Shown: piece after piece, positions 1 through 34,915 of the stretch
Numbering within the stretch: the stretch's first letter is position 1
Layout of the letters: the number at the start of each line of letters is the position of its first letter
Virus record (IMG/VR): IMGVR_UViG_2802428878_000002
Source: a virus
Lineage: Duplodnaviria; Heunggongvirae; Uroviricota; Caudoviricetes
Reading direction: 5' to 3' (one strand)
Length of the DNA: 34,915 bases
Notes under the pieces: generated by a model
The model's input: the letters and a program-made list of their open reading frames with translations, nothing else
Told to the model about the DNA's origin: nothing
The model's database searches: none
Position numbers and translations under genes: made by a program

Positions 1-68
1 TCGCGGAGGGCGGTTTCGATTGTGGCCTGATCTTTCCAGCGGCGACTGCCGGTAATCAGAATGCGCAT
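1..68 (-). CDS. 5' fragment of a SLOG/YspA-like (DUF2493) protein, runs off the window edge
   Basis: Not in the ORF track. Manual translation from ATG at 68 (TGATG overlap with the upstream stop) gives MRILITGSRRWKDQATIETALR, which matches the typical DUF2493 N-terminus (MRILVTGSRxW). Confidence 0.65.
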   Translation of the reverse strand, partial: MRILITGSRRWKDQATIETALR

Positions 69-370
69 CAGCTCTTTCCTGCAATCGCTTTGGCCCGGAT
101 AGGCTCACCGTCGTCCGGCTCGGTCACGGCGCGACACAGCAGCTCTTTGAGCACCGAGTCTGCGACGCCATCGAGAACCATTCGCACCACGAAATCAACG
201 TCACCATGGTCGGCGCCGCAGTTCTTCTTGTGACACTCAGGAAACCGCCATTGCACATCCGCGCGGCTTAGCGCGGTCGCATAGATGGCCTGCCGAACGC
301 GTGGCCACAACGCCATATCGCCCACGAGTGGTGGAGTTTTGACCGCCCCGCTGTCGACGCCGCTGGTCAT
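68..370 (-). CDS. hypothetical protein (~100 aa)
   Basis: C-terminal part of track ORF 68..574. ATG at 370 overlaps the stop of the upstream gene (ATGA). Confidence 0.55.
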   Translation of the reverse strand: MTSGVDSGAVKTPPLVGDMALWPRVRQAIYATALSRADVQWRFPECHKKNCGADHGDVDFVVRMVLDGVADSVLKELLCRAVTEPDDGEPIRAKAIAGKS

Positions 371-717
371 GCTGTGTCCGCTGTGGATTCGCACACTCTG
401 GCCACGCGACGAAGGCCGCTGCGGGTCCGGTGTTGTATCACAACTTCGAACGTGAGAAAGAGGGTGCCGATGAAACTTGCCGCTAGTGGCGGAAGTGCCG
501 TACAGGTAAAGGCCAGAAGGCCTATTTCGAGTACAAAGATGCCCGCCTGATTGGCCGCACCGATGCGGCGCCACCGTCGATAGTCCTGAGCTCCGGCGTC
601 ATTAGCTATCTGCGAAAGCGCGAGCGTCGCGCGCTCTCGTGGTGTCAGTCGGAATAGAGAAACCGCCACCGCGCCGTCCATGAAAGGCACGAGGCGTGAC
701 CGGACGCGGACGCTCAC
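367..717 (-). CDS. small membrane protein
   Basis: Hydrophobic segment GIFVLEIGLLAFTCTALPPLAASFIGTLFLTFEVVI; translationally coupled to both neighbours. Confidence 0.55.
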   Translation of the reverse strand: MSVRVRSRLVPFMDGAVAVSLFRLTPRERATLALSQIANDAGAQDYRRWRRIGAANQAGIFVLEIGLLAFTCTALPPLAASFIGTLFLTFEVVIQHRTRSGLRRVARVCESTADTA

Positions 718-1052
718 CTGTCACCACCAGCGACCGGCTGCTTATCGTTCCAATCACAGTCGGCAGCAACGCCGTTCACATGGTTGTAGCGGGGGTCGCC
801 GTCATAGGCGTGCTCATAGCACAACACCTTCTCCTTGCCACCAGGAAGAAGCATCCAGTAGGTGCTGAACCCGCTATCGACATTGGGGGTTTTCGTCTCT
901 GGCGCCGGGGCCGGAATCGGCCTCGTCGTTGGTGTAGCAGGGCTCTCGAACCCGGGAAGCAGGGTGTCCGTACTGCACCCCACCACTGATCCAGCCACGC
1001 CACCGAAGATCAGCGATGCCGCCACGATGCGGGGGACCAGGCGGCGGGTCAC
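714..1052 (-). CDS. putative lipoprotein
   Basis: Signal peptide with lipobox VVGC. Track start is 1058; GTG at 1052 overlaps the upstream TGA (GTGA). Confidence 0.65.
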   Translation of the reverse strand: MTRRLVPRIVAASLIFGGVAGSVVGCSTDTLLPGFESPATPTTRPIPAPAPETKTPNVDSGFSTYWMLLPGGKEKVLCYEHAYDGDPRYNHVNGVAADCDWNDKQPVAGGDR

Positions 1053-1159
1053 TGGCATATCCCGGCAATCAAAACAGCAGCGATCGCCACGACGATGGCG
1101 ATAAGCACCGCTGCCGCAGGCCAGCCATGCAAGCTCTGCAATGGTGTGTTGAAGTCCAT
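1049..1159 (-). CDS. 36-aa single-pass membrane microprotein (MDFNTPLQSLHGWPAAAVLIAIVVAIAAVLIAGICQ)
   Basis: Below the track cutoff. GAGGA RBS before ATG 1159, one TM helix, fills the gap in the operon. Confidence 0.55.
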   Translation of the reverse strand: MDFNTPLQSLHGWPAAAVLIAIVVAIAAVLIAGICQ

Positions 1160-1164
1160 GTTCC

Positions 1165-1473
1165 TCAGCCCTTCTCGCTGCGTGGTTCGGACCCCAGACT
1201 CAGCAGCGAGGTGAGGTTGAGATCGCGCTGAATGTTCCCGCCCGTCACGGTGTCGACGACGAGCAAGGTCCCGGTCACGATGATGGCGATCAGGGCGACG
1301 TGCAGGAGCTTTCTCACGATGCCGCTGACAGCGGTGACCACGGCGACAACAACGGCCACCGACGCGGTCGGCCAGTGATTCATGCCAGGCACAAGGGTTG
1401 TAGCGGTACCGCCGACACCCGTCGTCAACGCTCCCGCCAACGCCATGCGGCGAAAAGCTGCCGTTCTGAACAT
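1165..1473 (-). CDS. membrane protein, 2-3 TM helices
   Basis: Hydrophobic ORF; AGGTGG RBS before ATG 1473 (track start 1482); first gene downstream of the operator at 1493. Confidence 0.6.
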   Translation of the reverse strand: MFRTAAFRRMALAGALTTGVGGTATTLVPGMNHWPTASVAVVVAVVTAVSGIVRKLLHVALIAIIVTGTLLVVDTVTGGNIQRDLNLTSLLSLGSEPRSEKG

Positions 1474-1492
1474 GACTACCACCTATTCCAAT

Positions 1493-1509
1493 TTCTCTAA
1501 AATGGAGAA
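1493..1509. promoter_or_regulatory. palindromic operator copy 1 (TTCTCTAAAATGGAGAA)
   Basis: TTCTC-N7-GAGAA inverted repeat seen four times in the window, always just upstream of a start codon. Confidence 0.7.
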
Positions 1510-1513
1510 TAGA

Positions 1514-1813
1514 TCAGTTGCGTTGCGTAGACAACACTCGGCGCGCGACACGCGCAAACATGGCGGGACACGTTGCCCCCTCCCCTCTCGTCGACTCCCG
1601 AGAGCCGCCGGTCACGTCCCCGACAAGTTGCCTGGCTCGCGTTCGAAGCTCATGGGCCTCAGCATGTTTCCCCATCCCCTCCAACTTCTTGGCACGGGTC
1701 AGGAAGACATCCGCAGCGATTCGATCGGGGGTTCTCGCAGCAGGGTCGACAGTGCGCTTCACAGCGGCAACACCTTTCCGCCCGCGCGATTTGAGGCCGG
1801 GCAATGGGGACAC
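1514..1813 (-). CDS. hypothetical basic protein
   Basis: Track ORF co-oriented with neighbours; no family recognised. Confidence 0.4.
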   Translation of the reverse strand: MSPLPGLKSRGRKGVAAVKRTVDPAARTPDRIAADVFLTRAKKLEGMGKHAEAHELRTRARQLVGDVTGGSRESTRGEGATCPAMFARVARRVLSTQRN

Positions 1814-1881
1814 AGACCTATGACATGAACAAGGCCGGAGACGGGGGCGCTTCCTGCACCCGCCTCCGGCCTTCCGGTAGC

Positions 1882-2448
1882 TCAGTCGAACAGGTTTCTC
1901 ATGTCCCCGATCACTTCGGAGTCGAAGGGATTGGCACCCGCCTTGGCATATTTCTCAGCAGCTGCAGCCCTTTCAGAGTCCGCCTTCGCGGTGTACCGGC
2001 GCGCCGCTTCTGCGTTGGTGCGCTCTTCCTCCTGCAGCGCGGCTTCGCTGGCGGTCGTGGGGATTTCGAACTCAACATGGGCATCGACTCGTTCTCCGAA
2101 AAATCCCTCGGCCAACGCGGACAGTCGCGGGTCGTCCGGTTCAGCGTCGGTGAGATAGGCGATCACCGTGGAGAACACCATCGGTGTCTGATTCACGCCG
2201 CTCTCGTCGGGCTCAATCTCCTGCATGATGCGGATGCGGCCATGCGTGATCGTTGGGCGAATACCGATTCCAAGACGGTCCAGCTCATCGCGTACGTCAG
2301 CTGCGAGCTCATCAGTTTGTTTGGCGAGGTCGTACTCGTGAGCGCGCAGGATGTCGAACAGCGCAGCTGTGAAGTACACCGCCAACGTCGGGGCTCCCGT
2401 ATCGGCATTGATCGGCCGGAGGTAGGTAGTGCTATCGAGGGCAGTCAT
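1882..2448 (-). CDS. hypothetical protein
   Basis: 188 aa, natural composition, helical C-terminus, AAAGG RBS upstream. Confidence 0.65.
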   Translation of the reverse strand: MTALDSTTYLRPINADTGAPTLAVYFTAALFDILRAHEYDLAKQTDELAADVRDELDRLGIGIRPTITHGRIRIMQEIEPDESGVNQTPMVFSTVIAYLTDAEPDDPRLSALAEGFFGERVDAHVEFEIPTTASEAALQEEERTNAEAARRYTAKADSERAAAAEKYAKAGANPFDSEVIGDMRNLFD

Positions 2449-2599
2449 GATTCAAAGTGCCTTTCATTGGCAGTGATATTCATGCGAGATGCTAGGTCTA
2501 ATGCGTGGTGCATGCAGAGCGCAACACCTATGACGACAGAAGACCCGCACCCAGTTGCGAGTGCGGGTCTTCATATGCCGTCACACAGCGGTTCGCCGA

Positions 2600-3238
2600 T
2601 TAGGCGGCGGACGTCGTCCACCACTGGAATTGGCTGATGGCGGCTTCACGAAGGAAGCCGATCACCTGCTCGACGCTGTATCCAACGGCGGCGTATCCCG
2701 AGTTCTGATCGTCCAGCGCTCGCAGAACCTTCGCGTCGTTGTCATTGTTGGTAGGGACCTTGATCGCGACACCGGTAACCGCCTGTTCGCCGCGCTGGAA
2801 GCAGGTCACCAGTTCATTGCGGATGTTCTTCTGCATGATCGTGATGTTCTTGGCCTCCGTGAACTGACCGGTGGCCGGATCAAGCACGATGTAGTCGACG
2901 GTCGGAGCCATGACCTGCTCCTTCTCGTACTTGCTGGTGCGCTGAGCGATGCCCAGAAGCCGGAAAAGGATCGGCTTGTTGAAGTGCTCTTCCGGAATTC
3001 CGCCTCCGCCACTATTCGGGATAACGCCGATGTTGGGTGCGACAGAACTGACGCCCGCGTAACCCGCCGGCAGACCGACAGGAGCGGCGGTCGGCACGGC
3101 TGCAGCTGCCACAGGCGCCGCAGCGACGGGGGCAGCGGCCGGTGCTGGAGCTGCGGCCACCGGAGCGGCTGCCACTGGAGCGGGGGCTGCTGGAGCGGCT
3201 GCCACAGGAACAGCGGCAGGAGCGATAGGAGCGGTCAT
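2600..3238 (-). CDS. Ala/Pro-rich N-terminus plus putative OB-fold/ssDNA-binding-like domain
   Basis: AAAGAGG RBS before ATG 3238 (track start 3301). The core ILFRLL...DYIVLD...ITIMQKNIRNEL resembles a phage-type SSB pattern from memory. The gene is well supported, the function is tentative. Confidence 0.6.
   Translation of the reverse strand: MTAPIAPAAVPVAAAPAAPAPVAAAPVAAAPAPAAAPVAAAPVAAAAVPTAAPVGLPAGYAGVSSVAPNIGVIPNSGGGGIPEEHFNKPILFRLLGIAQRTSKYEKEQVMAPTVDYIVLDPATGQFTEAKNITIMQKNIRNELVTCFQRGEQAVTGVAIKVPTNNDNDAKVLRALDDQNSGYAAVGYSVEQVIGFLREAAISQFQWWTTSAA
3078..3232 (-). repeat. coding low-complexity repeat (PVAAA/PAAAP units)
   Basis: Translation TAPIAPAAVPVAAAPAAPAPVAAAPVAAAPAPAAAPVAAAPVAAAAVPTAAPV. 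Confidence 0.7.
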
Positions 3239-3636
3239 GGTAGTGCCTCTTTTCTGGTGCTGTTGAGTTGCTGTTGCTGATCTATGCCGGTGTGGATGCA
3301 TCGTCGACGGGCTTCCCTACCTGTCGAAGATGCATGCATCCGTGCCGACTGCCTAACTATTTACACCCCGTGACCGACAAGCAACTGAGACGGCAAATGC
3401 CGGTTTTCTCGGCGTGTCGCGGCTTCAGTAATGCCCCTTACACCGCGCGAAGACCGCTGTGATTTAGGGATCGTTGACGTAACGCACGCGGTGGTCATCG
3501 GCCTGGCTGTGCGCCGTTTCAGGATCAGACAAAGTCAGCTCGTGCAACTGGTGAAGCTTCTGCAGCCGTTGCGGTTTGGTCGCAGGTGTGCGCCGTCTAT
3601 GCGCATCGGCGACCGTGGCCTTGCTCGGCGCAGCAC

Positions 3637-4290
3637 CTACACCAGGAATCGGTATACGTGCCCTGGCCGGCCGGTTGGCGCTGGCTTACGTAGCTCCTCG
3701 GTTCGGCGGTATAGCGGTGAGCGGTCCAGCCGCTTACGGGCTGCGCCCGCGGTTGTCGGGCCGCAGACACCGAGCAGCGCGCGAACTTGGGCGAGGGTGG
3801 TCTCGTCGCCGAGCATGGCGCGTGTGGTGTCCGGGTCGACCAACAGGCGCTCCCCCAGGCGCAAGATGGCCGACCGTGCGATCGCCGTGTGGCCGAATGG
3901 CATTGCCTCCGGCATCTGGGTCACTGGCACAGCGCCCCTGACCTCGGCGGGGACACGGGCCACCACGACGATAGATACGGTGTGTCCGCGTTCGTCGCGG
4001 TCCGGGTCGCTGACGACGTCGACGACAGCGATGCCGCCGGTCACCTCAGTGCCGGCTTTGTCTCGCACGATGCGCTGCGCGCACTGCTCGACGGTCTCCC
4101 CCTCCCAGGCGGCCAGCAGCCCACCAGGCAACGTGATTTCACCTTTGTGCGGTGCACCGGCACGTTCGATCAACACGATCTTCGGCTCAGGGTCATCGGT
4201 GAGTGCAACGACGTCCACGCTGAGCCAGGTGCCGTGCACCGGATGATCTCCTGCGCGTACGGCCAGGTTCGATTCGGTCATCGATCTCAT
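3637..4290 (-). CDS. nrtR: NrtR-family Nudix-related transcriptional regulator (Nudix + winged HTH)
   Basis: SVDVVAL...VLIER...LPGG...ET...AxRIVRDKAG degenerate Nudix box, SDPDRDERGHTVSIV motif, C-terminal TGRPGHVYRF wing; adjacent to NAMPT. Confidence 0.8.
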   Translation of the reverse strand: MRSMTESNLAVRAGDHPVHGTWLSVDVVALTDDPEPKIVLIERAGAPHKGEITLPGGLLAAWEGETVEQCAQRIVRDKAGTEVTGGIAVVDVVSDPDRDERGHTVSIVVVARVPAEVRGAVPVTQMPEAMPFGHTAIARSAILRLGERLLVDPDTTRAMLGDETTLAQVRALLGVCGPTTAGAARKRLDRSPLYRRTEELRKPAPTGRPGHVYRFLV

Positions 4291-5810
4291 GGCTGCTGCC
4301 TCCTCGAGTGGCTGTAACGCTGATAGACACCGGTCTCACGGGTCAACGTTTCGCGCACTTCGGTGAAGCTGTATTGCCGCAACAGCTTTCCATCCTCGAA
4401 CACCAGCTTCAGTTCGTTGTCGGCTTCCTGATCGGCATCGGCGTGTTCGATCAGGTACGGCTCGCCGCTCATCGCGCGTCGCACCGCCAATCGTCCGGTA
4501 GCCGACTTCTTGGATCCGTCATCGGTGACCGGGTCTTTGAGGATGTCGTGGCCGACACCGTCGATCTGAACCCATGTCGCCTTGACGGCCAGCTTGAAAA
4601 CGTCGCGTGTTTGGTATTGGTAGGTGTAGGAACCGAAGCCGAAAACCACAGTGGTGGAGGCATAGCCCTGCACCATCAGGTTCCGCGTGATCGCGTCAGC
4701 GCGCTCAAAGGTGATCGAATCCCCATAGATCGCGCCGATGTGAGGCTCCAGCTCGCGGTACCCCTTGGCGTTGGTCACGGTGCCGAACGTCTCGGCTAGC
4801 AGGTTCACCACGCCCTTGCGAGCCGGACTACCTTCGGGCGCAGCTGGATCTCCGCACAGGATCAGCTCAGGGTCACCGCTGTCGGGCCGGATCACGAGCT
4901 TGCCGTCGCGGGCCATGATCTGTTCCTTGCGCGCGGGCAGGTACTCGGTGAGCACCCGCCACAGATCCCAGGTGTCGGAGACGACCGACAGGATTCCTTC
5001 GGGATACAGGCTCAGCAGCCGATCGAAGGTCGCCAGCTCGCCGTCCTGTCCGCCGGCACACATCACCGAGTGCTCGGTCGCCGGAACCGATGCGCCGATC
5101 AACGCTTCGCCGTTGCCGGGATAGAACCGTTCGATGAACCGGATCGCGGGCAATCCGTCGGTGCCCGTGAAGCTGATCAGGTGGCCCGCACCTGATGCGG
5201 CCGCCGCTGCGTCTCCAGCCATGCCCCGGTAGGAGAAGTCATGGCCCTGGAACTGCACCGCGGTTTCATCGCCAGACTCAGCAGCGCGCTCGTCGAGCAG
5301 CTTGCGGTTGTTCCAGGCGATGGTGGCACTGGTGATCGGCTGCCACAGCTCAGCCGACAACTGCGTCTCGAAGTAGTTGGTCAGCCAGAAGAACCGGGAA
5401 TCGGTGTTCTCCACGGTTAGATACGGAACCCGCAAAGGTACTAGCGATCCTTCCCGCACCGCCCGCACACGCAGTGGCAGGTAGCCCAACGTGTGTAGGT
5501 CGCGGAAGTGCTGAACGCCAACCGTGTTCGGTCCCAACAGCGCGGTCACAAACCGCTCATATCCGGCCAGCACCGGTTCGAGTTCGTCGGCCGTCAGGTC
5601 GAAGAACACCTGCCAGTCTTGTGTCAGCCGTTGCAGATACGCCTGCAGCCCGAAGAAGACCGTCGCATTGATACCTGGCACCCGTGTACCCCGCGCGGTG
5701 AGGTTGGAGTACACGAACTCGGTTCCGTCCGGGTACTGGCGCCGGTGGTCGAGCTTATAGGCATCGGTGGCCAGCAGCGTGTCCAGCGCACGGTTCTGCT
5801 TGTCGTTCAT
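4287..5810 (-). CDS. nadV: nicotinamide phosphoribosyltransferase family (NadV/NAMPT; could be Namat-type)
   Basis: Motifs TDAYKLDH, HDFSYRG, VPATEHS, SVVSDTWD, RPDSGDP, IYGDSIT. Confidence 0.92.
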   Translation of the reverse strand: MNDKQNRALDTLLATDAYKLDHRRQYPDGTEFVYSNLTARGTRVPGINATVFFGLQAYLQRLTQDWQVFFDLTADELEPVLAGYERFVTALLGPNTVGVQHFRDLHTLGYLPLRVRAVREGSLVPLRVPYLTVENTDSRFFWLTNYFETQLSAELWQPITSATIAWNNRKLLDERAAESGDETAVQFQGHDFSYRGMAGDAAAAASGAGHLISFTGTDGLPAIRFIERFYPGNGEALIGASVPATEHSVMCAGGQDGELATFDRLLSLYPEGILSVVSDTWDLWRVLTEYLPARKEQIMARDGKLVIRPDSGDPELILCGDPAAPEGSPARKGVVNLLAETFGTVTNAKGYRELEPHIGAIYGDSITFERADAITRNLMVQGYASTTVVFGFGSYTYQYQTRDVFKLAVKATWVQIDGVGHDILKDPVTDDGSKKSATGRLAVRRAMSGEPYLIEHADADQEADNELKLVFEDGKLLRQYSFTEVRETLTRETGVYQRYSHSRRQQP

Positions 5811-5856
5811 CGGTTCCCCTGTGTGTTGGTGTTGTCGGCGGTCCTGGCCTGCGTGT

Positions 5857-6267
5857 TCATCGTTCGTCCTCTGCTATCCATTGACGGGCGATCTCGCAGA
5901 GCGCGATCCACACGGCGTCTTTCACACGCTCTTCCCAGCCCAGTTCGTTGAACAGAACCATGTCCGGATGTGTCTTCGCAGCTACATCGCGCACAGGGCC
6001 GTATGTCCACCCCAGCTGCTCGTACGCATGCCACCAACTGTCGTGCGCCTGTTCAGGCGTCGTATACCGGTCGGGGCCCATCATCTTCTCGGTGATTTCC
6101 AGGAACTGCGCCCGGAAATGCTCCTCGCGCGCCGACCAGGGCTCCGGTACGACGGGCGCATTCACCGCGGCGGCCTGTAGCCGCGCGGCCTCGTAGACGA
6201 AGATGGCTTGTCGCTCAAGCAGAGTGCCGTTGGTCGGCCATTCGATGGCAGCAAAATTCTGAGTCAT
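5857..6267 (-). CDS. RyR-repeat domain protein
   Basis: HDSWW...[24 protein letters not shown]...ERVKD matches the RyR repeat signature (HxxW...GWxYG..D...K.HP.LV.Y..L....K.KD). Confidence 0.75.
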
Positions 6268-7151
6268 TTCGGTTCCTCGCTGATGTTGTGCAGGACGTCG
6301 AGCACGTAGCGGCCAAGTGGGTGGATCTGTACCGCCGCGCCCTCAGGTGATGTCACGGCGGCCGCTACTGCCGAGCGCAGCGAGTCGGTGGTGTGGATGC
6401 TCCGGTAGTTGTCAGTCAAGACATCGGTGCCCTTGGTGAACCCGCCGTGGGTGATCCACAGATCAAGCTCGAACCCGGCACCCAGTCCCTGAGCCAGCAG
6501 CGCGAACGTTCCACCGCCGTCGCAGATGTCATCGACCACCAAGTACCGGCCCGGTCGATCCCTCACCTCAGCGGGGGCGTTGTAGCCCAGAAGTTGTCCG
6601 GTGGCGGGATCGCGCTTCTTGTCGGCCACCGACACCGGCAGCTCTAGCTGCGCGGCGACTGTGCTCGCGCGCCGCAGCGAGCCGGCATCCGGACCGATCA
6701 CCCCGAGGTAGTCGCCAGCGTCAACCGCCGCAGCCACAACCTCGGCCAAGGAGATCATGTGAACGGAAACAGTGGGGTTGACGGCGCGCAGCGTGTCCAG
6801 CCACACCGGCGAGTGCGGGTCGATGGTGACGATCCCGGTGATTCCTGATAACGCGGCCAGGCGCGCGTTGGTGTGCGCCGGGCAGGGCGTGTCTTTGTCG
6901 CCGCGGGCGCTGGGCAGGAACGGCATCACCAAGATTCGGTGCGGGTACTGCGCCGTCAACGCCGCCCAGTTGAACACGACCGTCCAGTCCGGCGCCGCGG
7001 TGTGCACCCAGAGCACCTGCACACCCGGGACGAGATCTGCCCCATCGATGGAGCGCACCGTCAGATCACCCATCGGGTAGGCGAATATCTCTATCGCGGC
7101 CGCTTTGAGCTGTCCCCCGTCGTAGGCGAAGAACTCGTAGTCGTTCGTCAT
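6264..7151 (-). CDS. prs: ribose-phosphate pyrophosphokinase-like protein (Prs; could be Adps-type)
   Basis: [31 protein letters not shown] and PRPP-binding loop [13 protein letters not shown]. Confidence 0.85.
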
Positions 7152-7159
7152 AGCAGAAA

Positions 7160-7202
7160 CCCTACACCACTTTCGTACAGTTTGTACGTAAGTGGTGTAG
7201 GG
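7160..7202. promoter_or_regulatory. 43-bp inverted repeat overlapping a leaderless-type -10 (TAGGGT, minus strand 7164-7159) of the prs-like gene
   Basis: CCCTACACCACTT/AAGTGGTGTAGGG arms plus inner CGTACA/TGTACG; 7 nt between the -10 hexamer and ATG 7151. Confidence 0.6.
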
Positions 7203-7211
7203 CTCGGACGA

Positions 7212-7658
7212 TCAGCCGAACAGAACCAGCGTCACAGCGACCGGCGAAGCCTCTGCGACCTCCCGAATAATCCGCTCGGCCACCCCAGGGTCGAGTCCTC
7301 CGATGCCGCCGCCGATCAGCGGCAGCGCCACGGAGCTGATCCCGTGCTCAACGGCAAGGCTCAGGCCCACGGCCACCGACGATCGCACCCACTCCTCGCG
7401 GGCGTCGGGGCCCGGGTAGTACTGGCTGGCGCAGTGGATGATGGGCCGGTCGCCCGGGCCACCGGGGCAGATCATGGCCCCACCCGGTTGCAGGTCGCCG
7501 CGCCGCGCGATCACCTCGTATTGATAGATCGCGTTTGGATAGCGCTGTTTCATGATCGCGGCCACACCCGCCCCCGCGACACCTTGGCAGTTCACTCCAT
7601 GAGCCAGCGCCTCCGCAGGGTGGACGAACAGGTCGCCGGTCTCAACAGTGAAGCTCAC
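7212..7658 (-). CDS. macrodomain protein (TARG1/DarG-like ADP-ribose hydrolase)
   Basis: GDLF...ALAHGVNCQGVAGAGVA...VALPLIGGGIGGL; GAAGGAGG RBS before GTG 7658 (track start 7694). Confidence 0.88.
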   Translation of the reverse strand: MSFTVETGDLFVHPAEALAHGVNCQGVAGAGVAAIMKQRYPNAIYQYEVIARRGDLQPGGAMICPGGPGDRPIIHCASQYYPGPDAREEWVRSSVAVGLSLAVEHGISSVALPLIGGGIGGLDPGVAERIIREVAEASPVAVTLVLFG

Positions 7659-7703
7659 CAGGGCCTCCTTCGACAGAGGGACGTGACGTGACATTCAACC
7701 TGA

Positions 7704-8495
7704 TCATGCGGCATCGTGGTCCTCATCGTCCTCTTCATCCATTCCGAGGGAGACGGCTACGGGGACTTCCGGGTCGTCAACGTCCAGATCCGGGTGATAC
7801 GTGTGCGCAGACAGCACCGCTCGAAACACCCCGGCACACGTGAGAGTGACAATCGATGCTGGGTGCTCTCGCGTGTACAGCTCGACGGGTTCCTTGAATA
7901 CCGCGGCGATGGCGCTCATCTTCTTGATCACATCCGAGCCGAACGCCTGGACCTTGCCGACCTTCAGCGGTGCCGTCGTCTGGTCGTCACCAAGACCGCG
8001 CGTGCTCAGAATTTCCTTGGCGCCGCGGGCCGACAGTCGAGAGATCGTCGATGCGATCGGGAAGTCGTCGACGTCTTGCAACGGGATGTAGTGCCGCGAG
8101 TCCGCTTCTCCTGGGGCTCCGTCGGTGAGTGTGCGCATGAGCAGCGTGGAGCCGTTATCGACGACCGACAACTCGACATCACACTGGGATTCCTTGTCGA
8201 TCTTCTTGACGGCCGACGCCGCGTTCTTGGCTGCCGACAGCAACTGGGAAGCCTGATCGGTCGAGAACTTCACCAGAGGCAGCGTTCCGTCACAGCCGAA
8301 GATCGCTTGGCCCGGACTGTTTCCGTCCGAGGCGATGAACGCCAAGCTGTTCTGCGTCCCAACTTCGCCGGTCTCGACGCGCGTGGAGCCCAGTACGACA
8401 GCGGCATGCGTGGGGTCATCGTTGCCGGCATACGCCATAACCTTGGCTGCTGAGAGTCCTTGCACGAAAAGTTGGTTGTCGATAACAACGGTCAT
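7704..8495 (-). CDS. hypothetical protein, possibly sliding-clamp (beta)-like
   Basis: GAAAGGA RBS and acidic tail. The N-terminal pattern (AYAGNDD...LAFIASDG) is loosely clamp-like. The gene is well supported, the function is weak. Confidence 0.6.
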   Translation of the reverse strand: MTVVIDNQLFVQGLSAAKVMAYAGNDDPTHAAVVLGSTRVETGEVGTQNSLAFIASDGNSPGQAIFGCDGTLPLVKFSTDQASQLLSAAKNAASAVKKIDKESQCDVELSVVDNGSTLLMRTLTDGAPGEADSRHYIPLQDVDDFPIASTISRLSARGAKEILSTRGLGDDQTTAPLKVGKVQAFGSDVIKKMSAIAAVFKEPVELYTREHPASIVTLTCAGVFRAVLSAHTYHPDLDVDDPEVPVAVSLGMDEEDDEDHDAA

Positions 8496-8644
8496 GTCCC
8501 GTCGTCCTTTCCACTGATTGAAACGGCGCCTGGTGGTTCACGCGTTGTATCCGCGCTAGATGAAGCGAGCCGCAATCTAGGGCTGATCGACCGACGATCC
8601 AGACAGCGGCGCGTTGCCGGAAATGCCTGAGAGCACACCCACGA

Positions 8645-8932
8645 TCAAGCATCGCTCAAATCGCCCCTATCAATTGCCCCGCTGACCGGTTTGATCAGCA
8701 GATCCGATCCAATGCGGATCCGGGTCGTGGAGTTGTCGCCAACGCGTGTGCGTACGCGCAAGACTGCCGTTGCCCCGGATTCGCTCAATGTCACGCTCAG
8801 AGGTGCGCTCAGTGAGTCGATCAGCACCTCGCTCACACGACCAGTCAGAACCCCACTCAAATCTGCAGTCAATGTTGCGATACGGGTTAAACCGCCACGG
8901 CGGAACAGCTTTTCGCGATTCTGCACGATCAA
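8645..8932 (-). CDS. hypothetical protein
   Basis: Track ORF co-oriented with the downstream genes; no family recognised. Confidence 0.35.
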   Translation of the reverse strand: MIVQNREKLFRRGGLTRIATLTADLSGVLTGRVSEVLIDSLSAPLSVTLSESGATAVLRVRTRVGDNSTTRIRIGSDLLIKPVSGAIDRGDLSDA

Positions 8933-9113
8933 CGCTCAGATGTCCGCCCAGGCTTCACATCGCTCAGCTGCATGCTCAATTCGACGATACGAAACCTCCG
9001 GCTGCGACCCGGCGCACGAAGACCGTGAATCGGGGACGTGACATGCATAGCGACGCGGCCACTGTCGTGTCGCGTGCGATCCGTTTCCGGGTTCCGCCGC
9101 ACACTGCGCCACC

Positions 9114-9890
9114 ATGAGCTCGCTGAAATCTCCACCCGAAAACGACAAGCTGCTGAGTCAGCTCCTGCAGACGCTGTTCGCGCTGGCCGCCGCGGCGGTC
9201 ATTGTGGTGCTGATCGTGAACGGCACCTTGTTCGGCAAGGACAACCCGATATCGTCGGAGCTCAGCAAAATCACCGGCCAGGAACAACGCGATGACGGAG
9301 CGCCACCGAGCGCATCGACGATAAGCGGTACCGGAACTCCCAGTCCTGATCCATCGACACTGACCGTCGCTGCGCCCGGTTCCAAAGATGGATACGCCCG
9401 AGCACGATTCGGACAACCGTGGACAGATGACGTCGACATCGAAGGTGGGCACAACGGCTGCAGCACCCGGGACGATATTTTGCAGCGCGACCTCACCGGC
9501 ATAACCCTTTCCGGCTCATGCAAAGTCATGTCCGGAACACTTGCCGACCCGTACACCGGGCAGGTCATTTCATTCGTCTACGGCAAGAAAACATCCGCTC
9601 TCGTACAGATCGATCATCTGGTGAGTTTGGCGAACGTCTGGGTCTCCGGCGCAGCGACCTGGGACTTGCCCGAACTCAAGAAGATCGCGAATGATCCACT
9701 GAATCTGCTTGCCGTCAACGGATCTTCAAACGAGAGCAAGGGCGAGAAATCAGCCGATCAGTGGCTGCCGGAAAACACAGCTTTCGACTGCACGTACGTC
9801 AAGCGCCAAGTGATGGTGAAGAACAAGTACCGGCTGACAGTGACGGCTGCCGAGAAAGCCACCATGCAGCAGTTCTACGGCGCCTGCTGA
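9114..9890 (+). CDS. membrane-anchored DUF1524/GmrSD-C-type HNH nuclease
   Basis: N-terminal TM; GYARARFG...C.TRDDIL.RD...DPYTG...QIDHLVSL...ANDPLNLLAVNGSSNESKG...WLP. Confidence 0.85.
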   Translation: MSSLKSPPENDKLLSQLLQTLFALAAAAVIVVLIVNGTLFGKDNPISSELSKITGQEQRDDGAPPSASTISGTGTPSPDPSTLTVAAPGSKDGYARARFGQPWTDDVDIEGGHNGCSTRDDILQRDLTGITLSGSCKVMSGTLADPYTGQVISFVYGKKTSALVQIDHLVSLANVWVSGAATWDLPELKKIANDPLNLLAVNGSSNESKGEKSADQWLPENTAFDCTYVKRQVMVKNKYRLTVTAAEKATMQQFYGAC

Positions 9891-9946
9891 ACGGCTCGAC
9901 GTGCTGTACCCTTCGGCCTCATTGACCGGGATCTACGGTGCCCGCC

Positions 9947-10681
9947 ATGACAAACACACTTACGCGTTTAGCCGCTGTCGGGTTCAGCGCCGCCGTCGCG
10001 CTCCCGGCCGTCGGATGCCAACAACAGCGGCCCAGCGAGAACACGGCGGCCAGCGCTTATGTTTCCGCGACGGCAGGAGCCGAAACCCACCTTGATGTGA
10101 ACCAAGTGATGAATGCTGCGATAGCAACAGCCCGGGCGATGCGGTCCGCACACCTGATGTTCTCCAGTACTGGAGTTACAGATCTGCTGGCGAAGGCCTA
10201 CGCCGCTGACGTGACCCGCACCCCGACCGTTGCCGCGCGGGGAAACGCCACGCTGAAGATCAACGGAGACTACAGCCAGACGCAGTTCCAGACTGTAGAG
10301 GCGGATTTGTGGATCCAGGACGCCAACGGCACATTCGTCGATGCCGGGCCGGCACAAGGCACTCTGAACCCCGCTGCCCTCTTGGACCCACAACACGGAG
10401 TCGCCAGTGTGCTCGCCGCCGTGGCATCTCCTGTAATTGTTGATCCCAAGGCACACGCCGGTCCGGATGAGGCTGTGAAAGTCGCTGGGACTTTGTCCGC
10501 AGCGGCAGCCAGCGTGCTGGTGCCGCGGTCCTCGCTGGGAGACGCGACGGATTTTCCGGTGGCCGTGTGGCTGGCTCCAGTCGACCCGCATCCCCTTCTC
10601 CAGATAATCGTCACCGTCGGTGAAGGATCACTGACCCTCAGAGCCGATAGGACCGAGCCTTTCGCCGTTGCGGTTCCATAG
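9947..10681 (+). CDS. LppX/LprAFG family lipoprotein
   Basis: Lipobox AVGC, SAHLMFS, LNPAALLDPQHGVASVL pattern (track start 9938). Confidence 0.75.
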   Translation: MTNTLTRLAAVGFSAAVALPAVGCQQQRPSENTAASAYVSATAGAETHLDVNQVMNAAIATARAMRSAHLMFSSTGVTDLLAKAYAADVTRTPTVAARGNATLKINGDYSQTQFQTVEADLWIQDANGTFVDAGPAQGTLNPAALLDPQHGVASVLAAVASPVIVDPKAHAGPDEAVKVAGTLSAAAASVLVPRSSLGDATDFPVAVWLAPVDPHPLLQIIVTVGEGSLTLRADRTEPFAVAVP

Positions 10682-10753
10682 ACGGATCCGAACGACACAG
10701 CGCCCCGGGGCCTTTCACAGGTACCGGAGCGCTGCGCCCAAGCAACATCGATG

Positions 10754-13700
10754 CTATGCAGACTGCCGAAGCGCCTGCTGCTCTTGCTGCAATCGCCGGG
10801 CCACCGCGTCAACATCGATTCGCGCGGTCTGCACCATCACGTAGTCGTCGGCGTCGACAATGATCCGCCCCTGTCCGGCACGCCAGCGCATCGGCTTGAG
10901 GTGGTACGCCTGACCAATGGGATCACCAGACGACGGCGGGCTGGCTAGCTGCAGGATGGGCGCCATCATGTTCTCGCGCAACGCCACCAGGAACTCAGAT
11001 GACTTCACCCTGCCCGCGAACCCGCTGCTGCTATCCGAGACGATGAAGTGCACGCCGAGGTCCGTTCCGGTAGCGAGCAGTTCACTGACGCTCACGCCGC
11101 CGTATCGCACCTCATCGAACACCGACTTGGCCGAGTGCCCCTTGGACATGTTGGCGAAGTTGTCGACAAACACGTATACCTCGGGTCCGGTGAAGAACGT
11201 CCGCGAGCTCAGTTGCTCGGCGGTCGCATCATCGGTGGGACGGCGCGACCCCATCAGCTTGACCAACATCTCCGCCGTGTCAGCGATGTCCTCGGCGCTG
11301 GTGACATATCCCGGTGGACGTATCCGCTCGCGAACCATCGCTCCGTCGCGTTCCACTTCCCGGAACTTGGCGGGCTTTACGAATCCTCGCTCGTACAGAC
11401 GATCTCGTTCTCCAAGGTGCTGCCGCAGCGGATCGATCACAATGATGATCGCGTCCTTCGGGGTGAATTGACGCATCACCGACTCCATGACGCTACGCAG
11501 CAAGTTGGTCTTGCCGGCGCCCTTCTCGCTGTAGACCAACAGGTTCTGCGAGAAGTTCGGGACCGGAGCCAAGGACAACGTGTCCATCCGCACGCCCAGC
11601 GGGATGATCGTGTTCACGGGGTGGCGGTCCTTGTCGCTGAGCGGGGCAAAGGCAGACCACACCTGCTCGTAGTCGATCACCGGGTCTGCCGGCAGCACCC
11701 TGACCACGCGCTGCTCGGCCAGTTCAGCTGATAGATGCAGGCACAGGTTCCGAATCTCTTCACCATGATCGTGGATCTTGAAATCCTTCATACCCTTGAC
11801 ATAACCGTCCTCTTCGATCTCCCGGAAGATCGGAACAGCGGTGCGGCACTGCAGCAGTGTCAGCGGGTCCAAAGACCGACCAGGCTGATCCACCGGAATA
11901 CGCTCGCTCAGGGTGAAGCGCACTTCGGAAGAAACCTTGGCCCCGGCGTAGTCCGTCGACGGCAGCTGAACACCGCCGTTGACCTCCGCGGTGTAGTGAG
12001 TCACGTTGCCCGCGTTACCCGACCCTCCCGAGTCCGCGGTGTACACCAGGTGCACACCCACAGCGGCACCCTTATCGAGGATCGGGCGCAGCAGCTGCGC
12101 ACGCACAGCGCGGTCATCCTTCTCACCGAGGAATCCACCAATGCCGTCAATGGCCACAATTACGTACCCATACGGGTCATCTGCCACAGGGGCATTGGCC
12201 TTGGACGCCAAATATGCGTCAACCGAGGATGCTTGGCGGTCAACCATCTCGCGGCGTCGCACTTCGATCAAGCGCGAAGCCTCACCGAGGATGCGCGCGG
12301 TGGTCTCGTCGTCTTCCGGTCGTGCGTACGCCGCGACATTGGGACTGTCTTTGACCTCTCCGAGCTTGCCGGTGCCGTAGTCGGCGAGCATGAATGCCAA
12401 ACGCTCCGGTCCGTGTTGAATGCAGCCGCACACGACCAGTGTCTGAAGCAGCGTGGTACGCCCCGACTTGCCCGCACCGGCGATCACCTGGTGCGGGATG
12501 TTTCCGCCGAAGTCCATGAACCACGGCAGTCGCGTGTGCTTCTCGGGGGCATCGAGGTCGCCCACCCTGATCTTCAGCCCCTTGACTTCTCGGGTCAGAT
12601 TGAGCGTCGGCAGCGACAAAGGCTCGCGCAGCGATGGCTTCCACAGGTCCAAGGTGCGCATATCGGACAGTCGCGAGGCCTTCTCCAGGAGCACGTCGGC
12701 CATCTTCTCGCCGAATTGTTCCTCGGTGACCTCCACCGTGTCTTCTTCGACCTCCGGAGTGAATCCCCGGGTAGTGAACAGCGTGAACGGAACTACAGGC
12801 TCTGCAACTGCACCTGAGCCGTCCGCCCGGGAGCGGGCACGCTCTGTCACGGTTCGTCGGATGTAGGGGGCCTCGTGGTGGAATGCAGCCACTTCGACGG
12901 GAGCTGCGTCAGTGGTGAACTTGCGCAGGATCTTTCCCTTGAGTCCACCCTTCTTGCCCACCATCGTCGCTGCGTCGTCGGTACCGAGCATCGCGATGGA
13001 ATAGCTCGCACTGTTGACCGACAGCGAGTAGCGGAAACTCAAGTGCTCAAAGAGGTCACCGATCACGTCCTTGTTGATGAACTGGCTGCACATCACCAGG
13101 TGCATGCCCAGCGAGCGACCAACGCGACCGACACGGATCAACAGATCCAAGTAGCCGGGACGTTCCTTGAGGAACTCACCGAACTCGTCGATGATGACGA
13201 TCAAGTCCGGAAGCGGAGGCCAGCTTGGATCGTTCGGGTGCTTCTTCTGCTGCTCCCGGTAGTCGAAGATGTCCTTGCAACCCTTTTCGGTGGTGATGAA
13301 CTCCTCGCGGCGATTCACTTCGCCGTTGATCACCGCACCGAGCCGGTCGACCAGCTCCATCGTGTTCTCAAGATTGGAGATGGATGCCACGACATGTGGC
13401 AGCCCGTCCATTCCCAGGAACGTTGCGCCGCCCTTGAAGTCGGCCAGGATCAGTGCGACTTTGTCCGGGCCGTACATGGCGATGAGCGCCAGCACTATCG
13501 CGCGCAGGAAGTACGACTTACCCGATCCGGTACGTCCGGCCACCGCGCCGTGCGGGCCGTTGCCGTCGCGGTTCTCCTCGTAGAAGTTCAGGTAGGTCAG
13601 CTCTGAGGTAAGTTCGTCGCCCTTGCGGTAGTAGCCGAACGGAACCTTGATTTCATCGGTGTAGGCGTTGCGCTTCCACACTTCGATCAAGTCGTGGGTC

Positions 13701-15031
13701 TCGATATCGCCGATCTCGAGTACTTCGAAGAAGTCCGGAATGTGGTCGGGGCGATCGTCAACCACAGCTCCGTTGACGCCGTAGTTGCGTGGGCGCCACT
13801 TGTACATGGCCCGTGCGAATACTTCGGCTTGCGCGATCGTCACCGAGTCCGCGGCAGCCGCGTCGTAGTCGTCGACTGTTGAGACGCGACCGTCCTTGAG
13901 CAGAATGCGGCTCTTCATCTTTACGGGGTCGGTGACCAGGTCTTGGCCGTAGCGCACCACGAACCACGTCATGCCGTTGACTCCGCCGGAGATGTTCGCC
14001 GGCCAGGACACCATCGCGTCGGGCAGATCGATGATTAGCAGCAGGTGTGGTGGGCGCTCGTCGCTGTCCTCATTGCGCATCCGCTCGATCTGCGCCGCGT
14101 GCATCGCTGCGAATTCGTCGAGGCTGCGCCATGTGAGCAGCCGCGCGCCCAGCCCCTTTTCAACCCGCGTCACATCTTCGGTATGTGGCAGCCACTTCAC
14201 CCATTCCCACGTCTTGGGGTCGTTGGTCACCACGCCGATGTTCAGATCACTGGGCCGATGGTTGAACGCCAGCGACATAAGCATGGCCCGTACAAGCCCT
14301 AGCCTGCCTTCCTCGTCACCGCGCATCGCATAGGCGGGAAACTCGTTGAGCCGCACATCGATCGGAAGGTTGGCCACTACAGACAACGTGTTGATGGCGC
14401 GGTCGTAGCGCACCATTGTCGCCGGTTCCTGCATCTCGGGGACGACGTCGTCCGCCTGGATCAGCTTGGGATACAAGGGCGCCACACCGATCCCGACACG
14501 GGCACGCAGGTATGGGTTGGACGTCAGATTCTTGACGTCCGGGTCCGATTCATCGGCTGGCGCAACTACCCGGCCGATGTCGAGATTACGGTCGGCCTGC
14601 CACATCTCGTGAGTGCCGACCAGCGACAGAAGGTCAGCCGGATGCGGGAAGCACATGGTACGTAGGTCGTGCATAGCGCGGCCCTGGTCGTAGATCTCGA
14701 AACGCCTCTCGCGCAGCTCGAGATCGTATTCCTCTATCTCTTGGTCGATGTCGCCCCCGCTGCTGCCCTGGTTGCGCATCTGCATGGCGTACATCAGCGG
14801 CATCATGAGCATGAGCGGCATGCTGGAGAGCATGGTGACGATGGCGCGCTGACCGGTGACCAGTGACATCACCACCATGCCGATCATCACGGCGACCATG
14901 ATCAAAGGCATTGCGCGAAGCCAAATGGGCCGCTTGTCCGGAGCGGGCAAGCCGAGCGGTTCCTTGATCTGCACACCGGTGGGCAACAGCTGAACTGACT
15001 CTCGCGGCGGTGCCCGGAAAACGGTAAACAT
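10754..15031 (-). CDS. eccC: type VII secretion ATPase EccC (fused EccCa-EccCb; 2 TM + DUF + 3 FtsK-like domains)
   Basis: Walker A GRTGSGKS with LADFKGGATF and IIDEFGE; second GAGKSGRT; third SEKGAGKT; N-terminal Met-rich TM hairpin. Confidence 0.93.
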   Translation of the reverse strand: MFTVFRAPPRESVQLLPTGVQIKEPLGLPAPDKRPIWLRAMPLIMVAVMIGMVVMSLVTGQRAIVTMLSSMPLMLMMPLMYAMQMRNQGSSGGDIDQEIEEYDLELRERRFEIYDQGRAMHDLRTMCFPHPADLLSLVGTHEMWQADRNLDIGRVVAPADESDPDVKNLTSNPYLRARVGIGVAPLYPKLIQADDVVPEMQEPATMVRYDRAINTLSVVANLPIDVRLNEFPAYAMRGDEEGRLGLVRAMLMSLAFNHRPSDLNIGVVTNDPKTWEWVKWLPHTEDVTRVEKGLGARLLTWRSLDEFAAMHAAQIERMRNEDSDERPPHLLLIIDLPDAMVSWPANISGGVNGMTWFVVRYGQDLVTDPVKMKSRILLKDGRVSTVDDYDAAAADSVTIAQAEVFARAMYKWRPRNYGVNGAVVDDRPDHIPDFFEVLEIGDIETHDLIEVWKRNAYTDEIKVPFGYYRKGDELTSELTYLNFYEENRDGNGPHGAVAGRTGSGKSYFLRAIVLALIAMYGPDKVALILADFKGGATFLGMDGLPHVVASISNLENTMELVDRLGAVINGEVNRREEFITTEKGCKDIFDYREQQKKHPNDPSWPPLPDLIVIIDEFGEFLKERPGYLDLLIRVGRVGRSLGMHLVMCSQFINKDVIGDLFEHLSFRYSLSVNSASYSIAMLGTDDAATMVGKKGGLKGKILRKFTTDAAPVEVAAFHHEAPYIRRTVTERARSRADGSGAVAEPVVPFTLFTTRGFTPEVEEDTVEVTEEQFGEKMADVLLEKASRLSDMRTLDLWKPSLREPLSLPTLNLTREVKGLKIRVGDLDAPEKHTRLPWFMDFGGNIPHQVIAGAGKSGRTTLLQTLVVCGCIQHGPERLAFMLADYGTGKLGEVKDSPNVAAYARPEDDETTARILGEASRLIEVRRREMVDRQASSVDAYLASKANAPVADDPYGYVIVAIDGIGGFLGEKDDRAVRAQLLRPILDKGAAVGVHLVYTADSGGSGNAGNVTHYTAEVNGGVQLPSTDYAGAKVSSEVRFTLSERIPVDQPGRSLDPLTLLQCRTAVPIFREIEEDGYVKGMKDFKIHDHGEEIRNLCLHLSAELAEQRVVRVLPADPVIDYEQVWSAFAPLSDKDRHPVNTIIPLGVRMDTLSLAPVPNFSQNLLVYSEKGAGKTNLLRSVMESVMRQFTPKDAIIIVIDPLRQHLGERDRLYERGFVKPAKFREVERDGAMVRERIRPPGYVTSAEDIADTAEMLVKLMGSRRPTDDATAEQLSSRTFFTGPEVYVFVDNFANMSKGHSAKSVFDEVRYGGVSVSELLATGTDLGVHFIVSDSSSGFAGRVKSSEFLVALRENMMAPILQLASPPSSGDPIGQAYHLKPMRWRAGQGRIIVDADDYVMVQTARIDVDAVARRLQQEQQALRQSA

Positions 15032-15051
15032 GAGTGTTCCTTCCTTGGCGG

Positions 15052-16785
15052 TCAGCGACCGGCAGTTGAGGGATCGTTGACGGCGGGCACAGGCGTGGCG
15101 GTCTCACCGCTTGCATTGGCCGCGGGATCAGCGGTGGGCGGGCCCGGTTGTTGTGGGGACGAGGGTTCTTGCTCTTCTTCTTCTTCGGAAGGCGGGGGCG
15201 GCGGCGGTTGCCCTTGCGTAGAAGGCGGATTCGGAACCTGGGATGAGGGGTTGATGGTTCCTTGCATGACTTGGGCGTTCTTGATCGACAAGGTCGCGCC
15301 AGGGGCATAGAGCTTGGCAACAGCCGCCGGAATCGGTGTCGGCGAAATCGAATCGAATCCCAGCGCTTTGACGGTTGGGTCATACGAGACTCCGCCGTTG
15401 CGCGCGATTACCACGTCGATGGGGAATCGAGTTCCGTTGGGGTCGATCCACAGCAGTTGCTCCGCTGCAACTGAATCGGTGCTGTCGCCGGTGATGCGCG
15501 CGTACCAGCCGTAACCGGGACGGGTGATTGAATCGGTCGCCTGATCAGTGGTTCCGTTGTTCGGCAGTAGGTGTACTGCCGCCACCCGACCCGACTCGGT
15601 AACTGGCATCCGCGAATTGGTGAAAATCCGGGTATGAGCTGTGAGCTCACCGACTGTCTTGGTCCAGCTCCAGCACAGAGCGGGCTCACTGACCAGCGTC
15701 GGCACCTGCGCGGGGAAACGTGAATCGTCCACGATTGCGATCCGCGGCATCGCCTGCACCGAGGCCGGGTCGTCGACGAGCTTCTGTGCGGCTCCGGTGT
15801 TGATCATCATCTGCGCGAGAACAGGACTGACTTGCTGTACTCCCCCAGACCCGACCAGGTAAAAGGCCCGCGCCCCTGAGGCGGTTGTCACTGTCAGCAC
15901 ATCGCCGATGGCTGAACCGTTCACTGTCGGGCTGGGCTGGCCCTGGTTGACGAGCCTTGGCGCGGTGAGCACCGGCGAGGGAGCGATCGTGGCGAGCAGC
16001 GAGGGAGAGACGGTCACTGCGGATTCGATCAGCGATGGTGTCAGGCCCAGCGCGGCCTGGGCGGCATAGTCGCCGCGACCGACTTCTGCCCGAGTGTCCC
16101 GATACAGCAGCCACAACCGCGTCGGGTCACCAGCGGGTTTAACCAACACCGCGCGGGTGTTTCCCAGATCAGTTCCACCATCGAGCATGTCGTCTCCGGC
16201 GATCACAGCTGTGGTGATGTCGCCGGTCTTGAGCAGCGAGAGCGGTACCGCGGTGTCACGCCAGTCGCACACGGTCCACACCGCTGTTTCATCAGTTCGG
16301 GGCGACAACAGATTCGGCGCGCTGGGGATGCCCATGAGCGGGCCGGTGGGCAGCGAACGCAGCGCTGCGTCGGTGGCCACTTTGGCTTCCTCCGGCTTGC
16401 CGACGATCAGGCGTGCCGAAGCCAGGTTGGTTACTGGGTGCAGCCGGCCGTTGAACTGAACGAAGATGCCGCCGGAACGAGTTGTCATGATCGCGGCGAC
16501 GCCCGAATCGGGCTTGGGGTTGATCATCGAGACGATGAAGGCCGCCACGAGAACAAGCACGCCGCCCACGAGGCTCACTGACAGCGACCCCCGCAGACGA
16601 GTCAGGGGCGAGCCGACACCGCGCACATCCTGACGCGACAGTGCTTCGTCGATGCGATTGAGTTCACGCTTGTACCCTTTGATCTGGCGACCGGTGGTCA
16701 CGTACCAAGGCACTGCTGTATCGGTGCGATTGCGTGCACGCTTGGGCCCCTCGGCCTGTCGGCCATCGGCAGAATTCCCGGCCAC
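15052..16785 (-). CDS. eccB: type VII secretion membrane protein EccB
   Basis: TTGRQIKGY, single TM, LHPVTNLASARLIVG, GIPSAP, WTVCD, LCWSW motifs; GAAGGAG RBS before GTG 16785 (track start 16851); Pro/Glu-rich tail. Confidence 0.92.
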   Translation of the reverse strand: MAGNSADGRQAEGPKRARNRTDTAVPWYVTTGRQIKGYKRELNRIDEALSRQDVRGVGSPLTRLRGSLSVSLVGGVLVLVAAFIVSMINPKPDSGVAAIMTTRSGGIFVQFNGRLHPVTNLASARLIVGKPEEAKVATDAALRSLPTGPLMGIPSAPNLLSPRTDETAVWTVCDWRDTAVPLSLLKTGDITTAVIAGDDMLDGGTDLGNTRAVLVKPAGDPTRLWLLYRDTRAEVGRGDYAAQAALGLTPSLIESAVTVSPSLLATIAPSPVLTAPRLVNQGQPSPTVNGSAIGDVLTVTTASGARAFYLVGSGGVQQVSPVLAQMMINTGAAQKLVDDPASVQAMPRIAIVDDSRFPAQVPTLVSEPALCWSWTKTVGELTAHTRIFTNSRMPVTESGRVAAVHLLPNNGTTDQATDSITRPGYGWYARITGDSTDSVAAEQLLWIDPNGTRFPIDVVIARNGGVSYDPTVKALGFDSISPTPIPAAVAKLYAPGATLSIKNAQVMQGTINPSSQVPNPPSTQGQPPPPPPSEEEEEQEPSSPQQPGPPTADPAANASGETATPVPAVNDPSTAGR

Positions 16786-16938
16786 CGCAACTCCTTCTTC
16801 GCCAAGCCAGCCGGCCAGGCGGCCGGTCTCGATGCGTGGGGAGGGTGGCAAAAACCAGCGGCTACAGCGGCCCGCGGCGCGAGGTGCGACAAAAGGGCAG
16901 CCGCGTCTGGCACCGCTGTTCAGACAAGCCGTGGTGTA

Positions 16939-16955
16939 TTCTCCGTTTTAGAGAA
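16939..16955. promoter_or_regulatory. palindromic operator copy 2 (TTCTCCGTTTTAGAGAA)
   Basis: In the divergent eccB / XRE intergenic region; 21 of 22 bp identical to copy 1 when the flanks are included. Confidence 0.75.
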
Positions 16956-16984
16956 ATTGCGTTGTATACCAGGAGGCACGCCTT

Positions 16985-17287
16985 ATGCGCACCGACTCCG
17001 CCACACCCAAGAGGGCAGGCGGCCCACTATTGCTGACGGATTCAGCCATCGGCGCAGCAATCCGCAGCCGCCGGGGCGAGGTTCAACAAGGTGAAGTGGC
17101 TAGACGCGCAGGGCTCAATCTCAGCGTGTACTCCCGCATCGAGCGTGGTGAACGGCCCTGCCGCGTATCAGAAATGGTGAGCATCGCCAAGGCGCTCAAC
17201 ACCCCTGAAGACGAGATGCTCAAACTGATCAGGGAGCACGTTGCCGAGCAAGAGGCAGCGAAAAGCCTCAGGAAAAGCAATGGCTGA
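16985..17287 (+). CDS. XRE-family HTH transcriptional regulator
   Basis: AGGAGG RBS; QGEVARRAGLNLSVYSRIERGERP. Confidence 0.88.
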   Translation: MRTDSATPKRAGGPLLLTDSAIGAAIRSRRGEVQQGEVARRAGLNLSVYSRIERGERPCRVSEMVSIAKALNTPEDEMLKLIREHVAEQEAAKSLRKSNG

Positions 17288-17906
17288 CAGCGCACTACAC
17301 ATCGGGATCGACATCGACGGAGTGCTAGCCGACTATATGACTGGAGTCGCCGCCGTTGGCCAGAGCATGGGGCTGACGATGGACGGATCGGCAAGCGGAC
17401 CCACCGAATACGGCCTAGTGGAGCCCGGTTGGTTTCCTGACGATGAATCCGCTTCGAAGGCAATGGTCCAGTTGCGTGACAGCGGAGGCCTGCGCAAACT
17501 AGCGCTGCTTGACGCCGGAGCCGCCGCGGCTATCAGGCGCTTGCGCATTGCCGGCCATCGCGTATCGATCGTGACCGCCCGGCATTCCGGCGGACGCTAC
17601 ACACAGTCGCGCGACGAGCAGCGCATCGCGCGCGAAACCATCGACTGGCTGACAGAACACGAAATCTTGCCCGACGACCTGAGATTTGAGCGGCGCAAGA
17701 GCGTGGTCGGCTGCCAGATCTACATCGATGACGCACCACACATCATCGAGGAACTGCGCCAGAACGGTCGCCGCGCCGTTGTCTACGACCAGCCGTACAA
17801 CCGACACCTGCCAGGTGAGCGCGTATCCAATATGACTGAATTCGCCGAATTGGTCCTGGCCGCAGCCGATGAACCCAAAACCGTAGGTGCGAAAGCATCG
17901 TTCTAG
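17280..17906 (+). CDS. HAD-superfamily 5'-nucleotidase (NT5C-like)
   Basis: IGIDIDGVLAD, IVTAR, K...IYIDDAPH, DQPYNR; ATG 17280 overlaps the XRE stop (track start 17241). Confidence 0.85.
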   Translation: MADSALHIGIDIDGVLADYMTGVAAVGQSMGLTMDGSASGPTEYGLVEPGWFPDDESASKAMVQLRDSGGLRKLALLDAGAAAAIRRLRIAGHRVSIVTARHSGGRYTQSRDEQRIARETIDWLTEHEILPDDLRFERRKSVVGCQIYIDDAPHIIEELRQNGRRAVVYDQPYNRHLPGERVSNMTEFAELVLAAADEPKTVGAKASF

Positions 17907-17977
17907 GCCCACGAACGAGTCTGCTGCCCCTAATCGCTGGCGAGCCCATCGGCCGGAGATGTCAGAGCGTCCTGATA

Positions 17978-17994
17978 TTCTCTAAAATAGAGAA
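17978..17994. promoter_or_regulatory. palindromic operator copy 3 (TTCTCTAAAATAGAGAA)
   Basis: Same motif; 15 bp upstream of ATG 18010. Confidence 0.75.
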
Positions 17995-18009
17995 ATAGAT
18001 GAGGTGGTC

Positions 18010-18366
18010 ATGAAGCACCTAGCTCGCCAAGAGAGCAGCACTGAGAACACGACAACTCAGCCCTCCTTCATATGTGGGTTCGACGACGGAGCGAGGTCCA
18101 CTGCGTGCACCAATCCGGCTCCCGACGATGCCAGTTATTGCAGCCAGCACGACCCTGAGGTAGTCACTATCGAACGCAGCTACCTGGTCCGAGTGGTACA
18201 GACCTACACCGGCAGACTCCCCGAAAGCCGGGAGGAACGTACTGACGATGTCGACCAGTTCATTTGCGACAACTTTCTTTTGGTCAGCGACGAAACCGAG
18301 ACCGTCGACGAGGACGAACTTCAGGTGATCCTGCGACACCCCGATGGATCAGCCGAAGCGCTCTGA
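18010..18366 (+). CDS. hypothetical protein with possible C3H zinc motif
   Basis: GAGGTGG RBS; C-x10-C-x10-C-x2-H; acidic C-terminus. Confidence 0.6.
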   Translation: MKHLARQESSTENTTTQPSFICGFDDGARSTACTNPAPDDASYCSQHDPEVVTIERSYLVRVVQTYTGRLPESREERTDDVDQFICDNFLLVSDETETVDEDELQVILRHPDGSAEAL

Positions 18367-18411
18367 AATCTCCATTGACGCCACATCCACAACCCGAGAG
18401 GAACTCGGCTC

Positions 18412-18669
18412 ATGGCCAACGCAACGCACACGGTTCGGACAATCACTGAGCACCGGTTCACCGTGCCATGCGAATCGCCTCACGGCGGGAACTGGCAGGA
18501 CTTCGACGTCGCACGCGCGATGGCCGAGAACGTCGCACGTGAGCAGGGCATCAACACCGGGACCGACGGTTGGTCTCGGCTGCGCTGCGAAGATGATCAG
18601 TTGGTGATCGTCTTGACCATTGAAGGGCCGGACGAACTACCACCAGCTCATAGGCCTGGCAATGTCTGA
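18412..18669 (+). CDS. hypothetical phage-like protein
   Basis: GAGAGGA RBS; overlaps the next gene. Confidence 0.6.
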   Translation: MANATHTVRTITEHRFTVPCESPHGGNWQDFDVARAMAENVAREQGINTGTDGWSRLRCEDDQLVIVLTIEGPDELPPAHRPGNV

Positions 18670-19138
18670 GCCCCCAACACTGCCCCCGTTCAGCGGTTAT
18701 CCGCTGGATATGTTTGCGCCCATTGACATGGAGCGCCCCGGCCTCCAGCCACCGGACACTCCCCTGGTTCGCATCCTGCGCCGCGGCCGCTCCGCCTACG
18801 AAGGTGGAGCTGTCAACTGGTTACATGAGGCCCGCGACGAGGTGAGCCGCCACAGTGAGACGGACTTCTTCGAACGATCGACTCAGCAGTGGGCGCATCC
18901 ACCCGACGCCGATGGTTGGTTCTACAGCTACTGGAGCTATCCGGTACACAGTTGCGATCACGGCTGCGACGAGGAGCCCTTCGTCGATGTACGTGCCGTG
19001 CGCTGGGTGAACGCCGACCAGATCCCCGAGGGCGAACGCCACGTCGCGGGTCGACCGCTGAACCCAGATGGAACGCCGCATCAGCGCCGGCCCCAATCGA
19101 CTCGTCGCCGCGGCTTCGCCCAAATCGCAGTCAACTAG
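18662..19138 (+). CDS. hypothetical protein
   Basis: ATG 18662 coupled to the upstream stop (track start 18620). Confidence 0.55.
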   Translation: MSEPPTLPPFSGYPLDMFAPIDMERPGLQPPDTPLVRILRRGRSAYEGGAVNWLHEARDEVSRHSETDFFERSTQQWAHPPDADGWFYSYWSYPVHSCDHGCDEEPFVDVRAVRWVNADQIPEGERHVAGRPLNPDGTPHQRRPQSTRRRGFAQIAVN

Positions 19139-19171
19139 ACCCGCACTTTCTGCGTACCCGCAATTTCTGCG
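19139..19171 (+). promoter_or_regulatory. tandem operator (ACCCGCA[C/A]TTTCTGCG x2) next to a -10 TATTGT (19173-19178)
   Basis: Two 16-bp copies at 17-bp period, each with an inner CGCA-N5-TGCG palindrome; ATG follows 6 nt after the -10. Confidence 0.6.
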
Positions 19172-19184
19172 GTATTGTATCGCC

Positions 19185-19577
19185 ATGGATGACAGATACG
19201 ACCAGATTCGCGAGGAGCTGCGCCAGGCCGAAAGCGCCACCGCTGCCGGCTCTCTGCCGCATCTTCGCGTTGCGGTCGATTTGGCGAGCCAGCTGATCGA
19301 CGAGCACATGGCCGAAGCTGTTATCGACGGGAAACTCAGCATTCGCGCTGCCGGCGCCCAGGTCGGGCTGACCGAGAACTCGGTGGGACCGCGGCTGGCG
19401 CGAACCCCACAACTGAATCCCTACGCACGCGGTGACGGGCGGGTCACCGCGTCGGAGATCAATCGGGCCCGCTACGACCGCGAGGCCGGAATCCCCGCGC
19501 CGACACCAGCGGAGCAGCCCGAACCACTGCGATTCAAACCGCGCCGCAACAACACTCAACCCAAGGAGACGAAATGA
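19185..19577 (+). CDS. putative HTH DNA-binding protein
   Basis: LSIRAAGAQVGLTENSVGPRL HTH-like segment; likely leaderless start 19185 (track start 19068). Confidence 0.65.
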   Translation: MDDRYDQIREELRQAESATAAGSLPHLRVAVDLASQLIDEHMAEAVIDGKLSIRAAGAQVGLTENSVGPRLARTPQLNPYARGDGRVTASEINRARYDREAGIPAPTPAEQPEPLRFKPRRNNTQPKETK

Positions 19578-20212
19578 CCAACCCTGACCTCACCTGGATT
19601 CTGTTCCTACTCGACCGCTCCGGATCGATGAGGCGGATCAAAAAGGCCACCGAAGAGGGTTTCGATGCCTTTATCGCCGAGCAGCGCAAGGCGCCCGGCC
19701 AGTGCGCGGTAACACTGGCCCAGTTCGATACCGAATACGAGGTTGTCTACTCCCAGAGGCCACTCGATGAGGTTCCGCCGCTGACTCTGGTACCGCGCAA
19801 CAGCACGGCTCTGCTCGACTCGATGGCCAACCTGATTGTGGAATCTGGGCTTCAGCTCGCAGAGCTGCCCGAAGCAGAGCGTCCAGGCACAGTGATCGTG
19901 GCGATCATGACCGACGGGCTGGAGAACGCAAGTCGCGAGTGGACGCACCCCATGATCAAGGAGCTGGTTCAGCAGCAGACCGAGCAGTACGGCTGGCAGT
20001 TCCTGTACATGGGAGCCAACCAAGACGCGATCGAGGAAGGCGCCAAGCTTGGAGTGTCTGGTGACTACTCACTCGATTTCGCCGGGGCCAACGTGGGGCA
20101 GGCGATGACTGTCACCTCGCAGAATGTCGTGTCATATCGATCGGCGCGGTCTACCGATCTGACCGCGTCGATGCCGACATACACCGCCGAACAGCGGCGC
20201 TCGTCAAAGTAG
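19574..20212 (+). CDS. von Willebrand factor A (VWA) domain protein
   Basis: MIDAS LLDRSGSM, TALLD, IMTDGLENAS, FLYMGAN. Confidence 0.9.
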   Translation: MTNPDLTWILFLLDRSGSMRRIKKATEEGFDAFIAEQRKAPGQCAVTLAQFDTEYEVVYSQRPLDEVPPLTLVPRNSTALLDSMANLIVESGLQLAELPEAERPGTVIVAIMTDGLENASREWTHPMIKELVQQQTEQYGWQFLYMGANQDAIEEGAKLGVSGDYSLDFAGANVGQAMTVTSQNVVSYRSARSTDLTASMPTYTAEQRRSSK

Positions 20213-20221
20213 GCACACACC

Positions 20222-20259
20222 GCGACCGGCGTCTGGGGGTAGACCCCAGGCCCGGTCGC
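20222..20259 (+). terminator. GC-rich hairpin after the VWA gene
   Basis: GCGACCGG/CCGGTCGC outer stem with inner CTGGGG/CCCCAG; no U-tract. Confidence 0.4.
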
Positions 20260-20414
20260 TTCTGCATGGTCAGACATGGCTCCTGGGCACAGCATCTGCT
20301 GCGAATTGATCCAGCTGCGGCCTCGCTGCTCCAGGTGCAAATAACAGCAAGAGACATCACGATGTTGTCACGTCCCTGGCGTGGTTCCCTTGGCTAGCGC
20401 GCTACCAGGGGATA

Positions 20415-20431
20415 TTCTCCGCATTAGAGAA
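20415..20431. promoter_or_regulatory. palindromic operator copy 4 (TTCTCCGCATTAGAGAA)
   Basis: Same motif, 22 bp upstream of the second XRE gene. Confidence 0.7.
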
Positions 20432-20453
20432 TTTCTGGCCCCGAAAGGACCCT

Positions 20454-20729
20454 ATGCCTGTCTCTCCGCAGCGGAAGTTCGAGCTACAGGATTCAGCTGT
20501 CGGTGACGCCCTCAACGCGGCGCGCCGGAAGGCTCAGCTCGAGTTGCAGGACGCGGGACCGCTCGCCGGCCTTGATTGGCGAGTCCTTTCACGCATCGAG
20601 CGCGGCGAGCGACCCTGCCGTGTGACCGAGCTCGTGGCTCTCGCCGCCGCCTATTCACGCCCGCCGGAAACGATCCTGCTCGCAGCGACCGGGGACCCAG
20701 AAGCATGGAAAGAGCTTCTCAACCCGTAG
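20454..20729 (+). CDS. XRE-family HTH regulator, paralog of 16985..17287
   Basis: GAAAGGA RBS; shares DSA[IV]G.A and SRIERGERPCRV[ST]E. Confidence 0.85.
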   Translation: MPVSPQRKFELQDSAVGDALNAARRKAQLELQDAGPLAGLDWRVLSRIERGERPCRVTELVALAAAYSRPPETILLAATGDPEAWKELLNP

Positions 20730-21665
20730 CAGTCCGATGCCCCGGAGCACGGCACCAACCCAATCTCGCCGATCACATCGTCGAAGGTTCCAAGCAAATC
20801 GCCTGCAATCTCGTTCGATATCTCTATAACCGAGAACGCATCGATTGCACCAACATCTTTAGCGGTGGCCAGACGCTACACCGCCTGATCAGCTGAAACC
20901 ACACTCTGCGGCCAAACGCAGCGCCTCACCTCCCCGAATTTAGCTGGGCAATGTCGCTGACCAGTGATACCGTCAGCTCGTGACTTTGATACGCCTCGAC
21001 CAGCGAGTTGCCGGGATGCAGACAGCATCACCGGCGGCTTTGTCGTGGCTGGAATCGGTCATCAAGACCCAAGAGCTCTCCACGGTCACGAGCCACGATT
21101 TCGGCCAGCCCAGATGCTTCCGGTCACCCCGATATGACCTATCCGCCCTCCCCGTGGGCGAGCGCCCCGATCGGAAGCAAGGGCCAGGGAACAAATCTCA
21201 TAAAAATCTCAATATTTGCGTTTCTGCTGCTAGGGATGTCCGCTAACACTCCCTTAGTTCAGCACGCTTTGAATTACCTTGCCGCACAGCTGATTTAGAT
21301 AAATTGTGCTTTACAAGACTCGTATTCCGTAGCACCATCATGTTCAGCACGAACGAGAAGATCGCTCGATTCGCTGCCGCACGCGGGACGCTAAGGCGTT
21401 CTCCTGCCAGGACTTTGAAAACTCCAGAGTGTGTGATGCACCGCCCCTCACGAGGGTCGATGAACAAGCCGTCTCGGCGCCCGGGGCTCCCAAGAGAGTC
21501 AATGACCGGTCAGCCAGTCGAGCATGCTCATCCTCAATCCTCCTGTCGGGGCGGTCCGCCGGGCGCCGCCATGCGCCCGGCCCTCATGCCAGCTTTCCGT
21601 TAGGAAGCAGGTATGAGTTCCGTTTGGTTGGATTGGTGTCAAATCCATTGCAACCAAACGGATAT

Positions 21666-21739
21666 GCGCCTCTAGCTCATCTGGCCAGAGCACCTGACTC
21701 TTAATCAGGGGGTACGGGGTTCGAGACCCCGGGGGCGTA
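21666..21739 (+). tRNA. tRNA-Lys(CTT)
   Basis: Cloverleaf; CCTGA CT CTT AA TCAGG; no CCA. Confidence 0.92.
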
Positions 21740-21744
21740 CGTAG

Positions 21745-22229
21745 GTAGCGTGACGTGCGGTGGAGTAGACCGCACACGTACCAGCGGGTGGTGCCGGGTA
21801 CTGGGTACGCGGCCAAGGTGCCGCAACCGACCACCAATCGGCTCCTACCCACTCGCAGATTCTTCCGGTGTCAGAACCGGTTGGGGTGTCGCGGCGGCAC
21901 CGATAGGCGCGAGATATACCGCCAACCGTCCACGGCTCGATTGCTCCGATCCCACTCCTCCTTCGCAAGGCGGAGCGGCGCGGCATCTCACCGCGAAACG
22001 ACAACCCGTTCACCCAGTAGGGGCACCCGACGGTGAGCGGCAGGGTGCAGGGTAAGACACCTTCGAGTGGGTCGAACCAGAGAGGGACACCGGCACACCG
22101 GTGTGGCGCCGTGGACAGACACGGGGGCGATAATGCAGCCCTTGACGGAGCAGGAGCCGCCTCGTTCTGGCGGCAGGCTAGAAATCCGAACACCGAGTGG
22201 TCCCGTCGGGCGCAACAATCCGGGACGCT
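21745..22229 (+). ncRNA. candidate large structured RNA, class unknown
   Basis: Non-coding gap with at least 10 hairpins; boundaries approximate. Confidence 0.45.
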
Positions 22230-22301
22230 GCGAGCGTGGTCCAATGGCTACGACCTCAGACTTCCAATCTGATGATGCGGGTTCGATTCCCGTCGCTCGC
22301 T
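22230..22301 (+). tRNA. tRNA-Gly(TCC)
   Basis: TCAGA CT TCC AA TCTGA; U73. Confidence 0.92.
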
Positions 22302-22304
22302 CTT

Positions 22305-22373
22305 GGTGCCCACGACGGTGGGTAGGGACAGAGGACGGTCCCTTCGCCACGGGGTTCGATTCCCCGCGTTGGC
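22305..22373 (+). pseudogene. degenerate tRNA-like element (intact T-arm only)
   Basis: CGGGG TTCGATT CCCCG at 22350-22366; no valid D-arm or anticodon loop. Confidence 0.35.
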
Positions 22374-22454
22374 TTCGGCCCGCGGTGCGGAACTGGTGAT
22401 GCCAGCTGGTCGGTGCCAGGTACCGGATCACTGCCGACCTTCTCCAAACATCTT

Positions 22455-22539
22455 GGCCCTGTGGCGAAACATGGCAGCCGCGCCGGATTCAAACTCCGGT
22501 GTCCGACAGGACGTGTGGGTTCGATTCCCTCCAGGGCTA
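22455..22539 (+). tRNA. tRNA-Leu(CAA)
   Basis: CCGGA TT CAA AC TCCGG; long variable arm. Confidence 0.9.
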
Positions 22540-22557
22540 CCGCGTCCGAATGAACAA

Positions 22558-22629
22558 TGCCTTGTGGGGTAATCGGCAGCCCACTGGATTTTGGCTCCGG
22601 GAGTTCAGGTTCGAGCCCTGGCGAGGCAG
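22558..22629 (+). tRNA. tRNA-Gln(TTG)
   Basis: U1-A72; CTGGA TT TTG GC TCCGG. Confidence 0.9.
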
Positions 22630-22655
22630 CAGGTCGGCGGACTCGAAACGCACAT

Positions 22656-22727
22656 TGCCCGGTGGTCTAACGGCAGGACTCCTGATTCTGGATCAGGTCG
22701 GTGGAGGTTCGAATCCTCCCTGGGCAG
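22656..22727 (+). tRNA. tRNA-Gln(CTG)
   Basis: U1-A72; CCTGA TT CTG GA TCAGG. Confidence 0.92.
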
Positions 22728-22840
22728 CATCGCGAATTCCACTGTGCGGAGTTAATCGCCCGCGTGGCAGTGGTCTTCGCAGGTGGCGTTCCAGGAGCAT
22801 GTTCGACGCTATGGCCCCATTCCAGGATCGCCGCCACAAC

Positions 22841-22917
22841 GCCCTGATAGCTCAGTCCGGCCAGAGCGGCTGCCTTGTAAGCAGTGTCCGTCGCCGGTTC
22901 GAATCCGGCTTGGGGCT
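22841..22917 (+). tRNA. tRNA-Thr(TGT)
   Basis: GCTGC CT TGT AA GCAGT. Confidence 0.9.
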
Positions 22918-22937
22918 CTCCTGCGCCTTCGGGTGTT

Positions 22938-23012
22938 GCCGCCATAGCTCAGTGGCAGAGCGCTTTCTTGGTGAGAAAGAGGTCTCGGGTTCAACCCCCG
23001 ATGGTGGCTCCA
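22938..23012 (+). tRNA. tRNA-Thr(GGT)
   Basis: CTTTC TT GGT GA GAAAG; encoded CCA. Confidence 0.92.
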
Positions 23013-23152
23013 CGGTTGTCGGTGACCAGCCCGCTGCGCGAGCGGCACGCGGAACCGTCAGACTCGGCACTCCTCTGCCCACGCAGGGGTCATTGGCTGG
23101 CTAAGCCGCACCGAGCAAGTCAGCTGCAGCTGGCCGAAAGGCGTGGGTGTCT

Positions 23153-23228
23153 GTGGATGTAGCGCAGCTGGTAGCGCGTCTCGTTGCCAACGAGAAGGCC
23201 GCGGGTTCGAATCCCGTCTTCCACTCCA
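23153..23228 (+). tRNA. tRNA-Gly(GCC)
   Basis: TCTCG TT GCC AA CGAGA; CCA. Confidence 0.92.
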
Positions 23229-23362
23229 GCACTTCTCCCCTTCGCGGGAGGTGTGGGGGCTGGTTCCGGCCCCGGCGTCAACGGAGGGTTCGCGTGGACC
23301 CTGTACCGCCCGATTGAGGTTGGCGGACGCAGAGCGCAGGTAACCCCTGTGGCAGGACACAT

Positions 23363-23436
23363 GCCCCTCTGGCCCAACTGGCAGAGGCGTCGGCTTCAGG
23401 TGCCGAAGGTTCCCGGTTCGAATCCGGGGAGGGGTA
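23363..23436 (+). tRNA. tRNA-Leu(CAG) with short variable loop
   Basis: TCGGC TT CAG GT GCCGA; 5-nt variable region. Confidence 0.85.
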
Positions 23437-23439
23437 CAA

Positions 23440-24214
23440 CGAGGCATGGCTCGATAACCGGAGGTGACTCCGGGAAAGGTGGGTGTGACACCCCGCCGCC
23501 ACATCTCTACGGGGATGTGGCACACCATGCACGGCTCCCGCAAGGAGTACCTGGGCAACCGGGTGCCACAGCGGTCCGAGTTCGGCGACAGAAGGGACGG
23601 CGAGTGCTCACCTTCGCGCCGGCGCCACGCAGCGCCGGCACCGCCACGTGAACGAGGACTGCCAGCGGGGTGCGGGGGAACACCAGTCCGAGCTCGCCAG
23701 GCGAGGGCGGTTCCCATGACCTCGGAATCCGGTGGGCGCATCGGTGCACGACGAAGAGCGCAGCGGCTTGGCGGCCAAGCGCGAGGGTGTGAAGCATTCT
23801 GTGGCTCAAAAGGTTACGGAACTTCGCGGGAAAGCACATCCTCAGTCACAAGCACTAGCTCAATTGGCAGAGCAATCGTTTCTGGAACGGTAGGTCGCCG
23901 GTTCAAGTCCGGCGTGTTTATCCAAGCGAAAGACTTTCCCTGCCACGGCTCGAAAGCGCCGTAATCCTCGGCCCTGCACAGGGAATCGAGGCAACCGTGA
24001 ACTCGCAAGGTGATCGGATGTCCGTGAGGCAGTAGAGCAATACAGGGGTTAGCTCCCCCTGTGCGAATCGAAACCTGCGGAGTAGATCGTGGCATGACGA
24101 GTGGCTGCCGCAAGCAGCCCGGCGTGACGGTTACCAGGGGAACCTGGATGGATAAATCGGGAAACCATAATCCGATGAGAGACCGTTGCTTTGGGGCCTA
24201 ATCTCAGCCCCAAA
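23440..24214 (+). ncRNA. GOLLD-like large ornate RNA
   Basis: ~775-nt hairpin-dense non-coding block inside a mycobacterial tRNA array near an HNH gene, with an internal tRNA. Size and context match GOLLD; not confirmed with the covariance model. Confidence 0.7.
23849..23924 (+). tRNA. tRNA-Gln(CTG)-like element embedded in the GOLLD-like RNA
   Basis: GCTC AATTGGCA GAGC D-arm; ATCGT TT CTG GA ACGGT; GCCGG TTCAAGT CCGGC; C1.A72 mismatch; CCA. Confidence 0.75.
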
Positions 24215-24221
24215 TAACCAA

Positions 24222-24296
24222 TAGCTCGTAGCTCAATTGTGGCAGAGCGCGCGACTGTTAATCGCGTAGTTGGAGGTTCGACTCCTCCCGGGCTAG
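24222..24296 (+). tRNA. tRNA-Asn(GTT)
   Basis: U1-A72, G73; CGCGA CT GTT AA TCGCG. Confidence 0.92.
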
Positions 24297-24308
24297 CGCT
24301 TCATATTT

Positions 24309-24379
24309 GGGGCTGTAGTTCAACGGTAGAACAGGGCTTTTGCACGGCTCTGATCGGGGTTCGATTCCTCGTAGCTCCA
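24309..24379 (+). tRNA. tRNA-Ala(TGC)
   Basis: G3.U70 identity pair; loop TT TGC AC. Confidence 0.88.
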
Positions 24380-24435
24380 CGGGCGCATCCGCGCCATTCC
24401 CGCCCGCCCACAACACGGAAAGGAGGCGCGGCGCC

Positions 24436-24903
24436 ATGACGACGATCGTGTCCGCGCCTTCCGTGCGGGTGTTCAACGCCGACTATTCGTTCCTCGACAC
24501 CGTACGCTGGCAAGACGCGGTCGGCATGCTTCTACGTGACGTGGCATACGCGCTGGAGGCGCACGTGCCCCCGCGCATCGTCCGCTCGCCAAGCGCCGAG
24601 GTGGAGGTGCCCAAGTCGCTTCTGCTGACTCGGTACGCCCCTGTCCCCTACCGGCGTGATCCGGAGTTCGCCTCGCGTGCCGAGATTCTGCGCAGGGACA
24701 ACTACCTGTGCCAGTACGTCGGCTGTGGGGCCAAGGCCACCACGATCGATCACGTGTTCCCGCGTTCGCGCGGCGGCGCACCGTCAACGTGGACGAACCA
24801 GGTAGGCGCGTGCGAGCCGTGCAACGGCCGCAAGGCAGACCGTACACCGGAGGAAGCGGGTATGAAGCTGATCCGCGAGCCTTTCCGGCCAGCGCACATC
24901 TGA
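24436..24903 (+). CDS. HNH endonuclease (McrA-like)
   Basis: VFNADYSFL, EILRRDNYLCQYVGC...TIDHVFPRSRGG..W.N.V..C..CNGRKADRTPEEAGM; AGGAGG RBS (track start 24340 lies inside tRNA-Ala). Confidence 0.92.
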   Translation: MTTIVSAPSVRVFNADYSFLDTVRWQDAVGMLLRDVAYALEAHVPPRIVRSPSAEVEVPKSLLLTRYAPVPYRRDPEFASRAEILRRDNYLCQYVGCGAKATTIDHVFPRSRGGAPSTWTNQVGACEPCNGRKADRTPEEAGMKLIREPFRPAHI

Positions 24904-24947
24904 CGACGGGGAACAGACCCGTGACGGTTCGGAGAGACGAGCTTCAT

Positions 24948-25018
24948 GGTCCGTTCGGTTAGTGGTAGGCCCCGGGATTCTCAGTCCCGTTACGCGGGTT
25001 CGATTCCCGCACGGACTA
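24948..25018 (+). tRNA. tRNA-Glu(CTC)
   Basis: CGGGA TT CTC AG TCCCG. Confidence 0.9.
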
Positions 25019-25155
25019 CGTTGAGTGGCGTTGAAATCGGGTTTGATTCCCGCAGGCCGACAGTGTGCCTGGTTGGTGTGGTGCCGCACGTCATGTGAGA
25101 GCCGTGCGAATCGGCGAAAACTCTACCGCTGCCGAGGAATCGGCAAGTAGAGCAT

Positions 25156-25228
25156 GGTCCCGAAGCTGAACTGGTTCAAGCGCTCGGTTGAAGCCCAAGA
25201 GAGGTCGGTTCGATTCCGGCCGGGACCA
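25156..25228 (+). tRNA. tRNA-Phe(GAA)
   Basis: CTCGG TT GAA GC CCAAG (one mismatch). Confidence 0.85.
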
Positions 25229-25234
25229 CGCAAT

Positions 25235-25322
25235 GTCGGTGTGGCGGAACGGCAGACGCACCAGCTTGAGGGGCTGGCGCCCATTACAGGGTGTGCAGGT
25301 TCGACTCCTGTCATCGACACCA
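25235..25322 (+). tRNA. tRNA-Leu(GAG)
   Basis: CCAGC TT GAG GG GCTGG; long arm; CCA. Confidence 0.92.
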
Positions 25323-25323
25323 A

Positions 25324-25396
25324 GCCGCGGTAGCTCAGTGGAGAGAGCACCTGCCTACGAAGCAGGGGGCCGGGGGTTCAAATCCCTCTCGCGGTA
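25324..25396 (+). tRNA. tRNA-Arg(ACG)
   Basis: CCTGC CT ACG AA GCAGG. Confidence 0.92.
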
Positions 25397-25426
25397 CAAC
25401 GGTCCAGAAGACCGAAGATCTCAAAA

Positions 25427-25503
25427 CGACCTGTAGCTCATCTGGTTAGAGCGCCGCCCTGATAAGGCGGAGGCAGTTGGTTCAAATCCATCCAGGTCGA
25501 CCA
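25427..25503 (+). tRNA. tRNA-Ile(GAT)
   Basis: CCGCC CT GAT AA GGCGG; CCA. Confidence 0.92.
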
Positions 25504-25523
25504 CGCGGCAATCCGCCGCGAAT

Positions 25524-25597
25524 GCCGGTGTAGAGCAGCTGGTTAGCTCGCCACCCTGTCAAGGTGGAGGCCGCGGGTTCAAGTCCCGTCACTGGCG
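25524..25597 (+). tRNA. tRNA-Asp(GTC)
   Basis: CCACC CT GTC AA GGTGG; G73. Confidence 0.92.
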
Positions 25598-25625
25598 CCC
25601 GTGGTGCATTTTGAGCACCGTTTTC

Positions 25626-25702
25626 AGTCTCGTAGCTCAGTTGGAAGAGCACCTGGTTTACACCCAGGGTTGTCGGGGGTTCGAATCCCTCCGGGACTAC
25701 CA
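25626..25702 (+). tRNA. tRNA-Val(TAC)
   Basis: CCTGG TT TAC AC CCAGG; CCA. Confidence 0.92.
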
Positions 25703-25703
25703 T

Positions 25704-25787
25704 GCCGGCACGGCGCAGAGGCGAGGCGCGGCGGACTGTAAATCCGTTCTTTCGGGTGAGTGGGTTCAATTCCTTCTGTCGGCACCA
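25704..25787 (+). tRNA. tRNA-Tyr(GTA)
   Basis: GCGGA CT GTA AA TCCGT; long arm; CCA. Confidence 0.9.
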
Positions 25788-25815
25788 GGCCCGCGTCGGC
25801 CTTAACGACGCGAAA

Positions 25816-25889
25816 CGGATTGTGGCGCAGCTTGGTAGCGCGTTCGCTTTGGGAGCGAAAGGTCGCGCGTTCGAATCGCGCCAGTCCGA
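25816..25889 (+). tRNA. tRNA-Pro(TGG)
   Basis: C1-G72; TTCGC TT TGG GA GCGAA. Confidence 0.92.
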
Positions 25890-25902
25890 CGCACAATTTT
25901 CA

Positions 25903-25975
25903 GCCCGCGTAGCTCAGTGGATAGAGCGCCTGCCTCCGAAGCAGGAGGCCCCGAGTTCAACTCTCGGCGTGGGTA
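25903..25975 (+). tRNA. tRNA-Arg(CCG)
   Basis: CCTGC CT CCG AA GCAGG; A20. Confidence 0.92.
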
Positions 25976-25979
25976 CTTC

Positions 25980-26058
25980 GCCTCCATAGCTCAGTCTGGT
26001 CCAGAGCCACCGACTTTTAATCGGAGGGTCGCAGGTTCAAATCCTGCTGGGGGCACCA
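25980..26058 (+). tRNA. tRNA-Lys(TTT)
   Basis: Loop CT TTT AA; CCA. Confidence 0.92.
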
Positions 26059-26081
26059 GGCCGCACCGCCGGCCGAATCTT

Positions 26082-26164
26082 GGAAGATGAACGCGCCCGG
26101 CGCGCGCACGGCTTCGAACACCGTTGGTCGCTTCGGCGATGGGGATCAGGGCCTCCGTCTTCCG
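26082..26164 (+). tRNA. tRNA-Ser(CGA) with non-canonical T-arm
   Basis: GGAAGAT/GTCTTCC acceptor, G73, long variable arm, loop TT CGA AC; T-arm GGGGATCAGGGCCTCC lacks GTTCR. Confidence 0.65.
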
Positions 26165-26187
26165 CTGTACGGGTATCTATCCCCTAT

Positions 26188-26260
26188 GCGTCCGTGGTCT
26201 AGCGGCTAAGACGCCGGTCTCCAAAACCGGAAGACGCAGGTTCGAGTCCTGCCGGGCGTG
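26188..26260 (+). tRNA. tRNA-Trp(CCA)
   Basis: CCGGT CT CCA AA ACCGG; G73. Confidence 0.92.
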
Positions 26261-26326
26261 CAAGTACCCGACCATCGAACGGTGGTCGGATCCAGAGGTC
26301 GCGACGACAGTCGCGGTCTCATCCAT

Positions 26327-26399
26327 GGCGCCGTGCTGTGATGGCTAGGCACCCGGGTTTTCACCTCGGGACGCGCGGGTTCAATTCCCGTCGGCGCTA
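26327..26399 (+). tRNA. tRNA-Glu(TTC)
   Basis: CCGGG TT TTC AC CTCGG. Confidence 0.88.
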
Positions 26400-26573
26400 C
26401 TCGATTTTTCGGCGTGTCGCGACGCCTGGCTGGCCCTTGACGCCGACGTCGAACAAGCTGAATGCGCGAGATCCCGTGTCAACGCCAACCCCCCGTTATC
26501 ACCTGGCGAAGGCATCTCCACGACGCCGAATAGTCTCGGACGAGAGGTGACCTGCACGGGATCTCGCGTATAT

Positions 26574-26649
26574 GCCCCTGTAGCTCAGAGGACAGAGCGA
26601 CGCGGTCCTAACGCGACGGCCGGCGGTTCGAATCCGTCCGGGGGCACCA
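26574..26649 (+). tRNA. tRNA-Arg(CCT)
   Basis: Loop GT CCT AA (unusual G32); CCA. Confidence 0.88.
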
Positions 26650-26677
26650 TGGCATCAATCGCAAAGGAGCAGCAACC

Positions 26678-27286
26678 GTGGACAGCTCTCCCCGCCTGTT
26701 ACCGGCCGGAATCGGGTCCGTGTTCATCGTCGACGTCGAGGCCACCTCGCGCACACCGTTCAGTGGTGTGATGACGGAGTTCGCCGTGGTCCATCTGGTT
26801 TCGGGCACTTCGTTCTACGGGCACACCTACCGCAACCATCCACATCCGGACAATCCCGCAATCCCTGTTGCAGATCTCGACGGCGGCGGTGACTACATCA
26901 GCGAGGCGTACTGGATTATGGACGGCAAGGACGTCGCAAACTCGGTGGCAGGTTCGGAACCGGCCGATGTCGCTAGCGCACTGCGCACATGGCTCGACGG
27001 ATTCGGTTTACCACGCCGGGTACTGGTCAGCGACAACAACGGCTACGACGCGATGTGGCTGAACTGCTTCACTGACCTCTGGACGGGTGAGGTCTTTTTC
27101 GGCCACTCGTCGCGGCGCATCGGTGACTTCTACGCAGGCACTCGGCAGAAGTGGGCTGATCACTCCTCATGGAAGAGTCTGCGCCGCACACGACACACCC
27201 ACCATCCACTCGACGACGCACGGGGTAACGCTGAGGCTCTGCGCACGCTGCTGGGCATTGATGTCGATCGCAAAGGCGAGGATTAA
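26678..27286 (+). CDS. DEDDh 3'-5' exonuclease (Rv2179c/RNase AS-like)
   Basis: IVDVEAT (ExoI), DNNGYD (ExoII), HTHHPLDDARGNA (ExoIII); true start may be GTG 26720. Confidence 0.82.
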   Translation: MDSSPRLLPAGIGSVFIVDVEATSRTPFSGVMTEFAVVHLVSGTSFYGHTYRNHPHPDNPAIPVADLDGGGDYISEAYWIMDGKDVANSVAGSEPADVASALRTWLDGFGLPRRVLVSDNNGYDAMWLNCFTDLWTGEVFFGHSSRRIGDFYAGTRQKWADHSSWKSLRRTRHTHHPLDDARGNAEALRTLLGIDVDRKGED

Positions 27287-27288
27287 CC

Positions 27289-27534
27289 ATGCCGACGATG
27301 ACGCTGTACGCCCTGTGGTGCGAGGGATACGCCGCCACCGGAGAGCATGGACGCGCGCGTTCACTGGGTACCTGGGCCGCGGAGTCATTCGACTCTGCTG
27401 TGGAACTGTGGAATGCGACCAAGAACCGAAATTCGATGTACGGAAACCTCGTTCACCACGAGAACGGTTCCTGGACCTTGTGGGGCTGCCGGTTATTCGA
27501 CAACGAGGCCGATGCCCGCCGAGCGTTCGGATGA
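27289..27534 (+). CDS. hypothetical phage-like protein
   Basis: GAGGA RBS; Trp-rich 81 aa. Confidence 0.65.
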   Translation: MPTMTLYALWCEGYAATGEHGRARSLGTWAAESFDSAVELWNATKNRNSMYGNLVHHENGSWTLWGCRLFDNEADARRAFG

Positions 27535-27658
27535 ACGGCTCCAGCTGAGAACTAGCGGTGTCGGCGTGTCGCGCGGTCGCAGTGGATTCGAGAGTTCTTG
27601 CAGCGGAGGCTATATGCCGGTGCTCGAACCGCACCAATCGCCGAACCTTGGAGGGCAT

Positions 27659-27862
27659 ATGAAACTCTGCGTCACCGCTGTGATCGCGGCGGCACCCTTG
27701 TTGATCTTCGCTCCATCCGCCAGCGCGGGGCCGCGCTGCCTCCCAGACCAAACAACCTGCTGCCCCAGCGGATACATAGTGGCCGAACACCCCAGCGGTG
27801 CGATGACGTGCTCTCCTGACGTCGATGCCCAGTCCGCCGCCCGAAACAGCATCCCGATCTGA
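27659..27862 (+). CDS. small secreted Cys-rich protein (67 aa)
   Basis: GGAGGG RBS; signal peptide MKLCVTAVIAAAPLLIFAPSASA; four Cys in the mature part (tail of track ORF 27347). Confidence 0.6.
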   Translation: MKLCVTAVIAAAPLLIFAPSASAGPRCLPDQTTCCPSGYIVAEHPSGAMTCSPDVDAQSAARNSIPI

Positions 27863-27922
27863 TCGGTAGACACTCCACCTCCGCAGTGTGCGCCGCTGCG
27901 ATTCAGAGGTGTCAGGCGCAGG

Positions 27923-27997
27923 AGCGGAGTAGGGCAGCTCGGTCAGCCCGCGTGGCTCATAACCACGAAGTCGCAGGTTCGAATCCTGCCTCCGCCA
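27923..27997 (+). tRNA. tRNA-Met(CAT), initiator-like
   Basis: A1.C72 mismatch, AGCTCGGT D-loop, CGTGG CT CAT AA CCACG. Confidence 0.85.
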
Positions 27998-28302
27998 CGA
28001 CGTCCCACATGAGCTGCAACTCAAGGGATAACAGAGGGCACGACAACACCGATGGCGGTATGAGACATGGCTAATGATCCTGGCCGACGAACTGCGGAAA
28101 AACGCTCGTGGCGTCGTGAGATGGACGTGGAGGCAACAGCCCAGGTCGAGCCATTCACCCCGTACGCGCATTGCATAAGCCTGGTGGAGTGCCGCACAAC
28201 CTGCGTCTATGTGGGCCAAGGGTGTTCAGAGGTGCACAGGAATCACTACCGCGATCTCTCTGCTGATGAAGGGGTTCCACCACCCCTAACTCAGCGGGTT
28301 AA

Positions 28303-28375
28303 CGCTCCGTAGCTCAGTTGGTAGAGCTCCGCACTCATAATGCGAAAGTCGCGGGTTCAAGTCCCGCCGGAGCAA
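28303..28375 (+). tRNA. tRNA-Met or Ile2 (CAT)
   Basis: Loop CT CAT AA; C1.A72 mismatch. Confidence 0.85.
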
Positions 28376-28457
28376 CGAGTTCTAGCCCCTTGCGGGCCTG
28401 AACATTTGGAGGGTGCCTCCGACGAATGGCGCCGTCGACGTGGCGCTGTTCTGCCCT

Positions 28458-28907
28458 TCAGAACTGAATGTTGGCGCTCATCGAGTATCGATCGAACTGG
28501 GAATGTTCGAGCAGGCCGTCGAGAAGCCGGGCACGCTGCATCTCGGGCTCGGACACCTTCATCCCGATCACGCCTTTGCCGGCTTCGCTTATAGGGTTTC
28601 CGCTGGGAAGAACGCAGCGGCCGCCATCGACGCTCAAAACAAGATCACGCTGAATGGGCACACCGTTGTATCGGATGTCGAGCCAGTGGCCGTAAATCTT
28701 CTTATCTGGGAATCCGCCAGATTCGGACCATGCCTCGGTCCACGGCTCACCATCGAGATGGTCCTTGCCCCAGGCAAGGCTAATTGCGGCGTCCTCGTGA
28801 AACACGTACAGCTGCCGGTGACCATCCTCGGTGGTCACATTCTCGACCTTCGTCCAGTCGTCTGGAGAACTCGCCTCAACCTTTGTGAGGATCGAAAAGT
28901 AGTTCAC
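28458..28907 (-). CDS. hypothetical protein inserted antisense within the tRNA array
   Basis: 149 aa with natural composition; GTG start. Confidence 0.65.
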   Translation of the reverse strand: MNYFSILTKVEASSPDDWTKVENVTTEDGHRQLYVFHEDAAISLAWGKDHLDGEPWTEAWSESGGFPDKKIYGHWLDIRYNGVPIQRDLVLSVDGGRCVLPSGNPISEAGKGVIGMKVSEPEMQRARLLDGLLEHSQFDRYSMSANIQF

Positions 28908-29015
28908 GGCTGAAATCTAACCAGGACCAGTCGAATATCACCTGGCTTACGCGAATCTGGCCTATGCACCTTTCTTCATCACATCCTGAACCGCCGGATA
29001 GCCTCCGGCAGAAAT

Positions 29016-29105
29016 GGAAGACCCACCCGAGGGCTGGCGACGGGCGCTGTCTTGAAAACAGTTGGGGCCGAGAGGCCCGTGTCGGTTCGATCCCGACGTC
29101 TTCCG
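29016..29105 (+). tRNA. tRNA-Ser(TGA)
   Basis: GCTGT CT TGA AA ACAGT; long arm; G73. Confidence 0.9.
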
Positions 29106-29240
29106 CGCAACCCAACCGGCTCACAACTGGAAGGGAACCGCTCGGCTGAGATGCCGGGTGCGGGTGGCTCCGCCTGCGTGGCCGTGGACAGACGGCGCGC
29201 AGACAGCGGCCCGGGCTGGGCCTGTCCCCCGGCTCGACAT

Positions 29241-29316
29241 GGCGTCGTTAGCTCAGCGGTAGAGCCCCGGTTTGTGGAACCGGTAGTCGTCGGTTCGATC
29301 CCGACACGTCGCCCCA
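29241..29316 (+). tRNA. tRNA-His(GTG)
   Basis: Encoded G-1:C73; CCGGT TT GTG GA ACCGG; CCA. Confidence 0.92.
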
Positions 29317-29397
29317 CTGTTCGGTGTGCACTTGGCAGCCAAGCCCGCAATCGCGCCGAACACAACCAATCACGATGTTGCGACCGATCCTTAGAAC

Positions 29398-29688
29398 ATG
29401 CCAACCACCATCTACCCGACCATCCACGGCGATGATCGGAGTCTCGAAGCGATAATCGCCTCGTTCACCGTCAACGCGACGCTACGTAGCTATCTCGAGG
29501 ATTTCTTGCCGGGACGGCGTGACTTCAACCGGCCATCACACCTCGTCAAACTTGACGACGGTTGGATTCTCGTCCTTTACGTAGACACAGCTGACGACAC
29601 CGGGTATCTCAAATTCGATTGCTCCGGTGGATCGCATGAGTTCATCGACGCCTACAGAGCACATGCCCTGACGGGACGTTGGCTCTGA
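29398..29688 (+). CDS. hypothetical protein
   Basis: 96 aa, plausible globular composition. Confidence 0.5.
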   Translation: MPTTIYPTIHGDDRSLEAIIASFTVNATLRSYLEDFLPGRRDFNRPSHLVKLDDGWILVLYVDTADDTGYLKFDCSGGSHEFIDAYRAHALTGRWL

Positions 29689-29847
29689 GATGAGGTCAGC
29701 ATGATGCACTGGGCGGGACCTGATGCTGAACGTTGTCGACCTCGCGGTAACGACCAGGGTTAGTGCGCTAGGCGAGGATCGGGCGCAGTGCTACTGGGTG
29801 GCCCTGGTGACAATCTCCAGCTCAACATGACAGTTCTGCACGAAGAT

Positions 29848-29920
29848 GCCTCCGTGGCGCAACGGATAGCGCACCGGTTTTCTACTCCGATGGTTGCCGG
29901 TTCGAATCCGGCCGGGGGCA
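29848..29920 (+). tRNA. tRNA-Arg(TCT)
   Basis: A20; loop TT TCT AC; weakened anticodon stem (C27.A43, U31.U39). Confidence 0.85.
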
Positions 29921-30000
29921 CCGAGTTCGACACAGATACCGGCATGTCGTCGCTGTCTCGGCACAACGACAGAGCGCGGCGGACAACATCGAAAGATCCA

Positions 30001-30078
30001 CGGGCTGTGGGAAAGTTTGGTCAATCCGCCTGGCTGGGGGCCAGGAAATCGCGCGTTCGAATCGCGCCAGCCCGACCA
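30001..30078 (+). tRNA. tRNA-Pro(GGG)
   Basis: CCTGG CT GGG GG CCAGG; CCA. Confidence 0.9.
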
Positions 30079-30124
30079 GCGTGGCGGAAAGCCCGTCGCG
30101 CGAAAACACACGAAGGGAGGAGCC

Positions 30125-31315
30125 GTGAGCACACAATTCCCCGTCACGATGCGCGGGGCAGACAACGTCGCACTCTGGGCGTACGAGCATGAGATCGAGC
30201 CGGCCGCCCTGAACCAGTTGCGCAACATCGCCACTCTCGGGCCGGTTGCTAAGGTGGCAGTGATGCCAGATGTCCACTTGGGCAAGGGCGCCACGGTCGG
30301 ATCCGTCATCGCGATGCGAGATGCGGTCTCCCCCTCGGCGGTCGGCGTCGATATCGGTTGTGGTGTCTGCGGCGTCCGAACGTCTCTTTCAGCCCACGAT
30401 CTCCCGGATGATCTGTCCGGGCTGCGCTCCGCGGTGGAGGCAGCGATTCCGGTCGGATTCAACTCGCACGAGCGGGCCGTGAACGTCCAGCGTCTCGGGC
30501 TGCGTACTGCTGAGCACGATCGACTCTGGCAGTCGGCCAAGGCGATTCACGCCAACGTTGACCCGTTCGGTGGTCGTGCCCCGCGCCAGCTCGGCACGCT
30601 CGGTGGCGGCAACCATTTCCTCGAGGTGTGCCTGGACGGCGAGGACCGCGTATGGCTTACCCTCCATTCAGGATCGCGTAACGTCGGCAAGGAGCTGGCT
30701 GAGCGACACATCACGGTCGCAAAGGGCCTGCCGCACAACGCAGATCTACCGGATCGAGACCTGGCGTTCTTCTACGCGAACACCCCGGAGATGGACGCTT
30801 ACCTCTACGACCTGACGTGGGCGCAGCAGTACGCCGCGCTGTCGCGGCAGGTGATGATGGCGCTGTTCCGCACCGTACTCAGTGAGGCCTTCGCAGGAGT
30901 GCGGTTCACCGACGAGATCAACGTGCACCACAACTACGTGCGCCGCGAGACTGTTGGCGGTGAGGAGTTCATCGTCACCCGCAAGGGGGCTATTCGCGCA
31001 GGATCTGACGAACTGGCGCTGATCCCCGGCAGCATGGGTACGGGCTCGTACGTGGTGCGCGGTTTGGGTAACCCTGACTCGTTGTTCTCAGCTTCGCACG
31101 GGGCGGGTCGCAAGATGAGCCGCTCCGCCGCCAAACGGACATTCACCGTCGAGGATCTGGCAGAACAGACCGCCGGCATCGAGTGCCGAAAGGACGCTGG
31201 TGTCGTCGACGAGATTCCCGGGGCCTACAAGGACATCCACGGTGTCATCGCCGCTCAGGACAACCTCGTCGCCGTAGTGGCGCACCTGCGCACCATCCTC
31301 TGTGTGAAGGGCTAA
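30125..31315 (+). CDS. rtcB: RtcB RNA 2',3'-cyclic phosphate/5'-OH ligase
   Basis: MPDVHLGKG, GVDIGCG, LGTLGGGNHF, LHSGSR, HNY, RKGA, IPGSMG, SHGAGR, DEIPGAYK; GGAGG RBS before GTG 30125 (track start 29894 spans tRNAs). Confidence 0.96.
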   Translation: MSTQFPVTMRGADNVALWAYEHEIEPAALNQLRNIATLGPVAKVAVMPDVHLGKGATVGSVIAMRDAVSPSAVGVDIGCGVCGVRTSLSAHDLPDDLSGLRSAVEAAIPVGFNSHERAVNVQRLGLRTAEHDRLWQSAKAIHANVDPFGGRAPRQLGTLGGGNHFLEVCLDGEDRVWLTLHSGSRNVGKELAERHITVAKGLPHNADLPDRDLAFFYANTPEMDAYLYDLTWAQQYAALSRQVMMALFRTVLSEAFAGVRFTDEINVHHNYVRRETVGGEEFIVTRKGAIRAGSDELALIPGSMGTGSYVVRGLGNPDSLFSASHGAGRKMSRSAAKRTFTVEDLAEQTAGIECRKDAGVVDEIPGAYKDIHGVIAAQDNLVAVVAHLRTILCVKG

Positions 31316-31488
31316 GTCGCATAGCGGAAACCCCTGATGGGTTGAGGCAGCATGCGCGAGGTGCGGCACGTCGATGCCAGCGTGTCGTACCTCGTGCTTG
31401 GCGACAGTGCGGCGGCATGGCACCGTTGTGACAAGCACAGGCGCGTGCCTCGTCATCTGATGCAAGGCCCACGACAGGAGAGCCGATC

Positions 31489-31716
31489 GTGAATATGCCA
31501 TCCAGCAACAAGGTCATCGAAGAGCTCGGGGACTATGTCAATGACCCGGCCAATGCTTCAGTTATGGATGTCTTCCGGGAGATCGGCGAGCGGGGAAGGA
31601 TGTTGCACACCGCGGAGATCGCTTCTGATCCGGAGTGGTTCGCACGGAGCTTCGTTGCGTGGATTCGAGCAGGGGCGCCGACATGCAGCAGACAAGCTCT
31701 CAACCCGGACAACTAG
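31489..31716 (+). CDS. hypothetical protein
   Basis: AGGAG RBS; 75 aa helical. Confidence 0.55.
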   Translation: MNMPSSNKVIEELGDYVNDPANASVMDVFREIGERGRMLHTAEIASDPEWFARSFVAWIRAGAPTCSRQALNPDN

Positions 31717-31805
31717 CTCAACAATCCAACTGACGAGGTGTGTGCTGTGCCACCAGGCCGTGTACCAGCGTGGGCACGGAATCACTTCAGTGTGCGGAGA
31801 CAAGA

Positions 31806-32039
31806 ATGCGGAAACCCGTTGGTCGATCAATGGCGGCCCTCAAGAAACTTGAGCAGCAGAACAACCGACTCAAGTCCTCCTATCACACCGCGAGCGAGAA
31901 GCGTGCGATGAAGGCCGCACGCGAGAAGCGGCAAGCTACGCGAGCCGAAGCTAGTGCGGAAGAGCTTCAGGAGATGTTGGACGCCGATATGCGTTGGCTC
32001 GACAGTCTTGGCCCCAGGCTCAGCCAAAAAAAGGTCTGA
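31806..32039 (+). CDS. hypothetical basic coiled-coil protein
   Basis: MRKPVGRSMAALKKLEQQNNRLK... (track start 31740). Confidence 0.5.
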   Translation: MRKPVGRSMAALKKLEQQNNRLKSSYHTASEKRAMKAAREKRQATRAEASAEELQEMLDADMRWLDSLGPRLSQKKV

Positions 32040-32113
32040 CACTTAGCCTTCGGCAACACTTCCCAACTTGAACATTGAGCTGGCCCAGCTCCACCCCCGC
32101 TAGCGCGGGTTCT

Positions 32114-32187
32114 GTCTCCGTGGCCGAGTGGTTAGGCAGCGGCCTGCAAAGCCGTCTACGCCGGTTCAAGTCCGGCCGGAGACTCCA
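32114..32187 (+). tRNA. tRNA-Cys(GCA)
   Basis: GCGGC CT GCA AA GCCGT; U73; CCA. Confidence 0.93.
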
Positions 32188-32281
32188 CACTGGTCCTTCG
32201 CAGGATCGGCTGTGTTCCTTGGGCATAACCGAACGTGTCACTGCGCCACTGCAGCTCACGTAGCCCATAACCTGCACAATC

Positions 32282-33139
32282 ATGCAGAACTACGCAAGAC
32301 CAGTATCCGATATGCCCTGGTTCAGACCTTGGATGCTTAACAGCACAAAAGAACTAAAACGCGACTTGATCAAGTACGAGGGACGCGAGTGGCGGTGTGA
32401 CGGATGTGAGCTCAATGAGTGGATGGGACAACGCATCCCCCTCCAAATTGACCATATCGACGGTGTTCGTAACAACTGTCTCCGAACCAATCTCAGGTTC
32501 CTGTGCCCAAACTGCCATGCGATGACACCGACATACGCCGGGCGAAACAGAAAGAACGGACGACTCGTGGCCAACGACGATGACATCCGAACGGCTTACG
32601 ACAAGTTCCTCATCCAATCAGGACGAGCGCCGTCGTTGAATGAGCTGCATATGTCGCTCGGGTATTCCGGCCCCATCAGGAACGATCCGCAGCGGGACCG
32701 CCTCATTCGCGCTCTCGGAGTGGATCGCCCTACTCTGAGGATGGCTCCAGCGCCTTCTGCTAGCCCCAAGCACGACACGAAGATCGTCTGGCCAGACGAC
32801 CATGTCATCGAAGAACTACTAGTCACGTATCCCCGGACCGCTGTGGCCGAAATGCTGGGAGTGTCAGACACCGCGGTGAAAAAGCACTGCGCCAAGAGGA
32901 ACATTCCTGAATCGGGCAGCTACCGGCGAAGACCCACAGCCCCGACAGCTGCTCTCGTGAATAGCCGAGAGCCTTCCACCATGTCGCGCCGGGATAGGAG
33001 CCTTGCCAGGCTGAAGGCCGCGCATGGCACCCGCAAGGGATATCTGTTGGAATCTCGTCTCGGTGTGCCGCACTGCCCGAAATGCCGGACGGCGAACACC
33101 AAATACTGCGCGCAACTCAGATTGCGCACGGCTGGATAA
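32282..33139 (+). CDS. phage-type HNH (homing) endonuclease with C-terminal DNA-binding modules
   Basis: C..C...W.G..IPLQIDHIDG...N....NLRFLCPNCHAMTPTY; later HTH-like AVAEMLGVSDTAVKK and HGTRKGY...C..C zinc motif. Confidence 0.88.
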   Translation: MQNYARPVSDMPWFRPWMLNSTKELKRDLIKYEGREWRCDGCELNEWMGQRIPLQIDHIDGVRNNCLRTNLRFLCPNCHAMTPTYAGRNRKNGRLVANDDDIRTAYDKFLIQSGRAPSLNELHMSLGYSGPIRNDPQRDRLIRALGVDRPTLRMAPAPSASPKHDTKIVWPDDHVIEELLVTYPRTAVAEMLGVSDTAVKKHCAKRNIPESGSYRRRPTAPTAALVNSREPSTMSRRDRSLARLKAAHGTRKGYLLESRLGVPHCPKCRTANTKYCAQLRLRTAG

Positions 33140-33202
33140 GTTCACCAGGACGAACACTCGATTCGTACTCGAGAGGAGGGGGTTCGACTCCCCCATCCAG
33201 CT
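33131..33202 (+). tRNA. tRNA-Thr(CGT)
   Basis: CTCGA TT CGT AC TCGAG; overlaps the HNH stop codon. Confidence 0.88.
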
Positions 33203-33228
33203 CAAACGGACACGTGCAGTGTCTGATT

Positions 33229-33302
33229 CGGGGTATAGGAAAGCTTCGCAATCCGCCTCGTTCGGGACGAGGAGACCGGCGGTTCAAATCCGTCTACCCC
33301 GA
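33229..33302 (+). tRNA. tRNA-Pro(CGG)
   Basis: CCTCG TT CGG GA CGAGG; D-loop lacks G18G19. Confidence 0.85.
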
Positions 33303-33380
33303 CGTTGGTTTTGCACACTACCTGACAGTATCTTTTGGATAGATGATAGTATCTGCCAAACAGATACCGAAGGAGTAGAC

Positions 33381-34019
33381 ATGACCTACCCCGATACGAG
33401 CATCGCGCACCCCACCGATATCGCCCGCCAGGCTGATGCGCCTTGGCATCCGGGCGACGTCCAGTTCAATCTTCGCGGCTTGATCGACACCTCGATACTC
33501 ATCCGCCCCTTGTCCAGACACGTGTATGCATCGCGGTGGACCCACGACGGTAAAGCAACGGCCATTGTTGCTGATATAGCGGTGCTAGAGGACCAAAATC
33601 ATGCCGCCAGCCTCCACAGCCAAGTGACCGTGTCTCAGCCGAACGTTGTCAAGACACTATGTGCGGTTCTGGACAGTCCGCAGGTTTTCACCGTCGCCGG
33701 CGTGGTGTCCACGATCGGGGATGGTGAGCGACGCGCCTTGGTGCTATCCCCGCTACCGGAGGCCCTAGTCCCTGCAGCTGCGTCGGAAGCAGCAGTGCGG
33801 AACTGGGACTATCCCCCAGACTACGACGCAATCGTGGGCCGCAAGATCGCCGCTCTGCGCAGCGATAAAGGACTTCCCCAGGCCGCCCTAGCGGGCGTAT
33901 TGGGTGTCATGCAGTCGGGCGTCTCCGACATTGAATCCGGACGACGGTCATTAGACCTCAAGAAGTTGTATGCCATCGCATCTGCACTGAGCGTGCCAGT
34001 GCATGAGCTGTTGCCCTGA
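33381..34019 (+). CDS. two-domain protein: OB/SSB-like N-terminus fused to an XRE HTH
   Basis: GAAGGAG RBS before ATG 33381 (track start 33024 spans tRNAs); C-terminal LRSDKGLPQAALAGVLGVMQSGVSDIESGRR. Confidence 0.8.
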   Translation: MTYPDTSIAHPTDIARQADAPWHPGDVQFNLRGLIDTSILIRPLSRHVYASRWTHDGKATAIVADIAVLEDQNHAASLHSQVTVSQPNVVKTLCAVLDSPQVFTVAGVVSTIGDGERRALVLSPLPEALVPAAASEAAVRNWDYPPDYDAIVGRKIAALRSDKGLPQAALAGVLGVMQSGVSDIESGRRSLDLKKLYAIASALSVPVHELLP

Positions 34020-34064
34020 CGCGCGCAACAATGACATCCGATTGCATTGCGATAAAACAAATTT

Positions 34065-34149
34065 GGAGACGTGGCAGAGCGGCGAATGCAGCGCGTTGCT
34101 AGCGCGTAGTCGACTATATCGGCCGAGGGTTCGAGTCCCTCCGTCTCCG
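34065..34149 (+). tRNA. tRNA-Ser(GCT)
   Basis: GCGCG TT GCT AG CGCGT; long arm; G73. Confidence 0.9.
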
Positions 34150-34513
34150 CGGGGCATCACACACTTTGGGGTTCTTGTTCGCCAGCTACCCTCCCCGTAC
34201 TGTTTGGCCCATGGCTAACGGACTCGGAGGACGGCGGTGATGGGTCGACCGTTTCCTGAGGCGGAACGGGCATTGGCGCTGGATACGTCGGTGCTGGCGC
34301 CGCCGCTGGCTGCTGAGCGGTTGGGGCGCACAGTGGGCAGCGTCCGTACTTTCGTTGCAGCCGCAAGATCCTGAACGATCGCGATAACGGGTTCACCGTC
34401 GAGGATCGCCGCCGTACCGACAAGATTGCTGTTGCGCCTGCTGCCCCAGAGACCCATCAAGTGCCGCACTGACGAACACGACAAACAATTCACTCAGAGA
34501 CAAAGGTCAAGTA

Positions 34514-34915
34514 ATGCGTCGATTTGAAAGGTACTGGGCATGGCTCACCGCCATCGGGGCGCAGATACTAATCGTGGCCAACGTCATTGATCATGACTGG
34601 TTCGGTGTTGTGATCGGGGTCTTGGCGCTGCCGGTGGGTCTGTGGTGGGTGTACGACAACCGGAACTCGGAGAGAACCGCCGCCGAACAAGAACAGCTGG
34701 CCGCTGAATGGACCGACGCCAAGGTGCAGGATGTGATCGCAGGTCATCATGATCAAGTCAGCGCGGTGAAGGCGATGCGAGCAGCTGATCCCCGACTCGG
34801 GTTGGTCACCGCCACTCGACTTGTACGGCGGGCCAGAGCGCCACAAGAAACCATCCATGATCCCAATGCCCAGCGAGGCGGTAGCAACTCTCGGCCCGAT
34901 GCTGACCGGCGTTGA
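34514..34915 (+). CDS. membrane protein with L7/L12-C-terminal-like helical motif
   Basis: Two TM helices, then QVSAVKAMRAADPRLGLVTATRLV. Confidence 0.6.
   Translation: MRRFERYWAWLTAIGAQILIVANVIDHDWFGVVIGVLALPVGLWWVYDNRNSERTAAEQEQLAAEWTDAKVQDVIAGHHDQVSAVKAMRAADPRLGLVTATRLVRRARAPQETIHDPNAQRGGSNSRPDADRR

Follow-up and report, generated by a model that had tools for sequence, protein, structure and literature searches.

A tRNA-array spacer of Mycobacterium abscessus carries a tandem of structured RNA modules, one of which accumulates as an apparently undescribed RNA

The tRNA array in the window, which is the whole stretch of 34,915 nucleotides that was analyzed (IMG/VR virus record IMGVR_UViG_2802428878_000002), begins with a tRNA-Lys gene followed by about 490 bases that hold no tRNA gene, and the question raised by this locus is what these bases encode. 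A sequence-only reading had proposed a single ornate RNA of ~480 nt, released by tRNA processing and possibly belonging to an undescribed large class found beside GOLLD. The tRNA brackets on which this proposal relied were confirmed.

21666..21740, + strand: tRNA-Lys(CTT), first tRNA of the array and 5' bracket (ARAGORN and Rfam)
21741-22229, + strand: spacer between tRNA-Lys(CTT) and tRNA-Gly(TCC), ~490 bases
22230..22302, + strand: tRNA-Gly(TCC), 3' bracket (ARAGORN and Rfam)
23448..24210, + strand: GOLLD RNA of the same operon (Rfam RF02032 at 23782-24210, 198.7 bits; read-end pile-ups at 23448/9 and 24196)

In all, 36 tRNA genes lie on the + strand of the window from 21666 onward, forming a G2-type Mycobacterium abscessus tRNA array with GOLLD, HNH and RtcB; the HNH gene (24436-24903) has 99% identity to an M. 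abscessus protein, and the identity of the spacer in M. abscessus-type assemblies is 97.5-98.4%. The same element encodes EccB, an EccC-like FtsK ATPase, RtcB and NAD-salvage-like enzymes. The eccB and eccC-like FtsK ATPase genes (type VII secretion) are located at 10754-16851 on the minus strand, which places the array on an ESX-carrying mobile element, and the RtcB RNA ligase gene lies within the array at 30125-31315; RtcB also adjoins the arrays of cluster M phages. On the minus strand at 3637-7151, a nicotinate/nicotinamide phosphoribosyltransferase gene adjoins PRPP-synthetase-like and NUDIX-like genes, a cluster that we take to resemble the phage NAD-reconstitution counter-defence pathway NARP1. 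Downstream of tRNA-Gly, a tRNA remnant (22308-22373) retains the acceptor stem and T arm without D or anticodon arm and gives a weak mascRNA match; the bases after it (22380-22440) are partly conserved in the arrays L141 and L207. The spacer between tRNA-Thr(GGT) and tRNA-Gly(GCC) (23013-23152) is 76-82% conserved in most G2 arrays, has no Rfam match and is another candidate for a structured RNA. In the G2 array group of Morgado and Vicente, GOLLD (~430 nt) is the only non-tRNA RNA reported (PMC5966550, PMC6582537), tmRNA having been reported as non-tRNA RNA in other array groups (G1/G4) (PMC5966550), and tRNA arrays are regarded as putative anti-defence units (PMC12803027).

The reading that the spacer holds no credible ORF was borne out, as no frame is conserved and stops and frame-breaking indels vary among homologs. 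Rejected candidates were a protein-coding frame and a tmRNA tag near 21996 (frames not conserved), an anti-Shine-Dalgarno mimic at 21952-63 (not conserved), and an anticodon-loop mimic (the 7-nt loops are engaged in pseudoknots). The Rfam comparison that had been suggested found no family match in the spacer up to E=10, save chance-level microRNA matches, nor any in the spacers of five homologous arrays up to E=0.5; Rfam and ARAGORN were both negative in the spacer, in agreement with the earlier statement that no RNase P, tmRNA, Ms1 or intron signature is recognisable. No description of these spacer RNAs was found in the open literature searched, the coverage of which was incomplete.

Folding energy did not distinguish the spacer from shuffled controls. 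Its minimum free energy of -214.6 kcal/mol corresponds to a z-score of -1.34, with 12 of 100 shuffles folding as well, its 14 local hairpins compare with 9.5 +/- 2.8 in shuffles, 9% of which reach 14, and no homolog gives more than a weak z-score (+0.8 to -1.7). The ten helices listed from the sequence alone are all present, those given with coordinates lying where they had been placed. As native structure, the set in the 3' part is supported by homologs, with the exception of 22062-66/22072-76, which is probably not native because it clashes with the covarying helices 22058-61/22066-69 and 21999-22002/22071-74.

Orthologous arrays were gathered via the HNH gene, one plasmid match and genome searches, and homologs with covarying helices were found in them. 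The whole spacer fills the tRNA-Lys(CTT)/tRNA-Gly(TCC) gap in M. abscessus (485-489 nt) and in M. conceptionense (L254, 487 nt). Only the 5' part, consisting of modules A and B, is found in plasmid pCBMA213_1 (L001, 190 nt) and in M. aubagnense (L143, 176 nt); the 5' part and a terminal hairpin, module D, are found in L141 (234 nt); and only the 3' part, here called RNA2, is found in the single lineage L212-L214 (292 nt), where it directly adjoins tRNA-Lys. The first 120 nt are replaced by a small ORF in Tsukamurella tyrosinosolvens (L207), which keeps the rest (module B and RNA2), and in L190-192, L193, L195 and L216 a D-like hairpin is all that is left of the spacer. A different H-type pseudoknot and an ORF of ~140 codons replace the modules upstream of D at L195:8310-8370 (minus strand). 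In a tree built from nine tRNAs and HNH, the whole spacer occurs in two distant clades, and L212, with RNA2 only, is sister to L001/L143, with A and B only (support 92 and 96). The simplest reading of this pattern would be an ancestral tandem with reciprocal losses of opposite halves in sister lineages. L254 shares helix H5 with L212 but its last ~75 nt with the window, and recombination between arrays is likely; this weakens the argument from the tree and leaves the stand-alone occurrences of the units unaffected.

The 3' unit, as refined by comparison of the homologs, comprises about ten helices and three pseudoknots.

21936..22229, + strand: RNA2, ~294 nt, the accumulating RNA (stands alone in L212-L214; RNA-seq depth)
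~21956-75: GCAA-capped hairpin
21979-83/21991-95: helix H2
21986-89/22080-83: pseudoknot of the H2 loop with 22080-83 (one double change)
21999-22002/22071-74: helix P3, enclosing H3, the junction strand 22041-57 and H4
22006-13/22033-40: helix H3
22041-57: nearly invariant 17-nt junction strand
22058-61/22066-69: helix H4
22087-91/22100-04: helix H5
22109-13/22120-24: helix H6
22125-28/22138-41: helix H7
22156-61/22169-74: helix H8
22164-67/22188-91: pseudoknot of the H8 loop with 22188-91 (double changes in two columns, three pair types)
22193..22226, + strand: module D, with the 3'-terminal hairpin 22200-05/22221-26, ending 3 nt before tRNA-Gly

Seven helices of the 3' part had been written down before any homolog was seen and thus served as a prior prediction. 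In alignment A3, 10 of their 42 pairs showed double changes and 95% of cells paired, which none of 500 shuffles reached, and slid controls of the same helices paired in 35-44% of cells. Changed pairs stayed paired in 75% of cases, versus 30% in other stems of the window; against L212 alone, the most distant lineage, nine of ten double changes kept the pair, and single changes numbered 7 versus 19 expected. The refined structure, which was fitted to the same sequences, has double changes in 14 of 57 pairs and 98.8% of cells paired. H7, P3 and two of the pseudoknots were added by an unbiased helix scan, the excess of which was modest (five intramolecular helices with at least two double changes versus two in a control of twice the search space). 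The covariation comes from four lineages, with 65% to 88% pairwise identity and unit lengths of 292-312 nt, and most of the double changes are contributed by L212/L213. These comparisons indicate a conserved, covarying fold. It belongs to no described family. The 5' leader of RNA2 can pair with 22043-49 or with 22206-09, and the most conserved unpaired stretches (21996-22005, 22041-57 and 22210-20) may be where a partner would bind.

The 5' part resolves into two modules.

21748..21856, + strand: module A, ~109 nt, closed multi-branch RNA (homologs in L254, L141, L001 and L143)
21748-52/21852-56: module A closing helix P1
21755-60/21770-75: module A helix P2 (double changes)
21778-82/21797-801: module A helix P3 (double changes)
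21802-07/21846-51: module A helix P4 (double changes)
21809-13/21820-24: module A helix P5
21827-30/21838-41: module A helix P6
21787-91/21831-35: module A probable kissing loop (invariant, hence outside covariation support)
21762-65/21842-45: module A possible pseudoknot
21865..21932, + strand: module B, ~70 nt (seven sequences)
21865-69/21876-80: module B first hairpin (its own double change in Tsukamurella, where A is absent)
21885-89/21897-901 with 21892-96/21927-31: module B pseudoknot (the L220 variant changes a strand to better pairs)
21906-09/21920-23: module B hairpin in the pseudoknot loop

The double changes in P2, P3 and P4 of module A are supplied by L254, where both strands of P2 and of P4 are also longer by one inserted base. 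Taken together (~190 nt), modules A and B have double changes in seven of 59 pairs, which none of 500 shuffles reached; a stricter test on the three helices listed beforehand in this part gave P values of 0.013 for the kept fraction and 0.13 for the count, a weaker result than for RNA2. A model of module B, R1, finds it only at this spacer position. Module D is probably an H-type pseudoknot formed via 22193-96/22206-09 with an A-rich third loop, with 21946-49 as an alternative partner. A version of its hairpin is kept with compensatory changes where the rest of RNA2 is lost (L141, L195, L216, L190 and L193), and the pseudoknot pairing is kept or extended in arrays with that piece alone (L141 and L195). 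Helices between the 5' part and RNA2 that carry a double change numbered 7, versus 11 in a reversed control, none with two double changes, and no helices of either part with GOLLD exceeded the reversed control.

Expression was examined in X21, a set of raw stranded RNA-seq reads from a 2026 run that bears the same species label as the best holders of the spacer. First mates derive mostly from the minus strand, and the spacer RNA is thus of the + strand. Mean depth per 121-nt bin rose from 16 (21747-21867) to 245 (21868-21988) and 851 (21989-22109), and fell to 321 (22110-22230) and 51 (22231-22351); other bins of tRNAs and spacers ranged from 11 to 175, and those of GOLLD from 2700 to 8300. 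Point depths of 49-85 in module B and 830-950 at 22028-22077 fit a 5' end of RNA2 near 21936, a position estimated from this depth profile and from L212. The terminal hairpin of RNA2 is directly preceded by a pile-up of 40 fragment ends at 22197; this may reflect priming bias rather than a true end, because GOLLD shows a similar pile-up 14 nt short of its Rfam end. In X8, from another study, the RNA2 core assembled as a separate contig with a word depth of 3520, versus 58 for 22366-22911, contig depth being a poor measure of level. This contig is a closed 103-nt cycle from 22146 back to 22044, the joint of which falls within a 10-nt direct repeat, near-perfect and confined to the M. abscessus version. 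The cycle is probably the product of reverse-transcriptase template switching plus removal of tips by the assembler, because of this location and because the joint is absent from the raw X21 reads. RNA2 is transcribed from the + strand and accumulates selectively, with the second study in agreement; modules A and B do not accumulate in these libraries, so that the earlier expectation of a stable transcript holds for the 3' unit only. It is possible that a ~190-nt RNA1 made of A and B was lost in library preparation, as tRNAs are, and the low depth is not proof of instability. The ~50-fold difference in depth between module A and the centre of RNA2 is not expected from a uniform 490-nt RNA.

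The region upstream of the array was inspected for signals that could account for the transcript.

21310..21338, + strand: likely array promoter (-35-like hexamer, 17-nt spacer, weak -10)
21413..21433, + strand: rRNA-operon-type boxA-like antitermination motif in the array leader

The promoter hexamers and their spacing are kept in L001 and L212, and RNA-seq depth rises there; a sigma-70 scan did not call this candidate (21310-21338). Host 16S rRNA genes have the same boxA-like motif ~150-190 nt upstream, and it recurs in the leaders of the arrays G665, G551 and G238; together with the known role of boxA, this suggests that the array is probably one antiterminated transcript. Within the leader (21413-21580), the ~170 nt after the motif are conserved at 71-76% in all G2 arrays, with an X21 depth of ~170. 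Upstream of the promoter, a non-coding element of ~100 nt (21100-21200) is 70-82% conserved across over 20 array loci, some belonging to array types that otherwise have nothing in common with the spacer. It has no Rfam match at the gathering score, and it may be a DNA element because it has almost no X21 reads.

Our preferred reading is that the spacer holds several distinct structured non-coding RNAs, already arranged in tandem in the ancestor, that travel as passengers in the long transcript of a mobile tRNA operon. We assign this reading a probability of roughly 0.7, a figure that covers identity and biogenesis and not any role as a decoy. Transcription would start at a single promoter and pass through an antitermination leader of the rRNA type. 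RNase P cleavage at tRNA-Gly would then make the 3' end of RNA2, and a cut or 5'-to-3' trimming near 21936, at the border of module B and RNA2, would make its 5' end; where A and B are absent, 3' processing of tRNA-Lys would do so. The terminal pseudoknot and the pairing of the 5' leader would shield both ends, so that RNA2 outlives other spacers. Of the original proposal, the conserved, structured, non-coding and apparently undescribed nature of the RNA stands, as do its place beside GOLLD and its presumed release from the tRNA operon transcript; the unit is a tandem and not one RNA, as judged from the distribution among arrays, the missing cross-pairing and the depth difference.

A single ornate RNA of ~490 nt, with partial arrays as its decaying pieces, would account for the full 485-489-nt arrangement being kept in two lineages as distant as M. 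abscessus and M. conceptionense, and for a spacer that exactly fills the gap between the tRNAs. It is nevertheless unlikely, given that the pieces still covary when alone (L212 and L207), that sister lineages lost opposite halves, that no covariation crosses the units, and that depth differs so strongly between module A and RNA2. A neutral GC-rich spacer or decayed tRNA remains with chance helices would agree with the non-significant folding z-scores, the frequent loss among arrays and the real tRNA remnant adjoining at 22308-22373, but compensatory changes lie far above controls, two pseudoknots included, selective accumulation was seen in two studies and no T-arm motif occurs in the spacer; the covariation tests and RNA-seq largely refute this explanation, the least probable of those considered. 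Only marginally more credible is that RNA2 is a domain that split off from GOLLD, or that it pairs with GOLLD; the two share a transcript, and GOLLD is present in every array with RNA2. GOLLD occurs in 7 of 7 array lineages with A and B or RNA2 versus 1 of 5 without, a comparison confounded by kinship. Judging from read ends, GOLLD here is ~760 nt long as it stands, the spacer has no RF02032 match, RNA2-GOLLD helices number 14 versus 10 in a reversed control with none having two double changes (non-canonical tertiary contacts aside), and L001, L143, L141 and L216 have GOLLD without RNA2.

As to function, RNA2 might be a trans-acting decoy or scaffold, compact and resistant to nucleases, whose invariant junction strands would engage a protein or an RNA machine of the host. 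It would then form part of a translation-rescue and counter-defence kit of the ESX-carrying element, together with the spare tRNA set, RtcB, GOLLD and the NAD-salvage-like genes. This role is put forward only tentatively, and it is favoured ahead of a cis role for modules B and D and of a ribozyme or circle; by their distribution, RNA2 and A+B are dispensable in many arrays. It is rather doubtful that pseudoknots B and D serve in cis, as exonuclease road-blocks or processing signals for tRNA-Gly or the operon, with RNA2 as a by-product. Module B does lie directly 5' of RNA2 or of tRNA-Gly, and in most arrays 3 nt separate D from tRNA-Gly, also where the remainder of RNA2 is missing, with compensatory changes; such a role leaves the ~250-nt multi-helix core with its invariant junction strands unexplained, however, and L001 and L143 are entirely without D. 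A cis role for B and D may also be compatible with RNA2 acting in trans. A self-excising ribozyme in RNA2 (or B), the products of which are circularised by the RtcB of the element, would suit the closed X8 cycle, the RtcB gene on the element and the compact multi-pseudoknot fold with invariant junctions. It is improbable, as the location of the joint in the M. abscessus-only repeat and its absence from X21 favour template switching, no Rfam ribozyme matches, and inspection did not recover HDV-like, hammerhead, twister or pistol cores. An HDV-like ribozyme in module B was rejected separately, its P2 candidate being broken in L001, L141 and L207 and deleted in L143. Unlikely, though somewhat less so, is the bolder proposal that RNA2 represents a new class with a biochemistry of its own, a self-assembling or catalytic multi-pseudoknot RNA, processed and possibly circularised by RtcB, that counters host RNA-targeting defence; if true, the array would be an operon of several unknown RNA machines, not spare tRNAs with one GOLLD.

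Compared with known RNAs, RNA2 resembles GOLLD (PMC5966550, PMC6582537, PMC12286853) in lying in the same operon, between tRNA genes of a mobile element, in accumulating, in its multi-helix fold with pseudoknots, and presumably in release by tRNA processing. It differs in size (~290 versus ~760 nt), in having no embedded tRNA and no model match, and in a peak depth about a tenth of that of GOLLD in X21. RF02032, which represents the conserved 3' domain, matched neither the window's spacer nor those of five homologs, and true GOLLD elsewhere in intact arrays scored 163-219 bits. The ~760 nt of GOLLD in the window compare with ~430 nt covered by Rfam; it contains a tRNA-Gln(CTG)-like gene (23849-23924), with many reads ending at 23916 and a back-junction from 23857 to 23804 in 77 reads. 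Like ROOL, RNA2 is an ornate RNA of mobile elements near tRNA islands, with three pseudoknots, abundant and dispensable (PMC5737381, PMC12286853), but ROOL averages 581 nt and spans three phyla, whereas RNA2 is half that size without an Rfam match; the ROOL model found nothing in the spacer up to E=10, and the unit of 292-312 nt compares with ~580 nt. The ARRPOF and raiA-motif RNAs are likewise compact ornate bacterial RNAs of similar size (PMC12990946, PMC5737381), and RNA2 at ~290 nt is nearer to ARRPOF, a dimer of 255 nt (PMC12990946), than to GOLLD or ROOL. Unlike these, it does not lie beside fructose-pathway or raiA/comFC genes, and it has no Rfam match.

Ms1 is a chromosomal, RNA polymerase-binding mycobacterial RNA of ~300 nt with conserved synteny. 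RNA2 is of similar length, abundant and found in the same hosts, but has no Rfam match or chromosomal homolog in the genomes searched, and the Ms1/6S Rfam models had no match in the spacer or five homologs. The tandem H-type pseudoknots and the tRNA-array setting recall tmRNA (PMC5966550), but the spacer has no tRNA-like domain, conserved tag frame, or ARAGORN or Rfam call. RNase P RNA (P4 pseudoknot, CR-I 5', CR-V 3') gave no Rfam match in the spacer or five homologs, and a fragment at 22044-57 similar to the P13 region was rejected, as this strand pairs differently by covariation; group I and group II introns gave none in the spacer, and both flanking tRNAs are intact. With a covarying, pseudoknotted fold found in four lineages only, RNA2 appears to fit among the ornate passenger RNAs of tRNA islands. 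It works like GOLLD and ROOL in setting, presumed biogenesis and abundance and is a member of neither.

The family looks narrow, having been found in G2 arrays of Mycobacteriaceae and nowhere outside them in the loci and genomes searched. BLAST of the spacer found nothing in 50,697 phage records and one plasmid, pCBMA213_1, with the 5' part only; BLAST of the L212 RNA2 gave short chance matches only, and pattern scans of viral contigs found no spacer RNAs. A short-hairpin pattern scan of genome contigs, a poorly covered collection, gave 28 loci, none confirmed by profile search, and metagenome scans gave first none and later 24 matches attributed to chance, which lacked tRNAs and were unsupported by the profiles. 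R1 and the RNA2 model R2 found nothing in the G1 phage arrays (Rey, Bongo), other mycobacterial arrays, an Arthrobacter plasmid array or HNH-linked viral tRNA islands. In sampled genomes (150 of the family and 150 of the class), R2 found no new homolog and no host-chromosome match, its one weak match (G065) lying in DNA that reads as coding; a second sample of the genus yielded the same arrays. Several searches by HNH arrived at loci without arrays. The unpublished genome G071 underlies none of the claims, and runs X8-X18, whose word shares are small, were kept out of any statement on habitat.

RNA2 is a conserved and expressed RNA, apparently undescribed, and the spacer comprises two or three RNAs that form new structural families within the ornate passenger RNAs. 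To GOLLD and ROOL, RNA2 adds a smaller, structurally unrelated ornate RNA that is expressed in clinical M. abscessus and shares the transcript of GOLLD; its presence varies naturally among arrays, its ~290 nt make it convenient to transcribe, probe and image, and deletion or expression in a laboratory host is feasible. Arrays so far described as tRNAs with GOLLD or tmRNA contain additional conserved RNAs, together with an antitermination leader of the rRNA type.

IS elements interrupt two arrays (L143:1889-5560 and L219:4312-5547), and GOLLD is split by one in M. aubagnense. The window has a 4-nt duplication after tRNA-Lys (21741-21744) without counterpart in other strains. In the versions from M. 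abscessus, changes break P1 of module A (21749-52) and the pair that closes the UUCG hairpin (22066), and the window alone has G at 22043; these changes and the window-only G may be early decay.

What the first reader, a model, noticed from the sequence alone, without database searches (positions are those of the whole stretch)
23440..24214. GOLLD-like giant RNA carrying a complete tRNA with a mismatched acceptor end inside it
Seen: ~775 nt of helices (CCGGAG/CTCCGG 23458-73, GCCACATCTC/GGGATGTGGC 23498-521, ACAGGGG/CCCCTGT, GGCTGC/GCAGCC, TTGGGGC/GCCCCAA 24191-213) with a full cloverleaf at 23849-23924: anticodon CTG, C1.A72 mismatch, U73, encoded CCA. A canonical Gln(CTG) already exists at 22656. 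Established: GOLLD RNAs occur in tRNA arrays, can carry tRNAs in their variable linker, and have been reported to form RNA-only nanocages; their function is unknown. Inference: the embedded tRNA is either an RNase P/Z processing signal that splits GOLLD into 5' and 3' halves, or displayed bait for anticodon nucleases; RtcB in the same array could re-ligate the pieces.
Basis: partly seen in the sequence, partly recalled or inferred. Interest (0 to 1): 0.82.

Follow-up and report, generated by a model that had tools for sequence, protein, structure and literature searches.

The report
Known GOLLD RNA with nested tRNA

Summary
Observation confirmed. Rfam's GOLLD model matches 23782-24210 over its full length (198.7 bits, cut-off 150, E 8e-55). 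A homologous, structured 5' domain extends the RNA back to 23438. A complete cloverleaf with anticodon CTG lies at 23849-23924 in the variable linker, with C1.A72, U73 and an encoded CCA.

The locus is already described. The window's tRNA order is identical to the published M. abscessus subsp. bolletii M24 cluster, including Gln_CTG inside GOLLD between Leu_CAG and Asn_GTT (Behra 2019, Table S5). Morgado 2020 and the cryo-EM papers also discuss tRNAs in the GOLLD linker.

What I add from 33 distinct actinobacterial and phage relatives:
- The nested element is a swappable, decaying cassette (14 full, 6 partial, 11 absent among 31 on the tree).
- Its anticodon is not conserved.
- Its acceptor helix is always AU-rich and defective at the top (1:72 and/or 2:71 unpaired).
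- It lacks the U1-A72/G73 signature of the array's two real Gln tRNAs.

It is most likely a tethered tRNA-shaped module, not a decoder.

RNase P/Z cutting followed by RtcB re-ligation is chemically inconsistent. This scan has found GOLLD RNAs with tRNA-like inserts on other DNA several times. Interest is low.

The parts
21666..34150 (+). tRNA array unit: 36 ARAGORN calls or 35 Rfam tRNA hits, all on the + strand, interrupted by a few ORFs (HNH, RtcB and others)
   Evidence: The isoacceptor order is identical to the M. abscessus bolletii M24 cluster in Behra 2019 Table S5. It is syntenic with the pCBMA213_1 array.
23363..23437 (+). tRNA-Leu(CAG) directly abutting the GOLLD 5' end
   Evidence: The same Leu-GOLLD-Asn arrangement occurs in L141 and pCBMA213_1 and in published mycobacterial loci.
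23438..24214 (+). Full GOLLD RNA, about 777 nt
   Evidence: Rfam hit for the 3' part, homologous 5' domain, fold z -3.32.
23438..23781 (+). GOLLD 5' domain, fast-evolving: 87% identity to L141 and 66% to pCBMA213_1, against 96% and 85% for the 3' part
   Evidence: 110 predicted pairs, 18 with changes on both sides; z -4.18; nhmmer.
23782..23843 (+). Conserved hairpin that opens the Rfam model (model positions 1-62; the stem just before the linker)
   Evidence: Alignment to the model; nearly invariant in 8 relatives.
23844..23848 (+). AGUCA junction motif 5' of the insert, conserved in relatives whether or not a tRNA is present
23849..23924 (+). Nested tRNA-shaped module: anticodon CUG, C1.A72, G4.U69, U73 and CCA (23922-23924). 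The CCA runs into the conserved AGCRAAAG motif of GOLLD
   Evidence: (53.3 bits).
23925..24214 (+). Conserved GOLLD 3' domain, ending in the UUGGGGC/GCCCCAA hairpin
24222..24297 (+). tRNA-Asn(GUU), 7 nt after the GOLLD 3' end. RNase P cleavage at its 5' end would define the GOLLD 3' end (inference)
   Evidence: A tRNA starts within about 10-15 nt of the GOLLD 3' end in 13 of 33 distinct relatives.
22656..22728 (+). Canonical tRNA-Gln(CUG) of the array (U1-A72, G73). It has the same 7-nt anticodon loop as the nested element but an unrelated body
24340..24903 (+). HNH endonuclease ORF. The true start is probably after tRNA-Ala, which ends at 24380. It is a known marker of these arrays
   Evidence: Pfam HNH_5 and HNH; Behra 2019/2022 and the 2026 DNA Res paper.
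30215..31315 (+). RtcB RNA ligase. The ORF is open from 29894 but overlaps tRNA-Pro at 30001-30078
   Evidence: Pfam PF01139, E 3.7e-118. RtcB is also present in phages Rey and Bongo and the L115 provirus, and absent from pCBMA213_1.

Best explanation
The stretch 23438-24214 is a GOLLD-family RNA inside a horizontally mobile mycobacterial tRNA array unit. Shown: family membership, the two-domain architecture with a variable linker, and tight flanking by tRNA-Leu(CAG) and tRNA-Asn(GUU). Inferred: it is co-transcribed with the array and its ends are set by processing of the two abutting tRNAs. Inferred by homology with the solved env-38 and S. agalactiae GOLLDs: it assembles into a closed homo-oligomer of 10-14 chains whose linker faces the interior. 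The linker here holds a well-formed tRNA-shaped cassette. I judge this most likely a tethered, non-decoding tRNA-like module (cargo or handle inside the cage) rather than a working tRNA-Gln. Among relatives its arms are kept by compensatory changes, while its anticodon, the top of its acceptor helix and even its presence are not conserved. It also lacks the identity marks of the array's own Gln tRNAs. My odds: GOLLD identity about 0.97; module tethered and non-decoding about 0.55-0.6.
For: GOLLD identity:
- Rfam gives 198.7 bits against a cut-off of 150, over the full model.
- Homologues score 182-216 bits in pCBMA213_1 and six cluster M phages.
- The 5' domain is homologous and covarying.
- Fold z-scores are -4.18 and -3.32.

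Non-decoder reading:
(1) Anticodons at the same linker site differ among relatives: Gln CTG/TTG, Ser GGA/TGA, Leu TAG, His ATG, Met CAT, Arg TCT/ACG, and 6-nt or 8-nt loops. Published loci list Gln_CTG, Arg_CCT, undetermined and Phe.
(2) In all 12 ARAGORN-detectable copies at least one of the two top acceptor pairs is unpaired. Across them 1:72 is unpaired in 8 of 12 and 2:71 in 6 of 12, while the D, anticodon and T stems are 98-100% paired with many double changes.
(3) The window's nested acceptor helix is 43% GC, against 57-93% in the other 35 array tRNAs. Only it and the two tRNA-Met have a 1:72 mismatch. Both real Gln tRNAs have U1-A72 and G73.
(4) Aziz, Reindeer and Bongo keep three hairpins but lack the 3' acceptor strand. 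pCBMA213_1 has a 4-bp acceptor and an 8-nt loop. Nanosmite and others have no tRNA.
(5) On the GOLLD core tree the full, partial and absent states need at least 9 changes. Near-identical cores (L123 against L117/L128/L130) carry unrelated tRNAs, which indicates cassette swapping.
(6) The insert's first bases and its CCA overlap A-rich junction motifs (AGUCA-A-rich and CMAAGCRAAAG) that are conserved even in tRNA-less relatives.
(7) Literature: the linker lies inside the cage; an 'inhibited storage' idea has been proposed for a Mycolicibacterium linker tRNA; no inner-tRNA signal was seen on a northern blot in M. aubagnense.
Against: - The window's copy is a good tRNA by every structural criterion. 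Its 53.3 bits falls within the array's range of 34.5-69.6. It has canonical U8, A14, G18G19 and a T54-U55-C56 T-loop, a 7-nt anticodon loop identical to that of the canonical Gln(CUG), and an in-register U73-CCA. It could therefore be a substrate for RNase P and 3' processing.
- A 1:72 mismatch does not block processing of initiator tRNA (my own knowledge).
- The covariation set was selected by ARAGORN, so cloverleaf pairing in it is partly circular.
- Relatives are not phylogenetically independent.
- Cage formation by this particular GOLLD is only inferred by homology.
Confidence: 0.6

Rival explanations
1. The nested element is a bona fide tRNA gene. RNase P and 3' processing excise it from the GOLLD precursor, yielding a working (possibly mis-acylated) tRNA and splitting GOLLD into a 5' half and a 3' half that may still assemble non-covalently.
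For: The cloverleaf is complete, with canonical tertiary nucleotides, an in-register encoded CCA and a normal Rfam tRNA score. Thirteen of the 36 array tRNAs also encode CCA. The 5' and 3' regions of GOLLD form separate 3D domains, and the S. agalactiae 3' domain alone oligomerises, so a split RNA is not obviously non-functional.
Against: - It has no U1-A72/G73 Gln signature, unlike both array Gln tRNAs.
- It has the weakest acceptor helix in the array.
- The closest relative, L141, has A1.A72 and an out-of-register CCCA. pCBMA213_1 has a 4-bp acceptor and an 8-nt loop.
- The anticodon is not conserved and the element is often truncated or missing.
- No inner-tRNA signal was seen in M. aubagnense.
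- The anticodon duplicates a canonical Gln(CUG) only 1.1 kb upstream.
Confidence: 0.2
2. The nested tRNA is a decaying relic of a tRNA gene that landed in a permissive, unstructured linker. It has no function of its own, and the window simply holds a young, still intact copy.
For: All stages of decay are seen among relatives, and loss occurs within the tight cluster M clade. The linker is disordered and variable in solved GOLLDs.
Against: The T and anticodon arms keep pairing through compensatory changes, even in copies that have lost the acceptor stem: GGGG/CCCC against GAGG/CCTC, and GCCGG/CCGGC against GTTGG/CCGAC. The site is re-occupied by different tRNAs in near-identical cores. About 20 of 31 relatives keep a tRNA-like element. 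This pattern suggests selection for having a tRNA-shaped insert.
Confidence: 0.15
3. One reading: the tethered tRNA is a decoy for anticodon nucleases, presented in many copies per cage, with RtcB resealing the cuts.
For: The 7-nt anticodon loop is identical to that of the canonical Gln(CUG). RtcB co-occurs in the window, Rey, Bongo and the L115 provirus. RtcB's substrate ends match those left by anticodon nucleases (my own knowledge). A 2026 paper calls tRNA arrays a putative anti-defence system (abstract).
Against: The anticodon loop is not conserved even in pCBMA213_1, which has 85% core identity and also lacks RtcB. The linker faces the cage interior, which would hide rather than display it. 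RtcB is explained equally well by repair of the array's free tRNAs. No nuclease is known for this host.
Confidence: 0.08

Closest known systems
GOLLD RNA in the large tRNA clusters of M. abscessus subsp. bolletii M24, M. aubagnense DSM 45150 and M. conceptionense MLE (Behra et al. 2019, PMC6582537, Fig. S11 and Table S5)
   Same: GOLLD lies between tRNA-Leu(CAG) and tRNA-Asn(GUU) with a predicted tRNA inside. The M24 column lists the same isoacceptor order as the window, including Gln_CTG inside GOLLD. HNH endonuclease lies in the cluster.
   Different: Nothing substantive. ARAGORN adds one tRNA-Ser(TGA) call at 29016 that is not in the published list or among the Rfam hits. I could not compare sequences directly because no M24 record is in the collections I could reach.
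GOLLD of Mycolicibacterium sp. CBMA 213 plasmid pCBMA213_1 (Morgado & Vicente 2018; Morgado et al. 2020, RNA Biol 17:1001, not held here)
   Same: Syntenic array (Leu-GOLLD-Asn-Ala-HNH-Glu). Rfam GOLLD scores 196.7 bits. The 3' part is 85% identical.
   Different: The 5' domain is only 66% identical. The nested element is degraded (4-bp acceptor, 8-nt loop read as Phe in the literature). No RtcB is found on the plasmid.
GOLLD RNAs of cluster M mycobacteriophages (Rey, Estes, Aziz, Reindeer, Bongo, Nanosmite)
   Same: Full-length Rfam GOLLD hits inside a tRNA array, the same junction motifs, a tRNA directly downstream, and RtcB a few kb away.
   Different: About 61-64% identity. A tmRNA lies upstream. 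The nested element ranges from a 5-bp-acceptor tRNA (Rey Ser GGA, Estes Leu TAG) through three hairpins without an acceptor, to none.
env-38 GOLLD (14-mer, PDB 9MEE; Kretsch et al. 2025, PMC12286853) and S. agalactiae GOLLD (12-mer, PDB 9L0R)
   Same: Same Rfam family and the same layout of 5' domain, linker and 3' domain. In these structures the linker is unresolved and points into the cage, and tRNAs in the linker are discussed.
   Different: Those constructs have no tRNA in the linker. The oligomeric state of the mycobacterial RNA is unknown.
Lactobacillus brevis ATCC 367 prophage GOLLD (Weinberg et al. 2009, Nature 462:656; not held, cited from Behra 2019 and from memory)
   Same: Founding member of the family. 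[quoted passage not shown]
   Different: Firmicute host and low GC. Its expression is tied to phage lysis, which is untested here.

Membership tests
GOLLD RNA (Rfam RF02032) | Covariance-model score at or above the curated gathering score, over the whole model | tested here: met
   198.7 bits against 150, model positions 1-416 of 416, E 8.2e-55.
GOLLD RNA (Rfam RF02032) | Conserved 3' domain, less conserved 5' domain, and a variable linker after the hairpin that precedes the 3' domain | tested here: met
   Identity to L141 and pCBMA213_1 is 96% and 85% for the 3' part against 87% and 66% for the 5' part. The 5' domain is structured and covarying and homologous in relatives. Linker length ranges from about 33 to about 130 nt among relatives.
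GOLLD RNA (Rfam RF02032) | Located in phages, prophages or mobile elements, next to tRNA genes | tested here: met
   It lies inside a 36-tRNA array, flanked within 0-7 nt by tRNAs. The array is syntenic with a plasmid array, and relatives occur in cluster M phages.
GOLLD RNA (Rfam RF02032) | Self-assembly into a closed homo-oligomeric cage | not testable with these tools
   Known only for env-38 and S. agalactiae GOLLD. For this RNA it is inferred by homology.
GOLLD RNA (Rfam RF02032) | Expressed as a long discrete RNA | not tested
A weak northern signal was reported for the M. aubagnense orthologue.
Canonical elongator tRNA-Gln | Cloverleaf with conserved tertiary nucleotides and a 7-nt anticodon loop | tested here: met
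   Rfam tRNA 53.3 bits, ARAGORN call, MFE cloverleaf with z -2.53.
Canonical elongator tRNA-Gln | Fully paired 7-bp acceptor stem | tested here: not met
   C1.A72 mismatch plus G4.U69. Thirty-three of the other 35 array tRNAs pair at 1:72; the two exceptions are the tRNA-Met genes.
Canonical elongator tRNA-Gln | Gln identity set as seen in the array's own Gln tRNAs (U1-A72, G73). U1-A72 is what GatCAB reads (my own knowledge) | tested here: not met
   The nested element has C1.A72 and U73. Gln(UUG) at 22558 and Gln(CUG) at 22656 both have U1-A72 and G73. The nested body is not among the closest matches to either.
Canonical elongator tRNA-Gln | Anticodon conserved at the orthologous site in relatives | tested here: not met
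   At least nine different anticodons or irregular loops occur at the same linker site.
Canonical elongator tRNA-Gln | Processed to 76 nt and aminoacylated | not testable with these tools
   No RNA data were available. The inner tRNA was not detected by northern blot in M. aubagnense.

The most novel reading that the evidence does not exclude
The linker insert is a selected, non-decoding tRNA mimic: a swappable cassette held inside the cage in 10-14 covalently tethered copies. Its deliberately weak, open-topped acceptor helix keeps it from being excised or charged. The GOLLD cage would then act as a sponge or decoy for tRNA-binding factors (anticodon nucleases, RNase P, modification enzymes) on behalf of the tRNA array's anti-defence role. 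The clade-wide defective, AU-rich acceptor top and the cassette swapping between near-identical cores have not, to my knowledge, been described.
Probability: 0.12. Interest if true: 0.75.

Novelty: already known. Interest (0 to 1): 0.25.

Why it matters
The function of GOLLD is a long-standing open question, and the tRNA in its linker is one of the few clues to it. This locus adds no new kind of object, because the same array with the same nested Gln(CUG) is already tabulated in the literature. The comparative pattern seen here does narrow the hypotheses. It argues against the nested tRNA being an ordinary decoder and against tRNA-guided splitting being essential to GOLLD. It also gives a natural allelic series (full, acceptor-less and absent) in culturable M. 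smegmatis phages and M. abscessus strains in which the role of the insert can be tested.

Tried and rejected
- The genome-contig scan with a loose 3'-domain pattern returned 103 loci. All were chance or coding matches and none was a GOLLD.
- No whole genome is held for the window, so the host could not be checked directly. The organism name comes from earlier AI notes and from identity of the tRNA order with the published M24 cluster.
- No close phage relative of the window exists in the phage collection. The element is plasmid- or ICE-like, with EccB/EccC, LppX and NAMPT.
- Morgado 2020 and Weinberg 2009 are not held in the library. Their content is cited only through papers that quote them.
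- No sigma-70-like promoter was found in 20200-26800. The single + strand terminator-like site is just the nested T-arm plus its U-rich 3' acceptor strand, and fewer such sites were found than in shuffles. I rejected it as a terminator.
- I rejected the idea that the nested tRNA is a duplicate of the array's Gln(CUG). The bodies are unrelated and only the 7-nt anticodon loop is shared.
- I did not build a covariance model of the whole RNA, because the alignment exceeds the 400-column limit.
- No structure or complex prediction was relevant to this finding.

Full report

Yes. Rfam's GOLLD model (RF02032) matches window 23782-24210 on the + strand over all 416 model positions, at 198.7 bits (gathering score 150) and E 8.2e-55. 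ARAGORN and the Rfam tRNA model both find a tRNA at 23849-23924/23921 with anticodon CTG, inside the part of the GOLLD model that is an unstructured variable linker.

Reading the sequence and parsing the ARAGORN structure gives acceptor strands CAAGCAC/GTGTTTA. This means a C1.A72 mismatch and a G4.U69 wobble, followed by U73 and an encoded CCA. A canonical tRNA-Gln(CTG) lies at 22656-22728. RtcB (Pfam E 3.7e-118) lies further down the array at about 30215-31315.

**2. Extent of the RNA**

The Rfam model covers only the hairpin before the linker and the conserved 3' domain. Several results show that the 344 nt between tRNA-Leu(CAG) (ends at 23437) and the model start belong to the same RNA:
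- They fold far better than shuffles (z -4.18, 0 of 100 shuffles as stable).
- They align with the same interval of the two nearest relatives, giving 110 predicted pairs of which 18 show changes on both sides.
- A sequence profile built from them finds homologous stretches of about 300 nt directly upstream of the conserved domain in about 20 further relatives (E 1e-8 to 1e-16).

The whole 777-nt RNA has z -3.32. The 5' part evolves faster than the 3' part: 87% and 66% identity against 96% and 85% to L141 and pCBMA213_1. This is how GOLLD is described in the literature.

**3. Context**

- The window holds a 36-tRNA array, all on the + strand, with an HNH endonuclease and RtcB among the tRNAs.
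- To its left lie EccB, EccC, an LppX/LprAFG lipoprotein, NAMPT, a phosphoribosyltransferase and a GmrSD_C protein.
- It is not a known phage.
- The nearest DNA in the plasmid collection is the tRNA array of Mycolicibacterium sp. CBMA 213 plasmid pCBMA213_1. That array has the same local order, Leu(CAG)-GOLLD-Asn(GUU)-Ala(UGC)-HNH-Glu(CUC).
- Earlier AI notes of this scan call the genome Mycobacteroides abscessus. I could not check this directly because no genome is held.
- The window's isoacceptor order is identical, tRNA by tRNA, to the M. abscessus subsp. bolletii M24 column of Table S5 in Behra et al. 2019. That column includes 'Gln_CTG' listed with GOLLD between Leu_CAG and Asn_GTT. The only difference is an ARAGORN-only Ser(TGA) call at 29016.

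**4. What is already known**

- Behra et al. [quoted passage not shown] They detected GOLLD weakly on northern blots and did not detect the inner 'pseudo tRNA'.
- Morgado & Vicente 2018 catalogued these arrays, mostly in the M. abscessus complex. They placed the CBMA213 plasmid array in the same group (G2) as chromosomal arrays of M. abscessus and M. chelonae.
- Morgado et al. 2020 (not held) reported GOLLD as widespread in Mycobacterium tRNA arrays (cited).
- Kretsch et al. 2025 showed that env-38 GOLLD forms a 14-mer cage whose unresolved linker points inward. They noted that phage tRNAs are sometimes present in the linker.
- A 2026 review cites a Mycolicibacterium GOLLD with tRNA-Phe in the linker and proposes 'inhibited storage' of that tRNA.

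The object, its setting and even this exact allele are therefore in print. This scan has also met GOLLD RNAs with tRNA-like inserts on other DNA several times.

**5. What the comparison adds**

I used an invariant 25-nt anchor at the start of the conserved part to collect relatives: 19 IMG/VR loci and 13 metagenome loci, plus six cluster M phages and pCBMA213_1. This gave 33 distinct sequences including the window.

(a) State of the insert. Of 31 sequences placed on a tree of the GOLLD core, the linker holds:
- an ARAGORN-detectable tRNA in 14;
- a recognisable but defective tRNA-like element in 6;
- no tRNA in 11.

The defective forms are of two kinds. pCBMA213_1 has a 4-bp acceptor and an 8-nt anticodon loop. 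Aziz, Reindeer and Bongo have three hairpins but no 3' acceptor strand.

(b) The anticodon is not conserved. It appears as CTG, TTG, GGA, TGA, TAG, ATG, CAT, TCT, ACG and irregular loops. The literature adds CCT, Phe and 'undetermined'.

(c) Pairing in the 12 distinct detectable copies. The D, anticodon and T stems are 98-100% paired, with many changes on both sides. Position 1:72 is unpaired in 8 of 12 and 2:71 in 6 of 12, and every copy lacks at least one of these two pairs. The cloverleaf part of this result is partly circular, because ARAGORN selected the set. The defective top is not circular.

(d) Comparison within the window. The nested acceptor helix is 43% GC against 57-93% for the other 35 tRNAs. 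Only the nested tRNA and the two tRNA-Met genes have a 1:72 mismatch. Both genuine Gln tRNAs have U1-A72 and G73, whereas the nested one has C1.A72 and U73. Its body is unrelated to the canonical Gln(CUG), and only the 7-nt anticodon loop is identical.

(e) Flanking motifs. The insert sits between AGUCA followed by an A-rich tract on the 5' side and CMAAGCRAAAG on the 3' side. Both are conserved in relatives without any tRNA. The first bases of the 'tRNA' and its 'CCA' overlap these junction motifs. This offers a simple reason why the top of the acceptor helix does not pair. The in-register CCA is not kept in the nearest relative L141 (A1.A72, then UCCCA) despite 96% core identity.

(f) Evolution on the tree. 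The three states need at least 9 changes on the core tree. Within the well-supported cluster M clade all three states occur. L123 differs by 0.004 substitutions per site from L117/L128/L130 yet carries an unrelated tRNA. The linker therefore behaves as a cassette site that is refilled, decays and is emptied.

**6. Mechanism**

Shown:
- GOLLD membership.
- The two-domain architecture.
- Tight flanking by tRNAs, with a 0-nt gap upstream and a 7-nt gap downstream. A tRNA starts within about 10-15 nt of the 3' end in 13 of 33 relatives.

Inferred:
- Co-transcription with the array. No sigma-70-like promoter was found in 20200-26800, although Behra et al. mark putative SigB promoters.
- End formation by processing of the abutting tRNAs.
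- Assembly into a cage with the linker inside, by homology with the solved structures.

For the insert, I judge a tethered, non-decoding tRNA-shaped module most likely (about 0.55-0.6). Excision as a real tRNA is possible for this well-formed copy (about 0.2), and a functionless relic is also possible (about 0.15).

The loop is not conserved even in pCBMA213_1, which also lacks RtcB, and an inward-facing linker hides the tRNA rather than displaying it.

The combination of RNase P/Z splitting and RtcB re-ligation does not work chemically. RtcB joins 2',3'-cyclic-phosphate or 3'-phosphate ends to 5'-OH ends, whereas RNase P and RNase Z leave 5'-phosphate and 3'-OH (my own knowledge). RtcB in the window, Rey, Bongo and the L115 provirus is explained equally well by repair of free array tRNAs.

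**7. Verdict**

The mechanism is speculative and partly inconsistent, and the novelty is low because the locus is published. The only possibly new points are comparative:
- the defective, AU-rich acceptor top throughout the clade;
- anticodon drift;
- cassette turnover in the linker.

These need a full survey and RNA data to stand.

Noticed in passing
window 21741-22229: A 489-nt gap between tRNA-Lys(CTT) and tRNA-Gly(TCC) was flagged by another first-reader note as a second ornate RNA. It has no Rfam match at E up to 1, and its fold z-score is only -1.25 (14 of 100 shuffles as stable). My tests give no support for a structured RNA there.
   Followed up: partly
window 27923-27998 and 28303-28376: Both tRNA-Met(CAT) genes of the array have a 1:72 mismatch (A1xC72 and C1xA72). 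C1xA72 is the bacterial initiator hallmark, so the mobile array may carry its own initiator tRNA.
   Followed up: no
window 29016-29106: ARAGORN calls a tRNA-Ser(TGA) that does not reach the Rfam tRNA gathering score and is absent from the published M24 cluster list. It may be a degenerate or false tRNA.
   Followed up: no
L106 1364-1507 (Rey gp107); likewise Estes gp105, Reindeer gp95, Aziz gp105: Small 'hypothetical protein' CDSs annotated in cluster M phages lie inside the GOLLD 5' domain and run into the conserved hairpin. They are probably mis-annotations of the RNA gene. GOLLD itself is not annotated in these records.
   Followed up: partly
L123 against L117, L128, L130 (IMG/VR proviruses): GOLLD cores that are nearly identical (0.004 substitutions per site) carry unrelated nested tRNAs: Met CAT against a 6-nt-loop tRNA preceded by an extra hairpin. 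This indicates recombinational swapping of the linker cassette.
   Followed up: partly
L116 and L126 (IMG/VR contigs of 344 kb and 189 kb): Jumbo-phage-sized contigs hold GOLLDs of this clade whose linker is only about 43 nt, a single hairpin with no tRNA, followed directly by tRNA-Glu(TTC).
   Followed up: no
window 23896-23914: The nested T-arm plus the U-rich 3' acceptor strand (GUGUUUAU) scores as the only + strand intrinsic-terminator-like site in 20200-26800. This is probably coincidental, since fewer such sites were found than in shuffles.
   Followed up: partly
window 3431-16851: The left part of the window encodes NAMPT plus a phosphoribosyltransferase, a GmrSD_C nuclease domain protein, an LppX/LprAFG lipoprotein, and EccB plus a 1425-aa EccC-like FtsK/SpoIIIE ATPase. 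The closest DNA match is a Tsukamurella tyrosinosolvens plasmid (69% identity over 72%). This indicates a conjugative-plasmid-like type VII module next to the tRNA array.
   Followed up: partly
L106-L111 (cluster M phages): In the phages a tmRNA gene lies between tRNA-Trp and tRNA-Asn just upstream of GOLLD. The window's array has no tmRNA hit.
   Followed up: no
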